This document shows, one piece after another, positions 1 to 64,000 of a DNA stretch of 64,000 bases. The notes under the pieces are model-generated. The model ran no database searches, had not been told where the DNA came from, and saw nothing but the letters and a program-made list of their open reading frames with translations. A program made the translations under genes and the position numbers. Source of the stretch: an uncultured Dialister sp. (GTDB taxonomy: Bacteria; Bacillota; Negativicutes; Veillonellales; Dialisteraceae); contig CALHRX010000005.1 of the NCBI GenBank assembly GCA_938038225.1, positions 5,509 through 69,508 of the forward strand. The letters are read 5' to 3'. The first letter of the stretch is position 1, and the number at the start of each line of letters is the position of its first letter.

Positions 1-474
1 AATAATTTTTGCCGTATAGGGAACTACGTGGACCTGCATGCCCGGCTTTACGATGGTCATCCCATCCTCCAGCGGCATCATCGTTTTCCAGTCGAATCCT
101 GCGTCATTCACGACACCTTGTACGGTTTGCTGCGTCGTATAAACAACCTTACGAGCATTTCCGGCTACCAGAGTAACCGGCACCGCTCTTTCCAGAACCA
201 GAATAGAACCATCCTCCACTTCCTTGGAAGAAGACCAAAATGTATCGTAAGTCGACATAGACAGATCCAGTTCGTTTAAAACCGTTTTAAAATTGTCCGC
301 CGTCGTCTTAACCACATACTTGTCTTGTCCGTCATAAACGGTAACCACCTTTTCATGGCTCTTCAGCGATAAATTGAAGGCAGCCAGGACTCGATCGTTC
401 TGACTCACAATTGCCAGGAGCAAAATCAAACAGGTTACTGCATTTTTGACTTTTTCTTGTGTCAGTTTCTTCAT
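1..474 (-). CDS. Partial CDS (3' end lies beyond the window start): secreted/membrane-anchored DUF348/G5-type protein, YabE/RpfB-like, N-terminal portion
   Basis: Reverse-strand translation from the ATG at 472-474 gives MKKLTQEKVKNAVTCLILLLAIVSQ... (signal/TM segment), then repeats typical of DUF348/G5 cell-wall proteins. An RBS GGAGAGTGAAGG lies upstream. The ORF runs off the window edge, so it is absent from the ORF track. Confidence 0.5.
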   Translation of the reverse strand, partial: MKKLTQEKVKNAVTCLILLLAIVSQNDRVLAAFNLSLKSHEKVVTVYDGQDKYVVKTTADNFKTVLNELDLSMSTYDTFWSSSKEVEDGSILVLERAVPVTLVAGNARKVVYTTQQTVQGVVNDAGFDWKTMMPLEDGMTIVKPGMQVHVVPYTAKII

Positions 475-1142
475 CCTTCACTCTCCTATGGCTGACATTC
501 TACCATAGGTGGACTTTTTGTCAAAATTTTTTAAGTTTACAATTTATTTATTCCTTATTTTCTTCGATTTTTACTGTATTTTATCCTATAAAAACTTTTC
601 GCCTTTTAATTTTATATCATGTATTATTTGCTTTTATTTGTACTAAAACTCAGTATTTATCTGTATTCCTTGTTCTTCCTAATTGTCAATTTGTCCTCTA
701 CCGATAGACATTTGTACAAAATTAAAAATTTATGAGTGATTCTATCTCCCATATTACCGTACTTTCTGCATTGATCCGTGGCCGTCCCTGCATAAAATGT
801 AAACTTCATTTTACAGATTGGTTTACTTAGGATTGGCGGTTTTTGTCCCATTTTTTCCATGCATTATTTTCAATTTTTGCTCAATGTGGGAGATTTTGTT
901 CAAAAATATGCCCAACGGAGAGGTTCGTTCCCAAAATCCATGCATTTAAACAGCAAAAGTGGAAATATCCATTCAGGCAAGGTCTGCTTCCGAACAGATG
1001 CCTTTCATTTGCACCCTTTCCCGGGTACTGTACTTTATTCATTTTCCGCCCCAGCAATTCCTGCCCGTTCAAAATTATTTTTCAGACTATGCTTCGCTTT
1101 CCTGAAATATTTCCGCTCCAAATTCCTATCGACAGGGCCGCA

Positions 1143-1202
1143 GAATAAGAAAAAAAGATCAGAGAAATAGATTTTATTTCTCCGATCTTTTTCTTATTCT
1201 TT
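1143..1202 (-). terminator. Intrinsic terminator downstream of ppk (inverted repeat plus T-run; reads bidirectionally)
   Basis: Long inverted repeat gaataagaaaaaaagatcagagaaat / atttctccgatctttttcttattc, located immediately 3' of the ppk stop at 1222. Confidence 0.6.
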
Positions 1203-1221
1203 ATATTTCAATTCCCTGAAA

Positions 1222-3396
1222 TTATTCTTCATGACTGCTGAAAACCGGTACATAGGGCTCCAGCTTTTGTGCAAGAGACATCTCTGTTTCCTGTGTTCTT
1301 TCTTCCGCCAATGCCTGGAAACGGTTCTGTGCACAAAGCTTTTGTTCGGGAGCGATATCCTTGCGCCACGTTCCGTCAGACTGCATAACATGAGCCTTCT
1401 GATTATCTGCTAATTCCCATTCCAGCATATCGTTCAGCCGCTTGCAAAGATCGGCATCACGGACCGGTACCATAAGCTCTACGCGGTCATTCAGATTTCT
1501 CGGCATCCAGTCTGCACTGCTGATATAAAATTCTTCTCTGCCGCCGTTTTCAAAGCGGAATACACGGCTGTGTTCCAAGAAACGTCCTACCAGGCTTCTT
1601 ACGGTAATATTGTCACTCACGCCGGGAATACCGGGAATCAGAACACAAATTCCCCGGACGATTAAATCAATCTTCACCCCTGCGCAGGATGCTTCATACA
1701 GCTTAGCAATGATTTCCTTATCCAGAAGAGAATTCATCTTTGCTGTAATTCGTGCATTTTCTCCTTCTTTTGCGAACTGGATTTCTCTGTCAATCAGTTC
1801 CATACACCGTTCCCGCAGATTGATAGGTGCCACAATGAAGGAATCCCAGATCGGCGGATCAGAATACCCGGACAGAAGATTGAAAAAAGCAGAAGCATCA
1901 GCGCCAAACCGGTCATTGCAGGTAAAAATTCCCAAATCAGTATAGAGCTTTGCCGTAGAGGCATTGTAGTTCCCCGTTGCCACATGGACATATCGGCGAA
2001 TTCCGTCCTTTTCGCGGCGAATGATAAGGGTGCACTTGGAATGGGTCTTCAGTCCCACCATCCCATAAACTACGTGAGCCCCGGCTTTTTCCAGGCGCCT
2101 TGCCATCAAGATATTGTTGGCTTCGTCAAAACGCGCCTTTACTTCCATCAAAACCGTAACCTGTTTCCCGTTTTGCGCCGCCTTTTCCAGAGCCTGAATA
2201 ATCGGGCTGGAAGAGGAGACACGATACAGAGTCTGTTTGATTGCCAGGACATTGTCATCCACTGCAGCAGAGGCAACAAAGTTAACAACGGAATCATCAA
2301 AAGATTCATAGGGAAGGTGAACCAGGAGGTCTTTTTCACGGATCATGTCAAAAATATTCCGCTTCTTTCCCTTTTCCAATTCAATCATAGACCAAGGGCG
2401 ATGAGGATGTGCTTCCTTGTAGCGCAGCCGATCATATCCCTTGATACCGCAAAAGCCAAAATACATCGTCATATCCAGCGGTCCGTCGATTTCATACATA
2501 TCTTCTTTTTCAAGATTCATTTCCTGGGTCATGAAACGGCGCATGAAACGACTCGTTCCCCGTTCGAATTCGATACGGACAGCCTGTCCTCTCTGCCGCT
2601 TTTTCAGCTGTTTCTCCACTTCCACAACCAGATCCTGCGCATCTTCTTCATCAATGTACAAATCGGCGTCCCGAATAATGCGGAAAGGCCGGGCTTCCAG
2701 CAAATCATACCCCATAAAAAGACGGGCTGCGTAATAGGTCAGTACCTGTTCCAGAAGAACAAAATCATGACGGCCGGGATTCGACGAATCATCAGGCAGA
2801 CGAATGATTCGGGGCAGCAGGGACGGCACCGGCACAATTGCCGTCTTTACATCGATATCATTTTCTTCATCAATATCGGTTCCTCTTTCATTTTTCTCCA
2901 GGAGCATTGCGATATTCAGGCTTTTCGCTGCCAGGAAGGGAAAAGGATGTGAGGAATCGACAGCCATGGGCGTAACAACCGGGAATATTTCTCTTTCGAA
3001 ATAGTTTTCCAGCCAATCCTGCTGAAAAGGCTTTGCATCCTTGGGTTGAATGAAATAAAGACCTTCTTTTTCCAGTTCCTTCAATATAATTTTCAGATAA
3101 TGATATTGCTGCGTCACAAGATGCTGACAGAAATCAGAAATGGCATCCAGCTGTTCTGCCGGAGTCATATTGGCAATATCCCGGCGGCTGATATTATTTT
3201 CTTTTTGATGTTTCAGACCTGCTACGCGAATCATGAAAAATTCATCCAGATTGGAGCTGGTGATTGCCAGAAATTTCAATTTTTCCAAAAGAGGATTGTT
3301 CGGGTCCACAGCTTCCTGCATGACTCTCCTGTTAAACTGCAGCCAGGACAATTCGCGATTCAAATAATACCGGTGATTCCTGAGATCGGCGTCCAT
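1222..3396 (-). CDS. ppk: Polyphosphate kinase 1
   Basis: 724 aa. The N-terminus MDADLRNHRYYLNRELSWLQFNRRVMQEA and the C-terminal PLD-like domains are diagnostic of PPK1. Confidence 0.95.
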   Translation of the reverse strand: MDADLRNHRYYLNRELSWLQFNRRVMQEAVDPNNPLLEKLKFLAITSSNLDEFFMIRVAGLKHQKENNISRRDIANMTPAEQLDAISDFCQHLVTQQYHYLKIILKELEKEGLYFIQPKDAKPFQQDWLENYFEREIFPVVTPMAVDSSHPFPFLAAKSLNIAMLLEKNERGTDIDEENDIDVKTAIVPVPSLLPRIIRLPDDSSNPGRHDFVLLEQVLTYYAARLFMGYDLLEARPFRIIRDADLYIDEEDAQDLVVEVEKQLKKRQRGQAVRIEFERGTSRFMRRFMTQEMNLEKEDMYEIDGPLDMTMYFGFCGIKGYDRLRYKEAHPHRPWSMIELEKGKKRNIFDMIREKDLLVHLPYESFDDSVVNFVASAAVDDNVLAIKQTLYRVSSSSPIIQALEKAAQNGKQVTVLMEVKARFDEANNILMARRLEKAGAHVVYGMVGLKTHSKCTLIIRREKDGIRRYVHVATGNYNASTAKLYTDLGIFTCNDRFGADASAFFNLLSGYSDPPIWDSFIVAPINLRERCMELIDREIQFAKEGENARITAKMNSLLDKEIIAKLYEASCAGVKIDLIVRGICVLIPGIPGVSDNITVRSLVGRFLEHSRVFRFENGGREEFYISSADWMPRNLNDRVELMVPVRDADLCKRLNDMLEWELADNQKAHVMQSDGTWRKDIAPEQKLCAQNRFQALAEERTQETEMSLAQKLEPYVPVFSSHEE

Positions 3397-3398
3397 AC

Positions 3399-4955
3399 TT
3401 ACCTCCGTTCCAGCTTAGCTTCCAAGCCGAATATAGTTTCAAAAAATTTCTTTTCTTTATCAAACATCCATGTTTCCAAAGCGGTGTCTTCCTGACTGTC
3501 GTACTCAATCAGCAGCGTATCGCCTGTAATACGGGCAGTGATATCTTTCATTTTCTGTTTTCTCGAAATATCCATGGCCCGGACAAGACGAAGAATTGCA
3601 ATCAAACGCAGAGCAGTCATCTTGGACTCATCGGAAAGAATCCGGAAAGGCATATCATCGTCCTTCGGCGTTCCTTTATGGTCATAATAAACAACACTTG
3701 CAACGATATCTTTTTCCCTGTCGGAAATTCCGAATATATCAATTCCCCGGATCATATGCCAGGACTGGATCGAAGAGCCCAGAAGATTGACATATTTTCC
3801 GATCTGATACAGAATAATCGCCATCCGAAGGAGGAATTCATCTCTTTCGTTAAATCCGCCCCGCTTGTCAAAGGCGTTCATAATAATATGGCTGTACAAT
3901 TCCATCACCCGGGCATGCTCCGGTTCATAGTAATAAGATTTCGCGATGGAGCGGGTAAGTTCCAGATTCTGTGCCCGCATATAGAGAAGAGCGTTATCAT
4001 TTGTCTTTTTGGCACCGTAAAACATAACTGCTGCCTGAATAAATTTCATATTCATCAGAGCAACATTCTCTACCGGTACATTTCTCAAAATTTCTTCACA
4101 GATATGAATCGTGGGCAAAACAACCGATGCTTCCCCTTCATTCACATGATATTTCTGCCGAATGATAGATACGGAAAGCGAAGCCGTTTTTCTGTAAAAA
4201 TCATGAATTACAGAAGGAGATACTTCCGTAATCGTATTCTGCTCCACCGGAAGCCCCATCAGCATTCCTGCAATCCGGGCTTCCCGGCCTGAAAGAAACA
4301 ATGCATCAATATGATAATCACGGATGCCCGCCCACAGCGGCTTCATAATAGCATGGATGTATTCGGAAAGAGCCGCAGAGAACGAGCGGGAATCTCTCTG
4401 ATTCATGGTAAAAGTTTCTATAAGACGAAGTGTTCCGATATGTACATTGTGCTGATAGCAGAGCGCTCCGTTCTGCCATACGGTAAGTCCTACACAGCCG
4501 GAGGTAATGTCTACAAAAAGAAAATTCTTTCCGAATTTCTCTTCATGTTCGCGATTGTACCGGCGTACCTGATACTGCAGGCCGAAATGCTTAAAGTAAA
4601 TTTCCTGCGGCATATCCACAATCTGAACATTGAATCCCGTATTGACCCGAATCAAATCCAGAATTGCCCGCTGATTTTCTGCTTCCCGGAGAACCGCCGT
4701 AGCATAAACCGCATACACTTTGACCCGATAGTCATTCAGCAGCTGCTTTAAACCGTTCAGCATATGGCAAAGCTTACGAATCGATGCAAAAGAAAGACTT
4801 CTGTGGTTAAATACTTCCGCACCGAAAGTTGTATCTTTCTGGACAGACTCAATGACACGAATGTCCCCCATGCCCCTGTACTCTGCAATGGACATGGATA
4901 AACTGGCTGATCCGATATGGATAATCCCATAAATCAGCGGCTTTACCTCAGACAT
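3399..4955 (-). CDS. ppx: Ppx/GppA-family exopolyphosphatase with C-terminal HD domain (paralog 1); start moved to the internal ATG with RBS
   Basis: Ppx/GppA N-terminal motif IYGIIHIGSASLSMSI. RBS AGGGAGG sits in front of MSEVKPL. Immediately upstream of ppk in the same orientation. Confidence 0.85.
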   Translation of the reverse strand: MSEVKPLIYGIIHIGSASLSMSIAEYRGMGDIRVIESVQKDTTFGAEVFNHRSLSFASIRKLCHMLNGLKQLLNDYRVKVYAVYATAVLREAENQRAILDLIRVNTGFNVQIVDMPQEIYFKHFGLQYQVRRYNREHEEKFGKNFLFVDITSGCVGLTVWQNGALCYQHNVHIGTLRLIETFTMNQRDSRSFSAALSEYIHAIMKPLWAGIRDYHIDALFLSGREARIAGMLMGLPVEQNTITEVSPSVIHDFYRKTASLSVSIIRQKYHVNEGEASVVLPTIHICEEILRNVPVENVALMNMKFIQAAVMFYGAKKTNDNALLYMRAQNLELTRSIAKSYYYEPEHARVMELYSHIIMNAFDKRGGFNERDEFLLRMAIILYQIGKYVNLLGSSIQSWHMIRGIDIFGISDREKDIVASVVYYDHKGTPKDDDMPFRILSDESKMTALRLIAILRLVRAMDISRKQKMKDITARITGDTLLIEYDSQEDTALETWMFDKEKKFFETIFGLEAKLERR

Positions 4956-5376
4956 AAAAGCCTCCCTTATGATGAAATAAAAAAACATCACGGATCTACA
5001 TTTCCCGCGAAGCTTTCCCCTGTTCATACATGCAGTTTCTTCCTGAGCAAACCTTCTCAGAAGATTCTGTTTTCTCAAAATGACTCATCAAAAGACAACA
5101 GCGGAAAACAGCAAAAAGCTTCGCTTTTATGCGAATTTTCTGCATAAATCTGAAAAATTATATTTCCCCGCCGTCTATAGTTTTATTATATCACAATCCC
5201 CTGTCCGCTTATCCGTTTTTCCCATTCCTTACAAATTTTTTACGTTTCGCTTACTGAATTCCTCAGTTTATACCTCATTTACGCCTTTGACACAGGTTCT
5301 TTAATTCACCCTCGCTGTGGTGTACAATAAAAATGTCAATAAGAATCAATTTCCGAACTGTTCCAGAGGAGAAATC

Positions 5377-6993
5377 ATGAAACGTATTGCCATCATTGAT
5401 TTAGGTTCCAATTCCATCCGTTTTATCATCATTGAAGTTGAATCAAACGGAGCTTACAAATTAATTTATCAGGAAAAGAAATCCATCCGTCTGGCCGAAG
5501 GCATGAGTCCATCCTCAAGGCTTCTTTCGGAAGAAGCCCAGATGAGAGCACTCCGCTGTCTCGCCGTCTATGCAGGCATCATAAAAGTTCAGCAGGTGGA
5601 CAAAGTATTGGCTGTTGCGACGGCAGCCGTACGAAATGCTCTGAACGGAGCCTCTTTCCTTCGAAGAGTCCACCTGTCCACCGGCATTCCCATGACAATC
5701 ATCAGCGGCCAGAAAGAAGCATCTCTGGGTGTTTCCGGGGTTCTCCATACAATCGATGCCAGCGATTTCCTGCTTTTTGATTTGGGCGGAGCCAGCGTGG
5801 AAATTTCCCTGATTCGAAATAAAAAACGTCTTCACTCCGTTTCCATTCCCGTCGGCGCAGTAACTCTGACAGAAAAATTCCACTCCGAGGATACTGTCAC
5901 CAAAGAACAGTCCGAAGAAATCGGAAAATATATTTCCCGGCTTCTGGATAAGATTTCCTGGTTCCCTGCGGAGCCTATCCCCGTAATCGGTGTAGGAGGC
6001 ACCATTCGTAATCTGGCCAAGATTGATCAGCGGGCTTCCGTTTATCCCCTCCACAAGCTGCATAATTATCAGCTTCCCTCAAAGAATCTTTTCGCCATTG
6101 TAGACATGCTTTGCGGAAAAACACGGGACGAACGTCTGAAAATTTCCGGTCTTTCCACTGAGCGTGCCGATATCATTATCGCCGGTTCTCTGGCCGTCCG
6201 GGAAATCGTAAAAAGAGCCAGGGCTCCCTACCTTATTATTTCCGGCTGCGGTCTGCGGGAAGGTCTTTTCTTCCACTACTATGATTCGCTGTACAGGCAG
6301 GAGCCGAAGGGTGAAAAGAATATGCTCCTTGATTCCGTCCGGAACTATCAGCGAACTCTGGCCCCTCACGACACACTTCATACACAATATGTAACGCTTA
6401 TGGCTCTTTCACTTTTTGATCAGTGGGCCAAGAGACATCAGCTCCCGCAAAGGCTTCGGCACGTTCTGGCTGCTGCCGGTTATCTCCATGATGTAGGTAC
6501 TCTGATCAATTATTACAGCCATGCCCGGCACAGTGCCTATATGGTAGCCAACGCGCATATCTTCGGATGGACTCACAGAGAACAGCTCATGGCGGCTCTG
6601 GTCTGCGCATTCCACCATGGCTATTCCGGAAAGATGATGAAGTCATTCCCGCATACATGTCTTCTGACAGAAGAAGATGTCCGTCAGGTAAAAATTCTTT
6701 CCCTTTTCCTCGCTTTGGCGGAAGCACTGGATGAAAACAGAGAACATTGCATTACCCGGCTGATCTGTGCCGACCGCAAGAAGGCCATGGACCTTCGTAT
6801 TTATACTTCGTCAGATAACTTTGATGTTCCCGCTCATGCCGTCAATCATCTGTTAAAGGACTTTGAAAAATCCTTCGGAATCCCCCTGCTGATTCAGTGG
6901 TTCCCCGGTACAAAAGGGAAAAATGAAATTCTGGAAAAAGCCAAACGGTTATGTGCTGCAGATGCGGCGGTTCCCGAATCCGTTCATTCCTGA
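5377..6993 (+). CDS. Ppx/GppA-family phosphatase with C-terminal HD domain (paralog 2); start at MKRIAIIDLGSNS
   Basis: Motif AIIDLGSNSIRFII and an HD-like region YLHDVGTLINYYSHARHS. RBS GAGGAG lies 7 nt upstream of the ATG at 5377. Confidence 0.85.
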   Translation: MKRIAIIDLGSNSIRFIIIEVESNGAYKLIYQEKKSIRLAEGMSPSSRLLSEEAQMRALRCLAVYAGIIKVQQVDKVLAVATAAVRNALNGASFLRRVHLSTGIPMTIISGQKEASLGVSGVLHTIDASDFLLFDLGGASVEISLIRNKKRLHSVSIPVGAVTLTEKFHSEDTVTKEQSEEIGKYISRLLDKISWFPAEPIPVIGVGGTIRNLAKIDQRASVYPLHKLHNYQLPSKNLFAIVDMLCGKTRDERLKISGLSTERADIIIAGSLAVREIVKRARAPYLIISGCGLREGLFFHYYDSLYRQEPKGEKNMLLDSVRNYQRTLAPHDTLHTQYVTLMALSLFDQWAKRHQLPQRLRHVLAAAGYLHDVGTLINYYSHARHSAYMVANAHIFGWTHREQLMAALVCAFHHGYSGKMMKSFPHTCLLTEEDVRQVKILSLFLALAEALDENREHCITRLICADRKKAMDLRIYTSSDNFDVPAHAVNHLLKDFEKSFGIPLLIQWFPGTKGKNEILEKAKRLCAADAAVPESVHS

Positions 6994-7089
6994 TAAGCCG
7001 CTCAGCTTGCTTTCCCCTTTTCGAATCTATGGATTCTAATTTGAATAACTGCCGGCAGCTGCCGGAACGTATAAAACAAGGAGACTGTT

Positions 7090-7584
7090 ATGACAGAAAA
7101 AAGAGAGGGTCTGGAAAATCTGACTCTTCTGGGAAACCAAAATACAAAATATGCCTTTGATTATAATCCGGATCTTTTGGAAAAAATCCCCAACAAGCAT
7201 ACGGATAATGACTACTTTGTAAAATTCAACTGTCCGGAATTTACAAGCCTTTGCCCCAAAACGGGACAGCCGGACTTTGCTACCATTTATATTTCCTACA
7301 TCCCCGATCAATACATCGTGGAAAGCAAGTCGCTGAAGCTGTACCTTTTCAGTTTCCGCAATCACGGAGACTTCCATGAAGACTGTGTGAATATGATTCT
7401 GAAAGATCTTGTTCACCTTCTCAAGCCCCGATACATGGAAGTATGGGGCCGCTTTCTCCCCCGCGGCGGTCTTTCCATAGATCCTTATGCCAATTACGGA
7501 ATGCCTGATACGGAATGGAAAGATTTTGCCCGCTATCGTCTTCTTCACCATGACTTGAATCCGGAAAAGGTAGATAATCGATAA
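7090..7584 (+). CDS. queF: NADPH-dependent 7-cyano-7-deazaguanine (preQ0) reductase
   Basis: 164 aa. The motifs [17 protein letters not shown] and the E(S/L)KSLKLYL region are characteristic of unimodular QueF. Confidence 0.9.
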
Positions 7585-7716
7585 AAGTTCTCTGCTTTTT
7601 TCCGCCTCAAGCGTAAAATTCCGCAGGAGCTCCTCTTCGCCTTTGCAGGGCATTCGGGCGGCTCCGTTTGGAATATATAAGTATACAGATATCCAATATC
7701 ATTAAGGAGGCGCCTT

Positions 7717-8586
7717 TTGGAAAACCAAAACGCAGTATCACAGGCCGTCAATGCCGAACTGGACTGGACCGGACACCTTCTGAACAATCTGAAGGATGTC
7801 GCTTTAGCCCGCGGAATGGATTGGATTACCGCAATCCTTATTTTTATCATCGGATATATCATCTGCCGATATATCCGGCGCGGTGCCCGTCATCTGCTGG
7901 AACGCAGCAATGTAGATCCGTCTGCACGAAGCTTCATTTCTGAAATTATATTCTTTTTCTTCCTGGCTATCGTTGTCCTCTTCGCACTGGGTACCGCCGG
8001 ATTCAATGCGGGAACCTTGGCGGCAGCCTTCGGCGGCATCGGTCTTGCCATTGCACTTGGATTAAAAGATAATATCGGCAATGTAGCCTCAGGAATTTTC
8101 ATTCTGATCTTCAAACCTTTCCGTGTGGGAGATTATATCAAAACTTCTGCAGGTGAAGGAACGGTGAAGGATATCCGTATCATGTATACCGTTCTTTCTA
8201 CGCTGGGCAACCAAATGATCGTAATCCCTAATTCTGCTCTGATCAGCAGCCCTATCAAAAACTATTCCTATAATGATGTAAGAAATCTGGAATACACTTT
8301 CGGCGTGGGGTATGACACCGATCTGCGTTCCTGCCTTTCTCTTTTGCGGGAAATTTTCAGCGAAAGCCCGTATGTACTGGATAAAGAAGGAATTACAATC
8401 TATATTTCCGAAATGGCTGCATCTTCCATCAATATTTATGCCAGAGCTCCGGTTGACCGGACCAAATTTTACGAAGCACAGAATGAAATTTATATTGCCG
8501 TCAAGGCCGCCTTTGACCGGGAAGGCATTGACATTCCATTCCCTCAGCTGGTCATCCATACTGCTCCGGACAAACTTTCATCTTGA
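7717..8586 (+). CDS. Small-conductance mechanosensitive channel, MscS family
   Basis: 289 aa with an N-terminal TM segment and the MscS beta-domain signature FKPFRVGDYIKTSAGEGTVKDI. Confidence 0.85.
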   Translation: MENQNAVSQAVNAELDWTGHLLNNLKDVALARGMDWITAILIFIIGYIICRYIRRGARHLLERSNVDPSARSFISEIIFFFFLAIVVLFALGTAGFNAGTLAAAFGGIGLAIALGLKDNIGNVASGIFILIFKPFRVGDYIKTSAGEGTVKDIRIMYTVLSTLGNQMIVIPNSALISSPIKNYSYNDVRNLEYTFGVGYDTDLRSCLSLLREIFSESPYVLDKEGITIYISEMAASSINIYARAPVDRTKFYEAQNEIYIAVKAAFDREGIDIPFPQLVIHTAPDKLSS

Positions 8587-8611
8587 CAAGCTCACTTAAA
8601 GAATGATAGAT
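8583..8611 (+). promoter_or_regulatory. Sigma-70-type promoter for the T-box leader
   Basis: TTGACA (8583-8588), a 17-nt spacer, then ATAGAT preceded by TG (extended -10). It overlaps the mscS stop. Confidence 0.55.
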
Positions 8612-8617
8612 TTAGAA

Positions 8618-8880
8618 ATAATACAAATCCTTTGAAGGGGAAGAGTAATAAAGAAAATGTGCTACAGGGAGCCGGCGCGAGTGGAAGTCCGGTGCGGCAG
8701 TCTTTATGAATGGGCCCCGGAGGTGCTTCTTCGAATCTTCGGATGTAGAAGCTGACGGTGTCTCCGTTACCGGACTAAGTAAGCTGGGCTTTTGCGCCAA
8801 TAAGGGTGGTACCGCGGAATCTGTTCCTTTCGTCCCTTTGCCGATTATTACGGCAGAGGAACGAAAGGATTTTTTTATGC
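8618..8880 (+). promoter_or_regulatory. T-box riboswitch leader (tRNA-sensing), probable methionine specifier, with intrinsic terminator
   Basis: Canonical T-box sequence AAUAAGGGUGGUACCGCGG at 8799-8818. The variable base is U, implying a tRNA with discriminator A73. Terminator hairpin TTCCTTTCGTCCCTTTGCCG...CGGCAGAGGAACGAAAGGA plus T7 at 8822-8879. Stem-I-like elements are present (GAAGGGGAAGAGUA K-turn/AG box). The candidate specifier UUU-AUG-A lies at about 8746-8752. Confidence 0.8.
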
Positions 8881-8892
8881 AGGAGGTACATT

Positions 8893-10380
8893 ATGGAAGC
8901 TGTGAAGAATGTCTCGACACTTGTCTTTGTAAAAGCCAGAGGCGGACGCTTCCGCTGGCTGACGGTTTCCACCCTGATGCTTGCCATCGGTATGCTCCTT
9001 CATCTGGTATCTCCCTCCATGGCGGGCTTCACACCGAACTGGATGATTGCCGCCTATGTTGTCGCAATCCTGCTGACCAAGCCCACCTATAAGCAGTGCC
9101 TCGGCATCTGCATGGTAGCTGCTCTGATGGAGGTTTTTACCAGCAAATCTGCTTTCCCCTACGGTGACTTTGCTTCGGAATTCGCCGGAGCCTTTCTTGC
9201 CGGATTCTTTGCACATTCGGTTCCCCCGATTAAGATCGGAAGATTTTCTCTCCGGCCTTCCATTGCCGGCTTTATTACAACCCTTGTCTCCGGCGGAATA
9301 TTTGTCACCATCCTGAAGTGGGTTCTGAATATCCCCATGCCTGTTTACCTGTACGCTATTCTTCCCGCTGTCGTGATGGTTGCTGTCGGCAATGCCATTA
9401 TTACTCCCTTCCTTTATTTTCCGGCACTTCGCCTTTTCCGTTCCATGCATTATATGTCGGAATCCGATGTCACAGACAGCGATCACTCTCAGCTGATTCT
9501 GAAACAGCAGGAAGAAGGAATTGTAGCCTGCGAGCACGTCACCTATACATATCCCTTTTCTGAAAAACCGGCTCTGACAGATGTCTGCCTGACTGTAGAA
9601 AAAGGAGATTTCCTTGTTGTCACCGGCCCGAACGGAGCAGGAAAGACGACCCTTCTCATGTCCATGGCCGGTGCAGTCCCCCATTATTTCGGAGGGTGCC
9701 TTTCCGGGATGGTTTTCACCGGAGGGAAAGCGGTCACACAGCATTCGATCTCCGACCTTGCCTCCTCCATCGGTGTCATCCTTGCCGACTATAAAGCACA
9801 GATTGTAACCCTTACCGTGGAAGAGGAAATGGCCTTTACACTGGAAAACCACGGATTCCCGCCGGAGGAAATCCGGCGCCGCTCCAAAGATGCATTAGCC
9901 AAGGTTCACCTGGAAGGGCTGGAAAGCCGGAAAATCTCTACCCTTTCCGGCGGTCAGTGCCAGCGTCTGGCAGTCGCTGCAGCCCTTGCAGAAGAACCGG
10001 AAATCATTGTATTCGACGAACCGACTTCCGCCCTGGATCCGGAAGGAATCCGGGAATTCTATCAAATGGTAGGCGAGCTGAATCAAAAAGAAGGCCTTAC
10101 GGTGATCATCGCCGACCATCATCTGGAAGCCACACTGCCTTATGCAAAGCACTTTGTCCTCATGCAGAAAGGCCGGCTCATGAAAAAAGGAACTCCGGAA
10201 AGCGTCATGAAATATATGAAGGAAAACCATATTTATGAAGAAGCGATCCCGGAAATGTACCGGGTACAGCTGGATCTGGAGCAGAAAGGATTTTCCTTTG
10301 CACAGCCATTCCTGTCAATCGCCGATGCGGAAAAATCTGTAAGGGATTCCTTCCGGAAAGGAGAAGAACGCCATGCTTGA
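8893..10380 (+). CDS. ECF transporter S component (about 183 aa, multi-TM) fused in-frame to ECF ATPase EcfA; probably a methionine/precursor-specific dedicated ECF module
   Basis: RBS AGGAGG, then MEAVKNV at 8893. The hydrophobic S-like domain runs on without a stop codon into an ABC ATPase carrying Walker A GPNGAGKTTL, signature LSGGQ and Walker B IIVFDEPTSALD. Frame continuity was checked across 9420-9540. Confidence 0.7.
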   Translation: MEAVKNVSTLVFVKARGGRFRWLTVSTLMLAIGMLLHLVSPSMAGFTPNWMIAAYVVAILLTKPTYKQCLGICMVAALMEVFTSKSAFPYGDFASEFAGAFLAGFFAHSVPPIKIGRFSLRPSIAGFITTLVSGGIFVTILKWVLNIPMPVYLYAILPAVVMVAVGNAIITPFLYFPALRLFRSMHYMSESDVTDSDHSQLILKQQEEGIVACEHVTYTYPFSEKPALTDVCLTVEKGDFLVVTGPNGAGKTTLLMSMAGAVPHYFGGCLSGMVFTGGKAVTQHSISDLASSIGVILADYKAQIVTLTVEEEMAFTLENHGFPPEEIRRRSKDALAKVHLEGLESRKISTLSGGQCQRLAVAAALAEEPEIIVFDEPTSALDPEGIREFYQMVGELNQKEGLTVIIADHHLEATLPYAKHFVLMQKGRLMKKGTPESVMKYMKENHIYEEAIPEMYRVQLDLEQKGFSFAQPFLSIADAEKSVRDSFRKGEERHA

Positions 10381-11188
10381 ACTGGATCACGTTACATTTC
10401 AATACGGCCCCGGACTTCCTCTTGTACTGGACGATGTATCTCTTTCCGTCGGAAAAGGAGAATTCATTGCTGTTACCGGACGGAACGGAAGCGGAAAAAC
10501 AACAATCACCCGTCTTCTGACCGGTCTGGAAAAACCTGTCAAAGGACGCATTCTCTATAACGGCAAAAATGTGACGGAAGAAGATCCGTCCCGCCGCAGC
10601 CGTTTCATCGGTTATGTGTTCCAGCAGCCGGACCGACAGATGTTCATGCCTACAGTCCGGGAAGAAGTTGCCTTCGGCCCCTATCATCAGGGAAAGCGGG
10701 GTGCAGAGCTGGAGAATGCCATTGACCGGGCTCTGGAAGCTACTGACACAAAAAGACTGGAAAATGAATATCCCCGCACGCTTTCCCGGGGAGACCAGCA
10801 GCGCGTCGCTATCGCCTCTGCATTGGCAATGGATACAGAATATCTTGTGCTGGATGAACCCACCAGCGGACAGGACGGAAAAGAAAGAAAGCGCCTTGTT
10901 ACTCTGATCAGAGACCTGCAGGAACAGGGCATTTCCATTCTGCTGATCACCCATGATATGGATATCGTAGCCGGTGCCTGCGGAAGAGTTATTGTTGTAG
11001 CCCATTCGAAAATTGTATTTGACGGAAAACCGGAAATCCTGTTTTCTGAGGAAGGCTGCCCTGAGCAATGGGGTCTTGCATATCCCCCGTCAGTTCTTCT
11101 GGGCCGACAGCTTCCGGGATCGCCTTACTGCAAAGATATGGATACCTTTGAGAAGACCTTTTTACAATTGAAGGAGGAGTCAAAATGA
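10373..11188 (+). CDS. ECF transporter ATPase EcfA' (second ABC ATPase)
   Basis: Walker A GRNGSGKTT, signature LSRGDQQRV, Walker B LVLDEPTSGQD. The start overlaps the previous stop (ATGCTTGA). Confidence 0.85.
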   Translation: MLELDHVTFQYGPGLPLVLDDVSLSVGKGEFIAVTGRNGSGKTTITRLLTGLEKPVKGRILYNGKNVTEEDPSRRSRFIGYVFQQPDRQMFMPTVREEVAFGPYHQGKRGAELENAIDRALEATDTKRLENEYPRTLSRGDQQRVAIASALAMDTEYLVLDEPTSGQDGKERKRLVTLIRDLQEQGISILLITHDMDIVAGACGRVIVVAHSKIVFDGKPEILFSEEGCPEQWGLAYPPSVLLGRQLPGSPYCKDMDTFEKTFLQLKEESK

Positions 11189-11868
11189 GAAATCTCGTAC
11201 CGCTTACAAAAATTCTCCTTACCTTCGGCACGGCCGTCTGGGCAATTGTCCTTCAGCAGCCGGTCAGTCTTCTCGTTCTTTGCCTGGCTGAGCTTTTTAT
11301 TCTCCTGATTTCCGGGGAACTGTTCAAAAATATCAAAGCCGTTTTTATGCTGCTGATCTTTTCCCTCTGCCTCGGGCTGATTCAAAAAGTCGGCGGCGGT
11401 ACCTCTGAAGAAGCAGTGGTGGCAGCACTCCGCATGCTGAATATGACCTTGCTCTTCATTTATCTCCTGGGTACCGTAAAGCTCCAGGATCTGACTGCTT
11501 CCATGGTCCGCCAGCTGAAAGTTCCTTATGAATACGCTTTCATGTTCACAGCAGGCCTTCGGTTCATTCCCGATTTTATTGCAGAAAACCGGGCTGTTTC
11601 CGAAGCGCAGGCCTGCCGGGGCCTTTCCCTGAAAGGCAATTTCATCAAACAGCTTAAACGATATATGTCCATCGTCAGACCTTTGATGCTCCGTTCCCTC
11701 GGCCGCAGTGAAACAATGGCCCTGTCCCTGGAACTCCGGGGCTTCGGCGGAAAAAACCGCACTTTTCTGGAAAGCGTATCCTTGAAAGGCCGGGATTATT
11801 TCTTCCTTGTCCTGATTTTTGCAGTAACCGCCGCTGTCATTTACGGAAGAATCCGCTTCGGCCTCTGA
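11185..11868 (+). CDS. ecfT: ECF transporter transmembrane T component (EcfT/CbiQ family)
   Basis: 227-aa multi-TM protein with the conserved ARGF/RGFGG-like motif (LELRGFGG). It overlaps the ecfA' stop. Confidence 0.85.
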   Translation: MRNLVPLTKILLTFGTAVWAIVLQQPVSLLVLCLAELFILLISGELFKNIKAVFMLLIFSLCLGLIQKVGGGTSEEAVVAALRMLNMTLLFIYLLGTVKLQDLTASMVRQLKVPYEYAFMFTAGLRFIPDFIAENRAVSEAQACRGLSLKGNFIKQLKRYMSIVRPLMLRSLGRSETMALSLELRGFGGKNRTFLESVSLKGRDYFFLVLIFAVTAAVIYGRIRFGL

Positions 11869-11876
11869 TTTGCAAA

Positions 11877-11925
11877 AGCAGCAGGGCGGAATTCCAGCCG
11901 CTGAAATCCCGCCCTGCTGCTTTTA
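11877..11925. terminator. Bidirectional intrinsic terminator between ecfT (+) and folD (-)
   Basis: Stem GCAGCAGGGCGG (11878-11889) pairs with CCGCCCTGCTGC (11909-11920). It is flanked by an A-run upstream and a T-run downstream. Confidence 0.7.
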
Positions 11926-12084
11926 TTGTGTCTTTTTCCGGTAAACTGACCGCCGCATTTTCCCTGATTTTCCGAATACAATCCGCAAAAAAGAGTACAG
12001 ATTCCCGAAAGAAGATTTCCGTCTTCTCCCGAAGAATTCTGTACTCTTTTTGATTGTTTCCGGCTGCTCCGCCGAAAACGATTT

Positions 12085-12933
12085 TTATTTTTCAGCCTTC
12101 ATCTCTGCAGCTTTCAGGATATTTTCTATGACCATCGTCGTAGTCACACTGCCCACACCGCCCGGAACCGGCGTAATAGCAGATGCCTTTTCGGAAACAG
12201 CCTCAAAATCTACATCTCCCACGGTTTTTCCTTCCACGCGGTTGATGCCTACATCGATAACAACAGCTCCCTCTTTGACCATATCCTTTGTCACATACCC
12301 CGGCCGGCCTACTGCCGCTACCAGGATATCTGCCGTTCTCGTCACATCCGCCAGATTTTCCGTTTTGGAATGGCAAATCGTGACCGTTGCATTCCGTTCA
12401 AGAAGCATCAGGGAAACCGGTTTTCCGATGACATTGCTCCGTCCGATAACCACTGCCTTTTTCCCCTGCGGATCAATGCCGTAATGATCCAGGATAGACA
12501 GGACCGCCCGGGGTGTACAGCCGAAAAGGCCTTCCTTTCCGGCAAAAAGACGGCCTGCATTGGCCACCGTCAGGCCATCGATATCCTTATCCGGCACTAT
12601 GCGGGAAATCATTTTCTCTTCATCGATTCCCTTGGGGAGCGGCATCATCATAAGAATTCCCGTAACAGATGCATCACCGTTTAACCGGTCGATCAGCTCC
12701 GCCAATTCCGCCTCCGTCACCGATTCCGGCATTTTCTCAACCCCCGCTTCGATGCCGTAGCCTGCAGCCACTTTCTTCATGAAAGAGGCATACATCATGG
12801 AAGGCTTGCTTTCTCCGGCCAGCACAATAGCCAGCTTTGGGCAGATATTCTTTTCCCGCAGTTTTTCCAGCCGCAGAGCCATCTTTTCTTTCAGAGCCTC
12901 TGCAGTTTCCTTACCGTCCAGAAGAATCGCCAT
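12085..12933 (-). CDS. folD: Bifunctional methylene-THF dehydrogenase / methenyl-THF cyclohydrolase
   Basis: 282 aa. Typical FolD sequence [14 protein letters not shown]...KPSMMYASFMKK...GIDEEKMISRIVPDKDIDG. Confidence 0.95.
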   Translation of the reverse strand: MAILLDGKETAEALKEKMALRLEKLREKNICPKLAIVLAGESKPSMMYASFMKKVAAGYGIEAGVEKMPESVTEAELAELIDRLNGDASVTGILMMMPLPKGIDEEKMISRIVPDKDIDGLTVANAGRLFAGKEGLFGCTPRAVLSILDHYGIDPQGKKAVVIGRSNVIGKPVSLMLLERNATVTICHSKTENLADVTRTADILVAAVGRPGYVTKDMVKEGAVVIDVGINRVEGKTVGDVDFEAVSEKASAITPVPGGVGSVTTTMVIENILKAAEMKAEK

Positions 12934-14600
12934 CAGAAGAGCCCCGTAATGTTTCCGTCATCGTCCACATCGATCTTTTCCGCAGCGGGAACCTTCGGCA
13001 GGCCCGGCATGGTCATGACCTTCCCGGTCAGGACAACAACAAATCCCGCACCGGCGGAAATTTTCACTTCTCTTACATGGAGAGTAAATCCGGTAGGAGC
13101 TCCCAGTTTCGTCGGATCATCCGTGAAAGAAGACTGGGTCTTGGCAATGCAGACCGGGACATCCTTATATCCCATCGCCTCGATATGCGCCAGTTCTTTT
13201 TCTGCTGTGCTGTCATACTGCACATCTGCCGCACCGTAGATTTCCTTTGCAATCGTTTCGATCTTTTCCTTCAGGGACAGGTTCAGATCATAAATCGGTT
13301 TGTAATGGGAACCCTGATCAATGGCTTCCAGAACCTTCCAGCCCAGTTCCAGTCCGCCCTTGCCGCCGTCAGCAAAAACAGTGGATTCTGCTACAGCAAC
13401 GCCTTCCCGGCTGCATGCTTCTTCAATGACTTTCTTTTCTTCCGGCGTATCCGAGGGAAACATATTGAGTGCCACTACCAGCGGCAGTCCGAACTTCTTA
13501 ATGTTTGCCACATGACGCATCAGATTCGGCAGGCCTTTTCTGACAGCTTCCGGATTAGGTTCTGTCAGTTCATTCTTTGCCATGCCGCCGTTCATTTTCA
13601 GAGCACGGATAGTCGCTACAATGACAGCTGCAGCAGGCTTCAGTCCGGCAAAGCGGCACTTGATGTCCAGGAATTTTTCCGCACCAAGATCAGCACCGAA
13701 TCCGGCTTCCGTAACTACATAATCGGCCAGATGAAGCGCTGTCTTTGTTGCCAGAACAGAGTTGCAGCCGTGAGCAATATTAGCAAACGGACCGCCGTGG
13801 ATAAAGGCCGGTACATGTTCCAGCGTCTGTACCAGGTTCGGCTTCAGAGCATCCTTCATCAGAGCTGCCATAGCTCCCTGTGCGTGAATGTCCCCTGCCG
13901 TAACCGGCTGATTATCATAAGTATATCCGACAATGATACGGGCAAACCGTTCTTTCATATCCCTGACGGAGGTAGCCAGGCACAGGATAGCCATAACTTC
14001 GGATGCTACGGTAATATCAAAGCTGCTTTCTCTGGGAACCCCGTTTGCGTGGCCGCCGAGACCGACTACAATATGACGAAGAACGCGGTCATTCATGTCC
14101 ATGACACGGTTCCATACTACACGGCGCGGATCGATGCCCAGCTTATTTCCCTGCTGGATGTGATTGTCCACCATGGCTGCCAGAAGATTGTGCGCAGCTG
14201 TGATGGCATGCAGGTCACCGGTGAAATGAAGATTGATATCTTCCATAGGAACAACCTGGGAATAGCCGCCGCCGGCTGCGCCGCCCTTGATTCCCATACA
14301 CGGACCCAGAGACGGTTCACGGAGACAAATCATCGTCTTTTTGCCCAGCTGAGCCAGAGCCTGTCCCAATCCGACACTGGTGGTTGTCTTCCCTTCTCCT
14401 GCAGGAGTCGGCGAAATGGCGGTTACCAGAATCAGCTTTCCCATGGGTTTATTTTTCAGCTCATTGGTAAGCTTCAGAGATATCTTTGCCTTATATCGGC
14501 CGTAATTTTCGATATCCTCCTCGGGAATCTCCAGCTTTGCTCCGATTTCATTGATCGGAAGCATTTTTGCCTTCTGCGCAATTTCAATATCACTTAACAT
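12933..14600 (-). CDS. fhs: Formate--tetrahydrofolate ligase
   Basis: 555 aa. Motifs [15 protein letters not shown] and the [13 protein letters not shown] region. Its stop overlaps the folD start. Confidence 0.95.
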
Positions 14601-14827
14601 GACTTGCTCCTTTCTGACTATCCTGAAAAAAATATGGTTACTTTAATTATACCATGAGGAACCAGGGAAACGGGGATAATTCCTTCACGAAGACCGGCTT
14701 CCTCCCCGAAAATCCCTCCGGACTGTTTCTCCTGATCTGCCCCGTTCCTTTTGCGAAAGCTCCGCCGCGTACTCCCAAAATGTCCTTCCCGCATCAGAAA
14801 AGGCTGCATTTCTGCAGCCTCCCTGTA

Positions 14828-16792
14828 TCAATGTTTAAACCAGACTTTTATATTGTCGCCCTTTCGTACGGTTGCTCCGATTCCCGGACTTTGTTTATAG
14901 GCATATCCGCTGCCCTCCGGTTCAAACCCCAGTCCGGCCCGGGTGAGCCATTCACCTACATCCCGCATAGACCATCCCGTAAAGGAAGGCAGGCGGAATT
15001 CCTTGACCTGCTCTCCGGGGATTTCCGGCTTATATGTTTCCAAAGGCTTTGCTTCCGGTTTTGCATGAATGGCCTCATCCTGCAGCGTGGGCACCTTAAG
15101 ATACCGCATGATCTGGGTCATGGCTTCCTTGAAAACCGGCGCTGCTACCTGCCCGCCGTAGTAAACCCCTTTCGGCGTATCCAGTACGACCAGACAAATT
15201 GCCTTCGGGTCTTCCGTAGGTCCGAATCCGCAGAAGGAAGCAATGTATTGCCCTTCCAGATAACCGCCGTGCACATCATCCAGCTTCTGTGCCGTTCCCG
15301 TTTTGCCTGCCATATGGTAGCCGGGAATCCGTGCATTCGTACCGCCGCCCTCGGAAACTTCCTTTTCCATCATATCTTTTACCTGGGTTGCCACCGATTC
15401 CGAAATAGGTGTCCCGCTGGTTTCGATCGGTGTAACTTCATAGTCGCTTCCGTCAGGATTCTCTATGCGGTCGATAATATGGGGCTTGACCATCTTTCCG
15501 CCGTTGGCAATCGCACTGTAAGCCTGCACCATCTGCAGCGGTGTTACTGCGATCCCCTGTCCGATTGACATGGTTGCCACATCAATGGGCCGCATATCCT
15601 TCGGCTCAAAAAGCAGACCGGAACCCTCTCCTGGGAACTCGATCCCGGTAGGTTTTCCGAAACCGAAATCCTTCGCATACTTCGTCAGCGTTTCCCCGCC
15701 GGTCAGAAGTCCTATGTGGGCAAATCCCGTATTGATAGACCACTTGATAATATCCACAAGCCGTACGTCCCCATAGGATTCATTATCCCAGTTCTTGATA
15801 TCATGGCCGGATGCCTGCACAACGCCGGGATCATGCCAGACCCGCTGCGTATCATACGTTCCCGCCGCTAAAGCCGCCGAGGCAACGATTGGCTTGAAGG
15901 TAGAGCCCGGTTCATAAATATCGGTTACCGCACGGTTCCTGAACTGTGCTTCCGTTGCATTTTCAAAATGATTCGGATCGTAGGTCGGACTGTTTCCCAA
16001 AGCCAGAATATCACCCGTTTTGGGATCCATTACAATAATAATGCCGCCTTTTGCCTTTGTTTCCTGCATAGCCCGGTTCAGAGCCCGTTCCGCATAAAAC
16101 TGGATATTCTCATCAATTGTCAGGTATACCGATTTTTCCTTTTCTCCCCGGAAAGGCGCCAGCGCCGATTTCAGGATCGGATTCCCCCGGGCATCGGTCA
16201 GGATAGTCTGCTTATTTTTGCCTCCCCGAATCAGACTGTCCAGGGACATTTCCATTCCGTCCAAGCCCTTGTCATCTATCCCTACAAATCCCAGAATATT
16301 CGCCGCCATGCTTCCGTTCGGATAGTACCGCCTGCTTTCATCAAAAAAGCCGAAGCCTTTCCACTTCTTTTCCTTCAGAAGAGCAATGACCTTGTCGGAA
16401 TCCTCCGGTTCCATCAGCCGCTCCATCCATACAAAGCGGGTATCTCTGGACATTTTTTCCTCCAGCACCGCCGGACTCTGCCGCAGAATGGGCGCCAGAG
16501 CTTTCGCCGCTTCTGCCGGACTTACATTCATGCTCCCCGGATCTGCAAAAAAAGATTTAACCGTAATCGAAAAGGCAAGTTCCTTTCCGTTCCTGTCATA
16601 AATCGTTCCCCGCGGTGAAAACAGCGTCTCAATGCCTTTGGTCTGCATCATAGCCATTTCTTCATAATGGCTTCCCTCCACGACCTGTACCCAGATGAGC
16701 CGAAGGAACAAAAGGAATCCCATCACGACAAAAACGCAGAAAAGTCCGATGCTTCTTTTCCGCATCAGATTTCTGGGATTTCTTGGCTTCAT
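14828..16792 (-). CDS. Class B penicillin-binding protein (FtsI/SpoVD/PBP2B-type transpeptidase) with C-terminal PASTA domain
   Basis: 654 aa. N-terminal TM anchor, dimerisation domain, transpeptidase motifs (STFK, SxN, KTGT) and a PASTA-like C-terminus. Confidence 0.9.
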   Translation of the reverse strand: MKPRNPRNLMRKRSIGLFCVFVVMGFLLFLRLIWVQVVEGSHYEEMAMMQTKGIETLFSPRGTIYDRNGKELAFSITVKSFFADPGSMNVSPAEAAKALAPILRQSPAVLEEKMSRDTRFVWMERLMEPEDSDKVIALLKEKKWKGFGFFDESRRYYPNGSMAANILGFVGIDDKGLDGMEMSLDSLIRGGKNKQTILTDARGNPILKSALAPFRGEKEKSVYLTIDENIQFYAERALNRAMQETKAKGGIIIVMDPKTGDILALGNSPTYDPNHFENATEAQFRNRAVTDIYEPGSTFKPIVASAALAAGTYDTQRVWHDPGVVQASGHDIKNWDNESYGDVRLVDIIKWSINTGFAHIGLLTGGETLTKYAKDFGFGKPTGIEFPGEGSGLLFEPKDMRPIDVATMSIGQGIAVTPLQMVQAYSAIANGGKMVKPHIIDRIENPDGSDYEVTPIETSGTPISESVATQVKDMMEKEVSEGGGTNARIPGYHMAGKTGTAQKLDDVHGGYLEGQYIASFCGFGPTEDPKAICLVVLDTPKGVYYGGQVAAPVFKEAMTQIMRYLKVPTLQDEAIHAKPEAKPLETYKPEIPGEQVKEFRLPSFTGWSMRDVGEWLTRAGLGFEPEGSGYAYKQSPGIGATVRKGDNIKVWFKH

Positions 16793-18291
16793 TCTTTTTC
16801 CTTTCTTTTCTTAAAACGGCATGCGGCTTCATACAGCGCATCAGGCTCATTTTCCAGCGAACCGGTCTGTACCCGCAGAAGAAGATTGCTCATACCGTCT
16901 TTTACCCATGTGCCCAAAACTTCCGGCACTCTCCTGTCATAATGAAGTTCCTTTGCCGTTACAGGCATGGACAGAGCCAGTTCTTTCATGTATTCTCCGA
17001 ATGCCGCATGTCCTTCCGCCGCAGAATAAGGTTTCCCGCAGCCGACAATATCCGCAATGCACACATCGGTAATCTGCTCCATGGCCTTTGCCATTTCCGC
17101 CTGTGAAGAAAATACCTTTTCTCTTGCCATTCTCCGAATCCAGCGGATAGCCACTGCTTCCTGTACATTCGCATAATAATGATATTTCATATGATTGGCC
17201 ACGATCCATTTTACCCGGCTCACAAAGGCAGGGCTGCGGCGGTGCCGGCTCAGGATTTCCTCCGCCATATCCGCCCCTTTCAGATCATGTCCGTAATCTG
17301 TAAGTTTTCCTTTTCGAACAGCACGGATTCCGGGCATTCCCTTCCCTACATCATGAAGAAGCGCCGCCCAGCGATTCAGCACAACCGGAGAAGCAGCTTC
17401 CAGTACAGCCAGCGTATGGTACCACCCATCGAATTTGTGGAATTCCTTTTGCTGCGGAAGCCCCACAAGATGTGCCAGTTCCGGCAAGATGGGAATTTCT
17501 TCATAAACTCCGTTTTCCTTCACACGGCAGCTTTGAGCTGCAAGCCCGCTCCGCACCATAAGGTCGAAGCCCCTTCCCGCATGAGGCGTAACAATGAGCT
17601 TATCCAACTCTTCCCGCACCCGTTCCAGAGACAAACCTCTCACCCGGGGAAATGCAGAGGCCATCCCTTCCACCAGAGACGCATCTGCCAGGAAATCCAG
17701 CTGTCCCAGGAAGCGGCAAGCTCGGAAAAGGCGGAGCGCATCTTCTGAAAACCGTTCTGCTGCAGGACCCACCGTATAAAGCATCTTTTTCCGGATAGCC
17801 TTTCTTCCGCCGAAAAGATCAACCAGAATGCCTCCTGCAGAAAGCGCCATGGCATTGACCGTAAAATCCCGGCGCTGCAGATCCTCTTCCAGAGAATCTG
17901 CAAAAGAAACCCGTTCCGGCCGATGCGCATCCGCTCCGTAAAATTCCTTTCGATAAGCAGTCACTTCAAAAGCTTTTCCGTCAAAGGACAGAATCACCGT
18001 CCCGAAACGACGGCCGCCTCCATCCACAGCCTTCCAGCCCTTCTGCGCTGCTGTATGCAGAATTTCCTCCGGCCGCGCAGATGTCGTAATATCCCAGTCA
18101 TGAGGTTCCTTCCCCATCAAAAGATCTCTTACGCATCCTCCGACCAGAAAAGCGTCTTTCCCTTCGTCCTCCAACGCAGAAAGTACAGCAAAGGCAGCCG
18201 GATCTACCCGTCTCATGATAGATTCATCAACAGGCACTTCTGTATCTTCTCTTTCAAAAAGGACAGATATCCTTTTCCATAATCTGTTCAT
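16789..18291 (-). CDS. cca: CCA tRNA nucleotidyltransferase (pol-beta head plus HD domain)
   Basis: 500 aa. Motifs GGCVRDLLMG...DWDITT and an HD domain HDVGK. It overlaps the PBP start by 4 nt. Confidence 0.85.
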   Translation of the reverse strand: MNRLWKRISVLFEREDTEVPVDESIMRRVDPAAFAVLSALEDEGKDAFLVGGCVRDLLMGKEPHDWDITTSARPEEILHTAAQKGWKAVDGGGRRFGTVILSFDGKAFEVTAYRKEFYGADAHRPERVSFADSLEEDLQRRDFTVNAMALSAGGILVDLFGGRKAIRKKMLYTVGPAAERFSEDALRLFRACRFLGQLDFLADASLVEGMASAFPRVRGLSLERVREELDKLIVTPHAGRGFDLMVRSGLAAQSCRVKENGVYEEIPILPELAHLVGLPQQKEFHKFDGWYHTLAVLEAASPVVLNRWAALLHDVGKGMPGIRAVRKGKLTDYGHDLKGADMAEEILSRHRRSPAFVSRVKWIVANHMKYHYYANVQEAVAIRWIRRMAREKVFSSQAEMAKAMEQITDVCIADIVGCGKPYSAAEGHAAFGEYMKELALSMPVTAKELHYDRRVPEVLGTWVKDGMSNLLLRVQTGSLENEPDALYEAACRFKKRKEKE

Positions 18292-18487
18292 ATCCTTTAA
18301 TCGTTCCTTTGCCGCTACTGCTTTTTTACAGTTTTTATTATACCCTCCCCGGTCTTTTATGAAAAGTAGAACCGCCCCGCTCCTGCCTTACGGAACGGAA
18401 ACATCCTTCCGTTATCGGCGCTTTGTCCGGTCATTTTCCCCGCCTCTCCGGAAACCCGGTGTCCGATACGATTTCTGCAGAAAAAAA

Positions 18488-18522
18488 GAAGCCGACAAAA
18501 TTCTGTCGGCTTCTCTTTTGGC
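18488..18522 (-). terminator. Intrinsic terminator downstream of the malic enzyme gene
   Basis: Hairpin GAAGCCGACAGAATTTTGTCGGCTTC followed by a T-run on the minus strand. Confidence 0.65.
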
Positions 18523-18556
18523 CTCAATTTTGAGTTTTCAAATCATTTGACGGAAA

Positions 18557-19768
18557 TCAGTCCTTGTACTGTTCCGGGAGTTCTGTTGCTCTTGCTACTC
18601 CGCTTGCGATAGCAGCCTTTGCTACAGCTTTTGCTACAGCCTTCGGTACTCTTTCATCAAATACGTCAACTACAACATGATCCGGGTCCATATTGCAGGT
18701 TGCAGCCAGATCAGCCAGTGCATGAGCAGCAGCCAGCTTCATTTCCTCATTGATCTGACGGGCACGTACGTCCAGTGCACCGCGGAACAGGCCCGGGAAT
18801 ACGGAGGAGTTGTTGACCTGGTTCGGCATATCGCTTCTGCCGGAGCCGTAGATGTATACGCCCTTTTCCTTTGCTTCTTCATACATGATTTCCGGAACGG
18901 GGTTTGCCATAGCAAAGACAATGCTCTTTTCCGCCATGGTCTTGATGGCATCATTGTTAAATACGCCCGGGGCGGAGCATCCGATGAGAACATCTGCACC
19001 CTTTACTGCATCAGCAAAGGTCCCCTGCTTATTTTCCGGATTGGTCTGCTGAATCAGTTCCATCTGCACTCTGTCTCCCTTGCCGTTATCGTAAAGAATG
19101 CCCTTGGAGTTGAGAATGGTCATGTTTTCAGCTTTAACGCCGTCTTCCAGGAGGAGGCGGGCAATAGCCGTGCCGGCTGCACCTGCGCCGTTTACAACAA
19201 CCTTGATTTCATCAATCTTCTTGTCAGCTACCTTCAGCGCACCGAGGAGTGCTGCAAGAGCTGCAATAGCAGTACCATGCTGATCATCATGGAATACCGG
19301 AATATTCATGATCTTCTTCAGTTCATCTTCGATATCATAGCATTTCGGGGAAGAAATATCTTCCAGGTTAATGCCGGCAAAGTTCTTTTCGAGAAGCTTT
19401 ACGGTATGAATGAATTCATCCTTGTCTTTCGTGTCAAGAACGATCGGAATTGCATCGATGTTGCCGAATCTCTTGTACAGTGCACTCTTGCCTTCCATAA
19501 CCGGCATAGCAGCTGCTGCACCGATGTCACCCAGACCGAGTACACGGGTGCCGTCGGAAATAACGGCAACTACATTTCCTCTCCAGGTCAGGGTCAGAGA
19601 AAGGTCTTCATCCTTTTTAATTTCCAGGCAGGGAGCGGAAACGCCAGGTGTATATACAACAGCCAGATCATGGCCGTCCTTCATGTCTGCATTCAGAGCG
19701 GTCTTAATCATCTGATGCTTTTCCTTACGCAGCGCAATGGCCTGCTTTCTCAGTTCTTCGGTGTTCAT
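18557..19768 (-). CDS. NAD(P)-dependent malic enzyme (malate dehydrogenase, oxaloacetate-decarboxylating)
   Basis: Motifs DLAVVYTPGV and VISDGTRVLGLGDIGA...PVMEGK with a Rossmann GAGAAG. The start is set at MNTEELRK, preceded by RBS AAGGAGG. Confidence 0.9.
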   Translation of the reverse strand: MNTEELRKQAIALRKEKHQMIKTALNADMKDGHDLAVVYTPGVSAPCLEIKKDEDLSLTLTWRGNVVAVISDGTRVLGLGDIGAAAAMPVMEGKSALYKRFGNIDAIPIVLDTKDKDEFIHTVKLLEKNFAGINLEDISSPKCYDIEDELKKIMNIPVFHDDQHGTAIAALAALLGALKVADKKIDEIKVVVNGAGAAGTAIARLLLEDGVKAENMTILNSKGILYDNGKGDRVQMELIQQTNPENKQGTFADAVKGADVLIGCSAPGVFNNDAIKTMAEKSIVFAMANPVPEIMYEEAKEKGVYIYGSGRSDMPNQVNNSSVFPGLFRGALDVRARQINEEMKLAAAHALADLAATCNMDPDHVVVDVFDERVPKAVAKAVAKAAIASGVARATELPEQYKD

Positions 19769-19784
19769 AATAGCCTCCTTAAAA

Positions 19785-20573
19785 TTAATCCTTAATGGCG
19801 GGAAGATTTCTCCCGTTAAAGATTTCATACATTTCCTGCTTCAGCAGACGGCGGATCTGCCGTACTTCTTTCGGATTCAAATCCGCTTCGGTCATATCAA
19901 ACAAATAGTTATCCAACCGAAAATCATGAAGCAGCATCTTCGTGTGGAAGATATTTTCCTGATAAACATTGACATCCACCATGTCATACTTATGGCGAAG
20001 TTCAGGACTCATATAATTCTGAATGGAATTAATGCGGTGGTCAATAAAAAGCTTTTTCCCGTTCACATCCCGAGTAAAGCCCCGGACACGGTAGTCGGTA
20101 ATCACAATATCTGCTTCGAAAGAATTCAACAAATAGTTCAGCGCTTTCAACGGAGAAATCTTTCCGCAGGTGGAAACATCAATATCGGCACGGAAAGTGC
20201 AGATGCCGTCCTGGGGATGCATTTCCGGATAAGTATGAACCGTAATATGGCTCTTATCCAGATGAGCAACCACATCCTGCTTCTCTACTTCCTCTTCCGC
20301 AATCAGCATCGTCACACTGGCTCCCTGAGGATCATAATCCTGCTGCGCAATATTCAGGATATTGGCACCGATTGTCTCCGCTACATCTTTCAGTATTTGG
20401 GTCAGCCTTTCCGCACTGTACCGATCATCGATATAAGCGATGTATTTTTCTCTCTCCTGTTTCGTACTGGCATAACAAATGTCGTACATATTAAAGCTAA
20501 GCGTTTTGGTCAAGTTGTTGAATCCAAACAGCTTGAGTTTACCTCGTTTCATAAAGTAAACGGCCACCTCCAT
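19785..20573 (-). CDS. speD: S-adenosylmethionine decarboxylase proenzyme (class I, E. coli SpeD-like)
   Basis: [24 protein letters not shown]...IAYIDDRY...[26 protein letters not shown] aligns closely with E. coli SpeD. Confidence 0.9.
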
Positions 20574-20656
20574 TCGTATCTATCATCGGAATGGAACATC
20601 CCAATTATAGCACAACTCTTTATAAATGTGTACAAATTTTATATAAGCATACTCTT

Positions 20657-21262
20657 TTATTTTCCTTGATCCTTTCCTTCTTCTTTCAGCTGCCGGATCA
20701 GATCTTCCAGCGCCCTTCCCCGATGAGAAATCTTATTCTTCTCATCCAGAGGCAGCTCCGCCATGGTCTTTCCGTATTGCGGCAGATAAAATAAAGGATC
20801 ATAACCGAATCCGCCGGTTCCCTGGTAGAAATCACGAATGATTCCTTCGCATTTCCCTTCTCCGGTCATGCTTCTTCCGTCCGGCCATACCAGAGCCACC
20901 ACGCAGGCATAGTATCCTTTCCGATCTTCTCCGTGGAAGGGAGCCAGATCGGCAATCAGCTTTTGATTATTGGCTTCATCATCCCCATGCTTTCCTGCAT
21001 ATCGGGCCGAATATACGCCGGGTCTGCCGTCCAGTGCGTACGCGGCAATTCCCGAATCATCGGAAAGAACGGGAAGTCCGGTTGCTTTGGCATAGTAAAA
21101 TGCCTTCTGCAGTGCATTTTCCTTAAATGTCTCTCCGGTTTCCTCCGGATCCGGCACATCGGAAATATCCGACACCGGCACCGCTTCCCAGCCGATTTTC
21201 CGGAAGGCTTCCTGAAATTCTCTGATTTTTCCTTTATTATGTGTAGCCAATACAAGTTTCAT
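20657..21262 (-). CDS. rdgB: Non-canonical purine NTP pyrophosphatase (dITP/XTP pyrophosphatase, RdgB/HAM1 family)
   Basis: 201 aa. Motifs LATHNKGKIREF and FKENALQKA...LSDDSGI...GRPGVYSARYAG. Confidence 0.9.
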   Translation of the reverse strand: MKLVLATHNKGKIREFQEAFRKIGWEAVPVSDISDVPDPEETGETFKENALQKAFYYAKATGLPVLSDDSGIAAYALDGRPGVYSARYAGKHGDDEANNQKLIADLAPFHGEDRKGYYACVVALVWPDGRSMTGEGKCEGIIRDFYQGTGGFGYDPLFYLPQYGKTMAELPLDEKNKISHRGRALEDLIRQLKEEGKDQGK

Positions 21263-21281
21263 CGTTTTCGGCCCCCTTTCA

Positions 21282-22766
21282 TCAATGCCCCATCATCAGT
21301 GCGACAGACTCCTTCTTTGCCTGTCTCCAATTTGCTTCCGCAGCAGCCAGCTGTTCCGTTACCTCCCGGCAAACAGCCGTTGCTTTTTCTATTGTTTCCC
21401 GTTCCGCCTTCGGCACAGGAATGCGAAGAATGCGGGAGTGCGTGAAATGATAGGTATCCCCGCTCTTCATGGCATCCAGGAATAAATGTCCCACCGGACC
21501 GTCCAGAAACAGCTTCAGATACTCCGCCGTATATTGTTCTTTCGGACGGAAAAGGAATATCCCTTTCCCTGCCCGGATCGGTTCATCCTCCGTGATAACG
21601 GAAATCATCACCTTTCCCCGAGAAGCTGCAATTGCCAGGTCACCTTTGCAGGTCCAAATCCCCTTTTCTCCTTTTTCCGGACGGCGGGAAATCAGCAAAT
21701 CCCTTCTCAAGCCGGATTCCTGTACTGCTTCTGCCGGCAGAAAGCTCCGAATCCCTGCAGGCAGTTCCTCTTCCTGTACCGCCTCACATACACATCCCAA
21801 GGAAAAATCCATATCCAGTATATTCCCGCAAAGGATAGCCTGAACGGCAGGAATACTGTTATACAGATAAATATCGTAATTCCAATCATCTGCACGAAGG
21901 AAGTCCGCCGTGCTCATTTTCATCTGGGGATAGCCTTTAAAACATCCCTCGCTAAAATCCGCCTCGCCGAAAAGGATTTCCTGCATCTCCTCCTTTTCAA
22001 ATCGAAGGAATGCATATTCTTCTCCGTCAATTTCCGCATCATAGTACTGCGCCAGCCGTCCGGACTTTGCGAGAGTCTGCCTGGCCGCAGCTGATTCCTC
22101 CGTGCTGTCCTTCAGGAAAGAATACGGCATCACGATATCCATCGTCCCTTTTTCGGCCAGGAGATGGCTCAGCTTTTCCGCATGCGCCGGAGACTCTTCT
22201 TCCAGATTGAAAATATAATCATATCTCTCTGCATCCCCTGTCAGCTCTGATTCAGGCATAATTCTGCCCCGGGGAAACAGACGCTGCACATCCGGCTTGC
22301 GGGATGCATCCTCCAGTGCCGCAGCAATCCGCTTTCCGCCCAGTTCCCCGAAAATCAATGCCAGTTCATTCAGATATCGGTCTGCTCCGGTGAAAAGAAC
22401 AGTCTTTCCCGCCTGCTTTGCCTTTTGGACTGCTTCCTGCAGAATTTCCTTCAGGTGACCGGGTGTTTTCGGTACATTCCCTGCAAAGACCATTGGATCT
22501 ACCCGAAGAGCCAGCGTATAGACCCGTGCATAAGTGTCTGCATCGCCCTCATACATTCCCAGCTCGTCTGCGGTCTTCTTCATACTTTCATACAGGTCTT
22601 CGATTGATACACCGAACTCCTGGTTGGACGGGTTCTGAAAAAGGACATAATCCAGATAACGGGCCCGCATGACCTCTTTGAAAATCCTGTCTTTCGGAAC
22701 ACCGTATCTTCCAAAGGTTTCCGTCGCATCTATGATATCCTGGGGTGTCATGATAACCTGTGTCAT
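21282..22766 (-). CDS. Hypothetical protein with C-terminal type I restriction S-subunit-like target recognition domain (single TRD); N-terminal ~330 aa unassigned
   Basis: 494 aa. The C-terminal 120 aa (…GKVMISVITEDEPIRAGKGIFLFRPKEQY…IPVPKAERETIEKATAV…) resemble an HsdS TRD plus conserved helical tail. The N-terminus has no recognisable MTase or nuclease motif. No hsdM or hsdR is adjacent. Confidence 0.5.
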   Translation of the reverse strand: MTQVIMTPQDIIDATETFGRYGVPKDRIFKEVMRARYLDYVLFQNPSNQEFGVSIEDLYESMKKTADELGMYEGDADTYARVYTLALRVDPMVFAGNVPKTPGHLKEILQEAVQKAKQAGKTVLFTGADRYLNELALIFGELGGKRIAAALEDASRKPDVQRLFPRGRIMPESELTGDAERYDYIFNLEEESPAHAEKLSHLLAEKGTMDIVMPYSFLKDSTEESAAARQTLAKSGRLAQYYDAEIDGEEYAFLRFEKEEMQEILFGEADFSEGCFKGYPQMKMSTADFLRADDWNYDIYLYNSIPAVQAILCGNILDMDFSLGCVCEAVQEEELPAGIRSFLPAEAVQESGLRRDLLISRRPEKGEKGIWTCKGDLAIAASRGKVMISVITEDEPIRAGKGIFLFRPKEQYTAEYLKLFLDGPVGHLFLDAMKSGDTYHFTHSRILRIPVPKAERETIEKATAVCREVTEQLAAAEANWRQAKKESVALMMGH

Positions 22767-22956
22767 AGTAACCTCCTCATTGCCTCATATTTTTATATTA
22801 TACCGCACACTCCTGCAGAGGGTCTACCTGCAGAGCACAGCGGATACAGCCCCATTTCTTCATCATAGGAACGATACCGCACGGACAGGCAGCAGAACCA
22901 TCTTTTCATCAAAAAAGTCCCATGGGAAAATCCCACAGGACTTTTGACAAAGCCGA

Positions 22957-23349
22957 TTAACGCTTGGAGAACTGGCTTGCCTTTCTTGCTTTCTTGAGAC
23001 CGTATTTCTTACGTTCTTTCATTCTCGGATCACGGGTCAGAAGACCTGCACCCTTGAGAACTTTTCTGTAGTCTGCATCGACTTCCAGAAGAGCACGGGA
23101 GATGCCGTGACGGATTGCACCGGCCTGGCCTGTACGTCCGCCGCCCTTAACATTAGCAATTACATCGTAAGCAGTGGTGGTGCCTGTCAGTTCAAGCGGC
23201 TGCTTAATAATCAGTTCAAGGGTTGCGAGATCGAAGTAATCCTTCAGATCACGGCCGTTGATTGTAATAGTTCCCTGTCCCGGTACCAGACGGACTCTGG
23301 CAACGGATGTTTTTCTGCGGCCTGTGCCGTAGTATGTAGCTTCTGCCAT
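22957..23349 (-). CDS. rpsI: 30S ribosomal protein S9
   Basis: 130 aa, ending in the characteristic ...[16 protein letters not shown]. Confidence 0.97.
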
Positions 23350-23373
23350 TTCTTATTTCCTTCCCTTCCGGTA

Positions 23374-23814
23374 TTAACGGATATCAAACTTTAATTCTTC
23401 AGGTTTCTGTGCTGCATGCGGATGTTCGCTGCCTGCATAAACATGAAGCTTACGATACATCTGATCACCGATCTTATTCTTCGGCAGCATACCGCGGATT
23501 GCATGTTCAACAACCCATACCGGCTTTTCACGAAGAGCATCTCCGGCTTTCTGGTATCTGTCGCCGCCGATGTATCCGGTGTAATGGAAGTAAACTTTCT
23601 TTAATTCTTTCTTACCTGTCAGAACGACTTTGTCTGCATTGATAACGATGACATTGTCACCGGTGTCAAAATGCGGTGTATAGGTAGGTTTATTTTTGCC
23701 TGTCAGAACCTTTGCAACACTGGCAGCCAAACGGCCCAATGTCAGTCCTTCAGCATCAACGATATACCATTTACGGGTTGTGTTGCCCGCATTGGCCATA
23801 AATGTGGTTTTCAT
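23374..23814 (-). CDS. rplM: 50S ribosomal protein L13 (start trimmed to MKTTFMANAG)
   Basis: L13 signature WYIVDAEGLTLGRLAS.VA..L.GK. The ORF-track start is upstream, but a homolog-length product begins at 23814. Confidence 0.93.
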   Translation of the reverse strand: MKTTFMANAGNTTRKWYIVDAEGLTLGRLAASVAKVLTGKNKPTYTPHFDTGDNVIVINADKVVLTGKKELKKVYFHYTGYIGGDRYQKAGDALREKPVWVVEHAIRGMLPKNKIGDQMYRKLHVYAGSEHPHAAQKPEELKFDIR

Positions 23815-24395
23815 GGGTAATGATTCCTCCTGAATATAAAACGAACCGCAAGACAACGTCCTTCCTCCGGGGCTAGTGGTTTCCGGACAAATCTCACAAG
23901 GAGTATTATACCGTTTTAAATAAGACATGTCAAGAAAAAAGGGAGGAAAATGCAGAATATCAGCCAATTCCGGAACGTCTTTGCGAGGAAAATTTTTCTT
24001 TCCTTTGCAGAAAGCCTTTTTTACATTCTGTCTGAAAATTTTTTCTTTCCGTTCCCGGTTTCGCCCCCTTTCTCTGCAGTTTCTCTATTTAATACATTTT
24101 TATATGTTACAGTCAGGAAAAAATCTCTGCTTTTCTCTGTCAGAGCAGAAATATTCATACCAAAAAGTAATTCATTTTTGCCATTGACGAATCCTTGATC
24201 CCGGAGTATTCTTATTATAACTTGATTGCAACAGTTTATGATAATTAGTCATTAATCATGAGCTGTTGAGATGAGTTGTATGGATTCTCATCTCAAAATA
24301 TCATAATGCCCGATTTGGCGGTCTGCCGGAATCCCTTCGGATATCTGCAGATCCGCTGCCGGACAAAGTTCATTATTTCTAAGGAGGACTTTCTT

Positions 24396-25874
24396 TTGAA
24401 CACATTTCTTTTTGCCCTGGCTGCTTTGATAGCAGGCTACATCATTTACGGGAAAATCGTAGACCGCCTATTTGCTCCTACCGACAGACCCACGCCGGCA
24501 TTGATTCACAATGACGGCGTCGATTATATTCCTCTTCCGACCTGGAAAGTTTTTCTGATTCAGCTTCTGAATATTGCCGGCCTGGGTCCGATTTTCGGTG
24601 CACTGGGCGGCGCTCTCTGGGGACCCTCTGTTTACCTCTGGATCGTATTCGGTACTATTTTTGCCGGCGGTGTCCATGATTATCTTTCCGGCATGATTTC
24701 TCTCCGGGAAGACGGCCGCAGTATTTCCGAAATCGTCGGCCACCACATGGGACATTCCATGCTGAATATCATGCGTGTCTTCTCCGTCATTCTTCTGGTC
24801 CTTGTAGGAACTGTTTTCATGACCGGACCTGCCATGCTCCTGGCTAAGCTGACCGGCTGGGCAGTCCTCCCCTGGCTCCTGATCGTCCTTTTCTATTATT
24901 TCCTGGCTACTATGCTGCCGATTGATAAAATTATTGCCCGTTTTTATCCTCTCTTCGGCATTTGTCTGATTATTATGGCTCTTGGTATTGCCGGCGGCAT
25001 GCTTTTCGGCGTCGGCGGTCATGTCATGCCGGAAATGGTTCTGGAAAATCTTTACCCGGCAGCAGAACAGCTTCCGATCTGGCCGCTCATGTTCATCACT
25101 GTAGCCTGCGGTGCCATTTCCGGATTCCATTCCACCCAGTCCCCCCTGATGGCACGCTGCCTGAAGGATGAACGGCTGGGACGTCCCGTATTCTACGGCG
25201 CTATGGTTGCAGAAGGTGTCATCTGTCTCATCTGGGCAGCTGCCGGCGTAACCTTCTTTGACGGAACCGGCGGATTGATGGCTGCCCTGAAAACCGGCGG
25301 CCCCGGCGGTGCAGTATATGATATCTGTGTCGGCTACATGGGTACAGGCATCGGCGCAGTCCTTGCCATGCTCGGCGTTATTGCCTGCCCGATTACATCC
25401 GGCGATACTGCCTTCCGTGCAGCTCGTCTGACACTGGCTGACTGGTTCCACTTTGATCAGTCTCAACTGGCTAAACGCCTTTTCTTCGCCATTCCTCTTC
25501 TGGGCATCGGCGGTATCCTTTCCCAGATCGATTTCAACATTATCTGGAGATACTTCTCCTGGACCAATCAGACCCTGGCTATGATTGTTTTATGGACCGG
25601 CGCTGTATACCTTTACAGAAACTGCACCAATGCAAAAGCATGGCTTGTTGCCTGCATTCCGGCCACATTCATGTCCGTTGTTACTTTCACTTACATTCTC
25701 CAGGCTAAGGAAGGTCTTCAGCTGGATCCTTCCATTACCTATCCTGCAGGAATCATCTTCGGTGCTGCCTGCCTCGCTCTTTTCCTGAAAGCAACTGTTT
25801 TCGGGAACCGTCCGAGAGTATGTGATGCGAAGAAGGAAGAAAAAGCTTCCCTGTCGGCAGATTCTGTACAATAA
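24396..25874 (+). CDS. cstA: Carbon starvation protein CstA family transporter (peptide/pyruvate uptake); probable TTG start
   Basis: CstA N-terminal region LFAPTDRPTPA...DGVDY.PLP.WKVFLIQLLNIAG.GPIFGALGGALWGP. RBS AAGGAGG, then TTG at 24396 in frame. Confidence 0.8.
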   Translation: MNTFLFALAALIAGYIIYGKIVDRLFAPTDRPTPALIHNDGVDYIPLPTWKVFLIQLLNIAGLGPIFGALGGALWGPSVYLWIVFGTIFAGGVHDYLSGMISLREDGRSISEIVGHHMGHSMLNIMRVFSVILLVLVGTVFMTGPAMLLAKLTGWAVLPWLLIVLFYYFLATMLPIDKIIARFYPLFGICLIIMALGIAGGMLFGVGGHVMPEMVLENLYPAAEQLPIWPLMFITVACGAISGFHSTQSPLMARCLKDERLGRPVFYGAMVAEGVICLIWAAAGVTFFDGTGGLMAALKTGGPGGAVYDICVGYMGTGIGAVLAMLGVIACPITSGDTAFRAARLTLADWFHFDQSQLAKRLFFAIPLLGIGGILSQIDFNIIWRYFSWTNQTLAMIVLWTGAVYLYRNCTNAKAWLVACIPATFMSVVTFTYILQAKEGLQLDPSITYPAGIIFGAACLALFLKATVFGNRPRVCDAKKEEKASLSADSVQ

Positions 25875-25881
25875 GAAAAAG

Positions 25882-25925
25882 GAAAAAGAGTGCGGAAGAA
25901 ATAAAATCTTCTGCACTCTTTTTTG
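25882..25925. terminator. Bidirectional terminator between the convergent cstA and membrane-protein genes
   Basis: Inverted repeat AGAGTGCGGAAGA...TCTTCTGCACTCT flanked by A- and T-runs. Confidence 0.6.
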
Positions 25926-25964
25926 CTGTCAGCCAGATGTAACTTCCCGCATTTTCTTCATGAA

Positions 25965-27611
25965 TCAATTTCCGCTGTCATTCCCGTCCGGTTCCCCGCC
26001 TTTTTCCCTTTTATAAAGGAGCCAAAGGAAAAGAACAGGCAATCCGAGTACATAGGAAAAAGAATATCGATAAACACTGCCGGCGGGAGTCGATAGAGAA
26101 AGGATAACCGTGTTCATGAGGAGAGGAAGAGCTGCCAGAACGGCTTCCCTTTTCTTTTCATAGTAAAAAAGAATACAAAAGAAAATCGTCACCCAAAGCA
26201 GGAGCCCGCTTCCCAGGAACCGGGCCCCGTCATACTGCAGAGAACCCAATACGGCCCTGCATTTTCTCGGCATAGGGAAATCACCTGCCATGAAGCGATC
26301 ATTGTCCGCAGGCTTCATATTTCTTGTATTCTCATCAGAAAGCGCCCATCCGAAGCGGGACTGCACACCGCTGTCCACGGGATCCAGATTCCACAGCTGA
26401 AAAGTTTCCGTCATCCATCCCTCCAGATAAATTCCCGGATTTTTCAGGCCGGTTCTTACCCATGCGGCCAGAAATTTCTCCTTTTCCCCGTTCATACGGT
26501 CATGCTGAAAATCCCGGTCCCATTTGACCCAGTCTACTGTATAGGGATGATACTGTTTGCGCCAGGTCTCCTCCGGAAGAAGGCTGTCCATCAGCGCAGC
26601 CGTCTTTTCATCTCTCTCTCCGTTCTTGACCAGCACACGTCCCAGCTGCTGCAGAGGAATTCCCATGGACTCCTGAAAAAGCGGTTCCCATCCATGCTGG
26701 TGTAAAATCATACGGCCGGGGACAACAGAAATGACCGCGCAAAGAAGAAAAACCGTCCACTGTATCCGGTATTTTCGAATCGCTGCCGTGAATGCCGTCA
26801 TAAGGAAAAAGGCCAGGAGCAATCCGTTGCTACGCAGCAGCATCAGCCCCAGACAGGCTGCAGCCAGGAACAATGTATGTCTGGCCGTCCAGACCTTTTC
26901 TCCTGTCCGGGAAAGGAACAGAAACATCCACGCCAGGACCGTCAGGGAGAAGATCCCTTCCCGTACAGCCGCAGCGGCATAATTTCCAATCATGGGAACA
27001 AAGGTAAAATATCCCCACAGAAACACGGCGGGCCCTTTGCCGAATTTTTCTCTCACCCATCCGCAAAGCTTTGCCAGAGAAAAAGCAATCACCAGAATCT
27101 GAAGCAAAGACAGAAGAAAGATAACCGGCTCCCGGCTTCCCCACACGGCTTTCCCCCATTCCGCGCCGTATCCGTACAGCAGGGAATATGCCCAGGGAAA
27201 CTGAATCACCGCATAAAGAGGATTATCCATCATATATACTGTATCATTCATGCCCGGTGCCGGATAAAAAGCAAGAAGAAAAAGAAGCCACCACAAAAAG
27301 GTAAACAGAAAAGCGGGAAAAGCATATCCCCGCTTCTTTCCAGGCATCCGCTCCCGCTGATGCTCCTGCAAAAACCTTCCCGCCCAAAGGAAAACCGCGG
27401 CAGATACCACATAGCACAGGATAATCATGGGGATATCACTCCAGGCAAAAAGACTTTCCCCGGGAACGGTCATTTTCCCCTGCTCATCGAGCAGACTCCA
27501 GTGCATGGTATACCACAGGGCTGCAGAAAAGGGAATGCAGAAAAAAAGAATTCCCTTCTGTGCAGGACTTTTTAAACACTCAGGAATCATACCCCGCCTC
27601 AATCCTTCCAA
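25965..27611 (-). CDS. Large polytopic membrane protein, paralog A (possible GT-C/YfhO-like glycosyltransferase-fold protein; function unknown)
   Basis: 548 aa with at least 10 predicted TM segments. A conserved YPAPGMNDT motif follows TM2. The central loop ESMGIPLQQLGRVL is shared with the upstream paralog. Confidence 0.6.
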   Translation of the reverse strand: MEGLRRGMIPECLKSPAQKGILFFCIPFSAALWYTMHWSLLDEQGKMTVPGESLFAWSDIPMIILCYVVSAAVFLWAGRFLQEHQRERMPGKKRGYAFPAFLFTFLWWLLFLLAFYPAPGMNDTVYMMDNPLYAVIQFPWAYSLLYGYGAEWGKAVWGSREPVIFLLSLLQILVIAFSLAKLCGWVREKFGKGPAVFLWGYFTFVPMIGNYAAAAVREGIFSLTVLAWMFLFLSRTGEKVWTARHTLFLAAACLGLMLLRSNGLLLAFFLMTAFTAAIRKYRIQWTVFLLCAVISVVPGRMILHQHGWEPLFQESMGIPLQQLGRVLVKNGERDEKTAALMDSLLPEETWRKQYHPYTVDWVKWDRDFQHDRMNGEKEKFLAAWVRTGLKNPGIYLEGWMTETFQLWNLDPVDSGVQSRFGWALSDENTRNMKPADNDRFMAGDFPMPRKCRAVLGSLQYDGARFLGSGLLLWVTIFFCILFYYEKKREAVLAALPLLMNTVILSLSTPAGSVYRYSFSYVLGLPVLFLWLLYKREKGGEPDGNDSGN

Positions 27612-29332
27612 TGGGTATATCCATCTCCTTTTCTCTTCTCCTCTGTTTCCTGCATTTGCCGATATACATCGCCTGCCGGAAAAACAATCGTCTCACTCCA
27701 ATGCGTTTCTCCGTATTTCCCCTGCGGCAGAAAAGGCAAAAGGAAGAAAAAGGGAAGACAAAGCGGAAAATAATAAACATAGCGGAACACAAAAGCAGCC
27801 GGTGCCGCCAGTATAAGCGTCCCCCACAAAAGACATGCGGGAAGCAGCACCGTAAAACGGGCATATTGCTTCCGATAAATCAGGATCAGTCCCACAATAA
27901 GCGTCAGTGCCATGCAGGTACCGGCTCCCAGGTAGCGGGAATGATTCCAAAGATAGGTCCCCAGCTTTTCCTGTATTTCCGGTTTAAAGAAAGTCTTAAT
28001 CTGCGCCGTCGCATAACCGTTATTGTGAATCGGAGAAAGGCCGTCTTTCAGGTCTGATTCCCGGAATGCCCATCCGAACCGGGACTGCGTCATTTCATCC
28101 GGTGCCGGAAACGCCCAGTACCCGTAAGTCTCCAGCAGCCACGCCTCTATATAAATCTGTTTATTTCTCATGCCTACAGATTTCCAGGCTTTCCAGAACT
28201 CATCCGGGTGATGGTTAAAATAATAAAAATCAAAATTACTGTTCCATTTGATCAGGTCCGCTGTAAAAGGATCATACCACTGTTCAATGCTGGAGGGCAG
28301 CATCATACGCACCGTATAGTCCTGTTCTTCCTTTGTCAGGGGTACACCGACGGCTACCGCACGGGAATACTGCTGAATGGGAATCCCCACTCTTTCCTGA
28401 AAAAGCTGCGGAAGATCCAGAATTTGCTTTACCGCAATATTCGGCGCAGCTGCAATCAGAATCATAAACAGGCTTGTCAGAATCATCTTCTTTCGGATCT
28501 GTTTCATCATGAACAGAAAACAAATCAGCATCACCAGAAAAACGAAGATTCCGTTATTCCGGAGCATCATCATGCCCAGGCCGGCCAGTACAAAAAGCCT
28601 TTTATTTTCTTCCCAGGCATTCTCCCGATATCCCGAAACAAAAGAAGTCATCAGGGGAACCCACAAAAGAATCGCTGCGGAAAACAGAACATCCTTCACA
28701 TTGGAGAAAGACATGTTCACGATCATGGGCGTAAAGGCATAATACAGTGCAAGAAAGCCGACCAGTTTTTTCTTGCCGGTTCTTCGATAGAGCCAGGAAA
28801 GTGTATAAGCAATTGCCATTGCCAAAAAGAGCATCTGGATCAGAGATGCTGCAGCCAGTCCGTAGGAAGCTGTCTGAAAAAGCTCAATGGATGCCTGCGT
28901 CAGTCCGTAAATGAACATGCAGTATATAAAAGTATGCTGGCCTGTTGCCCAGATTCCTGCCCGCATAATATCGGTCGTATCATTCATCCCCGTTCCCGGA
29001 TAGAACACCAGAAAAAACGGGAACCATGCCAGCATGAAAAATGCCGTCAGCCAGGCAAAGGGGGCATCCGTCGGCTTTCCCGGAATTTCATTTTCCTCCA
29101 TGGCCGGAATTCTTCCGATTCGCGGAACGGCAAAAGACAGCACCGCATACGTCACAGCCGCCAGTCCCAGGATAAAGGGAATATCCGCCAAATGCAGAAG
29201 CTGTGCCCGATTCCAGGGAACAGACGGCGGATGCCATCCGATTTTATACGTATAAAATTCGCAAAATCCCAGAAAAAGAGCCAGCAAAGCACACAGGCTT
29301 CCGTAGAGCCGCCGTTCTGTAAAAAATTTCAT
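27599..29332 (-). CDS. Large polytopic membrane protein, paralog B (same family as 25965-27611)
   Basis: 577 aa. Carries YPGTGMNDT and ERVGIPIQQYSRAV motifs and has the same overall architecture. Its 3' end overlaps paralog A by 13 nt. Confidence 0.6.
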   Translation of the reverse strand: MKFFTERRLYGSLCALLALFLGFCEFYTYKIGWHPPSVPWNRAQLLHLADIPFILGLAAVTYAVLSFAVPRIGRIPAMEENEIPGKPTDAPFAWLTAFFMLAWFPFFLVFYPGTGMNDTTDIMRAGIWATGQHTFIYCMFIYGLTQASIELFQTASYGLAAASLIQMLFLAMAIAYTLSWLYRRTGKKKLVGFLALYYAFTPMIVNMSFSNVKDVLFSAAILLWVPLMTSFVSGYRENAWEENKRLFVLAGLGMMMLRNNGIFVFLVMLICFLFMMKQIRKKMILTSLFMILIAAAPNIAVKQILDLPQLFQERVGIPIQQYSRAVAVGVPLTKEEQDYTVRMMLPSSIEQWYDPFTADLIKWNSNFDFYYFNHHPDEFWKAWKSVGMRNKQIYIEAWLLETYGYWAFPAPDEMTQSRFGWAFRESDLKDGLSPIHNNGYATAQIKTFFKPEIQEKLGTYLWNHSRYLGAGTCMALTLIVGLILIYRKQYARFTVLLPACLLWGTLILAAPAAFVFRYVYYFPLCLPFFFLLPFLPQGKYGETHWSETIVFPAGDVYRQMQETEEKRKGDGYTHWKD

Positions 29333-29456
29333 GAGACACTCCTTTGATTGATGGCCCTATTATACCTTTTTTCCGAAGAACATGCTAAAGCTCCATCAAT
29401 ATTGCAAATTCCCGTTTTCCGGCCGTGTACTGAAAATTTCCATCCGGATTTTCACA

Positions 29457-29490
29457 AAATAAAAAAGCAGAAACTTTCGTTTCTGCTTTC
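29457..29490 (-). terminator. Intrinsic terminator downstream of the symporter gene
   Basis: AAAAGCAGAAACGAAAGTTTCTGCTTTTTT hairpin with T-run on the minus strand. Confidence 0.6.
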
Positions 29491-29501
29491 CATTTATCTT
29501 A

Positions 29502-30803
29502 TCATACACGGGCAGCTTCCGCAGGCACTTCGTCCAGCTTTCCCTTCAGGTCATGGTCCGTCATAGCACATACAGCAGAATCAGACCAAACATTTTCTGC
29601 AGTTTCAATCATATCAATGATGGTATAAATCGGAAGAATAACTCCCATAATGCCGATCGGTACCCCCATACCGCTCATCAGAGACAGTGTCAGGAAGTAG
29701 CATCCCATAGGAACCCCTGCATTGCCTACAGCGGCAAGCACCGCAATGAACAGCCAGACAAGCATATCACTCATGGACAGCTCCATTCCTGCATTCTGCA
29801 TCAGGAAAAGAGAGGTTACCAGGATAAATGCTGCGCATCCGTTCATATTGATGGTCGTGCAGATCGGCAGAACAAAGCGGGAAACCGCCGGATTGGCCTT
29901 CAGATTATGTTCTGCAGAAGCCAGCGTAACAGGAAGTGTTCCTGCAGAGCTTTTGGTAAAAAGAGCTACTGCAATTGCCGGAGACATCTTCCGGAAAACA
30001 TCGATCGGATTTAATCCGCGAAGCACCAGAATCAGCGGAAGAATAATGAAGAACTGAATGGCATTCCCTCCGAGAACGACCAGAGTATACTTTCCGAGAG
30101 CTCCTACAATAATGCCTGCTTCAATCTGCGCGGAAAGCTGTGCGGAAAATGCCAGGATCCCTGCCGGCAGAACGAAAAGGATGGCCCGGATCAGTGTGAA
30201 AAGAAGTTCCTGGAAACCGAGGATTCCTTTTAAAAGCATCTCTCTGTTTTCCGTCTTCGGCATGAATGCAATCCCCAGACCGAAGGAAGCGGCAATAATC
30301 ATGACAGCCAGAACATTCCCCGACAAAAACGGCTGAATCATATTATTCGGAATGACGCTCAGGATATGATCATAATAAGTCAGTGTTCCCAGCTTCTGCG
30401 GTACATTCGAAGCCCCCGCGCCGATAATGTCTGCCGGAAGATTTCCCGGAGCGATCCAGAGATACATCCCGAGTCCTACTGCCGCAGCACAAACAGTCGT
30501 CAGCAGTGTATAAGTCACGGCATGTGCAAAAATTCTGCCGGTTTCCTTCTTATTTCCCAAAGCGGCCAGAGTCGTAATGACCGCCAAAGCAATCGTCGGC
30601 ACCGCGATGAATTGGAACAGCCGGGTAAATACTGTCGCAATAAAGTTGAAAAGATCATTGAGCGGTTTAATTCCCAACCATCCCAGCGCTGCCCCGATAA
30701 TCAGCGCAGCAATCCAGAGAGCAAACTGCCTCCCCTGTTTTTTCTGCTTGTTTTTATCAAGAGCCTGCCGTACCTGGCTCTCAACTTCAGAATTCTTATC
30801 CAT
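29502..30803 (-). CDS. Dicarboxylate/amino acid:cation (Na+/H+) symporter, DAACS family
   Basis: Multi-TM protein with DAACS hallmarks (…AVPTIALAVITTLAALG…, …NMNGCAAF… region). The start is set at MDKNSEV with RBS GGAGGA. Confidence 0.85.
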   Translation of the reverse strand: MDKNSEVESQVRQALDKNKQKKQGRQFALWIAALIIGAALGWLGIKPLNDLFNFIATVFTRLFQFIAVPTIALAVITTLAALGNKKETGRIFAHAVTYTLLTTVCAAAVGLGMYLWIAPGNLPADIIGAGASNVPQKLGTLTYYDHILSVIPNNMIQPFLSGNVLAVMIIAASFGLGIAFMPKTENREMLLKGILGFQELLFTLIRAILFVLPAGILAFSAQLSAQIEAGIIVGALGKYTLVVLGGNAIQFFIILPLILVLRGLNPIDVFRKMSPAIAVALFTKSSAGTLPVTLASAEHNLKANPAVSRFVLPICTTINMNGCAAFILVTSLFLMQNAGMELSMSDMLVWLFIAVLAAVGNAGVPMGCYFLTLSLMSGMGVPIGIMGVILPIYTIIDMIETAENVWSDSAVCAMTDHDLKGKLDEVPAEAARV

Positions 30804-30859
30804 ATAATCCTCCTTCAAGCCTGCAATTCCGGGTTTCTGTCCCCAAAAGGACGATAACA

Positions 30860-31112
30860 AAAAGCTCCCGTCCCAAAGGGACGAGAGCCTCGTGATTCAC
30901 ACCCAAATTTACATATACGTCACCGTATATGCCTCTATAGGTTCCGCTAGCTGAAACCATAGTCCTGTATCGGGAACACCCGGGAAGGCCTACCTTTATC
31001 GGCCCGCCAGACTCTGAAATGCACTTCGGTACCCCTTCCATATCCGCTTCCACCGTCCGGACTCTCTAGAATTTCTTGAAGGTACTTACTCTCTTTCTTC
31101 CTCGTCTTTGTT
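30860..31112 (-). promoter_or_regulatory. Long structured 5' leader (riboswitch-like) with intrinsic terminator, controlling the DAACS symporter; aptamer class not assigned (weak similarity to ydaO/c-di-AMP elements)
   Basis: Near-consensus promoter on the minus strand (TTGACA-17-TACAGT, 31119-31147). About 250 nt of GC-rich, ORF-poor leader follows. Terminator GCTCTCGTCCCTTTGGGACGGGAGCTTTTT (30860-30889) sits just 5' of the RBS. Elements GGGGUACC, GGUAGG, GGGUGUUCCC and CAGCUAGCGGAACC recall c-di-AMP riboswitch conserved blocks, but the order and spacing do not match cleanly. Confidence 0.45.
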
Positions 31113-31231
31113 GCTCATACTGTAGCATAGGAATTTGTAAATGTCAAATACTCTTTTCAAAACTTTTTCTAAAGGAATTCTCTTCCGAAATCCGAAAAAG
31201 AATCCCGTTGATCTGTACCGGATCTTCGGTC

Positions 31232-32572
31232 CTATACCAGTCTTTTCCTCCACACGCCCTGATGCCAGCGCCAGAAAAATACCAGTCCGCGGATGCATTC
31301 ATCAGCCGCCATGGCAATCCAAACCCCGGCCAGTCCCCAGTAAAGATGAACACCAAGAAGCCATGCCCCGAAAGTTGCAACTCCCCACATGAAAATGATG
31401 CCGATCGTCACCGGCGCCCGTACATCGCCGGCCGCATTCAATGCCATAACCATACTCATATTAACAGCTCTTCCGATTTCCAGGAAAATTTCAATAAAGA
31501 GAATCGTTTTCCCCAGCGCATGAATCTCCGGATCGTCGGTAAAGATGGAAAGGACCGCATCTGCATTGAGATACAGGAAAAGAGCAATCGAGCCGGACAG
31601 AAGCATTGCTACCGAAATCGTAAATTTTACCCGGCGGTCCACTTCTTCATTATCGCCGGCGCCTTTAAAATATCCCACAAGAATCTGCGTAGCCATTGCC
31701 AGGGATTGAGAGTATACATAGCTCATCATGGCGATAATGTAGCAGTATACCTTCGTAGTAATAACGATAACGCCGAAAATGTTCACAAACTTCATGATGA
31801 CTGTCTGCGACAGCTGATAGGAGAAAGTTTCTCCTCCGGAAGGAATCCCCAGATACAGGATCTTCCGCAGGGTCTCCCACGGGAACGGGCGGAAAAACTT
31901 CATCGAAAGCCTTGCCGGCGTATATCGGTGAAAAAGATAAACAATCAGGAAAAAGCCTATGAATTTGGAGATATTCGTAGAAATGCAGACCCCCAGCACC
32001 CCCAGAGAGGGAATCGGGCCCCAGCCGTGAATAAGAATCATATTTCCGCCGATATTGATCAGATTCATGACCAGTGAACAGATCATGGTCAGCTTCAGCA
32101 GCGCAAATCCCCGCAGAAAAGAAATAAAGGCCATATACATACTTTGTATAAAGACGAAAATTCCAATCCACCGCAGATACAGCGATGCGTCCGCCCAGGT
32201 CTCCTCCGGCATGCCCAATGCAGTCAGGAAGAAATCATCAAACAGAAAAAGAAGGACACTGATAATGAGTCCCAGTACCAGATTTGTTCCCAAAGCCACA
32301 CTGCAGACCTCGCTGACCTTGGAAAGATTTCCCGCTCCCCGATAATGAGCAATCAGTATGGTTGCTGCCTGAGAAAGGACTGCCAGAGTCAGGATCACCA
32401 GATTAAAGATGACATTATCATTTCCGACGGCCGCCACACTTCCCGTAGAATACCGGCTCAGCATGAACTGGTCCACATTCGGTACCATCATCTGCAGAAC
32501 AGTCTCAACAAAAATAGGAACGGACATGGAAAATACTGTCCAGCGGCTTTTATATAACTCATGAGATGCCAC
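31232..32572 (-). CDS. MATE family efflux transporter
   Basis: 446-aa 12-TM protein with a typical MATE N-terminus (…VPIFVETVLQMMVPNVDQFMLSRYS…). Confidence 0.85.
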   Translation of the reverse strand: MASHELYKSRWTVFSMSVPIFVETVLQMMVPNVDQFMLSRYSTGSVAAVGNDNVIFNLVILTLAVLSQAATILIAHYRGAGNLSKVSEVCSVALGTNLVLGLIISVLLFLFDDFFLTALGMPEETWADASLYLRWIGIFVFIQSMYMAFISFLRGFALLKLTMICSLVMNLINIGGNMILIHGWGPIPSLGVLGVCISTNISKFIGFFLIVYLFHRYTPARLSMKFFRPFPWETLRKILYLGIPSGGETFSYQLSQTVIMKFVNIFGVIVITTKVYCYIIAMMSYVYSQSLAMATQILVGYFKGAGDNEEVDRRVKFTISVAMLLSGSIALFLYLNADAVLSIFTDDPEIHALGKTILFIEIFLEIGRAVNMSMVMALNAAGDVRAPVTIGIIFMWGVATFGAWLLGVHLYWGLAGVWIAMAADECIRGLVFFWRWHQGVWRKRLV

Positions 32573-32730
32573 AATAAACCTCCTGTGAAAAACGGTCTTA
32601 TGATATCATCAAAATTTCCTGCCCGCAAGAAAAGAAGCAATTCTTTATCAATTCATTACATTCTTTTTCCCTGAAAAGGTCTTGAAAAAAACGTACGGAT
32701 AAGGCATAATATAATACAGCTTAAATCCAT

Positions 32731-32806
32731 GGGCGATTAGCTCAGCTGGGAGAGCGTCTGCCTTACAAGCAGAATGTCAGCAGTTCGATCCTGTTATCGC
32801 CCACCA
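32731..32806 (+). tRNA. tRNA-Val (anticodon TAC)
   Basis: Cloverleaf GGGCGAT...ATCGCCCA acceptor, anticodon loop CUUACAA, T-loop GTTCGATCC, CCA encoded. Confidence 0.9.
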
Positions 32807-32807
32807 C

Positions 32808-32840
32808 AAAAAAGACTTCACGATGTGAAGTCTTTTTTAC
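32808..32840 (+). terminator. Intrinsic terminator after tRNA-Val copy 1
   Basis: AAAAAGACTTCACGATGTGAAGTCTTTTTT hairpin. Confidence 0.7.
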
Positions 32841-32984
32841 TTTTCCGGAAGCGGGACTTCCGGCTTTCCCCAGCCGCTCATTCCTTCCCGAAAGGGGCCC
32901 TTTTCCGAAAATTGACAAAATAAAAAAAGCACTTGCAAAGTCCGAACGAATCTGCTATTATAATGAACGTACTCACGTACGCAT

Positions 32985-33060
32985 TCCTGAATAGCTCAGC
33001 CGGTAGAGCGCGTGACTGTTAATCACGATGTCGCAGGTTCGAACCCTGCTTCAGGAGCCA
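32985..33060 (+). tRNA. tRNA-Asn (anticodon GTT)
   Basis: Acceptor UCCUGAA/UUCAGGA, anticodon loop CUGUUAA, T-loop GTTCGAACC, CCA encoded. A TTGCAA-17-TATTAT promoter with A-rich UP element lies at about 32928-32960. Confidence 0.9.
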
Positions 33061-33062
33061 GT

Positions 33063-33137
33063 GGCCTGTTCGTCAAGTGGTTAAGACACCGCCCTTTCAC
33101 GGCGGGTTCGGGGGTTCGAATCCCCCACAGGTCACCA
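33063..33137 (+). tRNA. tRNA-Glu (anticodon TTC)
   Basis: 3-bp D stem typical of tRNA-Glu, anticodon arm CCGCC-CUUUCAC-GGCGG, T-loop GGGGGTTCGAATCCCCC, CCA encoded. Confidence 0.85.
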
Positions 33138-33141
33138 ATGT

Positions 33142-33217
33142 GGGCGATTAGCTCAGCTGGGAGAGCGTCTGCCTTACAAGCAGAATGTCAGCAGTTCGAT
33201 CCTGTTATCGCCCACCA
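33142..33217 (+). tRNA. tRNA-Val (anticodon TAC), second identical copy
   Basis: Sequence identical to the tRNA at 32731-32806 and followed by the same terminator hairpin (33219-33252, one mismatch). Confidence 0.9.
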
Positions 33218-33477
33218 CAAAAAAGACTTCACGATGTGAGGTCTTTTTTATTTTCCGCAAAAGAAAATTCCATAAAAACAGGAAAGCCTTTATTTCCCGG
33301 TTTCTTTTAAATCAGGAAATAAAGGCTTTCTTCATAGAACTCTCCTGTCCGCCCTCCGGGACAGCGTCAAATCCCGCAAAATCCCGGTCTCCTTTTCCAT
33401 TCCGTCACACCTGATTGGGAAAAAGGCAAACAGAATCTGTGCTTTCTGCCGCTTCACGAATCCTGCTGATATTCAAA

Positions 33478-33512
33478 AAAAGAGCCGGTCGGTCTATCCG
33501 GCTCTTTTTCTG
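33478..33512. terminator. Bidirectional terminator downstream of the LarA-like gene
   Basis: AAAAAGAGCCGGTCGGTCTATCCGGCTCTTTTTC palindromic hairpin. Confidence 0.6.
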
Positions 33513-33554
33513 AATGAATTGGTAAAATCGGTGCCTCAGGTATTTACCGGGTCC

Positions 33555-34802
33555 TCATTCCAGCATGGGAAGTGTCGATCCGCCCAGAGGAATGACATAT
33601 ACTTCTGCGTCTTTTCCCATTTTATCCAAAGCAGCATCCACGGCCGTCTGCATATCACGGAAAGGCGTCATATTGGCCCTGCGCACCTGTTCCTCCTCCA
33701 TGTCTGTCACCAGGTAAATGCTGCATTTCTTCTGAACCAGCGCCAGCGCCGCCGATTTATGTCCGCCCAGTTCAAAATGCTCATGAATGGCTTTCACCCG
33801 ATCATCCGGCGTTTCATAATTCCGGATCCATTTTTCGAATACATCACTGCCGTAGCCTTCCTTGCAGGAAGCGGAAACAACCATGACACCGCCTTCCCGG
33901 ACCGCATGTTTTGCATTATCGATAGCCTTCTGTGCCTGATACAGACTGATATCCTTCGGGTAACCTCCGGCAGAAACGATGACGACATCTGCAGGGTGCC
34001 CGATTTTTATTTTGTAAATGCCGTCCAGAAAATGACAGGCTTTCCGATGCGCCTGAACCCGGTCTCCTGCCGCCGCAAAAGCAATTTTTTTATGATCATC
34101 CAGAACCACATTCACAATAAAATCGACTGGGCAGAAATCATACGCCTTTTCCATATCTTCCCGCACGGGATTTCCGTCCAGGTGACCTGCATAGGCACCG
34201 TTCCGGATCATGTTTTTATGATTGGACTGAATTGATGCACGGGAAGCCACACCGGGCATCAGGGCTTTCATACCGCCGCTGTATCCCGCAAAGTAATGAT
34301 ATTCCACATTCCCCAGAAGAATGCGCCGGTCTGCTTTGACCACCTCGGAAAAAATATCCACGGACGTGCCGTTCGGGCAGGTTCCCAGATGAATGCAGTC
34401 CTCCGGATCGCTTTCTATGCAGCGAAAATTCTCATATACCTTATCCCCTACCAAACGTCTTTTTTCCTCTTCCGTCTGTTTTCTGTGCGACCCCAGACCA
34501 AAAACAACCGTCACGTCCTCCTTACGGCATCCTGCCTTTTCCAGTTCCTCCCACACACAGGGAATCACAATTCCGGAAGGCATCGGGCGGGTCACGTCAC
34601 TGGTAATAATAACCACCTTTTCGCCGGGTTTTACAATATCCGAAAGCTTTTCCGTTCCGATCGGATGCGCCAGTGCTTCCCGGACCTCTTCCGTTTCCGA
34701 TTCCGCGGCAGGACACTGCATCGGATACAGCTCCGTCGGATGATGAGAATCATCCACATGAAATGAAACCAGATCCTTCCCATATTTAATGCTGAATTCC
34801 AT
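33555..34802 (-). CDS. LarA-family (nickel-pincer cofactor-dependent lactate racemase-like, DUF2088) protein
   Basis: About 415 aa. Conserved LarA-type regions (…VVIITSDVTRPMPSG…, …HYFAGYSGGMKALMPG…, …GDRVQAHRKACHFLD…). The start is set at MEFSIKYG with RBS GGAGGAA. Confidence 0.75.
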   Translation of the reverse strand: MEFSIKYGKDLVSFHVDDSHHPTELYPMQCPAAESETEEVREALAHPIGTEKLSDIVKPGEKVVIITSDVTRPMPSGIVIPCVWEELEKAGCRKEDVTVVFGLGSHRKQTEEEKRRLVGDKVYENFRCIESDPEDCIHLGTCPNGTSVDIFSEVVKADRRILLGNVEYHYFAGYSGGMKALMPGVASRASIQSNHKNMIRNGAYAGHLDGNPVREDMEKAYDFCPVDFIVNVVLDDHKKIAFAAAGDRVQAHRKACHFLDGIYKIKIGHPADVVIVSAGGYPKDISLYQAQKAIDNAKHAVREGGVMVVSASCKEGYGSDVFEKWIRNYETPDDRVKAIHEHFELGGHKSAALALVQKKCSIYLVTDMEEEQVRRANMTPFRDMQTAVDAALDKMGKDAEVYVIPLGGSTLPMLE

Positions 34803-34929
34803 GATTCCTCCTTCTGCAAAACTGCTGATGTAAATCATATCCCATAAATTGTATTATATATTAGCAATACTTATATTTTAATTATACTATATCTTCTTCT
34901 GTGATCCTGTAATTTTTTATAAAAAATCC

Positions 34930-34958
34930 TTGACAAGGAACAGCAATGCGCCTATAAT
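34930..34958 (+). promoter_or_regulatory. Consensus sigma-70 promoter for the serC leader
   Basis: Perfect TTGACA (34930-35), a 17-nt spacer, then TATAAT (34953-58). Confidence 0.7.
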
Positions 34959-34964
34959 CCAAAC

Positions 34965-35190
34965 ATAAGCAAAAGCCAAGGACGAAGAAGGGATACAGAT
35001 TCTTTTTCCAGAGAGTCAGCATTTCGGTGTAAGCTGATAAAGGAACTTTATCTTTCCGCTTCGGAGACATAGGTGAGGAATCTATCGGGTATGCCCGTTA
35101 CAGCAAATCAAAGATGGCCGAAAGGCAATTTGGGTGGTATCGCGGGTGCTCTCGTCCCTTAGAGGATGAGAGCTTTTTATTTTCCCCATC
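34965..35190 (+). promoter_or_regulatory. T-box riboswitch leader with terminator, upstream of serC-serA
   Basis: T-box sequence AAUUUGGGUGGUAUCGCGGGUG at 35127-35148. Terminator GCUCUCGUCCCUUAGAGGAUGAGAGC plus T-run (35147-35184). An AG-box-like AGAGAG and a GGUG distal element lie upstream. The specifier was not resolved. Confidence 0.75.
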
Positions 35191-35285
35191 TCCCAGGTCC
35201 TTTCTGCTAAATTGGGTGGCACCGCGAGAAAAGAGAAGCTCGTCCCATGGGACGTCTTCTCTTTTTCTATTTCGGGAGGAAAAAA

Positions 35286-36356
35286 ATGAAACGAGTATAC
35301 AACTTTAATGCAGGCCCATCCCCTATGCCTCTGGAAGTACTGGAAGAACTCCAGCAGGATCTGACCGATTTTCGGAATACCGGTATGGGCATCACGGAAA
35401 TTTCCCACCGTTCCAATGAATTCCAGGATATGCTGGATGAAACGAAAGCGGACCTTCATGAGCTGATGCATCTCGGTGAAAATTATAAAATCGTTTTCAT
35501 CCAGGGCGGCGGCACCATGCAGTTCCTCATGACGGCAGCCAATTTCCTTCATACAAAAGGCGCCTATGCCGACACAGGTGTGTGGACCCAAAAGGCAAAG
35601 AAAACCGCCGCCTTCTTCGGAGAGGTCTATGATGCCTCCTCCGCCGCAGACAAAGATTATTCCTACATTCCCGATACGGTTCAGATCCGGCCGGATACAG
35701 ATTACCTCTATCTCTGCTCCAATAACACCATCTACGGAACAGAATACAAGGATTTCCCCAAAACAGACATTCCCATCATAGCAGACATGTCCTCCGATAT
35801 TCTTTCCAGAGAAATTGACTTCAACCGGTTCAGTCTTATCTGGGCAGGCATTCAGAAAAATCTGGGCGCCGCAGGATGCGCCTTTGCAGCCATCCGGGAA
35901 GATTTTCTGGAAAAAGCAAGGACCGATATTCCGGAATACCTGCAGTACCGCACCTTTGTTGCAAAGGATTCCACCTATAATACCCCTCCGGTATTCTGCA
36001 TCTATACACTGAATCGAATGCTCCACTGGATCAAGGGACAGGGCGGACTCCCTGCGGTGGAAGAACGAAATAAACGCAAAGCACAAATGATTTACGACGT
36101 CATCGATGCCAGTGACGGCTTCTATAAGGGGCATGCAGAGAAAAAGGACAGAAGCCGCATGAATATCACCTTCAATCTGACCGATTCGGCTATGGAAAAG
36201 GATTTCATCGCCCAAGCCAGGGAAAATGATTTTGTCGGAATAAAAGGCCACCGTCTCATCGGCGGTCTCCGGATATCTCTGTACAATGCAGTCACACCGG
36301 AAGCGGCCTCTGCCCTGGCGGAATTCATGAAGGAATATGCCCGGAAGAACGGATAA
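35286..36356 (+). CDS. serC: Phosphoserine aminotransferase
   Basis: MKRVYNFNAGPSPMPLEVLEE... is the classic SerC N-terminus. RBS GGGAGGAAAAAAATG. Confidence 0.95.
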   Translation: MKRVYNFNAGPSPMPLEVLEELQQDLTDFRNTGMGITEISHRSNEFQDMLDETKADLHELMHLGENYKIVFIQGGGTMQFLMTAANFLHTKGAYADTGVWTQKAKKTAAFFGEVYDASSAADKDYSYIPDTVQIRPDTDYLYLCSNNTIYGTEYKDFPKTDIPIIADMSSDILSREIDFNRFSLIWAGIQKNLGAAGCAFAAIREDFLEKARTDIPEYLQYRTFVAKDSTYNTPPVFCIYTLNRMLHWIKGQGGLPAVEERNKRKAQMIYDVIDASDGFYKGHAEKKDRSRMNITFNLTDSAMEKDFIAQARENDFVGIKGHRLIGGLRISLYNAVTPEAASALAEFMKEYARKNG

Positions 36357-36450
36357 TTCCGGAGGAAAGCCGCCGGGCTTCTGCCCCGATCTTTTCCAAT
36401 CAGAAAACAGAATCTAACAGTATCTATAGAAATCAAGGGAGGAATTTATT

Positions 36451-38040
36451 ATGTATCGTATTTTCATTACCAAGGACGTAGCCAAGGAAGCCCGTGAATT
36501 ACTGGAAAAAGAATTCATTGTCGATATCCGGGACAATATGACGGAAGATGAACTGTGCAAAGCCATCGCCGATTATGACGCCATCATCACCCGAAGCCAG
36601 ACAAAGGTCACCGCCAAGGTCATTCAGGCCGCAAAAAATCTGAAGGTCATCGGCCGCGCCGGTGTCGGAATCGACGGAATCGACATCAAGGAAGCCACCA
36701 AGAGAGGCATTACCGTCGTCAATACGCCGGAATCCAACACCATTGCCGCCTGCGAACACACCATCGCTCTGATGCTCGCCATGACCCGCCACATTCCTCA
36801 GGCACATCAGTCCATTATGGAAGGCCGCTGGGACCGTAAAAGCTTCACCGGCATCCAGCTTCTGGATAAGACCGTAGGCATCATCGGCGTCGGCCGTGTC
36901 GGTTCCAATGTCGCCAAGCGTCTCCAGGCCTTCAATATGAAAACTATCGGATACGATCCTTATATCCCGGCAGAAAGAGGCAAGCAGCTCGGCGTCGAAC
37001 TGGTGGATCTGGATACTTTGCTGAGGGAATCGGACTATATCACCCTTCATACACCGCTTACTGATGAAACACGGGGCATGATCGGCGCTGCGGAAATCGC
37101 GAAAATGAAGGACGGCGTCCGCCTGGTCAATGCTTCCCGCGGAGCCGTTGTCGATATTCAGGCTCTGGCAGAAGCACTGAAATCCGGCAAGGTAGCCGGT
37201 GCAGGCATCGATGTATGGCCCAATGAACCGCTCACTGCGGAAAACAACCCCTTCCTGGGCATGACCAATGTGGCACTCACACCGCATCTGGGGGCTTCCA
37301 CAAAAGAAGCTCAGGCCGGCGTTGCTACCGATGTTGCCATCGGTGTAGCCCAGGCACTTCACGGAGAACCTGTTGCCACTGCCGTAAATGCTTCCCCCAT
37401 TACAAAGGCTACGCTCCATGTCATCCAGCCTTATTTCGACCTTTGCGAAAGAATGGGCAACATTGCCATCGATCTTGCCGGCGGCCGTATTTCCGGCATA
37501 AATGTGGAATATACAGGTGAACTGACGGAAACGGAAACAGCTCCCCTCACCACCGCCGTTCTGAAAGGTCTCCTTACCCCTGTCCTCCAGCAGACCGTAA
37601 ACTTTGTCAATGCAAGAAACATTGCAGAAGAACGCCATATGGAAATCCGGGAAATCAAAGCAAAAAAAGGCCATTACTTTACCAATACCATTTCCGTCAC
37701 GGTGGATACCGACAAAGGAACTCACCGCATCACCGGCGCTCTCTTCGACCGCAAGGAAGCCAAGATTGTTTCCATTGACCGTTTCCGTGTAGATCTGGAA
37801 CCGAAGGGCTGCTTCATCATTGCTCCCCATGAAGACAAACCGGGCATGATCGGCCAGGTGGCTTCTGTTCTGGGCAAGGCAGGCGTTAATATCAACGGCA
37901 TGCAGGTCGGCGCTTCCCTGGATAAAGGCATCAATGTTATGGCCGTTGCTGTAGACAGAGACATTCCCACTGCCGTCATCCCTGCTCTGATGAACATCGA
38001 CGGCATCAAGGATATCAAAGTCATCCATTGTGAACACTGA
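36451..38040 (+). CDS. serA: D-3-phosphoglycerate dehydrogenase (with C-terminal ASB/ACT regulatory domains)
   Basis: 529 aa. NAD-binding GxGxxG (GIIGVGRVG), a catalytic His/Glu/Arg region and a C-terminal ACT. Confidence 0.95.
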   Translation: MYRIFITKDVAKEARELLEKEFIVDIRDNMTEDELCKAIADYDAIITRSQTKVTAKVIQAAKNLKVIGRAGVGIDGIDIKEATKRGITVVNTPESNTIAACEHTIALMLAMTRHIPQAHQSIMEGRWDRKSFTGIQLLDKTVGIIGVGRVGSNVAKRLQAFNMKTIGYDPYIPAERGKQLGVELVDLDTLLRESDYITLHTPLTDETRGMIGAAEIAKMKDGVRLVNASRGAVVDIQALAEALKSGKVAGAGIDVWPNEPLTAENNPFLGMTNVALTPHLGASTKEAQAGVATDVAIGVAQALHGEPVATAVNASPITKATLHVIQPYFDLCERMGNIAIDLAGGRISGINVEYTGELTETETAPLTTAVLKGLLTPVLQQTVNFVNARNIAEERHMEIREIKAKKGHYFTNTISVTVDTDKGTHRITGALFDRKEAKIVSIDRFRVDLEPKGCFIIAPHEDKPGMIGQVASVLGKAGVNINGMQVGASLDKGINVMAVAVDRDIPTAVIPALMNIDGIKDIKVIHCEH

Positions 38041-38052
38041 GAAGGAGTTGCT

Positions 38053-38691
38053 ATGCTTCGAATCATTTTGCTCCGCCACGGAGAAACGCTGTGGAACATC
38101 GAAGGTCGTTTCCAGGGGCAGGAAGACACTGCACTTTCCGAAAGAGGACTGGCGCAGGGACATGCACTGGCTCTGGCCCTGAAAGACATCTCCATTGATG
38201 CTGCGGTCTCCTCCCCTCTGCAGCGGTCCTATCTGACCTGCAAAATGGCCGCAGATGAGCACGGAATCCCCGTTAGAAAGGACCCCCGCCTCACGGAAAT
38301 CTCCCACGGAAAATGGGAAGGAATCCGGGCCGATGAAATCCTTCAGCTGTATCCCCGGGAATTTGCATTATGGCACACCCATCCGGAGCAGGTACAGATG
38401 CCGGACGGAGAATCCCTGGAGGATGTCCGCCGAAGAGCCCGCGCTGCCTTTGATGAGTATACAGAAACATACGACGGGAAAACCCTTCTCGTCGCTGCCC
38501 ATGACGCCGTCAATAAGGTCATCCTCTGCGATCTTATGGGACTCGGAATGGATCATTTCTGGCAGATCAAGCAGGACAACTGCTGCATCAATGTCGTGGA
38601 ATACGACAGCGGCACATGGCGGCTCGTCAATCTGAACGTCACCGGCCATCTGGGCTATCTGATAAGCGGCATCGAGCAGAAAGGCCTGTAA
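38053..38691 (+). CDS. Histidine phosphatase family protein (phosphoglycerate-mutase-like); candidate phosphoserine phosphatase completing the serine pathway
   Basis: RHGET.WN motif (LLRHGETLWNIEGRFQG) of the histidine phosphatase superfamily. Translationally coupled 13 nt after the serA stop. Confidence 0.8.
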   Translation: MLRIILLRHGETLWNIEGRFQGQEDTALSERGLAQGHALALALKDISIDAAVSSPLQRSYLTCKMAADEHGIPVRKDPRLTEISHGKWEGIRADEILQLYPREFALWHTHPEQVQMPDGESLEDVRRRARAAFDEYTETYDGKTLLVAAHDAVNKVILCDLMGLGMDHFWQIKQDNCCINVVEYDSGTWRLVNLNVTGHLGYLISGIEQKGL

Positions 38692-38722
38692 AAAGCTTCC
38701 CGTTTTTTCGGATTTCCCACAA

Positions 38723-38782
38723 AAAAAGCATGCACCGTGCGGAAAAACAAAGTACAGTTTTTCCCATGTGCATGCTTTTTGA
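38723..38782 (+). terminator. Intrinsic terminator after the serC-serA-phosphatase operon
   Basis: AAAAAGCATGCAC...GTGCATGCTTTTT extended hairpin. Confidence 0.55.
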
Positions 38783-38869
38783 TTGCTGCCGATCCAATGA
38801 TCCGGCCTGCTTCCCCTGAAATTCCGCTCTTTCATGCGGCGGATATTTTTCCCTGCCGAAGGGGCCTTT

Positions 38870-39496
38870 TCAATAATTCATTCCCGTTTTCGGTGTGCTG
38901 TCCGGCTGATTATTTCCGGAAAGATTATCCGGGATATCCGTAGGTACTCTCTTATAGGGGAAACTCTTTTGGATCTGTTTCATGATATCATCCATGATGT
39001 ATTCATTTCTCACAAATCCTTCATCCTCAATTTCGAAGTAGGTGCCCCGGTCCCGGCGGGCTTCGCTTTCTCCGTTCTTTATCGTGTAAATATCCACGAT
39101 GGCCCGGGTGCTGATAATATTGTCGCCGAAATCAAACAGAGACCGGCGGACGATATACTGCTGCCACAGTGCCACCTGCGGAAGGACGACGATATCCGCA
39201 CCGCTCTGCTTTTGAATTTCCGGAAGCAGAGCCGGAGAAATCGGTTTTCCCGCATAGGACGTATCGTCAATCAGACGGTAATAGGGATAGCGAAAAATTT
39301 CCTTCATGGACTTATTGACATAAGCCGCCGCAAAATCTCCCTGTCCGCGATATGATGCGGGAATCAGGAGCACCGTTCTTGTGTTCTCAAAATAGCCGAG
39401 CCGACGATTGGTTTCCGCCGCACTTTCCGCCGATGCAGTAACTCCCGCCAAAAGCAGCAGAAGAAGCACCGTCATAAAAGCCATGATTCTTTTCAT
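38870..39496 (-). CDS. Secreted hypothetical protein (signal peptide)
   Basis: 208 aa. N-terminus MKRIMAFMTVLLLLLLAGVTASA is a typical Sec signal. No recognisable domain. Confidence 0.55.
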   Translation of the reverse strand: MKRIMAFMTVLLLLLLAGVTASAESAAETNRRLGYFENTRTVLLIPASYRGQGDFAAAYVNKSMKEIFRYPYYRLIDDTSYAGKPISPALLPEIQKQSGADIVVLPQVALWQQYIVRRSLFDFGDNIISTRAIVDIYTIKNGESEARRDRGTYFEIEDEGFVRNEYIMDDIMKQIQKSFPYKRVPTDIPDNLSGNNQPDSTPKTGMNY

Positions 39497-39535
39497 CCGT
39501 AAAACCTCCTTTTCCTATCCTGTTTTCTCTCCTGT

Positions 39536-39575
39536 AAAAAAGAGCTGCCGGAAAGCAGCTCCTTTTGTTACTTAT
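39536..39575 (-). terminator. Intrinsic terminator downstream of the lysR-family gene
   Basis: AAAAGGAGCTGCTTTCCGGCAGCTCTTTTTT on the minus strand. Confidence 0.6.
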
Positions 39576-40431
39576 GGAAATAGCTTCGGATGTAATCCAC
39601 AAAGATTTTGACCGGTGTAGACTGCATCATTGCTTCCTTGTAAATCAGATGGCTGGGCCGCAGGATCGGATGCCGCTGTTTATCATAAATCATCTGCCGG
39701 TCCACCTCAGGCGCACACCGCGGAAGAAGATCTGCCGGAATCAGAGAATGTCCCAGCCCCTGATTGACAATTTCCACGCAGGTCAGGCAGTCGGACACTG
39801 TCAGCATAAAATGAGGGGATTCTTCAAAATTCTGCCGCCACCAGCGGGTGCGGAGCTCATCCAGGGAAGGATCGCTCCGATACCGAATGGACGGCCGCTC
39901 CGGCAGTGTATCAAAATCAATCTTATCTGCCGAAATCAGGTACAGCGGCGCATCCTCCAGCAGGATATCCGCATCAGGCCATTCCTGATTGCCGCGGACA
40001 ATCGCCAGATGAATGTCCTCCTTCTTGACCAGCTTCACCAGACGGTCGCTTGTATCGGTGGTCAGGGAAATCTCAATATCGCTGTATTTATCGACGAATC
40101 CTTTTAAAATTCCCGGCATATGGGACTGTGCAAAGGATTGGCTGGCGCCGATACGAAGTACTCCGGAAATGGAATTCGGTTCATGAGTGACATAGTTCTT
40201 CATATCCTGATATTGCTGCAGTTCCTTTTCTGCAAAGGAAAAAAGACGGTTCCCTGCATCGGTAAAATGAACGCCCTTATTGGTCCGAATAAATAAGGGA
40301 CATCCGATTTCCTTTTCCATCTGACTCAGACGATAGGTAAGGGACGGCTGGGTCATAAAAAGGCGTTTTGCCACCTTATTGATACTTCTTTCTTCCCGAA
40401 GATAGATGAGAATTTTCCAGTCCGTATTGTT
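39568..40431 (-). CDS. LysR-family transcriptional regulator
   Basis: N-terminal HTH (…INKVAKRLFMTQPSLTYRLSQMEKEIGCPLF…) and a C-terminal substrate-binding domain. Divergent from the large helicase-nuclease gene. Confidence 0.85.
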   Translation of the reverse strand, partial: NNTDWKILIYLREERSINKVAKRLFMTQPSLTYRLSQMEKEIGCPLFIRTNKGVHFTDAGNRLFSFAEKELQQYQDMKNYVTHEPNSISGVLRIGASQSFAQSHMPGILKGFVDKYSDIEISLTTDTSDRLVKLVKKEDIHLAIVRGNQEWPDADILLEDAPLYLISADKIDFDTLPERPSIRYRSDPSLDELRTRWWRQNFEESPHFMLTVSDCLTCVEIVNQGLGHSLIPADLLPRCAPEVDRQMIYDKQRHPILRPSHLIYKEAMMQSTPVKIFVDYIRSYFHK

Positions 40432-40714
40432 CATAACGATGCCCCTTGCTTCAAACCCCATTAAAAACAGCAGGTTATAAAATAATCCAGTATAAAATTA
40501 TTTTATTACATTATATCATACAATTCCCCGCCTCTGCATGATGAAGATAAAGATTTTTTTCGATATTAAAAATAAAAATGGAGAGAAACTGCTAAAAAAG
40601 AAACAGCCTTCCGCCTTTCAGGAAATCCGCCGCCTGCACCGTAAAGGACCTTTTTTCTCCTTCTGACGGCTGCTATACTATTTTCATACCATTGCAGGAG
40701 CAGCAGGAGGACTT

Positions 40715-43700
40715 ATGAAAAAAACAGATAAAAAAGCCGTCAAAAAATCCATCAAACCTACGGAAATTTCTACCCTCCGGGACGGATTATATGAAAAGAT
40801 CATGTCACAGGAATTTCAGGACAAACTGCAGGCCTCACTGGACGCACAGGAAATCTGGACCGAGCAGGAGGATCTGGACCCGCAGGAGGCCGTCCCCGGT
40901 CTGGCTGCCTATTTTTCGCTTCTGCTCCGAAACCGTCTGAAAGAACTGGCTGACAGTGATGATACGGATAATGCGGAAGAAGAAATCCGTTTTGTCAATG
41001 ACTGCATCCGCCACCTTTTCCGTTCCGATCAGGAGCTGGGACAGGCTCTGACCGTTTCTCTCAGGAAATCTCTTCTGCTGTCTCTCCAGCACACAAAGAA
41101 TCAGATTTCCCGTGAAGCGGCCCGGAAATCCCGCCCCCGTCCCGATACGTCCCTTTGCCGGAGCTTCCTTTTCACCAACAGCCGGAAGGACGTGAATATC
41201 GCCTCGGAGCTGCGCAGGGAAATTCTTTCCTCGGACCGCATTGACCTGTTGGTCTCTTTCATCAAGTATTCCGGCCTGCGGATGATTTTCCCCGACCTGC
41301 AGCAATTTACCGGCCGGGGCGGCAAGCTGCGCATTATCACCACCACGTACATGGGCGCCACAGACCCCAAAGCCGTGATGCAGCTGTACAAGCTTCCCAA
41401 TACGGAAATCCGCATTTCCTACAATACAAAAGAAACACGTCTTCACGCAAAAGCTTATATGTTTTACCGCAGCAGCGGCTATTCCACAGCCTATATCGGC
41501 TCTTCCAATCTATCCCATGCAGCCATTGCAGACGGGCTGGAATGGAATATGAAAATCACTGCACAGGATCAGCCCCATATTCTGGAGAAGATGCGCGCCA
41601 CCTTTGAAACCTATTGGAATTCCGCGGACTTTTCGCCTTTTACCGACGATCAGAAAAAGCAGCTGAGAGACAGCATCGATGCTATCCGTCATCCCGATAC
41701 CGACAGGCCTTCCGATTATTTCTTTGATATCCACCCCTACCCTTACCAGCAGACTGTCCTGGATACACTGCAGGCAGAACGGGAACTGAAGCATTGCTTC
41801 CGCAATCTGATTGTTGCTGCCACCGGCACGGGGAAAACCGCCATTGCCGCTTTTGACTACCGCCGTTTTGCCGAAAACCGCAGGCCGAAGGCCACACACC
41901 TTCTGTTTCTGGCACACCGCCGGGAAATTCTGGACCAAAGCCTCTCCTGCTTCCGCCAGGTCCTGAAGAACCCCCGTTTCGGTGAACTCTCCGACGGGAA
42001 AGAGCATGCTTCCCATCCGGAATATCTGTTCATGACGGTCCAGACCTTTTCCCGGCAAAAATTCTGGGAACATATGGCTCCGGACTACTACGACATGATC
42101 ATTGTCGACGAAACCCACCATGCTGCCTCCGATTCCTACCAGAAAATCTTCACGGCCTTCCATCCGAAAATTCTTCTCGGTCTGACTGCTACACCGGAGC
42201 GTATGGACGGAAAAAGCATTCTCTCTTATTTTGATCATCATATCAGTGCGGAAATCCCGCTCACCGATGCCATCGAACGCCGTCTCCTCTGTCCCTTCCA
42301 CTACTTCGGTACGGAAGATCCGGTCGATCTTTCCTCCGTATCCTGGAAAGGCGGAAATTATGATACAAAAGAGCTGGAAATCAAGTACGCTTACAATCAA
42401 ATTTCCGCAGGCCGCCGTGCTGCTGCGGTTCTCGATGCGCTCACCCATTATACTGCCGATCTGCGGGACGTAAAATGCATCGGCTTCTGCGTATCAAAAA
42501 AGCATGCCGAGTATATGGCAGGCTATATGAATGAGCACGGCATTCCCTCCATGAACCTGGATGCCGATACCCCGTCTGATATCCGGCGAAAAGCAAAAGA
42601 GCAGCTGGAATGCGGCGAAAAACAGATTCTCTTCACAGTCGACCTGTTCAATGAGGGTGTTGATATTCCCAGTGTCAATACGGTCCTTTTCCTCCGCCCC
42701 ACCAACAGCCTCACCGTTTTCCTGCAGCAGCTGGGCCGCGGACTCCGCCTTTCCCCCGGGAAAGACTGTCTCACCGTGCTCGATTTTGTGGCACAGTCCA
42801 ACAAAAATTATAATTTTGCCCGCCGCTTTTCCGGCCTGCTCGGCAACAGAAACCTTCGTCTGCAGGAGGAAATCAAAGCCGGATTTCCCCATGCACCGAA
42901 GGGCTGCTGCATTCAGCTGGAACCGATTGCACAGAAATATGTTCTGCAAAATATCAGAAGTCATATGAGCAGGGATGAATTTTACCGGGAACAGATCCGC
43001 GCACTGTATGGAGCCACACAAACAATCCCCGCACTGTCCTGTTTTCTGAACGCCCTCGATATTCCTGCAGAATCCTTCTTCAATAAAAACCGCCTGTATA
43101 CCCGCCTCTGTGCAGATGCAGGAATCCGGGAAAAATTTCCCGTCACAAAAGAAGAGTCTGTTCTTTCCGCCGCATGCCCCCGCATCCTGTCCATCGATTC
43201 GCCCCGGTGGATCCGGTTCCTCCAAAAAGAACTGGAGCATCCCTATATGCCCGTCGCCGAGACAGAAAAGCAGTACCTGCGTATGTGGCAGTATACGATG
43301 TACGGCCGGGATTTCAATCAGTGCGGACTGGAATCGCCTCTGGACGTGATTTCCCTCTTTTCCACTCAACCGGCACTGAAGGAAGAGCTCCTGGGCATTC
43401 TTTCCTATCTGTACGACCGCATCACCATCCTCCCGAAGCCTCTTTCCGTTCCCTACCCCTGCGCTCTGGAAGTCCACTGCCGATATACCAGAGATCAGAT
43501 TTTTGCTGCACTGGGCTATAACAATCCTCCCCAGATCCGGGAAGGCGTCAAGTATCTGCCGGAAAAGAAAACCGATGTTTTCCTTGTGACTCTGAATAAA
43601 TCAGCCAGGGAATTTTCGGATACCACCCTTTATGAGGACTATTCCATCAATGAGACGCTGTTTCATTGGCAGTCCCAGAATTCCACGGCACCGGAATCCA

Positions 43701-43936
43701 AAACCGGACAGCGTTACATCCGGCAAAAGGATGAAGCAGAGAATGACTGCACGGTTCTCCTCTTTGTCCGGGAAAGAAAGACAGATAATTATAAACGAAC
43801 TATGAGCTATACCTTTCTCGGCACGGCACACTATGTAAACCATACCGGGAGCCGGCCTATGACGATCATTTACAAGCTGGATCATCCGATTCCCGCACAA
43901 TATCTTCCTGCCACCGACAGCAGCGGTGTACTGTAA
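40715..43936 (+). CDS. PLD-family (single HKD motif) nuclease + SF2 DExH helicase (ResIII/Helicase_C-like) + C-terminal DUF3427-like domain; candidate single-protein anti-phage defence
   Basis: 1073 aa. HKD motif LHAKAYMF...IGSSNLS at about aa 244-270. Helicase motif I ATGTGKT, II IVDETHHA, III LTATPER, VI QQLGRGLR. About 350-aa C-terminal region. An AT-rich promoter region lies upstream (40462-40714). Confidence 0.8.
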   Translation: MKKTDKKAVKKSIKPTEISTLRDGLYEKIMSQEFQDKLQASLDAQEIWTEQEDLDPQEAVPGLAAYFSLLLRNRLKELADSDDTDNAEEEIRFVNDCIRHLFRSDQELGQALTVSLRKSLLLSLQHTKNQISREAARKSRPRPDTSLCRSFLFTNSRKDVNIASELRREILSSDRIDLLVSFIKYSGLRMIFPDLQQFTGRGGKLRIITTTYMGATDPKAVMQLYKLPNTEIRISYNTKETRLHAKAYMFYRSSGYSTAYIGSSNLSHAAIADGLEWNMKITAQDQPHILEKMRATFETYWNSADFSPFTDDQKKQLRDSIDAIRHPDTDRPSDYFFDIHPYPYQQTVLDTLQAERELKHCFRNLIVAATGTGKTAIAAFDYRRFAENRRPKATHLLFLAHRREILDQSLSCFRQVLKNPRFGELSDGKEHASHPEYLFMTVQTFSRQKFWEHMAPDYYDMIIVDETHHAASDSYQKIFTAFHPKILLGLTATPERMDGKSILSYFDHHISAEIPLTDAIERRLLCPFHYFGTEDPVDLSSVSWKGGNYDTKELEIKYAYNQISAGRRAAAVLDALTHYTADLRDVKCIGFCVSKKHAEYMAGYMNEHGIPSMNLDADTPSDIRRKAKEQLECGEKQILFTVDLFNEGVDIPSVNTVLFLRPTNSLTVFLQQLGRGLRLSPGKDCLTVLDFVAQSNKNYNFARRFSGLLGNRNLRLQEEIKAGFPHAPKGCCIQLEPIAQKYVLQNIRSHMSRDEFYREQIRALYGATQTIPALSCFLNALDIPAESFFNKNRLYTRLCADAGIREKFPVTKEESVLSAACPRILSIDSPRWIRFLQKELEHPYMPVAETEKQYLRMWQYTMYGRDFNQCGLESPLDVISLFSTQPALKEELLGILSYLYDRITILPKPLSVPYPCALEVHCRYTRDQIFAALGYNNPPQIREGVKYLPEKKTDVFLVTLNKSAREFSDTTLYEDYSINETLFHWQSQNSTAPESKTGQRYIRQKDEAENDCTVLLFVRERKTDNYKRTMSYTFLGTAHYVNHTGSRPMTIIYKLDHPIPAQYLPATDSSGVL

Positions 43937-43939
43937 AAA

Positions 43940-44003
43940 ACAGCCTCTTTGAGAAGAAATACGGCTTGATGCCGTTCTCTTCCAAAGAGGCCTTTTCTAT
44001 TTC
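43940..44003. terminator. Terminator-like inverted repeat between the convergent helicase-nuclease and sfsA-like genes
   Basis: GCCTCTTTGAGAAGA...TCTCTTCCAAAGAGGC followed by TTTT. Confidence 0.5.
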
Positions 44004-44006
44004 TGT

Positions 44007-45152
44007 TCATTTTTGGATTCGTTCATCGAGACGATTGATTTCAAAATCCTCTTCAATCTGCACAAAGGCGGGCATGTGCATGGGATCTTCGCGGAATCCG
44101 AAAAGATGGGAAGGGCACCGGCAGTCCGTACAGCCGAAGCCCGGGATCTGCCAGTCAGCGATACGGGAAACCGCTTCCGCCAGCCGATGCTCCATGTCCT
44201 CCGCCGTGCGGACAGGAATGCATCCCACCCAGTCCGCTTCCTGCCGGAGCCAGTCAATATGCCAGTGCATGCCTTTCCGAAGCCGGCGGTGGCGGGCCAT
44301 TCTCTGATCCAGGTTCTTTGCCGCCGAACCGGTATAGACATAATAGCCCTTCGGGAAACGAATCTTACCCATTTTTCCGATTTCCACATTCTTAGTTTCA
44401 TTCATTCGGAGAATCAGCAGGTAATCTCCTCTGTTCCCTGCTTCCTTGTCCAGAATATACAGAGGTGCAGGAAGAAGACGCACGCTTTCCGGCACTGTCA
44501 GATCCGGCGTCCATCGGAGAGCCGCCGCCTTCCAGTCTATATAGGGAGCGGAAAGACGGAATGCTTCCGCAAATTCCGGGTCGGTATGATAATCCGGAAG
44601 GAACCACTGCGCCCGGTCCCACTGAACCAGAATCAGCAGCCCTGCCTTTCCGCCGCTTTTCCCGATTTCTCCCAGATGAAGCACATGCTTTCTTCCCCGG
44701 GCTGTTACCGCATCGGGGAACATGGCACCCTTTCTGCCGAAAAGTGTGCATGATTTTACCTCTACGGGAAATTGCATTTTCTCATTTCCGATCACCAGAT
44801 CAAACCGGCTGTCTCCCATCGTCACTTCCCGCCGCAGTACCCGGTAATCCTCCCAGCCGGGTATCCTTTTATGGTTGATCAGCCATTCCGCCGTATCGTT
44901 GGCCCGGGAAGTATCGAGCGGAATTACTTCTCCCTCTCTTTCCGCTCCGATGACGCGGTACTTTGTCCGGCTTCCTTCCTTTGCATGAGGCACCGCATAA
45001 AGAACGACACCGGGAAACAGCAGTTCCCTCATCCGCCCCGGATTGGGCATATGGGCTCTGACCGGCTCGCCATCGATTTCCATATCAATCACAAACCGAT
45101 TCGGCCGGCGCAGGAAGCGCCCTTTTTTTATGACCGGATATTCTTTTTCCAT
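44007..45152 (-). CDS. sfsA: SfsA-family (sugar fermentation stimulation protein A-like, nuclease fold) fused to a C-terminal DUF123/GIY-YIG-like domain
   Basis: The N-terminal 230 aa align with E. coli SfsA (…RFL.RPNRF...H.PN.GRM.EL..PG..V...). C-terminal ~140 aa carry YYVYTGSA...R..RH (DUF123/GIY-YIG-like). The start is set at MEKEYPVIKKG. Confidence 0.7.
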   Translation of the reverse strand: MEKEYPVIKKGRFLRRPNRFVIDMEIDGEPVRAHMPNPGRMRELLFPGVVLYAVPHAKEGSRTKYRVIGAEREGEVIPLDTSRANDTAEWLINHKRIPGWEDYRVLRREVTMGDSRFDLVIGNEKMQFPVEVKSCTLFGRKGAMFPDAVTARGRKHVLHLGEIGKSGGKAGLLILVQWDRAQWFLPDYHTDPEFAEAFRLSAPYIDWKAAALRWTPDLTVPESVRLLPAPLYILDKEAGNRGDYLLILRMNETKNVEIGKMGKIRFPKGYYVYTGSAAKNLDQRMARHRRLRKGMHWHIDWLRQEADWVGCIPVRTAEDMEHRLAEAVSRIADWQIPGFGCTDCRCPSHLFGFREDPMHMPAFVQIEEDFEINRLDERIQK

Positions 45153-45181
45153 CGGTTCCTCCTCCGAAAAATATTTCTCCG

Positions 45182-45850
45182 CTACAGGAATTCCCGGGGA
45201 AAAGCGGACAGTGCTTTCTTCCTTTCCCGGTAATCCGGCATCCATTGCAGAATCAAATCATAAAACCTTTGATTGTGGGTCGGCTCCAGCAGATGATTCA
45301 GCTCATGCACGACTACACTTTCGATAAGCGGCTTCGGCTTCGTGACCAGGTCCAGAGCAAAAACCAGCTGTCCTGTCCGGATATTGCAGCTTCCCCATCG
45401 GCTTTTCACCGCTTTCACTGTAAAACCTGCGGGCTGTACTCTCATCCGGGGCACCCAGTATACCAGCTTTTTCCGAATTTCTTCCGCCAGGACTTCCGCC
45501 GCACCGGCTGCATACAGCTTCCGCCGATTCGCCCGGGAGGTGCGCAGCCCCATCCGGATTTCTTCTTCCGTAAAAACGATACTCTGCCGTGCCGCCCGGA
45601 AAATCTTCAAAGGAATCTGCCGTCCGAAAACATAATGGAGCTCTCCGGAAATATATTCATAGTTTTTCTGCTCCGGAAGTATATCAAGCATCCGGCGAAT
45701 CCAGTCCTCCTTGCTTCGGATAAATGCTTCCGCCTCGGAATCTCCTGTCCCTGCCGGCACCGTGACAGATACAGTTCCGTCCCGCCGGATCCGGATATAC
45801 ATATTTTTGATTCTCTTTCTGACAATGAGAACCTTCCAGGGAAAATTCAT
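45182..45850 (-). CDS. DUF45/YgjP-like M48-family zinc metallopeptidase (SprT-like)
   Basis: 222 aa. HExxH motif in VVHELNHLLEPTHNQRFY. The N-terminal ...YIRIRRDGTVSVTVP... is typical of the family. Confidence 0.8.
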   Translation of the reverse strand: MNFPWKVLIVRKRIKNMYIRIRRDGTVSVTVPAGTGDSEAEAFIRSKEDWIRRMLDILPEQKNYEYISGELHYVFGRQIPLKIFRAARQSIVFTEEEIRMGLRTSRANRRKLYAAGAAEVLAEEIRKKLVYWVPRMRVQPAGFTVKAVKSRWGSCNIRTGQLVFALDLVTKPKPLIESVVVHELNHLLEPTHNQRFYDLILQWMPDYRERKKALSAFPREFL

Positions 45851-45927
45851 AATCCTCCTCCGGGATTGGCTCAGAAAAAAGACCGGAGAAGCATGCCCCG
45901 GTCTCCTTACGGGCCGATTCCGCCCGC

Positions 45928-46872
45928 TTATATTTTCGTACTCTGCTCCAGAATATGATCTTCCGTTTCAAAGAGCGCCTTGGCAAAGGCCTGGGAGTCG
46001 AAACGGTCCAGATCCTCTTCTCTTTCGCCCACGCCGATCCACTTGATCGGCACATGAAGCTCTTCGTGGATGGAAAGAACCACACCGCCCTTGGCGGTCC
46101 CGTCCAGCTTCGTCAGAACGACCCCGGTCAGAGGCACAATTTCTCCGAAATTCTTTGCCTGGCTGACTGCATTCTGCCCGGTCGTTGCATCCAGTACGAG
46201 CAGTGTCTGGTGAGGTGCATCAGGAATGACCTTCTTTACCACCCGGCTGATTTTGGCCAGTTCTTCCATCAGATTCACCTTTGTCTGGAGGCGTCCTGCC
46301 GTATCAATCAGAACCACATCCGCCCCTCTGGCCTTGGCTGCTGTCACCGCATCAAAAGCAACCGCTGCCGGATCGGCTCCCTCGGCATGCTTAACGATAT
46401 CCGCACCGGTCCGTTCCGCCCAGATGGTCAGCTGCTCGGAAGCAGCCGCACGGAATGTATCGGAAGCCGCCAGAAGGACTTTTTTCCCTTCTTTGCGGAA
46501 CTTTCCCGACAGCTTGCCGATCGTGGTCGTTTTGCCTACTCCGTTGACGCCGACTACCAGGATAACCTCAGGATGATGGGTATTTTCCTGGTCCTGTGTG
46601 TGATCCGCCAGAAGCTCCTTCACTGTCTTTTCCATGAAAGGCATAACTTCCTTCGTATTGTGGATGGTGCCTTCCGTGATGCCCCGGCGGATCTGGCGCA
46701 TCAGGTAATCCGTAGTGCGCACCCCCAGATCTCCGGAAATCAGAACCATTTCCAGATCTTCCAGAAATTCCTCATCAATCTGTGCATAGCCGATGACTAC
46801 GCTTTCGATATTTTTAATCAAGCTTTGCTTTGTGCGGGTCAGTCCCTTTTTCAGCCTGTCAAAAAATCCCAT
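45928..46872 (-). CDS. ftsY: Signal recognition particle receptor FtsY
   Basis: SRP GTPase motifs VILVVGVNGVGKTTTIGKL and DTAGR, plus the N domain. Confidence 0.95.
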   Translation of the reverse strand: MGFFDRLKKGLTRTKQSLIKNIESVVIGYAQIDEEFLEDLEMVLISGDLGVRTTDYLMRQIRRGITEGTIHNTKEVMPFMEKTVKELLADHTQDQENTHHPEVILVVGVNGVGKTTTIGKLSGKFRKEGKKVLLAASDTFRAAASEQLTIWAERTGADIVKHAEGADPAAVAFDAVTAAKARGADVVLIDTAGRLQTKVNLMEELAKISRVVKKVIPDAPHQTLLVLDATTGQNAVSQAKNFGEIVPLTGVVLTKLDGTAKGGVVLSIHEELHVPIKWIGVGEREEDLDRFDSQAFAKALFETEDHILEQSTKI

Positions 46873-46911
46873 TTCGTTCCTCCCTTTCAGATACTTTCCT
46901 TTATTATACTA

Positions 46912-49900
46912 TCATTCCACATAATCTTTCATCTTTACCGTCACAAGAGAGGAAACTCCCTTCTCTCCCATGGTCACGCCCTGCAAGGTATCTGCAAATT
47001 CCATGGTCTTTTTCCGGTGAGAAATAACAATGAACTGTGTTTTTTTCTTGTAATCGGCAATCATCCGGCTGTACCGTTCCACATTGGCATCATCCAGCGC
47101 TGCATCGATTTCGTCGACAAAACAGAACGGAGCAGGACGGTAGGCCATAAAGGAAATCAGCAGCGCAATGACCGTCAGTGCTCTTTCGCCGCCGCTCATC
47201 AGTGTGAGAGGCTGCCGTTTCTTTCCGGGAAGCTGCAGATACATCTCCACGCCGCCTTCCAGCGGATGATTCGTATCGGTCAGCTCCAGCCGGGCATTTC
47301 CTCCGCGGAACATCAGCTGCATGATACGCCCGAATTCTTCATTGATCTTCACAAAGGCCCGAGAAAATTCCTTTTCCATGGTCTGATCGATATCTTTCAC
47401 CACGGTTTCCAGCGCCGTCCTTGCCTGGTCCAGATCGGTCAGCTGATCCTCATAGAATTTTCTCCGCGCCAGCTGCTTTTCATACTCCTCTTCGCCGTGG
47501 GGATTGACGCTGCCCAGAGCCTCCATCCGAGCCAGGATATCCGCTTCCTTTTTCTGGATATCCTGCATGGACCCGGGGATACGAAGCTCTTCTGCCTCCG
47601 ATAAGGACATACGGCGTTCCTCCAGCTTCTGCAGCTCTTCCTGCTCCTGCCCGCGGAAGCTTTCAATCCTCCCCTTTCTTTCTGCCAGATCCCGCCGCAG
47701 CGCATACACTTTTTCCTGTGCCTTCTGCCAGGACTCTTCATTCTGCTTCCGCTCCACAGCAGATGTATCGGAATCTTCCTGCAGCTTTTCCTGCCGGGTC
47801 CGGCTTTCCTGCCATTCCTTTTCCGCCTCGGTGAAATTCTTCCGCAGCGTTTCCAGCTCAGCAGCAAGAGAAGCTGCAGCAGCTTCATTCTCTGCAATCT
47901 CCGATTCCAGCTTTTCTCTTTCCTTCTGCTGTTCCTTTGCGGCCGTCAGCCGTTCTTCCTCCATCCGCTTCCCGAAAGCAGCCTTTTCCTGCGCCTTCGT
48001 CAGCGCTACGTGCAGCGAAAGGATTTCTGCCTGTTTCTTTTCCAGGTTTTTTCGGATATCCCGGCTCTTCGTATCCTCTCCCGGCTCCGGAATATCCCGG
48101 TATCCTTCCAGAGAGGTCCTGCAGTTCGCTTCTTTTTTCCGGGCAGTTTCAACCGCCTCCGTCAGGCTGTCCCATTTCGTTCTGGAAGCGGAGAGACTGT
48201 TTTCCCGATCGGTCTTTGCGGAAAGCAGTCCTTCCTTTTTCCCCTGCAGTACTGCCAGTTTTTCCTTCATCTCCTGCCAGGCATTCCGCTCTTCTGTCAC
48301 TCTTTCCGCCAGAGTTTCGCAAAGCTCTCTCTGCCGGTGTTCCGCTTCCCCGCCTGCTTTCAGATTCTTCTGAACCTCCGCTTCCCTGCGTATCAGGAGC
48401 TCAATTTCCTTTTTTCTGCCGAAATAAGTATTCTCGCTCTTTTTCATGGAGCCCCCCGTAAGGGAACCTCCTGCATTGACCAGCTGCCCGTCCAGTGTCA
48501 CAATGCGAATCTTATAATGATATTTTTTTGCTGTTCTTCTGGCATCTTCCAGTGTTTCCGCAATCAGCGTCTTCCCCAGAAGCGCATCCAGAAGCTCCTT
48601 ATATTCCTTGTCACAGGAAAGAAGCTGCGATGCAATGCCGCAGATCCCCGGCTCCTTTGATGCTTCCGTTTCGATTCCCGCATAAGCCGGGGCGCGCATG
48701 CTGTCCAGGGGATAAAAAGTCGTTCTTCCCAGGTGTTTCTGCTTAAGCCATTCGATGATCCGTGCCGCCGCTGCACCTGTATCTGTGACAATATGGGAAA
48801 TACGGCTTCCCAGCGCGATTTCTGCTGCATCCGTATATAATGCGGGCACCCGGATCAGATCACCCAGCACCCCCTGGACGGAATCTCCGAAAAGTTCCCG
48901 GTGATTCATGATGGTCCGGGAAGCCATGGAAAATCCGGCATATTCCTTCTCCGCCTTTTCCAGATACTCCCGCTTCGACCGGAAACCGGCCAGCTCCGAA
49001 CGAAGCCGGCTTGATTCATTCATCAGGGCAAAGCGCCGGTCCTGTGCTTCCTTCAAAGCAGCACTGTCTTTCTTTCCTTTTTCTTCCTCCTTTTTCAGGA
49101 GCGTCTGCCCCAAAGCTTCCTCTTTTTCTGTCTGCGCCAGCTGCGCTTCCGTTTCCTTCAGGGAGGCCTCTGCTTCCTGCAGATTTCTTCCCAGCTCTTC
49201 CTTCTCGGAAAGAATACGTTTGATTTCCTCTCCGGCAAGAGAAAGCATCTGCTCCAGCTTTTCCTTTTCCGCCATTTCCCGGCGGGAAACGGCCAGCACT
49301 TCCGCATACTCTTCCTCAGCACGGCGAAGGGATTCTTCGATTTTTCTTTTCTCCTCTTCCGCAGCAGCCAGAATCTTTTCCTGCCGATCTGCCGCTTCCA
49401 GTGCCTCTGCCAGTTCCTTTTCCGCCGTCTGTCTTTCCTCTCTGAGCTCTTTTTCCGCTTCCCGCTGATCCGCCTCTGCTTCCGCCAGCTCCGCTTTCTT
49501 TTCTGTCCGGTGGCGAAGCGCTTCCTCCTTGACGCGGAAATCGCCCCGTATTTCCTCCATCTTCCGCTGTGCTTCCGCAGTCCTCTCTCCGGCCTCCTGG
49601 AGACCGTTTTTCTGATGCAGTGCCTCTGTTTCCATCTTTTCCCGCACTGCAGCAAACCGGAGAAGCTCTGTTTCCGCCGCCTGCTCCTGCGCCTCCAGGT
49701 CCCGGTATTCATTTTCATACCGGGCCAGCATCCGCCGCACACTGGTAAGCTTCAGAAGAGATGCGGTCGCTTCCGCCGATCGTTTTTCCCGGAGAAGCAT
49801 TTTGTAAACCTTTGCCTTTTCAGCCTCCTCCTTCAGAGGAATCAGCTGTTCATCCAGAAGCGCAGTCATATCCTTGACCCGTTCCATATTCTCCGCCGTC

Positions 49901-50454
49901 TTTTCCAGCTTCCGGAGCCCTTCGTTCTTTCTCATGCGGTACAGGGAAATTCCTGCTACATCTTCAAAAATGAGCCGGCGTTCTTCCGGACGGGCCGTTA
50001 AGACCTGATCCACCCGATTCTGTCCGATAATGGCCAGTGAGCCTTTGCCCAGGCCTGTATTTGCCAGAAGCTCCTGGATATCCTTCAGGCGGCAGTTTCT
50101 TTTATTGATTTCAAAATCACTGTCCCCGTTCCGGAGAAGGCGCCGCGTGATGGAAACCTCTGCCGTATCCAAAGGCAGCTCCCGGTTCGTGTTGTCCAGA
50201 ACCAGCGTGACCTCGGCCCCGTTTTTTTTCGGCCTTGTCTCCGAGCCGGAGAAAATGATATCCTCCGCCTTCTGCCCGCGGAGATTCCGCACATTCTGTT
50301 CGCCCAGCACCCAGCGGACCGCATCGGAAATATTGCTCTTTCCGCAGCCGTTCGGCCCGACAATCACCGTCATGCCTTCGGAAAAATCTATGGTTGTCTT
50401 ATCTGCAAAAGACTTGAATCCCTGCAGTATCAAGCGCAGTAGTTTCATCAGCAT
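46912..50454 (-). CDS. smc: Chromosome segregation protein SMC
   Basis: About 1180 aa. Walker A GPNGCGKSN at the N-terminus, long coiled coils, a hinge, and the C-terminal signature LSGGERALT plus Walker B. The start is set at MLMKLLRL with an RBS. Confidence 0.95.
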   Translation of the reverse strand: MLMKLLRLILQGFKSFADKTTIDFSEGMTVIVGPNGCGKSNISDAVRWVLGEQNVRNLRGQKAEDIIFSGSETRPKKNGAEVTLVLDNTNRELPLDTAEVSITRRLLRNGDSDFEINKRNCRLKDIQELLANTGLGKGSLAIIGQNRVDQVLTARPEERRLIFEDVAGISLYRMRKNEGLRKLEKTAENMERVKDMTALLDEQLIPLKEEAEKAKVYKMLLREKRSAEATASLLKLTSVRRMLARYENEYRDLEAQEQAAETELLRFAAVREKMETEALHQKNGLQEAGERTAEAQRKMEEIRGDFRVKEEALRHRTEKKAELAEAEADQREAEKELREERQTAEKELAEALEAADRQEKILAAAEEEKRKIEESLRRAEEEYAEVLAVSRREMAEKEKLEQMLSLAGEEIKRILSEKEELGRNLQEAEASLKETEAQLAQTEKEEALGQTLLKKEEEKGKKDSAALKEAQDRRFALMNESSRLRSELAGFRSKREYLEKAEKEYAGFSMASRTIMNHRELFGDSVQGVLGDLIRVPALYTDAAEIALGSRISHIVTDTGAAAARIIEWLKQKHLGRTTFYPLDSMRAPAYAGIETEASKEPGICGIASQLLSCDKEYKELLDALLGKTLIAETLEDARRTAKKYHYKIRIVTLDGQLVNAGGSLTGGSMKKSENTYFGRKKEIELLIRREAEVQKNLKAGGEAEHRQRELCETLAERVTEERNAWQEMKEKLAVLQGKKEGLLSAKTDRENSLSASRTKWDSLTEAVETARKKEANCRTSLEGYRDIPEPGEDTKSRDIRKNLEKKQAEILSLHVALTKAQEKAAFGKRMEEERLTAAKEQQKEREKLESEIAENEAAAASLAAELETLRKNFTEAEKEWQESRTRQEKLQEDSDTSAVERKQNEESWQKAQEKVYALRRDLAERKGRIESFRGQEQEELQKLEERRMSLSEAEELRIPGSMQDIQKKEADILARMEALGSVNPHGEEEYEKQLARRKFYEDQLTDLDQARTALETVVKDIDQTMEKEFSRAFVKINEEFGRIMQLMFRGGNARLELTDTNHPLEGGVEMYLQLPGKKRQPLTLMSGGERALTVIALLISFMAYRPAPFCFVDEIDAALDDANVERYSRMIADYKKKTQFIVISHRKKTMEFADTLQGVTMGEKGVSSLVTVKMKDYVE

Positions 50455-50602
50455 ACCATCCTTTATTACTGTCCTGTTTATTATACTAAATGGACGGAGA
50501 AAATGGGAATGCCTTCGGGATTTCCCGTCTCCCTTTCTTTTCCTGACCGCAGACAAAAAAGCCGCGCTGTCCCTGCAGACAGCACAGCTTTTTCACACAG
50601 GA

Positions 50603-51187
50603 TTACCGGGACAGGAAGGAACTTCCTTTCAGCGTAAACCGCCAGGGAAAGTCCTTTCCGTATTCGGCGTAGTCAATATTTCTTCTTTTTGTCACTTCCA
50701 GAGGAAATGTCCGGCCTTCCTCCGACTCAATCCAGAGCCTGTCTCCGGTCAGGTCTTCTCCGTACAGCGCACGGTCAATGCCGAACGCCATCGTCAGCTT
50801 TCCCGGTCCGTCTGTCAGGTGATTTTTCCGGCCCCGCCGTTTCTCCATCAGCGGAATTCCTTCCAGCGGCTCCAGGGAACGGATCAGGACACACACACCG
50901 TCTCCCTTGCGGCCGCACACTACATTAAAACAGGAATACATTCCGTAAATCAGGTACACATAGGCATAGCCGCCTTCGCCAAAGATGATTCTCGTCCGGT
51001 CCGTCAGCCCCTTATAGGCATGAGCCGCATCATCAGGCCGGCCTTCCCAGGTTCCCCCGTATGCTTCACATTCCGTAATTCTTCCTCTGACAATGCCTTC
51101 TTCCGTCCGGGAAACCAGAACGGCGCCGATAAGCTTTTGTGCAGTCTCCACTGCATTTCCGAAGAAATCCTCCCGTTTCCATTTCAT
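50603..51187 (-). CDS. DNA-3-methyladenine glycosylase (Mpg/AAG family)
   Basis: 194 aa. Conserved ...ITECEAYGG...D.A.HAY.G.T.R......GG.AYVYLIYGMY... region. Confidence 0.85.
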   Translation of the reverse strand: MKWKREDFFGNAVETAQKLIGAVLVSRTEEGIVRGRITECEAYGGTWEGRPDDAAHAYKGLTDRTRIIFGEGGYAYVYLIYGMYSCFNVVCGRKGDGVCVLIRSLEPLEGIPLMEKRRGRKNHLTDGPGKLTMAFGIDRALYGEDLTGDRLWIESEEGRTFPLEVTKRRNIDYAEYGKDFPWRFTLKGSSFLSR

Positions 51188-52254
51188 CGTACTTCGACCT
51201 GCATGCCTACATCCAGTCCCTTCGGCGGATCCACGACCACGCGGTCCCCCTCCTGGATTCCGTCCAGAACTACGGCATAGCCGCCCCTTTCGCCTGCTAC
51301 GTCGACGGTGCGGATATCTGCCAGATTATTGTCATTGATAACCGCCACCCGATCCTCGCCGATCAGCGCCGATTTCGGAATGAGGAAGCAGTCCACCGCT
51401 TTTCCGCTGTCGATACGGACGCTGTAATCATTGCCGATGACAATCATATTGTCCGGATTATCTACCTGGATCTTATAGGCTCTGTACTTATCTCCCTCCG
51501 GATTGGGCTGCGGCTTCAGCTCGCCGTACCAGACCTCAGTTCCGTCGCTCAGGGAAACCGTCAGAGATTTTTCGGTCTTAGCCTCCTCCAGCGTTTCATC
51601 CATACGGGCCGGGATTTCTACGGTCACACTGACCGGTGTATCCTGACGGATCACCAGCGCCGGTTTTCCCGCCACAGCCAGCTTCTTGTCCCCTGCATAA
51701 ACCTGGGAAATCACCCCGTCAATGGGTGCCCGCACCGTGCAGGATGCAATCAGTTTTTCCACGGCCTGCAAAGAAGCTGCAAGAGCCGGATCGGGTGCAC
51801 TGCTGCTTCGAGAAGGTGCTGCCGCTCCCTGACGGCCCTTGATCCGTTCATATTCCGCCCGGGTGATAATCCCCTGCTTCAGGAGAGACGCCTCCAGACT
51901 GTTGTCAATCCCGTATGATCCGGAGGAAACCGTATTCTGCGCCGCAGAAGCCGCCAGCTGCTGCTGCAGTGCAGAAGCCTGAGATTCATACTGAGAGGAA
52001 TCCACTTTAAAGAGTACATCTCCGGCTTTCACGACTGTCCCCACATCAGGCAGCTCCGTCAAAATTCCGCCGGAAACGGCAGGAATGACCGGCGCTGAGT
52101 GGACTGCTTCCGCCGGCGCTTTCGTTTCATATACAAAGGGTTCCCGGCTCATTTCCGCTTTGAGCACATGGACAGACGGCTGATTCCCGCACCCGGAAAA
52201 AGCAAAAATTGCCGCCATGCCGCAAACCGCTGCACCGAGCCAAATTTTATTCAT
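51184..52254 (-). CDS. Efflux transporter periplasmic adaptor / HlyD-family membrane fusion lipoprotein (orphan)
   Basis: Lipoprotein signal with lipobox FSGC. Biotin-lipoyl-like and beta-barrel MFP domains. No cognate RND or ABC pump is adjacent. Confidence 0.7.
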   Translation of the reverse strand: MNKIWLGAAVCGMAAIFAFSGCGNQPSVHVLKAEMSREPFVYETKAPAEAVHSAPVIPAVSGGILTELPDVGTVVKAGDVLFKVDSSQYESQASALQQQLAASAAQNTVSSGSYGIDNSLEASLLKQGIITRAEYERIKGRQGAAAPSRSSSAPDPALAASLQAVEKLIASCTVRAPIDGVISQVYAGDKKLAVAGKPALVIRQDTPVSVTVEIPARMDETLEEAKTEKSLTVSLSDGTEVWYGELKPQPNPEGDKYRAYKIQVDNPDNMIVIGNDYSVRIDSGKAVDCFLIPKSALIGEDRVAVINDNNLADIRTVDVAGERGGYAVVLDGIQEGDRVVVDPPKGLDVGMQVEVR

Positions 52255-53479
52255 TTTTCTCCGACTTCCTTATATCCCCAATGATCGCTTCTGCCAGACG
52301 GGAAATCCCCTCATCCTCATCGGAAGGAGAAGATACGATGGAAACCGGTTCTCCCAGAAGCTCACAGGTTTTCCACCGGGAAACGGTTTCTTTCATGACG
52401 CTCACGCTCACATTCGGTGCCCAGCTGCTGTTTCCGATCAGGCTTACCTTTCGGTTCTTGAGCTCCATTTCCGAGCAAAGATTCATGAATCCCTGCATCA
52501 TCGGATTCATTCCCATATTCATTGTAGGCGCCGCCAGAACCATGTACTTTCTTCGCATCACTTCCGCAAAGCAGTCCATAAAGCCGTGGGCAGCCAGATC
52601 CATCACCTTGACGTTCCGTATGCCGCCCTGCCCGAGGAGCATGGCCAGCTTCTGTGCCGTCATAGCTGTATTGCCATAGGGAGAAGAGAAGAAGATATTC
52701 ACGGAGTCCTCATAGTCGGGAGTCCATGAAGCCCAGTTCCGATACTGCCCCACCATGAAGTGAATCAGCTCCTCCGTATCCAGCACCGGCCCGTGAAGAG
52801 AGCAGACCATTCGAATCGGCAGTTTTTCGACCTTGTTCAGTGCTGCATTCACCTGCATGCCGTAACGGGATACGATATTGGCATAGTACTTTCTCGATTC
52901 AAAGAGGTATTCCCCTTTATAATCCGTATCGGATGCCAGCACCGAGCCGTTCAGTACGCCGAAGGTTCCGAATGCATCCGCAGAAAAAAGAATCCGCTCT
53001 GTCTTTTCATAGGTAAAAGTTACCTCCGGCCAATGCACCATCGGTGCCTTGATGAAGGAAAGAACATGCTTTCCCAGGGAAATTTCTGTTTTCTCATCAG
53101 AGGAAAGATATTCCTTATCCGAAAGTTTCCCGTGAAAATACTGTCCGATCATTTTCTGCGCCGCCGGGGAAGCAACAATCTGTGCTTCCGGATACTTTTC
53201 CGACAGTGCCCGGAGCGAACTGGAATGATCCGGCTCCATATGATTGATTACAATGTAATCCAGTTTCCGTCCATGCAGCAGGTATGAAATATTATCCAGG
53301 AACAGATCCCGGATCACCGTATCCGCCGAATCAATGACCGCTGTTTTTTCATCATCGATAAAATAGCTGTTATAAGCCACCCCGTGAGCCAGAGGAATGA
53401 CCCCTTCAAAGCGGGGAAGTGCAAAATCATTTCCTCCGATCCAATATATATCCTTTGCAATCTCCTGTACGTTATGCAT
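52247..53479 (-). CDS. Flavodiiron protein (FprA-type; metallo-beta-lactamase plus flavodoxin domains)
   Basis: MBL motif INHMEPDHSS, then a C-terminal flavodoxin-like domain. Confidence 0.9.
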   Translation of the reverse strand: MHNVQEIAKDIYWIGGNDFALPRFEGVIPLAHGVAYNSYFIDDEKTAVIDSADTVIRDLFLDNISYLLHGRKLDYIVINHMEPDHSSSLRALSEKYPEAQIVASPAAQKMIGQYFHGKLSDKEYLSSDEKTEISLGKHVLSFIKAPMVHWPEVTFTYEKTERILFSADAFGTFGVLNGSVLASDTDYKGEYLFESRKYYANIVSRYGMQVNAALNKVEKLPIRMVCSLHGPVLDTEELIHFMVGQYRNWASWTPDYEDSVNIFFSSPYGNTAMTAQKLAMLLGQGGIRNVKVMDLAAHGFMDCFAEVMRRKYMVLAAPTMNMGMNPMMQGFMNLCSEMELKNRKVSLIGNSSWAPNVSVSVMKETVSRWKTCELLGEPVSIVSSPSDEDEGISRLAEAIIGDIRKSEKNE

Positions 53480-53665
53480 TTCGGACTCCTGTTCTATGAA
53501 TATCCTGTTTGAAATATAAGATTCTAATTTCTTTTTAGTATACCACGGAAAGAGGCAGCCTCAACGTTCCTGCCTCGGAAAACCCGAATTTTTCAGAGAA
53601 ATCCGCATATAAAAAAAAGGGGAGCCGAATCATTCGTTCTCCCACTTTGTTTTCTTCCCGCGTCC

Positions 53666-55306
53666 CTATGGTACGTAAGCCCGGGTCGCATGGCCCAGGA
53701 TGCTCAGGTGCAGATCGGTCAGCAGTGCCAGCCGGATAGGAAGCACCGTCCGTGTTTCTCTGTATATATCCACTTCCGCCTGCTTGATGTTCTGCATCAG
53801 CACGGAAAGCTTCTCTTCCGTTTCCGCAAAAGCACGAATAAGGGCTCTTGCCTTCTGCGTATTGGCAAGAAGAGCCCGGTTCTGCGCTTCAAGGACAGCA
53901 AAGGGAACGATCTCCGGGCAAAGTTTTCCTCCCCGGATAAAACGGAGAATGCTCTGTCCCGTCAGTACAGGCTGTCCTGCCATTACGCGTTCCACGTAGC
54001 ACAGGCGAAGCACCATAAGTCCTGCCGAGCAGGCAACGCCGAAAATCAGTCCCAGCCAGTATGACTCTGCACCGAGATCCAGCCCGTAGTCCAGGAAAAG
54101 ACTCATCGGGAAAGAGCAGCCCCAGTAAGCAGCCACCATCAGGAAAAAGGACACCCGTGTATCCTTGAGTCCCCGCAGGATTCCCTGAATCGGCGTAGAT
54201 ACCGCATCAAAAAGCTGCCATCCTGCACAGTAAATCAGGAAATTGGCTGCAATGGCCGCCACGGCCGCATCATTCGTATAGATATTTCCGATAAAATCCC
54301 GACCGATAACCGTTACAGATGCCGTGATGGATGCCCCGATCAGCGCTACAACAAATCCCGCTCTCTTATACCGTTTGCCCAGCTCCAGGTCTCCCGCACC
54401 GACAGAAGATGCCACCAGAATGGTCAGAGCCATCGAGCATGATACGGGAACCATGAACACCATCGTAGCAAAATTATCGGCAATCTGATACGCTGCCAGT
54501 GTCTCCGTACCGTACCGGGCCAGAAATACAATGATGAGAGAAAAGAGAAACATCTCCATGAAGACCGACAGTCCCGACGGTACGCCTACGGTCAGATATT
54601 CCCGGATGTCCTTTCCCCGCAGCTGCAGAGAAGAAAAAATTTCTTTCCCGGGCAGTGTTTTTGATTTCACCAGCACCAGGAGGAAGAGTCCCAGGATAAT
54701 TCCGTAAGTCACCATCATGGATACACCGGCTCCGATGCCGCCCAGTGCAGGCATACCGAAATTCCCGTAGATGAAAAGATAATTCAACACTCCGTTAATA
54801 ACTGGTGCCGCCAGAAACAGCTTCATAGAAATCGATGTCGATCCTGCCGTATCGGTTACGCACCGCAGCGGGATGACTGCGGAAACAAAGAACACCACCC
54901 CTACCATGCAGAGCAGGTAGTACCGGGCAATGTGCGCCACACTTCCCTCCAGAGTCATAAACTCCGTCAGGTCATCAATCAGCAGGAAATATGCCGCTGC
55001 AAAGAGCAGTGACAGCACTCCGCCGACAGCCAGTCCGGCTCTCGCCACATAGGGAAGCTCTTCCTTTTTCTTTTCTCCCAGGAGCTGCGCCATGATGGGT
55101 GTCCCTGCCATCAGAAGGCCCACGATTGATGCCAGCAGCGGATAAAAGAGACCCGCTCCCACAGAAACACCGGCCAGATCATCTGCTCCTGCATGTCCTG
55201 CCATTGTCGTATTAATGAATGTCACTCCGCCGGTGGAAATCTGTGCCACCAGAATCGGCAGCATGACTCCCAATAGCTTTCTGATATCCTGTTTCAAGAA
55301 CAACAT
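53666..55306 (-). CDS. MATE-family efflux transporter with ~100-aa C-terminal cytoplasmic extension
   Basis: 12-TM MATE core (…MLPILVAQISTGGVTFINTTMAGH…) followed by a soluble helical tail. The start is set at MLFLKQD with RBS GGAGAG. Confidence 0.75.
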   Translation of the reverse strand: MLFLKQDIRKLLGVMLPILVAQISTGGVTFINTTMAGHAGADDLAGVSVGAGLFYPLLASIVGLLMAGTPIMAQLLGEKKKEELPYVARAGLAVGGVLSLLFAAAYFLLIDDLTEFMTLEGSVAHIARYYLLCMVGVVFFVSAVIPLRCVTDTAGSTSISMKLFLAAPVINGVLNYLFIYGNFGMPALGGIGAGVSMMVTYGIILGLFLLVLVKSKTLPGKEIFSSLQLRGKDIREYLTVGVPSGLSVFMEMFLFSLIIVFLARYGTETLAAYQIADNFATMVFMVPVSCSMALTILVASSVGAGDLELGKRYKRAGFVVALIGASITASVTVIGRDFIGNIYTNDAAVAAIAANFLIYCAGWQLFDAVSTPIQGILRGLKDTRVSFFLMVAAYWGCSFPMSLFLDYGLDLGAESYWLGLIFGVACSAGLMVLRLCYVERVMAGQPVLTGQSILRFIRGGKLCPEIVPFAVLEAQNRALLANTQKARALIRAFAETEEKLSVLMQNIKQAEVDIYRETRTVLPIRLALLTDLHLSILGHATRAYVP

Positions 55307-55462
55307 GTATCTCACTCTCCGAAAATATCCGTAAAAAAAGACGCCGGCGGCGTCACGGAAATTTTCAATCACCTGAGCAAAACTCCTGCTCTGTAGAGAA
55401 AGAGTGATTGGAAAATATAAGATTCGTCTGCCGCGCAGGACCTTTCCTGCGCAGTAAATGCA

Positions 55463-55738
55463 TTATCCCGCAGGAAAAGCCGGCTGAACCGTACGGTCCA
55501 GTCCGTCGTTGAATTGTCCCCCGAAAGATTCCAACTTGAAAAAGCCGGAACCATCCCATCCTCCTGCGCCGATAAAGCCCTTGAAGAAGGAAGTGAAACG
55601 GGAAAGAATACGCTTGAAATTCGCGTTCACTGCAGACGGCACCAGAAGATTGGCTCCTTCTACCAGGAAAAAAGCCATGGCAAAAAGAAGGTACATATTG
55701 TCATAGAAGCTGATGTCGAAAAGCTCATCCATTGTCAT
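55463..55738 (-). CDS. Small hypothetical protein (91 aa, one predicted TM)
   Basis: Strong RBS AAAGGAGGAATTGCCATG. No homology recognisable. Confidence 0.4.
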   Translation of the reverse strand: MTMDELFDISFYDNMYLLFAMAFFLVEGANLLVPSAVNANFKRILSRFTSFFKGFIGAGGWDGSGFFKLESFGGQFNDGLDRTVQPAFPAG

Positions 55739-56118
55739 GGCAATTCCTCCTTTCCCGAAGACCTTTTTTTACAGATTGTTAAAGTTATTTTCAATACCTG
55801 TATATATTATATCTCTATAATACTAAAAAAGCAAATTTTGCCTTCATTCGTCTTTTTTCGCCGTTTTTCAGCGCCGGAGCTTCTCTTTTTCCCATTGAAA
55901 ATTCCAGCCGGAAACGTTTGTTTTTCCCTGTTTTTTATGATATAAAATGAGGGCATAAAGAAAAAATATTCCGGAAAGACCGATGTATTGCCGGTTCCTG
56001 CCAGGCCGCGCTCCGTTTAAAGGTATCGGTTCTTTCAATGATCGGTTTTTCCGGCAGAAAAAGAGCTGCGCTCTTTCCGTTCCATCCATTTTTCAGGGGA
56101 GGGATTCTTTTGAGAAAA

Positions 56119-58284
56119 ATGAAAATTGCTTATACCGACAAAGCGCTGGAAATTTTCGGCGCCGTCCCCGGACGGGATGCGGTTTCCGTCAATGATACAG
56201 ACTTTACCGATGTAGCCGCCGTGCTCATGGAGGAAAACGATAAAGACGTCTTTGCCGAGGAAATGATTTCTGCCTTCGGCATTCCCCTCATCCTGATCCG
56301 CACTTCCCGGAACCCCGTATCTGCGGAAAACCTGCGGAAAGTCTATCTGGTCATCGATCTGAGAGAATCCGACCGCAATTTTTATATCCGCCGGATTGAA
56401 AGCGCTGCCGTTCACTATGAAAACCAGGTGCTTCCCCCTTTCTTCCGGGATTTGGAAAAGTATGTGGAAAGCGGCTGCTCCCAGTTCGACTGCCCCGGCC
56501 ACCAGGGCGGTGCTTTTTTCCGGAAAACCCCGGCAGGCCGTGCTTTTTATGAATTTTTCGGAGAAAATACGTTCCGTGCGGATTTGTGCAATGCCGATGT
56601 AGCCATGGGCGATCTTCTCATTCATGAGGGCCCTGCCCTGGCTGCACAGAAGCATGCCGCACAGGTTTACCATGCGGACAAAACTTATTTCGTGCTGAAC
56701 GGCACCTCTACGGCCAATAAAGTCGTCCTGAACGCAGCTCTGACTCCCGGCGACATCGTCCTTTTCGACAGGAACAACCATAAGTCCATCGATCACGGCG
56801 CTCTCGTTCTGGCGGGAGCCACACCTGTATACCTGGAAACCGCCCGCAATGCCTACGGTTCTATCGGCGGCATTCCCGAGCACTGCTTCCGGGAAGACTA
56901 TATCCGCCGTCTTATCGCAGAAAAGGATCCGGAAAAGGCAAAGGCCAAACGCCCTGTCCGTCTTGCTGTCATCCAGCTGGGAACCTACGACGGCACCATC
57001 TACAACGCCCGTCAGGTTGTGGACCGCATCGGCCATCTCTGCGACTACATCTTCTTTGACTCCGCCTGGGTCGGCTATGAACAGTTCATCCCCATGATGA
57101 AGGACTGCAGTCCGCTGCTTCTGGAACTCGGTCCGGAAGATCCCGGTATCTTCGTCACACAGTCCGTCCATAAGCAGCAGGCCGGCTTCTCCATGACCAG
57201 TCAGATTCACAAGAAAGATGCTCACATCAGGGGACAGGCTCGCTATATTTCCCATAAGCAGCTCAACAATGCCTTCATGATGCACGCCTCCACGTCTCCC
57301 CTCTACCAGCTCTTCGCCGCTCTCGATGTCAACGCAAAGATGCACGAAGGAGAAGCCGGCAGAAAGCTCTGGCTCCAGGCGGTAAAAACCGTCATCGAGG
57401 CCCGGAAAAAAGTTCTGAAAAACTGCCGGTATATCCGTCCTCTTGTCCCCGCTACGGTTTACGGGAAAAAGTGGGAAGACGGAGATACCGACGCTATGGC
57501 CGACGATCTGGCCTACTGGGCCTTTGAACCGGATGCAAAATGGCACGGATTCGAAGGATACGGCAGGAATCAGTATTTTATCGATCCTATGAAGCTCCAG
57601 TTTGTAACGGCCGGTATTCAAATTGAAACGGGAGAATATGCAGAATTCGGCATTCCCGGAACAATCCTGGCCAACTATCTCCGGGAGAACGGAATCATTC
57701 CGGAAAAATGTGACCTCAATGACATTCTTTTCCTCATGACCCCTGCAGAAACCACCACGAAGATGGATGATCTGATTGCCAAACTGATTCGCTTCGAACA
57801 GCTCATCGACCGAGACGCTCCCATGCAGGAGGTGCTTCCCTCCGTATATGATGCTTACGAAGAAAAATATCGGGGATATACCATCCGCCGTCTTTGTCAG
57901 GAAATGCACGACTTCTATAAAGACCGCCAGGTTTCCGATTTACAGAAACATCTTTTCGAAAAAGATTACTTCCCGGAATACGTCATGAATCCGCAGGAAG
58001 CCCAGTATGCTTTCATGCGCGGTCAGGGAGAACTTCTGGATCTGCAGGAAACGGAAGGCCGGATTGCTCTGGAAGGCGCTCTTCCCTATCCGCCCGGAGT
58101 CCTCTGCATTCATCCCGGTGAGAAGTGGACTTCCACAGCCGTACAATATTTCCTTGACCTGGTGGAAGGCATCAATCAGCTCCCCGGCTTTGCTCCGGAA
58201 ATCCAGGGAGTATATATCCAAACCGGGCAGGACGGAAAGAAGCATGCCCTGGCCTGCGTATTGAAAAAAGAATTTGAAAAATAA
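56119..58284 (+). CDS. Orn/Lys/Arg decarboxylase (fold-I PLP-dependent; ornithine/lysine decarboxylase SpeF/CadA-like)
   Basis: About 720 aa with wing, PLP-binding (…FVLNGTSTANKVV…, …SVHKQQAGFS…) and C-terminal domains. Confidence 0.9.
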   Translation: MKIAYTDKALEIFGAVPGRDAVSVNDTDFTDVAAVLMEENDKDVFAEEMISAFGIPLILIRTSRNPVSAENLRKVYLVIDLRESDRNFYIRRIESAAVHYENQVLPPFFRDLEKYVESGCSQFDCPGHQGGAFFRKTPAGRAFYEFFGENTFRADLCNADVAMGDLLIHEGPALAAQKHAAQVYHADKTYFVLNGTSTANKVVLNAALTPGDIVLFDRNNHKSIDHGALVLAGATPVYLETARNAYGSIGGIPEHCFREDYIRRLIAEKDPEKAKAKRPVRLAVIQLGTYDGTIYNARQVVDRIGHLCDYIFFDSAWVGYEQFIPMMKDCSPLLLELGPEDPGIFVTQSVHKQQAGFSMTSQIHKKDAHIRGQARYISHKQLNNAFMMHASTSPLYQLFAALDVNAKMHEGEAGRKLWLQAVKTVIEARKKVLKNCRYIRPLVPATVYGKKWEDGDTDAMADDLAYWAFEPDAKWHGFEGYGRNQYFIDPMKLQFVTAGIQIETGEYAEFGIPGTILANYLRENGIIPEKCDLNDILFLMTPAETTTKMDDLIAKLIRFEQLIDRDAPMQEVLPSVYDAYEEKYRGYTIRRLCQEMHDFYKDRQVSDLQKHLFEKDYFPEYVMNPQEAQYAFMRGQGELLDLQETEGRIALEGALPYPPGVLCIHPGEKWTSTAVQYFLDLVEGINQLPGFAPEIQGVYIQTGQDGKKHALACVLKKEFEK

Positions 58285-58306
58285 AGTCCTGAAAATACCG
58301 ATCCCC

Positions 58307-58345
58307 ATGCACTGCAGCGACAAAACTGCAGTGCATTTTTATCTT
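58307..58345 (+). terminator. Intrinsic terminator after the decarboxylase gene
   Basis: GCACTGCAGCGACAAAACTGCAGTGC followed by ATTTTTAT. Confidence 0.65.
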
Positions 58346-58615
58346 TCCCTCTGTCCCCGGCTGGAAATCCCGGACCCCGTGCGTTCAAAAGCGTATACTT
58401 ATATAAATCACGTACTTTCTCGATAAAATCGGATGTTTTCATTTTCCACGCCGAAATAAGCGGCCTCTTTTGTCAGATTCAGGGTATACTATTTCGTTTT
58501 CTTTTCTTTTTGCGCTTGACTTTTTCTCATTATTGTATACAATATATTTATCTTTATCTCGATATTCATTATTTCCTGTATTGAGATAAACCTATATTTT
58601 TACCAGGAGGTCATT

Positions 58616-59959
58616 ATGGAAATAGTATTAGGTTTTCTTGTTCTCATGGTATGCCTGATCATGGGCATACGGCATGGCGGCATCGGTCTGGCTGCTATCA
58701 GCGGCATCGGGCTCGTTGTCTATACATTTATTTTCGGCTATAAACCCGGCAAACCCCCGATCGATGTCATGCTCACCATTATGGCTGTCGTTACCTGTGC
58801 CGGCTTTCTGCAGGCATCCGGCGGTCTGACCGTTATGCTCAAATACGCAGAAAAATTTTTGCGCAATAACCCGAAGCATGTTACGATCTTCGCTCCCATA
58901 ACGACCTGGTTCCTGACCGTATTATGCGGTACCGGCCATGTAGTTTACACCATGTTCCCGATCATTTATGACATTGCCATCAAACAGGGCATCCGTCCGG
59001 AAAGACCGATGGCGGTTTCTTCCATCGCTTCTCAGATGGGCATTTGCGCATCCCCCGTTTCCGTTGCAGTTGTTTCCGTTGTCGGCTTCATGGCTGCTAC
59101 CGGTCATCAGTACAGCATTCTTCAGATTCTGGCAATTTCTATCCCTGCTACTTTCATCGGTGTACTCTTTGCAGCTGCATGGAGCTATCGCCGCGGCAAG
59201 GATCTCGCTGACGATCCGGAATTCCAGAAACTCATCCAGGATCCGGAACAGAAAGAATATGTATACGGAAATACGGAAAGCCTCTTGGATAAGCATTTGC
59301 CGTCTTCCTACTATCATGCCACTCTGATTTTCTTTATCGGCATCCTTGTCATTGCCGTACTCGGCAATTTCCCGTCCCTCCTTCCGGCATTCGCCGCTAA
59401 GGCAGGTGCAGCTCCCAAGCCGATTTCCATGACAGTCGTCATTCAGATGATTATGCTCCTCGTCAGCGCACTGATTCTTCTTCTTTGCAAAACAAAGGCC
59501 AAAGACGTCGGAGGCAGCCAGGTATTCCGTTCCGGTGTTGTTGCCCTGATTTCCGTTTACGGCGTTGCATGGATGGCTGATACCTATTTTGCCAACCATA
59601 TGGGAATCCTGAAATCTTTCCTCGGCAATGCAGTACAGTCCTACCCCTTCGCTTATGCACTGGTTCTCTTCCTGACCTCCAAACTGGTCAATTCTCAGGC
59701 AGCTGCAATCGCCATTGTTATGCCGATTGCCCTGAATGTCGGCATGGATCCGCTTCTGATTCTGTCCTTCATTCCCGCATGCTACGCTTACTTCTTCCTC
59801 CCGACCTATCCGTCGGATCTGGCCTGCATCGGCTTTGACCGTTCCGGCACAACCAGAATCGGAAAATTCGTATTGAACCACAGCTTCATGATGCCCGGTC
59901 TGATTGGCGTATTTACGGCCTGTGTAGCCGGTTACCTCATTGTTCACACCATGCTGTAA
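58616..59959 (+). CDS. Anaerobic C4-dicarboxylate transporter, DcuA/DcuB family
   Basis: 447 aa. N-terminus MEIVLGFLVLMVCLIMGIRHGGIGLA and overall Dcu topology. Confidence 0.9.
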   Translation: MEIVLGFLVLMVCLIMGIRHGGIGLAAISGIGLVVYTFIFGYKPGKPPIDVMLTIMAVVTCAGFLQASGGLTVMLKYAEKFLRNNPKHVTIFAPITTWFLTVLCGTGHVVYTMFPIIYDIAIKQGIRPERPMAVSSIASQMGICASPVSVAVVSVVGFMAATGHQYSILQILAISIPATFIGVLFAAAWSYRRGKDLADDPEFQKLIQDPEQKEYVYGNTESLLDKHLPSSYYHATLIFFIGILVIAVLGNFPSLLPAFAAKAGAAPKPISMTVVIQMIMLLVSALILLLCKTKAKDVGGSQVFRSGVVALISVYGVAWMADTYFANHMGILKSFLGNAVQSYPFAYALVLFLTSKLVNSQAAAIAIVMPIALNVGMDPLLILSFIPACYAYFFLPTYPSDLACIGFDRSGTTRIGKFVLNHSFMMPGLIGVFTACVAGYLIVHTML

Positions 59960-60002
59960 CCTTTTCGCAGACACAGTAAGCTTGATTCAATCTCTAATCA
60001 AA

Positions 60003-60050
60003 TGAAAAAGACGGATTCCTCCCAAAAAGGAATCCGTCTTTTTGTTTTGT
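60003..60050. terminator. Bidirectional terminator after dcu
   Basis: AAAAAGACGGATTCCTCCCAAAAAGGAATCCGTCTTTTTG. Confidence 0.65.
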
Positions 60051-60252
60051 CTGATGATCATTTTGCGGACAGCATTCACATATATAATCCTGACATGATG
60101 CATACATCTCCGATCTGAAGTGCCTCCCCTGCTTTCCATATAAAGCTCCCCGTATATCCGGATCAAACGGCTATGCACTCTCTTTCTTGCATATACATTG
60201 ATTTTCCTTTATACTTGAAACCTGTACACTGATTTTCAAAAGGAGATATTCA

Positions 60253-61488
60253 TTGTCTTTATTTCAAACCATTCTTTTAAAAATACAGCAGCTCAGGCTG
60301 ATTCACTGCATTATTCTGGGCCTGTTTACCGGTATCCTTCTGGCCGTATTCTTCCCGCCTGCCGTGCCTGCCCTGAAGATTTTCGGAGAGCTTTTTGTAA
60401 AGGCACTGAAAAGTGTGGCGCCGGTCCTCGTCTTTTTCCTGGTAATGAGTGCCCTGTCGAAGAAACCGCAGGGAAAAGGGAAGTCCATGAGCCGCATCAT
60501 GACATTTTATCTGTCCAGCACCCTCCTTGCCTCCATCACGGGAGTCACCTATTCTTTTCTGTTTCCTACAACTCTGGTTCTGAATCTTCCCGCAGACATC
60601 CATGCAGCAGCGCCTCCTGCGGGAATCCGGGAAGTTATTCTGAATCTGATCATGAGCATCATCGACAATCCGGTCCATGCCGTTCTGAGTGCCAATTATA
60701 TTTCCATCCTCACCTGGGCTGTCGTTTTCGGACTGGCCCTTCGTACCGTTGAAAATGAATCTTTAAAGCAGTTCCTTGATGATACGTCCAAAGCCGTCAC
60801 GCAGGCAGTAACCTGGATCATCCGGCTTGCGCCCTTCGGCATTATGGGGCTGGTTGCAGATTCCGTGGGAAATGCAGGGCTCTCCGCCCTTCTGGGCTAT
60901 CTGCAGCTGCTGACTGTCCTGATCGGCGCCTATGCAACGGTAGCCTTTGTCATCAATCCGTTCATCGTCTTCCTTCGGACCCGGCGCAATCCGTATCCGC
61001 TTGTTTTCCGGGCCCTTCGGGAAAGCGGGGTCTATGCTTTCTTTACCCGAAGCAGCGCTGCCAATATTCCGGTCAACCTGACGCTGTGCAAAAGGATGGG
61101 CCTGAATCCTGATATATACACCATTTCCATTCCCCTGGGCGCAGCGGTCAATACGGCAGGAGCAGCCGTTACGATTTCCGTCCTTTCACTGGCAGCGGCT
61201 CATACGCTGCATATTTCCGTGGATCTTCCCACTGCACTGCTCCTCTGTCTCATCGCTGCTGTTGGAGCATCCGGTTCTTCCGGAGTAGCCGGCGGCTCTC
61301 TTCTGCTGGTCCCTGTGGCCTGTGCTTCTTTCGGCATCAATAATGACATTGCCATGCAGGTGGTCGGTGTCGGCTTCATCATCTCTGTTCTGGAGGATTC
61401 CTGTGAAACTGCGCTGAATTCTTCCTCAGATGTAGTCTTTACGGCTGCAGCGGAATGGGAGCAGCAGAAAAAAGTCATGTCCCGCTGA
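60253..61488 (+). CDS. sstT: Serine/threonine:Na+ symporter SstT (DAACS family); TTG start
   Basis: Aligns with E. coli SstT (…KIFGELFVKALKSVAPVLVFFLVMSA…). RBS AAGGAGA, then TTG at 60253. Confidence 0.8.
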   Translation: MSLFQTILLKIQQLRLIHCIILGLFTGILLAVFFPPAVPALKIFGELFVKALKSVAPVLVFFLVMSALSKKPQGKGKSMSRIMTFYLSSTLLASITGVTYSFLFPTTLVLNLPADIHAAAPPAGIREVILNLIMSIIDNPVHAVLSANYISILTWAVVFGLALRTVENESLKQFLDDTSKAVTQAVTWIIRLAPFGIMGLVADSVGNAGLSALLGYLQLLTVLIGAYATVAFVINPFIVFLRTRRNPYPLVFRALRESGVYAFFTRSSAANIPVNLTLCKRMGLNPDIYTISIPLGAAVNTAGAAVTISVLSLAAAHTLHISVDLPTALLLCLIAAVGASGSSGVAGGSLLLVPVACASFGINNDIAMQVVGVGFIISVLEDSCETALNSSSDVVFTAAAEWEQQKKVMSR

Positions 61489-61503
61489 TGATTTCCTGCA
61501 TAC

Positions 61504-61542
61504 AAAAAACGGCTGAGAATATTTGTTCTCAGCCGTTTTCCA
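61504..61542. terminator. Bidirectional terminator between sstT and the flavin reductase gene
   Basis: AAAAAACGGCTGAGAATATTTGTTCTCAGCCGTTTT. Confidence 0.65.
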
Positions 61543-61561
61543 TGCCTGAAAAACTCCGTTT

Positions 61562-62077
61562 TTATTCTTTCACCAGAACCTTTACGATTTCTCCGAGATA
61601 GGCACTGTGATTGTTCCCTGCCTGTTTTCCGCTGTTCCACCGTTCATAGACTTCCCGATCGGTATAGCATTCTTCCTTCATTTCATGGGTGTAAATCTTT
61701 CTGCAGATCAGGATCAGATGCGCTTCCTCCACTCCGGCAGAAAATTCATCCGGAAAATACGGATGAAGTCCGCTTCCCGCAAATTTATCTTCATTTCTTC
61801 CGGAATGGGAGCCCAGATAGGATTCCTGCGGTTTATAGACCTCCGGCAAAAAGGACAGTGTAAAGTAATCCTGCGCATCCAGGATTTCCTTCGTATACCG
61901 GCTCTGCCGGATATAGACAGTGACAACGGGTTTTCTCCAGAGAACGCCGAATCCGCCCCAGGTAACAAGCATGGGGTTGCATTTCTTTTCATTGCCGGCA
62001 GTAACGATGCAGTATTTTTTCAGATCCGTAAAAGGATTCAGTTTGAGTTCTTCCACAGAAATTTCTTTAAATGCCAT
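61562..62077 (-). CDS. Flavin reductase-like (flavoredoxin) family protein
   Basis: 171-aa FMN-binding split-barrel-type sequence (…CIVTAGNEKKCNPMLVTWGG…). Confidence 0.75.
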   Translation of the reverse strand: MAFKEISVEELKLNPFTDLKKYCIVTAGNEKKCNPMLVTWGGFGVLWRKPVVTVYIRQSRYTKEILDAQDYFTLSFLPEVYKPQESYLGSHSGRNEDKFAGSGLHPYFPDEFSAGVEEAHLILICRKIYTHEMKEECYTDREVYERWNSGKQAGNNHSAYLGEIVKVLVKE

Positions 62078-62139
62078 AACAGTGTCTCCTTGCTTTGCTC
62101 TTTCTTATATCCGGTTCTGTCTGACGAAACAGAAACGAT

Positions 62140-63312
62140 TCATGATTCTTTCCCCTGCAGCTTCTCATCTGCTTCCCGGCAGATCATGACTGCTTCATCC
62201 ACTGTGCATCGGAAAGAGCCCTGAATGATATCTTTTCCGCCGCCCCGGCCGTTCAGGCGCCGGTTCCAGTCCTTGGCCGCTTCTTTCAGATCCAGGCAGG
62301 GACTTCCGACAGCATAGTTCAGTACGCCCTCTTCCTTTCTGGAAAGTACGAATATGATTTCCGCTTTTTTCTTTTCAATCAGATATTCACAGAATTTACG
62401 TATTTCTGCGGCGGCCATATCCTCCTCATAGAAAAGAACTGCCTTCTGGCCCTGCGGAATCACCGCTGCCTCCGCCTCAAAATACCGGCGGTTGGATTCA
62501 TTCAGCTTCTGCTTAAGTGCCTCTTTTTCCTGCTCCGCTTTTTCAACAGCTTCTCCTGTCTCCAAAGGCTTTACAGAATACCGTACTGCCAGGTTCTTGT
62601 TGAGGTCATAAATCTGATCCAGATATTTTAATGCTCTTCTTCCGCAGACCAGCTCAATGCGGACACCGCCCTTGTGATTTGCCAGCGACAGTACCTTGAG
62701 CAGACCGATTTCCCCTGCTCTTGCCACATGGGTCCCGCAGCAGGCGCAGATGTCTCCGCCGGGGAATTCCACGATACGCACCTTTCCGGTCAGCTCAATT
62801 TTGCTGCGGTAGTCCAGAACCTTCAATTCTTCCTGAGACGGATACGTAATTTTTGTTTCCTGATTTTCATAAATCAGTTCGTTGGCCTGTCTTTCGATTT
62901 CCAGTGCATCCTCATAGGTCATGGGCCCACTGAAATCCACGGTGACAATATCATCCAGATGAAATCCTACATTATCGTAGCCGAATTTTTTGTGTACCAG
63001 TCCGGAATAAATATGTTCTCCGGAATGCTGCTGCATCAGATCAAACCGGCGCTCCCAGTCAATTTTTCCGTGAACGGTTTTCCCTTCTTCCATCGGACGG
63101 TCGGTATAATGCACGACAGCTCCCTCCCGTCTTTTTACATCCTTTACGGGAATATCATCCAGGAATCCATGATCAGCGGGCTGTCCGCCGCCTTCCGGAT
63201 AAAAGGCCGTATCGGACAGAATAATTTCATATCCTTTTTTCCCTTCCCGGCACTGCAGTACCTTTGCATCGAATTCTTTCCGATAGGCATCCTTATAAAA
63301 AAGTTCATTCAT
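62140..63312 (-). CDS. Alanyl-tRNA editing protein AlaX-like (AlaRS second-additional-domain plus editing domain)
   Basis: HxxxH/CxxxH zinc editing motif (…QQHSGEHIYSG…, …ICACCGTHV…). The start is set at MNELFYKDAY. Confidence 0.8.
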   Translation of the reverse strand: MNELFYKDAYRKEFDAKVLQCREGKKGYEIILSDTAFYPEGGGQPADHGFLDDIPVKDVKRREGAVVHYTDRPMEEGKTVHGKIDWERRFDLMQQHSGEHIYSGLVHKKFGYDNVGFHLDDIVTVDFSGPMTYEDALEIERQANELIYENQETKITYPSQEELKVLDYRSKIELTGKVRIVEFPGGDICACCGTHVARAGEIGLLKVLSLANHKGGVRIELVCGRRALKYLDQIYDLNKNLAVRYSVKPLETGEAVEKAEQEKEALKQKLNESNRRYFEAEAAVIPQGQKAVLFYEEDMAAAEIRKFCEYLIEKKKAEIIFVLSRKEEGVLNYAVGSPCLDLKEAAKDWNRRLNGRGGGKDIIQGSFRCTVDEAVMICREADEKLQGKES

Positions 63313-63520
63313 TTCTTCCACTGTATCAGCTCCTCTGCATAATAGTGTCTGATTCATTGTATCATGAATGCTCTTTTTTGCGAAAAAAAGCAGCTCTGTC
63401 TGCAAAGAGGACTCTCCGATGCTGTCCGCATGCGGATTTGATTCCTGTTCACCGGCAGAGCCGCTTTTTATTCCCCGTTCTTTCCCTCTCGGGAGGCGGA
63501 TTTTCTGTCAGAGTTCCTGA

Positions 63521-64000
63521 TCAGATATAGGGTACCCATTTTCCGTCTTTTACAATGAGCACATCCATATCCATGACGGGATCACGATCTTCATTGAAGG
63601 AGAATTTTCCCGTAGCACCTTCGAAATCCCGGATCTGTGCCAGTGCATCGCGGTACTTTTTCCGGTCCGTGGTCGTGCCGGAATTTTCCAGAGCTTGATG
63701 CATGATATAGAATGCATCGTAAGCCTGTGCAGCGAACTGGTCCGGTTCATGGCCGTATTTTTCCGTATAGGCTTTCACAAAATGCTTTGCCTTTTCACTG
63801 TCCCGGTTCGGGTTCCATGGAGTGGAAACCAGAGTTCCTTCCGCCGCTTCTCCCGCGAGCTTGATGTAGGTCGGGCCGTTGAAACCGTTGTTGCCGATAA
63901 TGGGCTGGGTCATCCCCATTTCACGGGCTTTCTTTACAATCAGCGCACCTTCCGTATACAGTCCGGCAATGCAGATAATGTCCGGATTGGCAGCCTGGAT
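63521..64000 (-). CDS. Partial CDS (5' end lies beyond the window end): branched-chain amino acid ABC transporter substrate-binding protein (LivJ/LivK family), C-terminal portion
   Basis: The reverse translation runs continuously to the window edge (…ANPDIICIAGLYTEGALIVKKAREMGMTQPIIGNNG…), a typical type I periplasmic binding protein. Confidence 0.8.
   Translation of the reverse strand: MQAANPDIICIAGLYTEGALIVKKAREMGMTQPIIGNNGFNGPTYIKLAGEAAEGTLVSTPWNPNRDSEKAKHFVKAYTEKYGHEPDQFAAQAYDAFYIMHQALENSGTTTDRKKYRDALAQIRDFEGATGKFSFNEDRDPVMDMDVLIVKDGKWVPYI

Follow-up and report, generated by a model that had tools for sequence, protein, structure and literature searches.

The window analysed here, a 64,000-nucleotide (64 kb) stretch of a contig from an uncultured Dialister sp., contains on its forward strand an RNA leader that is preceded by a sigma-70-like promoter and followed by three overlapping reading frames, termed here trpP-ecfA, ecfA' and ecfT (Table 1). 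The first of these encodes a fusion protein, and the third is followed by a terminator hairpin. The -35 element of the leader promoter overlaps the stop codon (8584-8586) of an upstream mscS gene. The genes fhs and folD form a separate, convergent unit, and two strong terminators lie between this unit and the operon.

Table 1. Features of the leader and operon (positions within the window; CM, covariance model)
Feature	Position	Strand	Details or basis
Sigma-70-like promoter	8583..8612	+	10/12 consensus matches; extended -10 TG present
Promoter elements	-35 TTGACA 8583-8588; TG 8604-8605; TAGATT 8607-8612	+	18-nt spacer
Stem I (tRNA-decoding domain)	8629..8723	+	CM alignment and RNAalifold covariation
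K-turn strands of Stem I	8631-8636 and 8719-8721	+	CM alignment
Stem I helix	8637-8640/8715-8718	+	CM alignment
Specifier loop	8641-8647 (AAGAGUA) and 8708-8714 (GAA-UGG-G)	+	CM alignment
Specifier codon UGG (Trp)	8711..8713	+	after GAA S-turn 8708-8710, before purine G8714
AG bulge	8663-8670	+	CM alignment
Distal loop	8677-8687	+	CM alignment
Stem II	about 8725-8754	+	CM alignment
Stem IIA/B element	CGG 8756-8758 / CCG 8764-8766, then UUA; to 8769	+	CM alignment
Stem III, GGGCUUUUGCGCC	8786..8798	+	short and weak; CM alignment
Antiterminator	8803..8837	+	CM alignment
Antiterminator helix A1	8803-8806/8834-8837	+	CM alignment
Antiterminator helix A2	8814-8818/8829-8833	+	CM alignment
T-box bulge UGGUACC	8807-8813	+	UGGU 8807-8810, predicted partner of tRNA 3' NCCA end
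Intrinsic terminator	8825..8876	+	18-bp stem, one mismatch; loop 8844-8850; U7 8870-8876
Terminator stems	8825-8833/8861-8869 and 8835-8843/8851-8859	+	
Ribosome-binding site GGAGG	8882..8886	+	6 nt before ATG at 8893; outside terminator stem
trpP-ecfA fusion, 495 aa	8893..10380	+	PF17099 and PF00005
trpP-ecfA domains	TrpP S component, aa about 1-185; linker, about 25 aa; ECF-type ABC ATPase, about 210-495		
ecfA', second ECF ATPase, 271 aa	10373..11188	+	8-nt overlap with trpP-ecfA; profile matches
ecfT, T component, CbiQ family, 227 aa	11185..11868	+	4-nt overlap with ecfA'; profile matches
Operon-end terminator hairpin, then UUUUAUU	11874..11924	+	-34.4 kcal/mol, z -7.0

The original prediction had placed a T-box leader at this point and had suggested a search with the Rfam covariance model RF00230. 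That search aligns positions 8623-8840 of the forward strand with the full model (1-219) at 115 bits (E = 1e-24), against a gathering score of 93 bits, and this is the single T-box that it finds within the window. The strings that had been quoted are likewise all present: AAUAAGGGUGGUACCGCGG at 8799-8817, GAAGGGGAAGAGUA at 8634-8647 and UUUAUGA at 8703-8709. In a consensus obtained with RNAalifold from 44 non-redundant orthologous leaders, Stem I comprises 22 pairs, 20 of which exhibit compensatory changes; 92.4% of the cells corresponding to these pairs are paired, as against 30-43% in slid controls, and the covariation score was reached by none of 500 shuffles. This covariation-supported stem contains the traits that mark the T-box class, namely a K-turn, a specifier loop with an S-turn (AGUA/GAA), an AG bulge and a distal loop. 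The string GAAGGGGAAGAGUA, described earlier as K-turn/AG-box-like, consists of the K-turn 5' strand, an adjoining helix of 4 bp and, from the specifier loop, its AGUA side; the AG bulge is located further along the stem, at 8663-8670. The conserved T-box sequence AGGGUGGNACCGCG is represented by AGGGUGGUACCGCG at 8803-8816, which provides the 5' side and the bulge of the antiterminator. Judged from its sequence, the element is an ordinary T-box RNA switch, an unremarkable representative of an established class.

The middle of the leader is less regular: two pairs within the Stem II and IIA/B region (8725..8769) are flagged as non-canonical in the CM register, and Stem III aligns poorly, with four flagged pairs. 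A weak Stem III and an imperfect Stem II, together with the absence of the element from one relative (Veillonella absiana, where the operon is present and a T-box is not detectable), might be taken as signs of a decaying, non-functional look-alike. Such decay is, however, exceedingly unlikely for a leader that scores above the gathering threshold with all of its functional motifs intact, that has undergone extensive compensatory change, and that is conserved in 78-79 leaders from several Negativicutes genera.

The CM alignment and, independently, the RNAalifold loop of the 44 orthologous Stem I sequences both put GAA-UGG-G at the specifier position. Here UGG is followed by G8714 and then by the helix. 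This is the canonical frame of the TBDB paper, in which the specifier, counted from the 3' end of the bulge, occupies nucleotides 2-4. GAAUGG is kept at this position in 78/78 related leaders with enough upstream sequence, an invariance that is partly circular inasmuch as the loci were chosen by the pattern GAATGG; against circularity, 15 Rfam matches were found independently and the motif occurs in every leader that extends far enough upstream. Within 330 nt, GAAUGG would arise by chance with a probability of about 8%; the bases preceding GAA vary. The covariance model therefore places in the specifier loop a codon other than the methionine codon AUG that had been proposed, an outcome that had been named beforehand as one that would refute the proposal. 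The candidate AUG (8706-8708) consists of two paired bases of Stem I and the first G of GAA: within the covarying helix A8706 pairs with U8649 and U8707 with A8648, while G8708 starts the conserved GAA. Moreover, AU precedes GAA in only 25 of the 78 leaders. A second AUG, obtained by moving the frame by -1 (A8710-U8711-G8712), was rejected as well, being generic to every GAA-UGG leader and incompatible with those relatives in which the T-box bulge begins with UGGC.

The last base of this UGGN motif, which would face position 73 of the tRNA, is U in 39 related leaders, C in 40, and A or G in none. On pairing grounds this alternation fits G73 of tRNA-Trp and not, as had been suggested from UGGU, A73 of tRNA-Met, with which C cannot pair. 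The host tRNA-Trp presumably has a CCA anticodon and G73, an assumption based on general bacterial knowledge together with the U/C alternation itself. A tRNA-Trp gene was not found by ARAGORN in the window, where the tRNAs are only Val, Asn, Glu and Val, or in 84 fetched loci, which include 10 kb beyond the window's left end. According to the TBDB paper, U stands opposite G73 in 46% of Trp T-boxes.

The promoter and terminator that had been attributed to the leader are both in place (8583-8612 and 8825-8869 followed by U7). Folded directly, the leader terminator has an energy of -31.4 kcal/mol (z = -6.4), and 0/200 shuffles are as stable. A simple terminator scan reported none at 8400-9000 or at 11800-12150; since direct folding yields strong terminators at both places, these negative results are discounted. 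It had also been claimed that the T-box sequence overlaps the 5' arm of the terminator and that the antiterminator and terminator consequently exclude each other. The overlap is absent, in that AAUAAGGGUGGUACCGCGG lies outside the arm, but the strand with which it pairs, the antiterminator 3' strand at 8829-8837, sits inside the arm at 8825-8843, and the mutual exclusivity of the two structures therefore holds. A terminator and U-run that sequester this strand occur in 78/79 related leaders. A Trp T-box might instead act mainly on translation through sequestration of the ribosome-binding site, the mode known from actinobacterial ileS T-boxes; such translational T-boxes exist. For the present leader this is very unlikely: U7 comes immediately after its GC-rich hairpin of 18 bp, an arrangement kept in nearly all of the relatives just mentioned, and GGAGG lies downstream of the stem, unpaired in the core terminator.

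That the T-box gates a dedicated ECF transporter, as predicted, is borne out by the downstream genes: a single operon with overlapping frames and one terminator (11874-11924) carries the S, A, A' and T functions, in keeping with the definition of group I. The N-terminal domain of the fusion protein matches the TrpP family and no other S-component family in Pfam (PF17099, aa 22-171, E = 2.7e-8), albeit with a modest score of 34.2 bits against a cut-off of 27.2. An AF2 model of this domain (pLDDT 78.7) has six helices, and its top PDB fold matches in Foldseek are the S components RibU, FolT, ThiT and BioY, with probabilities of 0.96-1.0 and TM-scores of up to 0.70, though with weak E-values (0.09-0.5). 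In the ATPase portion, Walker A, LSGGQ, Walker B and the H-loop are all intact; PDB EcfA chains match it at E = 4e-42, and matches of the product to TIGR04520/04521 fall below the cut-offs of those models. Orthologs of the TrpP protein are named 'tryptophan transporter' by NCBI. Hence the S component is not that of an MtsTUV-type methionine-precursor transporter, as had been proposed, and the gated operon most likely specifies a dedicated tryptophan ECF importer, with tryptophan as its presumed substrate.

The proposed link to one-carbon metabolism through fhs-folD is likewise unsupported. FolD is encoded near the operon in only 13/80 related loci, in differing arrangements, and synteny does not extend beyond close relatives; on this inconsistent neighbourhood and the two intervening terminators, a functional tie was rejected. 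Taken as a whole, a Met-specific T-box (with an AUG specifier and a U-A73 pair) that gates an MtsTUV-type methionine-precursor transporter functionally tied to fhs-folD can draw on the presence of UUUAUGA, on the ability of the U of UGGU to pair with A73, and on the -1 frame AUG, though the last is common to every GAA-UGG Trp T-box. It has nevertheless almost no chance of being correct: the bases of its AUG are engaged in a covarying helix and in the conserved GAA, UGG occupies the specifier position throughout the leaders compared, half of the relatives (40/79) carry a UGGC that is unable to pair with A73, the S component matches TrpP only, and fhs-folD is convergent, shielded by two terminators and non-syntenic outside close relatives.

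The locus thus very probably comprises a Trp-specific T-box that attenuates transcription of the three genes downstream of it, an operon for a group I ECF tryptophan importer. Under this interpretation, transcription would start about 7-9 nt past the -10 element, near 8620, and Stem I would capture tRNA-Trp through base pairs between the CCA anticodon and the specifier UGG (8711-8713). With ample tryptophan, the tRNA would be charged and its 3' end unable to engage the T-box bulge, so that the terminator (8825-8869 and U7) would form and transcription would stop ahead of the start codon. Under tryptophan shortage, uncharged tRNA-Trp would pair through its free 3' end, G73-C-C-A, with UGGU (8807-8810), with the U opposite G73 forming a wobble pair. 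This pairing would stabilise the antiterminator (8803-8837); with the terminator's 5' arm held in that structure, RNA polymerase would read through and the importer would be made.

A variant of this interpretation is that the switch senses tRNA-Trp while the transported compound is not tryptophan itself but a related one that rescues charging of tRNA-Trp, for example indole or some other precursor or derivative of tryptophan. The substrate is assigned from family membership and from the regulatory signal, the protein in the window is a distant TrpP member (34 bits), and the direct transport evidence is that for Bacillus subtilis TrpP, which rests on 5-fluorotryptophan resistance. This variant is, however, improbable, given that a T-box normally responds to the same amino acid that its target genes supply, as shown for Streptococcus suis trpXYZ, and that the TrpP family is annotated as tryptophan transporter throughout.

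The combination of T-box and trpP ECF operon is shared by Dialister, Allisonella, Veillonella, Megasphaera, Negativicoccus, Colibacter and Pelosinus. The in-frame TrpP-EcfA fusion, whose linker of ~25 residues is predicted to be disordered, is present in 80/80 related Veillonellales loci fetched; Pelosinus has these as two separate genes, with a one-base overlap. This fusion is the only unusual detail of the locus. In a literature search of limited scope, which does not prove novelty, a fusion of an S component to an ATPase was nowhere explicitly described. Possibly, the transporter has a natural single-chain S-A architecture, in which TrpP is tethered to one of the two ECF ATPases; if so, it would show that the function of an S component is compatible with permanent attachment to the motor and requires neither release nor exchange. 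And if the fusion was previously undescribed, it offers a natural test case for the 'toppling' model.

The main value of this analysis is a correction: the leader appears to be a tryptophan sensor instead of a methionine sensor, and the appropriate annotation of the operon is accordingly a tryptophan importer induced by tryptophan starvation and unconnected in its regulation with fhs-folD. More broadly, the T-box and trpP ECF operon constitute a conserved trait of gut and oral Veillonellales (Dialister, Veillonella, Megasphaera and others), which is relevant to competition for tryptophan within gut and oral communities. For the field of ECF transporter mechanism, the conserved TrpP-EcfA fusion represents a minor structural oddity.

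Several known systems resemble this one in part. MtsTUV-type methionine-precursor ECF transporters are controlled by Met T-boxes; here, too, a dedicated ECF transporter is under T-box control, but the specifier is UGG rather than AUG, and the S component belongs to TrpP and to no other S family. The association of Trp T-boxes with downstream trpP genes is already published. In Wels et al. (2008), yhaG / trpP goes unmentioned. The closest counterpart of the leader is the T-box of S. suis trpXYZ, where a Trp T-box controls genes that supply the same amino acid. Both have a Stem I with K-turn, specifier loop, AG bulge and distal loop; Stems II, IIA/B and III; a 14-nt T-box sequence within the bulge of the antiterminator; a competing terminator; and a UGG specifier; and in S. 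suis, as predicted here, a tryptophan uptake system is regulated through transcription attenuation. They differ in that TrpXYZ is binding-protein-dependent whereas the importer here is of the ECF type (TrpP), and in that the variable base is C there and U here (which would form a wobble pair with G73), the predicted mechanism being the same.

With B. subtilis TrpP (YhaG), a characterised tryptophan importer, the S component shares its PF17099 family and a six-helix S-component fold (predicted here), as well as expression that is tied to tryptophan supply (presumably so here). In B. subtilis, however, trpP is a stand-alone gene subject to translational repression by TRAP, and its product is treated as an ECF S protein that uses the general EcfA1/EcfA2/EcfT module; here, in contrast, the S component comes with the ATPases and T component of its own operon, is fused to one of these ATPases, and is encoded under T-box control. 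In a review of ECF transporters, the hallmark of group I is a single operon that encodes the S, A, A' and T functions jointly, and the membrane and ATPase subunits of the importers are described as separate chains. CbiMNQO and BioMNY are arranged, like the present transporter, as the S, A, A' and T of one operon; what sets the Dialister transporter apart from them is that its S component belongs to the TrpP family and that S and A form one polypeptide.

A scan of the whole window with Rfam finds a single T-box (RF00230, the T-box family) at 8623-8840 on the forward strand, with a bit score of 115 where the gathering cut-off is 93 (E 1e-24) and an alignment that spans the model from end to end. 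The leader predicted in the original prediction is therefore genuine, and its bounds (8583-8892) coincide with the first base of the -35 element and the last base before the start codon. The promoter and terminator ascribed to it were both located, at 8583-8612 and 8825-8876; the stop codon of mscS, the gene next upstream, falls within the -35 element. Folding reveals the terminator, though a simple terminator scan did not: its stability (-31.4 kcal/mol; z = -6.4) was equaled by none of 200 shuffles. The terminator's 5' arm (8825-8843) includes the bases that make up the antiterminator's 3' strand (8829-8837), so only one of the two structures can form at a time. Thus the proposed exclusion logic is unchanged, but what overlaps the terminator is the pairing partner of the T-box sequence rather than, as had been proposed, that sequence itself.

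Features of the leader, the operon and their surroundings (window coordinates unless a related locus is named)
Feature	Position	Strand	Basis or remark
Sigma-70-like promoter	TTGACA 8583-8588, 18-nt spacer, TG-n-TAGATT ending 8612	+	directly upstream of T-box
Stem I	8629-8723	+	covariance-model alignment
K-turn strands of Stem I	8631-8636 and 8719-8721	+	covariance-model alignment
4-bp helix of Stem I	8637-8640 with 8715-8718	+	covariance-model alignment
Specifier loop, 5' side (AAGAGUA)	8641-8647	+	covariance-model alignment
AG bulge	8663-8670	+	covariance-model alignment
Distal loop	8677-8687	+	covariance-model alignment
Specifier loop, 3' side (GAA-UGG-G)	8708-8714	+	covariance-model alignment
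Stem II	about 8725-8754	+	covariance-model alignment
IIA/B element	8756-8769	+	covariance-model alignment
Stem III, weak	8786-8798	+	covariance-model alignment
Antiterminator helix A1	8803-8806/8834-8837	+	covariance-model alignment
Antiterminator bulge (UGGUACC)	8807-8813	+	covariance-model alignment
Antiterminator helix A2	8814-8818/8829-8833	+	covariance-model alignment
Terminator hairpin, 18 bp	stems 8825-8833/8861-8869 and 8835-8843/8851-8859, loop 8844-8850, U7 8870-8876	+	folding
GGAGG	8882-8886	+	ahead of ATG at 8893
trpP-ecfA, 495 aa	8893-10380	+	TrpP and ECF-type ABC ATPase
ecfA', second ATPase	10373-11188	+	overlaps trpP-ecfA
ecfT, CbiQ-family T component	11185-11868	+	overlaps ecfA'
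Terminator after ecfT	11874-11924	+	z about -7
Terminator between ecfT and folD	about 11989-12051	-	z about -7
folD	12085-12933	-	opposite strand to operon, convergent
fhs	12933-14600	-	opposite strand to operon, convergent
SAM riboswitch, Megasphaera loci	L055 1963-2058, L058 756-849, L061 1434-1529	-	

The methionine specificity first proposed is refuted, inasmuch as the covariance-model alignment puts UGG (Trp), not AUG, in the specifier loop. The UGG at 8711-8713 directly follows the conserved GAA, is itself followed by a purine, and occupies the canonical position, that is, nucleotides 2-4 from the 3' end of the specifier bulge, the same rule as in the T-box database (TBDB) paper. The AUG read as specifier (8706-8708) consists instead of two bases of the helix above the specifier loop (A8706 and U8707, paired with U8649 and A8648) and the first base of GAA (G8708).

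A TrpP alignment, searched against a single genome for each species, yielded 80 related loci (L001-L080) from Dialister, Allisonella, Veillonella, Megasphaera, Negativicoccus and Colibacter. Of 17 diverse loci, 15 have a T-box ahead of the operon at the Rfam gathering score; a second scan finds T-boxes slightly under the cut-off (88-89 bits) in the other two and recovers T-boxes in further loci, Pelosinus (L081) among them. Where upstream sequence suffices, just one locus clearly departs from this pattern: in Veillonella absiana (L080 2500-4100) no T-box is detectable within 1.5 kb ahead of the trpP-ecfA operon, even with the threshold relaxed to E 1. Among the 79 leaders with a T-box motif, GAAUGG lies 90-198 nt ahead of it in all 78 having enough upstream sequence, and the two bases preceding GAA vary (AU 25, GU 22, GG 8, UG 8, AG 5, GC 4, UA 4, CG 2); hence UGG is conserved and AUG is not. 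RNAalifold, applied to 44 non-redundant Stem I sequences independently of the Rfam structure, predicts 22 pairs, of which 20 show compensatory changes; in this fold GAAUGGN stays single-stranded on the 3' side of the specifier loop. On that structure 92.4% of Stem I cells are paired, versus 30-43% with partners slid, and 283 show double changes, versus 35-55 in the slid controls; none of 500 shuffles reached the observed covariation score. (Because the GAATGG motif served as the anchor for the Stem I windows, its invariance inside that alignment is by construction; independent support for UGG comes from its presence in every leader, always at the same structural position.) In 78 of the 79 leaders the T-box is followed by a hairpin that takes up the antiterminator 3' strand (CGUCCC) and runs into at least five consecutive U (median energy -23.5 kcal/mol), the lone exception being an artefact of an earlier U-run. 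Since the terminator stem sequences differ between genera, it is the structure that is conserved; both the leader's structure and its conservation are shown by this analysis.

The variable base of UGGN, read earlier from UGGU as a sign of A73 and hence of tRNA-Met, is split almost evenly between U (39 of the 79 leaders) and C (40), with no A or G. Either base can pair with G, but C does not pair with A, so this alternation argues against that reading; the TBDB paper reports the same pattern, with U in 46% of Trp T-boxes though the discriminator of the cognate tRNA is G. A host tRNA-Trp gene was found neither in the window nor in any fetched locus, so the discriminator argument draws on comparative evidence and the literature. 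The window's tRNA cluster (32731-33217) encodes Val(UAC), Asn(GUU), Glu(UUC) and Val(UAC), the two tRNA-Val genes having identical Rfam alignments.

What had been proposed as a dedicated ECF transporter gated by the T-box holds up: S, A, A' and T components lie in one operon, which is a dedicated, group I transporter as the ECF review defines it. Residues 22-171 of the first product match the TrpP family (PF17099; 34.2 bits, cut-off 27.2), and residues from about 210 to 495 form an ECF-type ABC ATPase, with EcfA chains of known structure as matches (E about 4e-42). Modelled with AlphaFold (44-sequence alignment; pLDDT 78.7), the N-terminal 205 residues have six helices, and the model's best Foldseek matches in the PDB are all ECF S components (RibU, FolT, ThiT and BioY; probability 0.96-1.0, TM-score up to 0.70, E-values only 0.09-0.5); its low-confidence residues 188-205 would fit a flexible linker. 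The Dialister and Megasphaera orthologs carry the NCBI name 'tryptophan transporter', and B. subtilis TrpP, treated as an ECF S protein, is a tryptophan importer characterised through 5-fluorotryptophan resistance. The UGG specifier and the TrpP identity of the product point to the same amino acid, tryptophan, which is the likely substrate.

The TrpP-ATPase frame is continuous in all 79 loci where it is complete (464-522 aa) and, in a truncated contig (L068), is open through all 406 codons present. Genes run trpP-ecfA, ecfA', ecfT in 58 loci, and ecfA', ecfT, trpP-ecfA, with the T-box preceding ecfA', in 15 Megasphaera and Colibacter loci (including L055, L058, L062, L069 and L075). In Megasphaera sueciensis (L076 998-5431) two trpP-ecfA copies flank ecfA'-ecfT. 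Pelosinus (L081 4001-5427), behind the same kind of Trp T-box, has a 189-aa trpP and ecfA as separate genes with a 1-nt overlap, and other Sporomusaceae homologs are 187-199 aa long; the fusion thus looks like a Veillonellales-wide event. The ECF review describes the membrane and ATPase subunits of importers as separate chains. No description of an S-A fusion was found in the literature searched, key ECF papers being outside its coverage, and novelty is not claimed.

The suggested link to one-carbon metabolism through fhs-folD falls away: these genes are convergent with the operon, two strong back-to-back terminators (both missed by the built-in scan) intervene, and just 13 of 80 loci have FolD nearby. 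Some Dialister relatives (L029, L040, L044, L045) carry fhs, folD, mscS, the T-box operon and queF on a single strand; in the window (7090-14600) the order is queF, mscS, the T-box operon, then inverted folD and fhs. The adjacency is rearranged, lineage-specific synteny rather than co-regulation. Housekeeping genes make up the rest of the neighbourhood, among them ppk, two ppx paralogs, a PBP and a CCA-adding enzyme. At 1222-6993 ppk adjoins the two Ppx/GppA phosphatase paralogs, divergently arranged. The gene with a PolyA_pol head and HD domains, of CCA-adding enzyme type (16789-18291, reverse strand), lies about 8 kb from the T-box, a closeness that looks coincidental. A gut-metagenome contig (L083), whose ppk product is identical to the window's and whose gene calls from queF to fhs agree in length with the window's ORFs, carries a tmRNA gene (tag AKSDFALAA; 16500-16846) about 4 kb past the window's left end.

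Other RNA elements occur near the T-box in relatives. A Megasphaera SAM riboswitch a few hundred bases upstream, on the opposite strand, belongs to a divergent gene; Veillonella ratti has a pan RNA motif (RF01749, 48 bits; L051 3384-3484, reverse strand) just upstream, on the opposite strand; and L010 (about 2217) holds, 1.8 kb upstream, a further T-box sequence motif that no GAAUGG precedes, presumably a T-box of other specificity serving a neighbouring gene. Eight loci that share 79-83% identity with the window in the TrpP region (L007, L011, L024, L025, L027, L031, L033, L036) are labelled as unrelated taxa (Fusicatenibacter, Paludibacteraceae, Erysipelotrichaceae, Agathobacter, Ruminococcus bromii, Lachnospiraceae, Oscillospiraceae and Acutalibacteraceae), probably reflecting contaminated metagenome bins.

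The leader would act by T-box attenuation of the standard type: charged tRNA-Trp would allow the terminator to form, whereas the NCCA end of uncharged tRNA-Trp would pair with UGGU, locking the antiterminator so that the importer operon is transcribed. Binding of tRNA and a response to tryptophan are accordingly to be expected only as predictions from this architecture. The only mildly unusual feature at the locus is the conserved TrpP-EcfA fusion; the leader itself is a routine member of the Trp T-box class, sharing its UGG specifier with the S. suis trpXYZ leader, for which T-box attenuation by tRNA-Trp has been shown experimentally.

Follow-up and report, generated by a model that had tools for sequence, protein, structure and literature searches.

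The window analyzed here is a 64-kb stretch of Dialister DNA in which a complete open reading frame with an ATG start occupies positions 40715..43936 of the forward strand and encodes 1073 amino acids plus a stop codon. A Shine-Dalgarno sequence (AGGAGG, 40703–40708) lies 6 nt upstream of the start codon at 40715. The gene diverges from a LysR gene (39568–40461, reverse strand) and converges on a reverse-strand gene (44007..45152) whose 381-aa product is a fusion of SfsA_N, SfsA (PD-(D/E)XK), and DUF123 domains by Pfam, and which scores above the NCBIfam sfsA equivalog cut-off (164.8 bits against 126). Other neighbors with Pfam assignments encode YgjP, FtsY, SMC, serA, serC, and a histidine phosphatase; no methyltransferase was identified among the neighboring genes with Pfam, and the six-frame translations of the window (a small part of the genome) contain no C5-methyltransferase PCQ motif. 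Both the 1073-aa reading frame with all of its quoted motifs and the monocistronic layout divergent from LysR are just as an initial sequence-only reading had described them.

The 5′ untranslated/promoter region (40521..40714, forward strand), delimited by a break in DNA homology and by its sequence, is part of a larger inserted segment. The 253 bp upstream of the gene (40462–40714) had been described as unusually AT-rich, and with a GC content of 0.364 they do fall within the lowest 2.2% of 253-nt windows; however, the window contains at least 10 further intergenic stretches of similar AT-richness and the most AT-rich portion (40462–40520) is LysR-proximal and conserved in genomes without the target gene, so that the stretch has the appearance of an ordinary promoter region. 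A consensus sigma-70 promoter scan called no site in 40462–40714, and a candidate −10 box (TATACT, approximately 40674–40679) was read by eye. LysR is unlikely to be a dedicated regulator, and LysR together with a palindromic box at 40474–40509 is about 90% conserved in genomes without the gene. Between the two convergent genes is a hairpin (43943..43991, not assigned to a strand) that has an A-run before it and a T-rich tail after it; its folding energy is −29.5 kcal/mol (z = −5.67; none of 200 shuffled sequences folds equally well), and it is probably a bidirectional intrinsic terminator. The gene had been proposed to be bracketed by terminators, and this holds for the strong hairpin on the 3′ side but not for the 5′ side, where the nearest terminator-like site (39542–39561) lies beyond LysR; such sites are not enriched in the region (10, as compared with 7.1 ± 3.0 in shuffles). 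The target gene would be transcribed alone, starting in the region from which lysR diverges and ending at the bidirectional hairpin.

The gene and its SfsA-DUF123 neighbor together make up a 4.7-kb segment (40521..45181) that is absent from the YgjP–LysR slot in other Dialister species. Some 20 further species representatives of the genus span the slot without the segment (tblastn matrix, loci L003–L046), and DNA homology with these empty-slot genomes breaks at about 40520 (blastn breakpoints). The lysR-to-ftsY interval, which the sequence-only reading had flagged as possibly variable, does vary between Dialister species. All 10 contexts sampled from its own species contain the target gene, and its homologues in other genera occupy varied contexts; it is thus fixed within the species and accessory between species. 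The segment edges show neither direct nor inverted flanking repeats, no integrase or tRNA gene was found there, and composition does not support recent horizontal transfer (GC 0.51 and GC3 0.59, equal to the neighboring genes). PADLOC gives no match for SfsA-DUF123, YgjP, LysR, two small hypothetical ORFs, or a 218-aa strain-variable ORF. The lack of defense matches among the neighbors, the variability of the interval, and a full-length PADLOC match of the target itself bear out the proposal of a stand-alone defense nuclease-motor.

The closest characterized relative is SauUSI, an ATP-requiring enzyme of Staphylococcus aureus USA300 that cleaves DNA containing 5-methylcytosine (5mC) or 5-hydroxymethylcytosine (5hmC), acts alone, and restricts Dcm+ lambda and plasmids (PMC3141236). 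Pfam finds in the target, each above its gathering cut-off, PLDc_2 (aa 173–301), ResIII (339–496), Helicase_C (576–679), and DUF3427 (917–1061). The single-HKD PLD nuclease domain (aa 158–310; 41186..41644, forward strand; PLDc_2 and RE_NgoFVII) contains the motifs LHAKAYMF (243–250) and GSSNLS (262–267), and its predicted catalytic residues H244, K246, N265, and E276 are identical in all 65 homologues and align to H119, K121, N139, and E150 of SauUSI, whose H119A, K121A, N139A, and E150A mutants are inactive (PMC3141236). The SF2 helicase-like ATPase/translocase follows (aa 339–700; 41729..42814, forward strand; ResIII E = 3e-36, Helicase_C E = 1e-14), with Walker A GTGKT (371–375), Walker B DETHH (465–469), motif III TAT (491–493, within TATPER, 491–496), and motif VI QQLGRGLR (671–678); GTGKT, DExHH, TAT, and QxxGRGxR are invariant across the 65 homologues.

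The remaining C-terminal part, which had been taken for a single uncharacterized domain of about 350 aa, corresponds instead to two known SauUSI modules. One is an alpha-helical coupler (aa 701–915; 42815..43459, forward strand), which aligns collinearly and without a break to the SauUSI coupler (618–805) in a profile comparison, is almost entirely helical over aa 701–901 in the AlphaFold model, and has the lowest conservation (0.55) among the four SauUSI-like domains. The other is an SRA-like target-recognition domain (TRD; aa 916–1073; 43460..43933, forward strand; DUF3427 E = 5e-23) aligned to SauUSI 806–920, in which the predicted flipped-base pocket, by this alignment, comprises Y947, L957, V958, D975, and W985. 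D975 and W985 (SauUSI D858 and W868) are invariant in the 65 homologues, and the Y947 position (SauUSI Y831) is occupied by Y, F, or W in all but one. In the alignment, E943 stands at the position of the SauUSI finger residue M829, and L957 at that of the pocket residue F841; base or sequence specificity may hence differ from that of SauUSI. The alignment consensus reveals that many homologues carry an insertion, located between the strand of Y947 and the following one. Overall, the catalytic, motor, and pocket (Asp, Trp, aromatic) residues are invariant or conservatively substituted among the 65 homologues.

Comparisons over the full length of the protein agree with this domain assignment. 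The PADLOC mREase_IV model PDLC03659 matches aa 134–1062 over profile positions 8–934 of 945 (724 bits, E = 5e-218), and a second mREase_IV model, PDLC03658, whose 953 positions equal the length of SauUSI, gives 293 bits. The best phmmer match in the PDB is SauUSI (7CLG, E = 7e-85), and a profile of the 65 homologues aligns to residues 32–920 of 7CLG in one collinear stretch (E = 5e-136). The AlphaFold monomer model (pLDDT 81) has 7clg_A as its top Foldseek match (E = 6e-44, 932 columns), with helicase-only runners-up (RadD, 2e-17); identity to SauUSI is about 25% in the structural alignment. The next-best sequence matches of the helicase core are the Vibrio vulnificus HsdR fragment 3H1T (E = 2e-33 by profile) and RadD, and the structural search also returns the type ISP motor LlaBIII (4XQK); the same relatives have been reported for SauUSI (PMC7913695). 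We therefore consider it very probable that this human-gut Dialister gene encodes a type IV (modification-dependent) restriction endonuclease of the SauUSI family. The order of PLD, SF2 ATPase, and DUF3427 is the SauUSI architecture described in 2011 (PMC3141236), for which a structure was solved in 2021 (PMC7913695, PDB 7CLG), and Negativicutes homologues are already present in Supplementary Table S3 of the structure paper. The defense reading was thus right, and the novelty that it implied was not; this is a known architecture and no new nuclease-helicase design.

A mechanism can be proposed by homology. The SauUSI dimer is held together by its PLD domains, the TRD has an SRA fold, and recognition activates the ATPase and translocation (PMC7913695), although the pocket residue roles derive from a docking model and not from mutagenesis; translocation by SauUSI is accompanied by loop extrusion, and the enzyme shreds DNA (bioRxiv 10.1101/2025.10.16.682607). 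By analogy, two protomers of the Dialister enzyme would dimerize through their single-HKD domains to form one composite nuclease center (H244, K246, N265, E276), and the C-terminal DUF3427/SRA-like domain would scan DNA and flip a modified cytosine, most likely 5mC or 5hmC, into the D975/W985/Y947 pocket. Recognition would then activate the SF2 ATPase through the helical coupler, and the motor would translocate on double-stranded DNA, extruding loops and moving the nuclease off the site, with repeated double-strand cuts shredding modified foreign DNA (phage, plasmid, or transforming). The host would be spared if its own DNA does not carry the recognized modification, and as the host would not make that modification, the proposal needs no partner methyltransferase. 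A DpnII gene is located about 5 kb from one homologue with 58% identity and is adjoined by two methyltransferase genes (PF02086 MethyltransfD12 and PF01555 N6_N4_Mtase). DpnII systems make GATC 6mA, and if these methyltransferases do so, this argues against 6mA dependence.

The target departs from SauUSI in a helical N-terminal extension (aa 1–133; 40715..41113, forward strand) that alignment of homologues shows to be absent from SauUSI. It is present in all 65 aligned homologues, varying in length from 101 to 140 aa, with conserved motifs DG-YEK, DPQEAV-YL, and CLKDIAD; RP-TSL-SFLFTNS lies just past it in the linker at aa 134–157. Helices are predicted at 32–43, 56–81, 88–101, and 106–111, and block pLDDT is mostly 71–87 over residues 21–130. 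Searches of the extension against Pfam (E up to 10) and of its profile against the PDB returned only chance-level helical-repeat matches. An exhaustive profile search yielded 743 cluster representatives, in which the extension is N-terminal among the matches listed and is seen only at the N-terminus of PLD-helicase proteins; all 10 of the longer matches scanned with Pfam have PLDc_2 downstream, and nine also have ResIII. This N-terminal helical module defines a large subfamily. It could alter regulation or oligomerization relative to SauUSI, and our guess is that it might regulate or stabilize the PLD dimer.

We have weighed several other interpretations, of which one retains the family and mechanism and changes only the modification or context, so that hydroxymethyl- or glucosyl-hydroxymethylcytosine alone, N4-methylcytosine, or another hypermodified base is sensed; hypermodified phages, and not Dcm-type methylated DNA, would then be the target. 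The TRD is the weakest-matching part of the protein in a single-sequence search (10.6 bits), and its Glu and Leu substitutions, the insertion after the Y947 strand in many homologues, and the behavior of other DUF3427 proteins, which restricted the 5hmC phage T4gt and had little in vitro activity (PMC6765204), point in this direction. However, the cytosine-reading Asp and stacking Trp are invariant, the methyl-contacting aromatic is kept, and all characterized DUF3427 proteins bind 5mC or 5hmC (PMC6765204), and we regard this alternative as rather unlikely. A housekeeping role as a RadD-like or HsdR-like DNA-repair or recombination helicase-nuclease would fit the resemblance of the helicase core, the host-like GC and GC3, and the fixation of the gene within its species. 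It is nonetheless scarcely credible: the RadD (NF053632, 86.3 bits; cut-off 720) and EcoAI HsdR (NF046051, 124.4 bits; cut-off 550) matches, like those to RadD and the HsdR fragment, are confined to the helicase core, the gene is missing at the slot in the approximately 20 sister species representatives, and the full-length match is to a restriction-enzyme model. RadD and the HsdR-fragment proteins are not known to have a PLD domain or DUF3427. The sequence-only reading would have counted conservation with the same neighbors as a sign of a core gene and not of defense, and this reasoning is invalid for the SauUSI family because highly similar homologues are present across sequenced S. aureus genomes (Xu et al. 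2011).

That the SfsA-DUF123 dual nuclease forms a two-gene module with the convergent target, for example as a back-up nuclease or regulator, would explain why the pair stays together across rearrangements: the genes are found tail-to-tail, about 35–70 bp apart, in three genomic contexts with target identities of 62–96%, both are missing from the slot in other Dialister species, and both diverge faster than their flanks. Yet the convergent orientation with a terminator between them means that they are not co-transcribed, two of the three contexts share the SfsA–YchF side, which is consistent with simple ancestral adjacency, SfsA-DUF123 has no PADLOC match, and SauUSI works alone (PMC3141236). 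Target homologues at or below 59% identity have no SfsA-DUF123 partner, and 78 loci with SfsA-DUF123 relatives (50–58% identity) have no target homologue nearby. The pairing is confined to a single clade, the distribution rejects SfsA-DUF123 as an obligate partner, and we judge such a module very improbable; our literature search found no paper that mentions SfsA together with DUF123. It is likewise improbable, if slightly less so, that the N-extended subfamily is mechanistically distinct from SauUSI, with the module gating PLD dimerization or sensing a phage trigger, with or without two-gene cooperation with SfsA-DUF123 in the Dialister clade.

The SauUSI-type assignment also separates the target from other nuclease-helicase and modification-sensing systems. 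With SauUSI it shares its domain order (PLD nuclease, SF2 ATPase, helical coupler, and DUF3427/SRA TRD) and its status as a single gene without an adjacent methyltransferase, species-fixed and patchy in wider distribution; it differs in the N-terminal module of about 133 aa, in matching PDLC03659 better than PDLC03658, in the two TRD substitutions, and in its Gram-negative-type host (Negativicutes). The DUF3427-PD-(D/E)XK fusions McaZI, BwiMMI, EfaL9I, and YenY4I, which restrict T4gt and are toxic in Dcm+ cells, have the same modified-cytosine sensor (Lutz et al. 2019, PMC6765204). In these fusions, however, the sensor is N-terminal and not C-terminal, PD-(D/E)XK replaces PLD, and ATP dependence is lacking because there is no helicase motor. 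PbeA, a PLD and SF2 helicase protein of a multi-gene system, matches the helicase core and a portion of the PLD domain (PDLC02707, E = 6e-43, aa 231–697), but neither the coupler nor DUF3427 is included in the match, which ends at aa 697 and has a score five-fold below that of mREase_IV. Type I HsdR and type ISP LlaBIII have related SF2 double-stranded-DNA translocase cores and also link recognition with translocation driven by ATP and with cleavage away from the site, whereas their nucleases are PD-(D/E)XK, they need methyltransferase and specificity subunits or domains, and they cut unmodified DNA. The target had been likened to Mokosh type II and Hna with an inverted order, a comparison that does not hold: only the general idea of a nuclease-helicase fusion in single-gene defense is common to them, the helicase superfamily is different, and they have no modified-base sensor. 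The sole Mokosh match is MkoB (PDLC03922, E = 1.3e-4) over PLD residues 174–285, and Hna is absent from the best 25 PADLOC matches. The Dnd-associated restriction enzyme model TIGR04095 gives 80.4 bits against a cut-off of 600, and RadD, HsdR, Dnd-restriction, and Cas3 identities all fall far under their curated cut-offs.

The Dialister member leaves the current understanding of the SauUSI family unchanged, although its N-terminal module marks a large uncharacterized subfamily that could merit biochemical study. RefSeq-type annotation names the family 'DUF3427 domain-containing protein', a label that under-describes a recognizable type IV restriction enzyme. From the fixation of an enzyme of this type in a Dialister species common in the gut, it can be predicted that DNA prepared in Dcm+ Escherichia coli would be shredded on entry; for transformation of or conjugation into these Negativicutes, which are poorly tractable, DNA that is Dcm-minus or free of methylation is advisable, as has been learned for S. 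aureus.

The open reading frame at 40715–43936 (+) begins with ATG and runs for 1073 codons plus a stop, exactly as the sequence-only reading had it, and is preceded by a ribosome-binding site (AGGAGG) 6 nt 5′ of the start codon. The motifs quoted in that reading are all found in the translation, and the four Pfam domains that it named are all above their gathering cut-offs: PLDc_2 (aa 173–301), ResIII (aa 339–496), Helicase_C (aa 576–679) and DUF3427 (aa 917–1061). This layout is that of SauUSI, the type IV (modification-dependent) restriction enzyme of Staphylococcus aureus. The comparison drawn earlier with Mokosh type II and Hna is therefore unsupported, as is the implied novelty, since the SauUSI architecture has been known since 2011 and is already captured by PADLOC.

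We class the protein as an uncharacterised new member of the SauUSI-type family, within an N-terminally extended subfamily. First, it gives a full-length match to a PADLOC model for type IV methyl-directed restriction enzymes (mREase_IV PDLC03659; 724 bits, E = 5e-218, aa 134–1062 against positions 8–934 of 945), and a second mREase_IV model, PDLC03658, scores 293 bits. Second, the best match in a sequence search of the PDB is 7CLG (E = 7e-85), the SauUSI deposition of Tumuluri et al. 2021 (PMC7913695). Third, a profile built from an alignment of 65 homologues matches SauUSI in one uninterrupted collinear alignment (profile 134–1029, SauUSI 32–920; E = 5e-136) that spans the nuclease, the ATPase, the coupler and the target-recognition domain (TRD). 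Finally, the top Foldseek match of an AlphaFold2 model made from the same alignment (mean pLDDT 81, pTM 0.63) is 7clg_A, 'ATP-dependent restriction endonuclease SauUSI' (E = 6e-44 over 932 aligned columns); the matches that come next, RadD at 2e-17 among them, are to helicase-only proteins. The NCBIfam equivalogs all fall short of their cut-offs; the identities rejected in this way are RadD (86 bits against a cut-off of 720), the EcoAI HsdR subunit (124 against 550) and the Dnd restriction enzyme (80 against 600). Homologues in Negativicutes, from Megasphaera and Phascolarctobacterium, were already listed by Tumuluri et al. (PMC7913695).

The residues on which SauUSI activity depends are retained. 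The H119A, K121A, N139A and E150A mutants of SauUSI are inactive (Xu et al. 2011, PMC3141236), and the aligned residues H244, K246, N265 and E276 are invariant in all 65 homologues, as are Walker A (GTGKT), Walker B (DExHH), motif III (TAT) and motif VI (QxxGRGxR) of the motor. In the model of Tumuluri et al. (PMC7913695), the TRD of SauUSI has an SRA fold and receives a flipped-out 5mC in a pocket whose lining is Y831, F841, I842 and W868, with D858 as the base reader. The counterparts of D858 and W868 (D975 and W985) are invariant among the homologues, and that of Y831 (Y947) is Y, F or W in 64 of the 65. F841 and I842 are replaced by L957 and V958 (mostly L and mostly V in the alignment), and M829, the inserted 'finger' of SauUSI, corresponds to E943 and is not conserved. 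Given these pocket and finger substitutions, the sequence context recognized, and even the exact modification, could differ from those of SauUSI.

SauUSI has no counterpart of residues 1–133. Helices are predicted for this segment (block pLDDT mostly 71–87 across residues 21–130), and an extension of 101–140 aa is present in all 65 homologues, with G24, Y26, D55, L63, Y66, L75 and N95 invariant. It has no significant match in Pfam or the PDB. In an exhaustive profile search the module turned up in 743 cluster representatives, N-terminally placed among the matches listed; of 10 longer matches scanned with Pfam, all have a PLD domain after the module and 9 also ResIII, and in full-length module-bearing proteins the last domain is usually DUF3427. 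Rather than being particular to this gene, the module is thus the hallmark of a large, uncharacterised subfamily of enzymes like SauUSI. One homologous protein, P0231 (978 aa), has the same module, PLD domain and helicase with Hydrolase_4 (an alpha/beta-hydrolase, aa 719–930) in place of DUF3427, possibly a sensor-domain swap.

The host is a gut Dialister (Negativicutes), since its FtsY shares 88–92% identity with that of many representatives of Dialister species, D. succinatiphilus YIT 11850 among them. In about 20 such representatives spanning the slot, FtsY, YgjP and LysR are adjacent, and where the contig extends the same order continues with SMC upstream and a 208-aa ORF, HisPhos, serA and serC downstream. 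The restriction gene and its neighbour, an SfsA_N + SfsA + DUF123 fusion, are both absent from the YgjP–LysR slot in all of them, and the lysR-to-ftsY segment, raised earlier as possibly variable, does vary between species. BlastN breakpoints at about 40520 and 45182 define a 4.7-kb indel, for which no flanking repeats and no compositional anomaly were found (GC 0.51 and GC3 0.59, both neighbour-like). Each of the 10 displayed contexts of the same species, recognized by an identical LysR, has the gene. Between these strains it is 95–97% identical, within a range of 92–98% for the restriction gene, SfsA-DUF123 and YgjP together; FtsY, LysR and serA are 98–100% identical (100% in most strains). 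Against L083, a locus of a closely related lineage, the flanks are 95–97% identical, and the restriction gene, SfsA-DUF123 and YgjP 74%, 79% and 72%. With identities lower in these three genes than in their flanks on both comparisons, the segment is a local divergence hotspot.

Other features of the locus may be recorded here. The YgjP-like metallopeptidase gene next to the indel (45182–45850, −) shares just 35–49% identity with the genes at the same position in other Dialister species, against about 90% for FtsY and LysR on either side, and is either fast-evolving or replaced by recombination. Most same-species strains carry an extra 218-aa ORF between YgjP and SfsA-DUF123 (L179, 2532–3188 (+); also L180, L181 and L183–L188), which has no significant match in Pfam or PADLOC and is missing from the window (between 45152 and 45182) and from the strain locus L182. 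Two ORFs overlap on opposite strands at 38834–39355 (+, 173 aa) and 38870–39496 (−, 208 aa), neither matching Pfam or PADLOC; public assemblies call the latter, which is 36–56% conserved in other Dialister-group representatives, and the former is probably spurious. Eight loci (L009, L017, L020, L021, L038–L041) have an FtsY 80–90% identical to that of the window and, as far as the contigs extend, similar YgjP, LysR and SMC, as in Dialister loci; their bins ('cleanbin' assemblies) are labelled Fusicatenibacter, Paludibacteraceae, Agathobacter, Ruminococcus bromii, Lachnospiraceae and others, and they are probably mis-binned contigs of public MAGs.

The restriction gene diverges from the LysR-family gene and converges with SfsA-DUF123. 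The description of the gene as bracketed by terminators holds on the 3′ side only, where the 70-bp convergent gap contains a strong hairpin (43943–43991; dG −29.5 kcal/mol, z = −5.7) flanked by an A-run on its upstream side and a T-rich tail on its downstream side, which would fit a bidirectional terminator; terminator-like sites of the region are not enriched relative to shuffles. The 253 bp upstream are indeed AT-rich (GC 0.364, in the lowest 2.2% of 253-nt windows) but hardly unusual: at least 10 other intergenic stretches of the window are comparable, and the stretch richest in AT is LysR-proximal and conserved in genomes without the gene. Within that conserved part, upstream of lysR, lies a 13-nt inverted repeat with a 10-nt spacer (GTTATAAAATAAT / ATTATTTTATTAC; 40474–40509), probably LysR's own operator.

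A functional link between the restriction gene and SfsA-DUF123 (44007–45152, −; an OB fold, a PD-(D/E)XK domain and DUF123) might be read from their tail-to-tail pairing, which recurs at restriction-gene identities of 62–96% in three contexts (LysR, pair, YgjP; LGT, pair, YchF; and rplM-rpsI, pair, YchF), at L083, L085, L086–L089, L099 and L100 besides the window. However, homologues at 59% identity or below lack the partner, relatives of SfsA-DUF123 (50–58% identity) occur at 78 metagenomic loci with no homologue of the restriction gene nearby, the fusion has no PADLOC match, and a terminator separates the two genes; we consider such a link unlikely. A literature search found no paper naming SfsA together with DUF123. 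We take the pairing to be a clade-limited adjacency, probably ancestral.

Outside Dialister, homologues lie in unrelated genomic contexts. In Succiniclasticum (L090–L092, 11230–18953) a 58%-identical homologue is followed by an NYN/OST-HTH gene and four genes (seven in L092), a cluster in which the last alone has a Pfam match (DUF6339), and beyond it by a DpnII gene with two adjacent methyltransferase genes (PF01555, PF02086), an arrangement that looks like a defence island. In Acidaminococcus fermentans (L093–L095, about 6400–7900) a PDDEXK_2 gene (273 aa) lies just 5′ of the homologue, accompanied in two of three loci by a called 89-aa ORF; the pair occurs in two different upstream neighbourhoods, which suggests that its members move together. 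In a 49%-identical clade the homologue is near a resolvase fragment. Such a patchy, context-free distribution is as expected for a stand-alone defence gene. The earlier defence interpretation was right in kind.

By homology to SauUSI (PMC3141236; PMC7913695; bioRxiv 10.1101/2025.10.16.682607), two PLD domains would pair to form one composite active site. A modified cytosine would be flipped into the pocket of the TRD, and this recognition event would switch on the SF2 motor through the coupler; the motor would then move along double-stranded DNA, extruding loops, with repeated cutting shredding modified foreign DNA; the host would be spared because its own DNA lacks the modification. No methyltransferase genes were found among the neighbours and no C5-methyltransferase motifs within the 64-kb window, which is consistent with the proposed mechanism. 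In practice this matters mainly for the genetic manipulation of Dialister, for which Dcm-free DNA is advisable.
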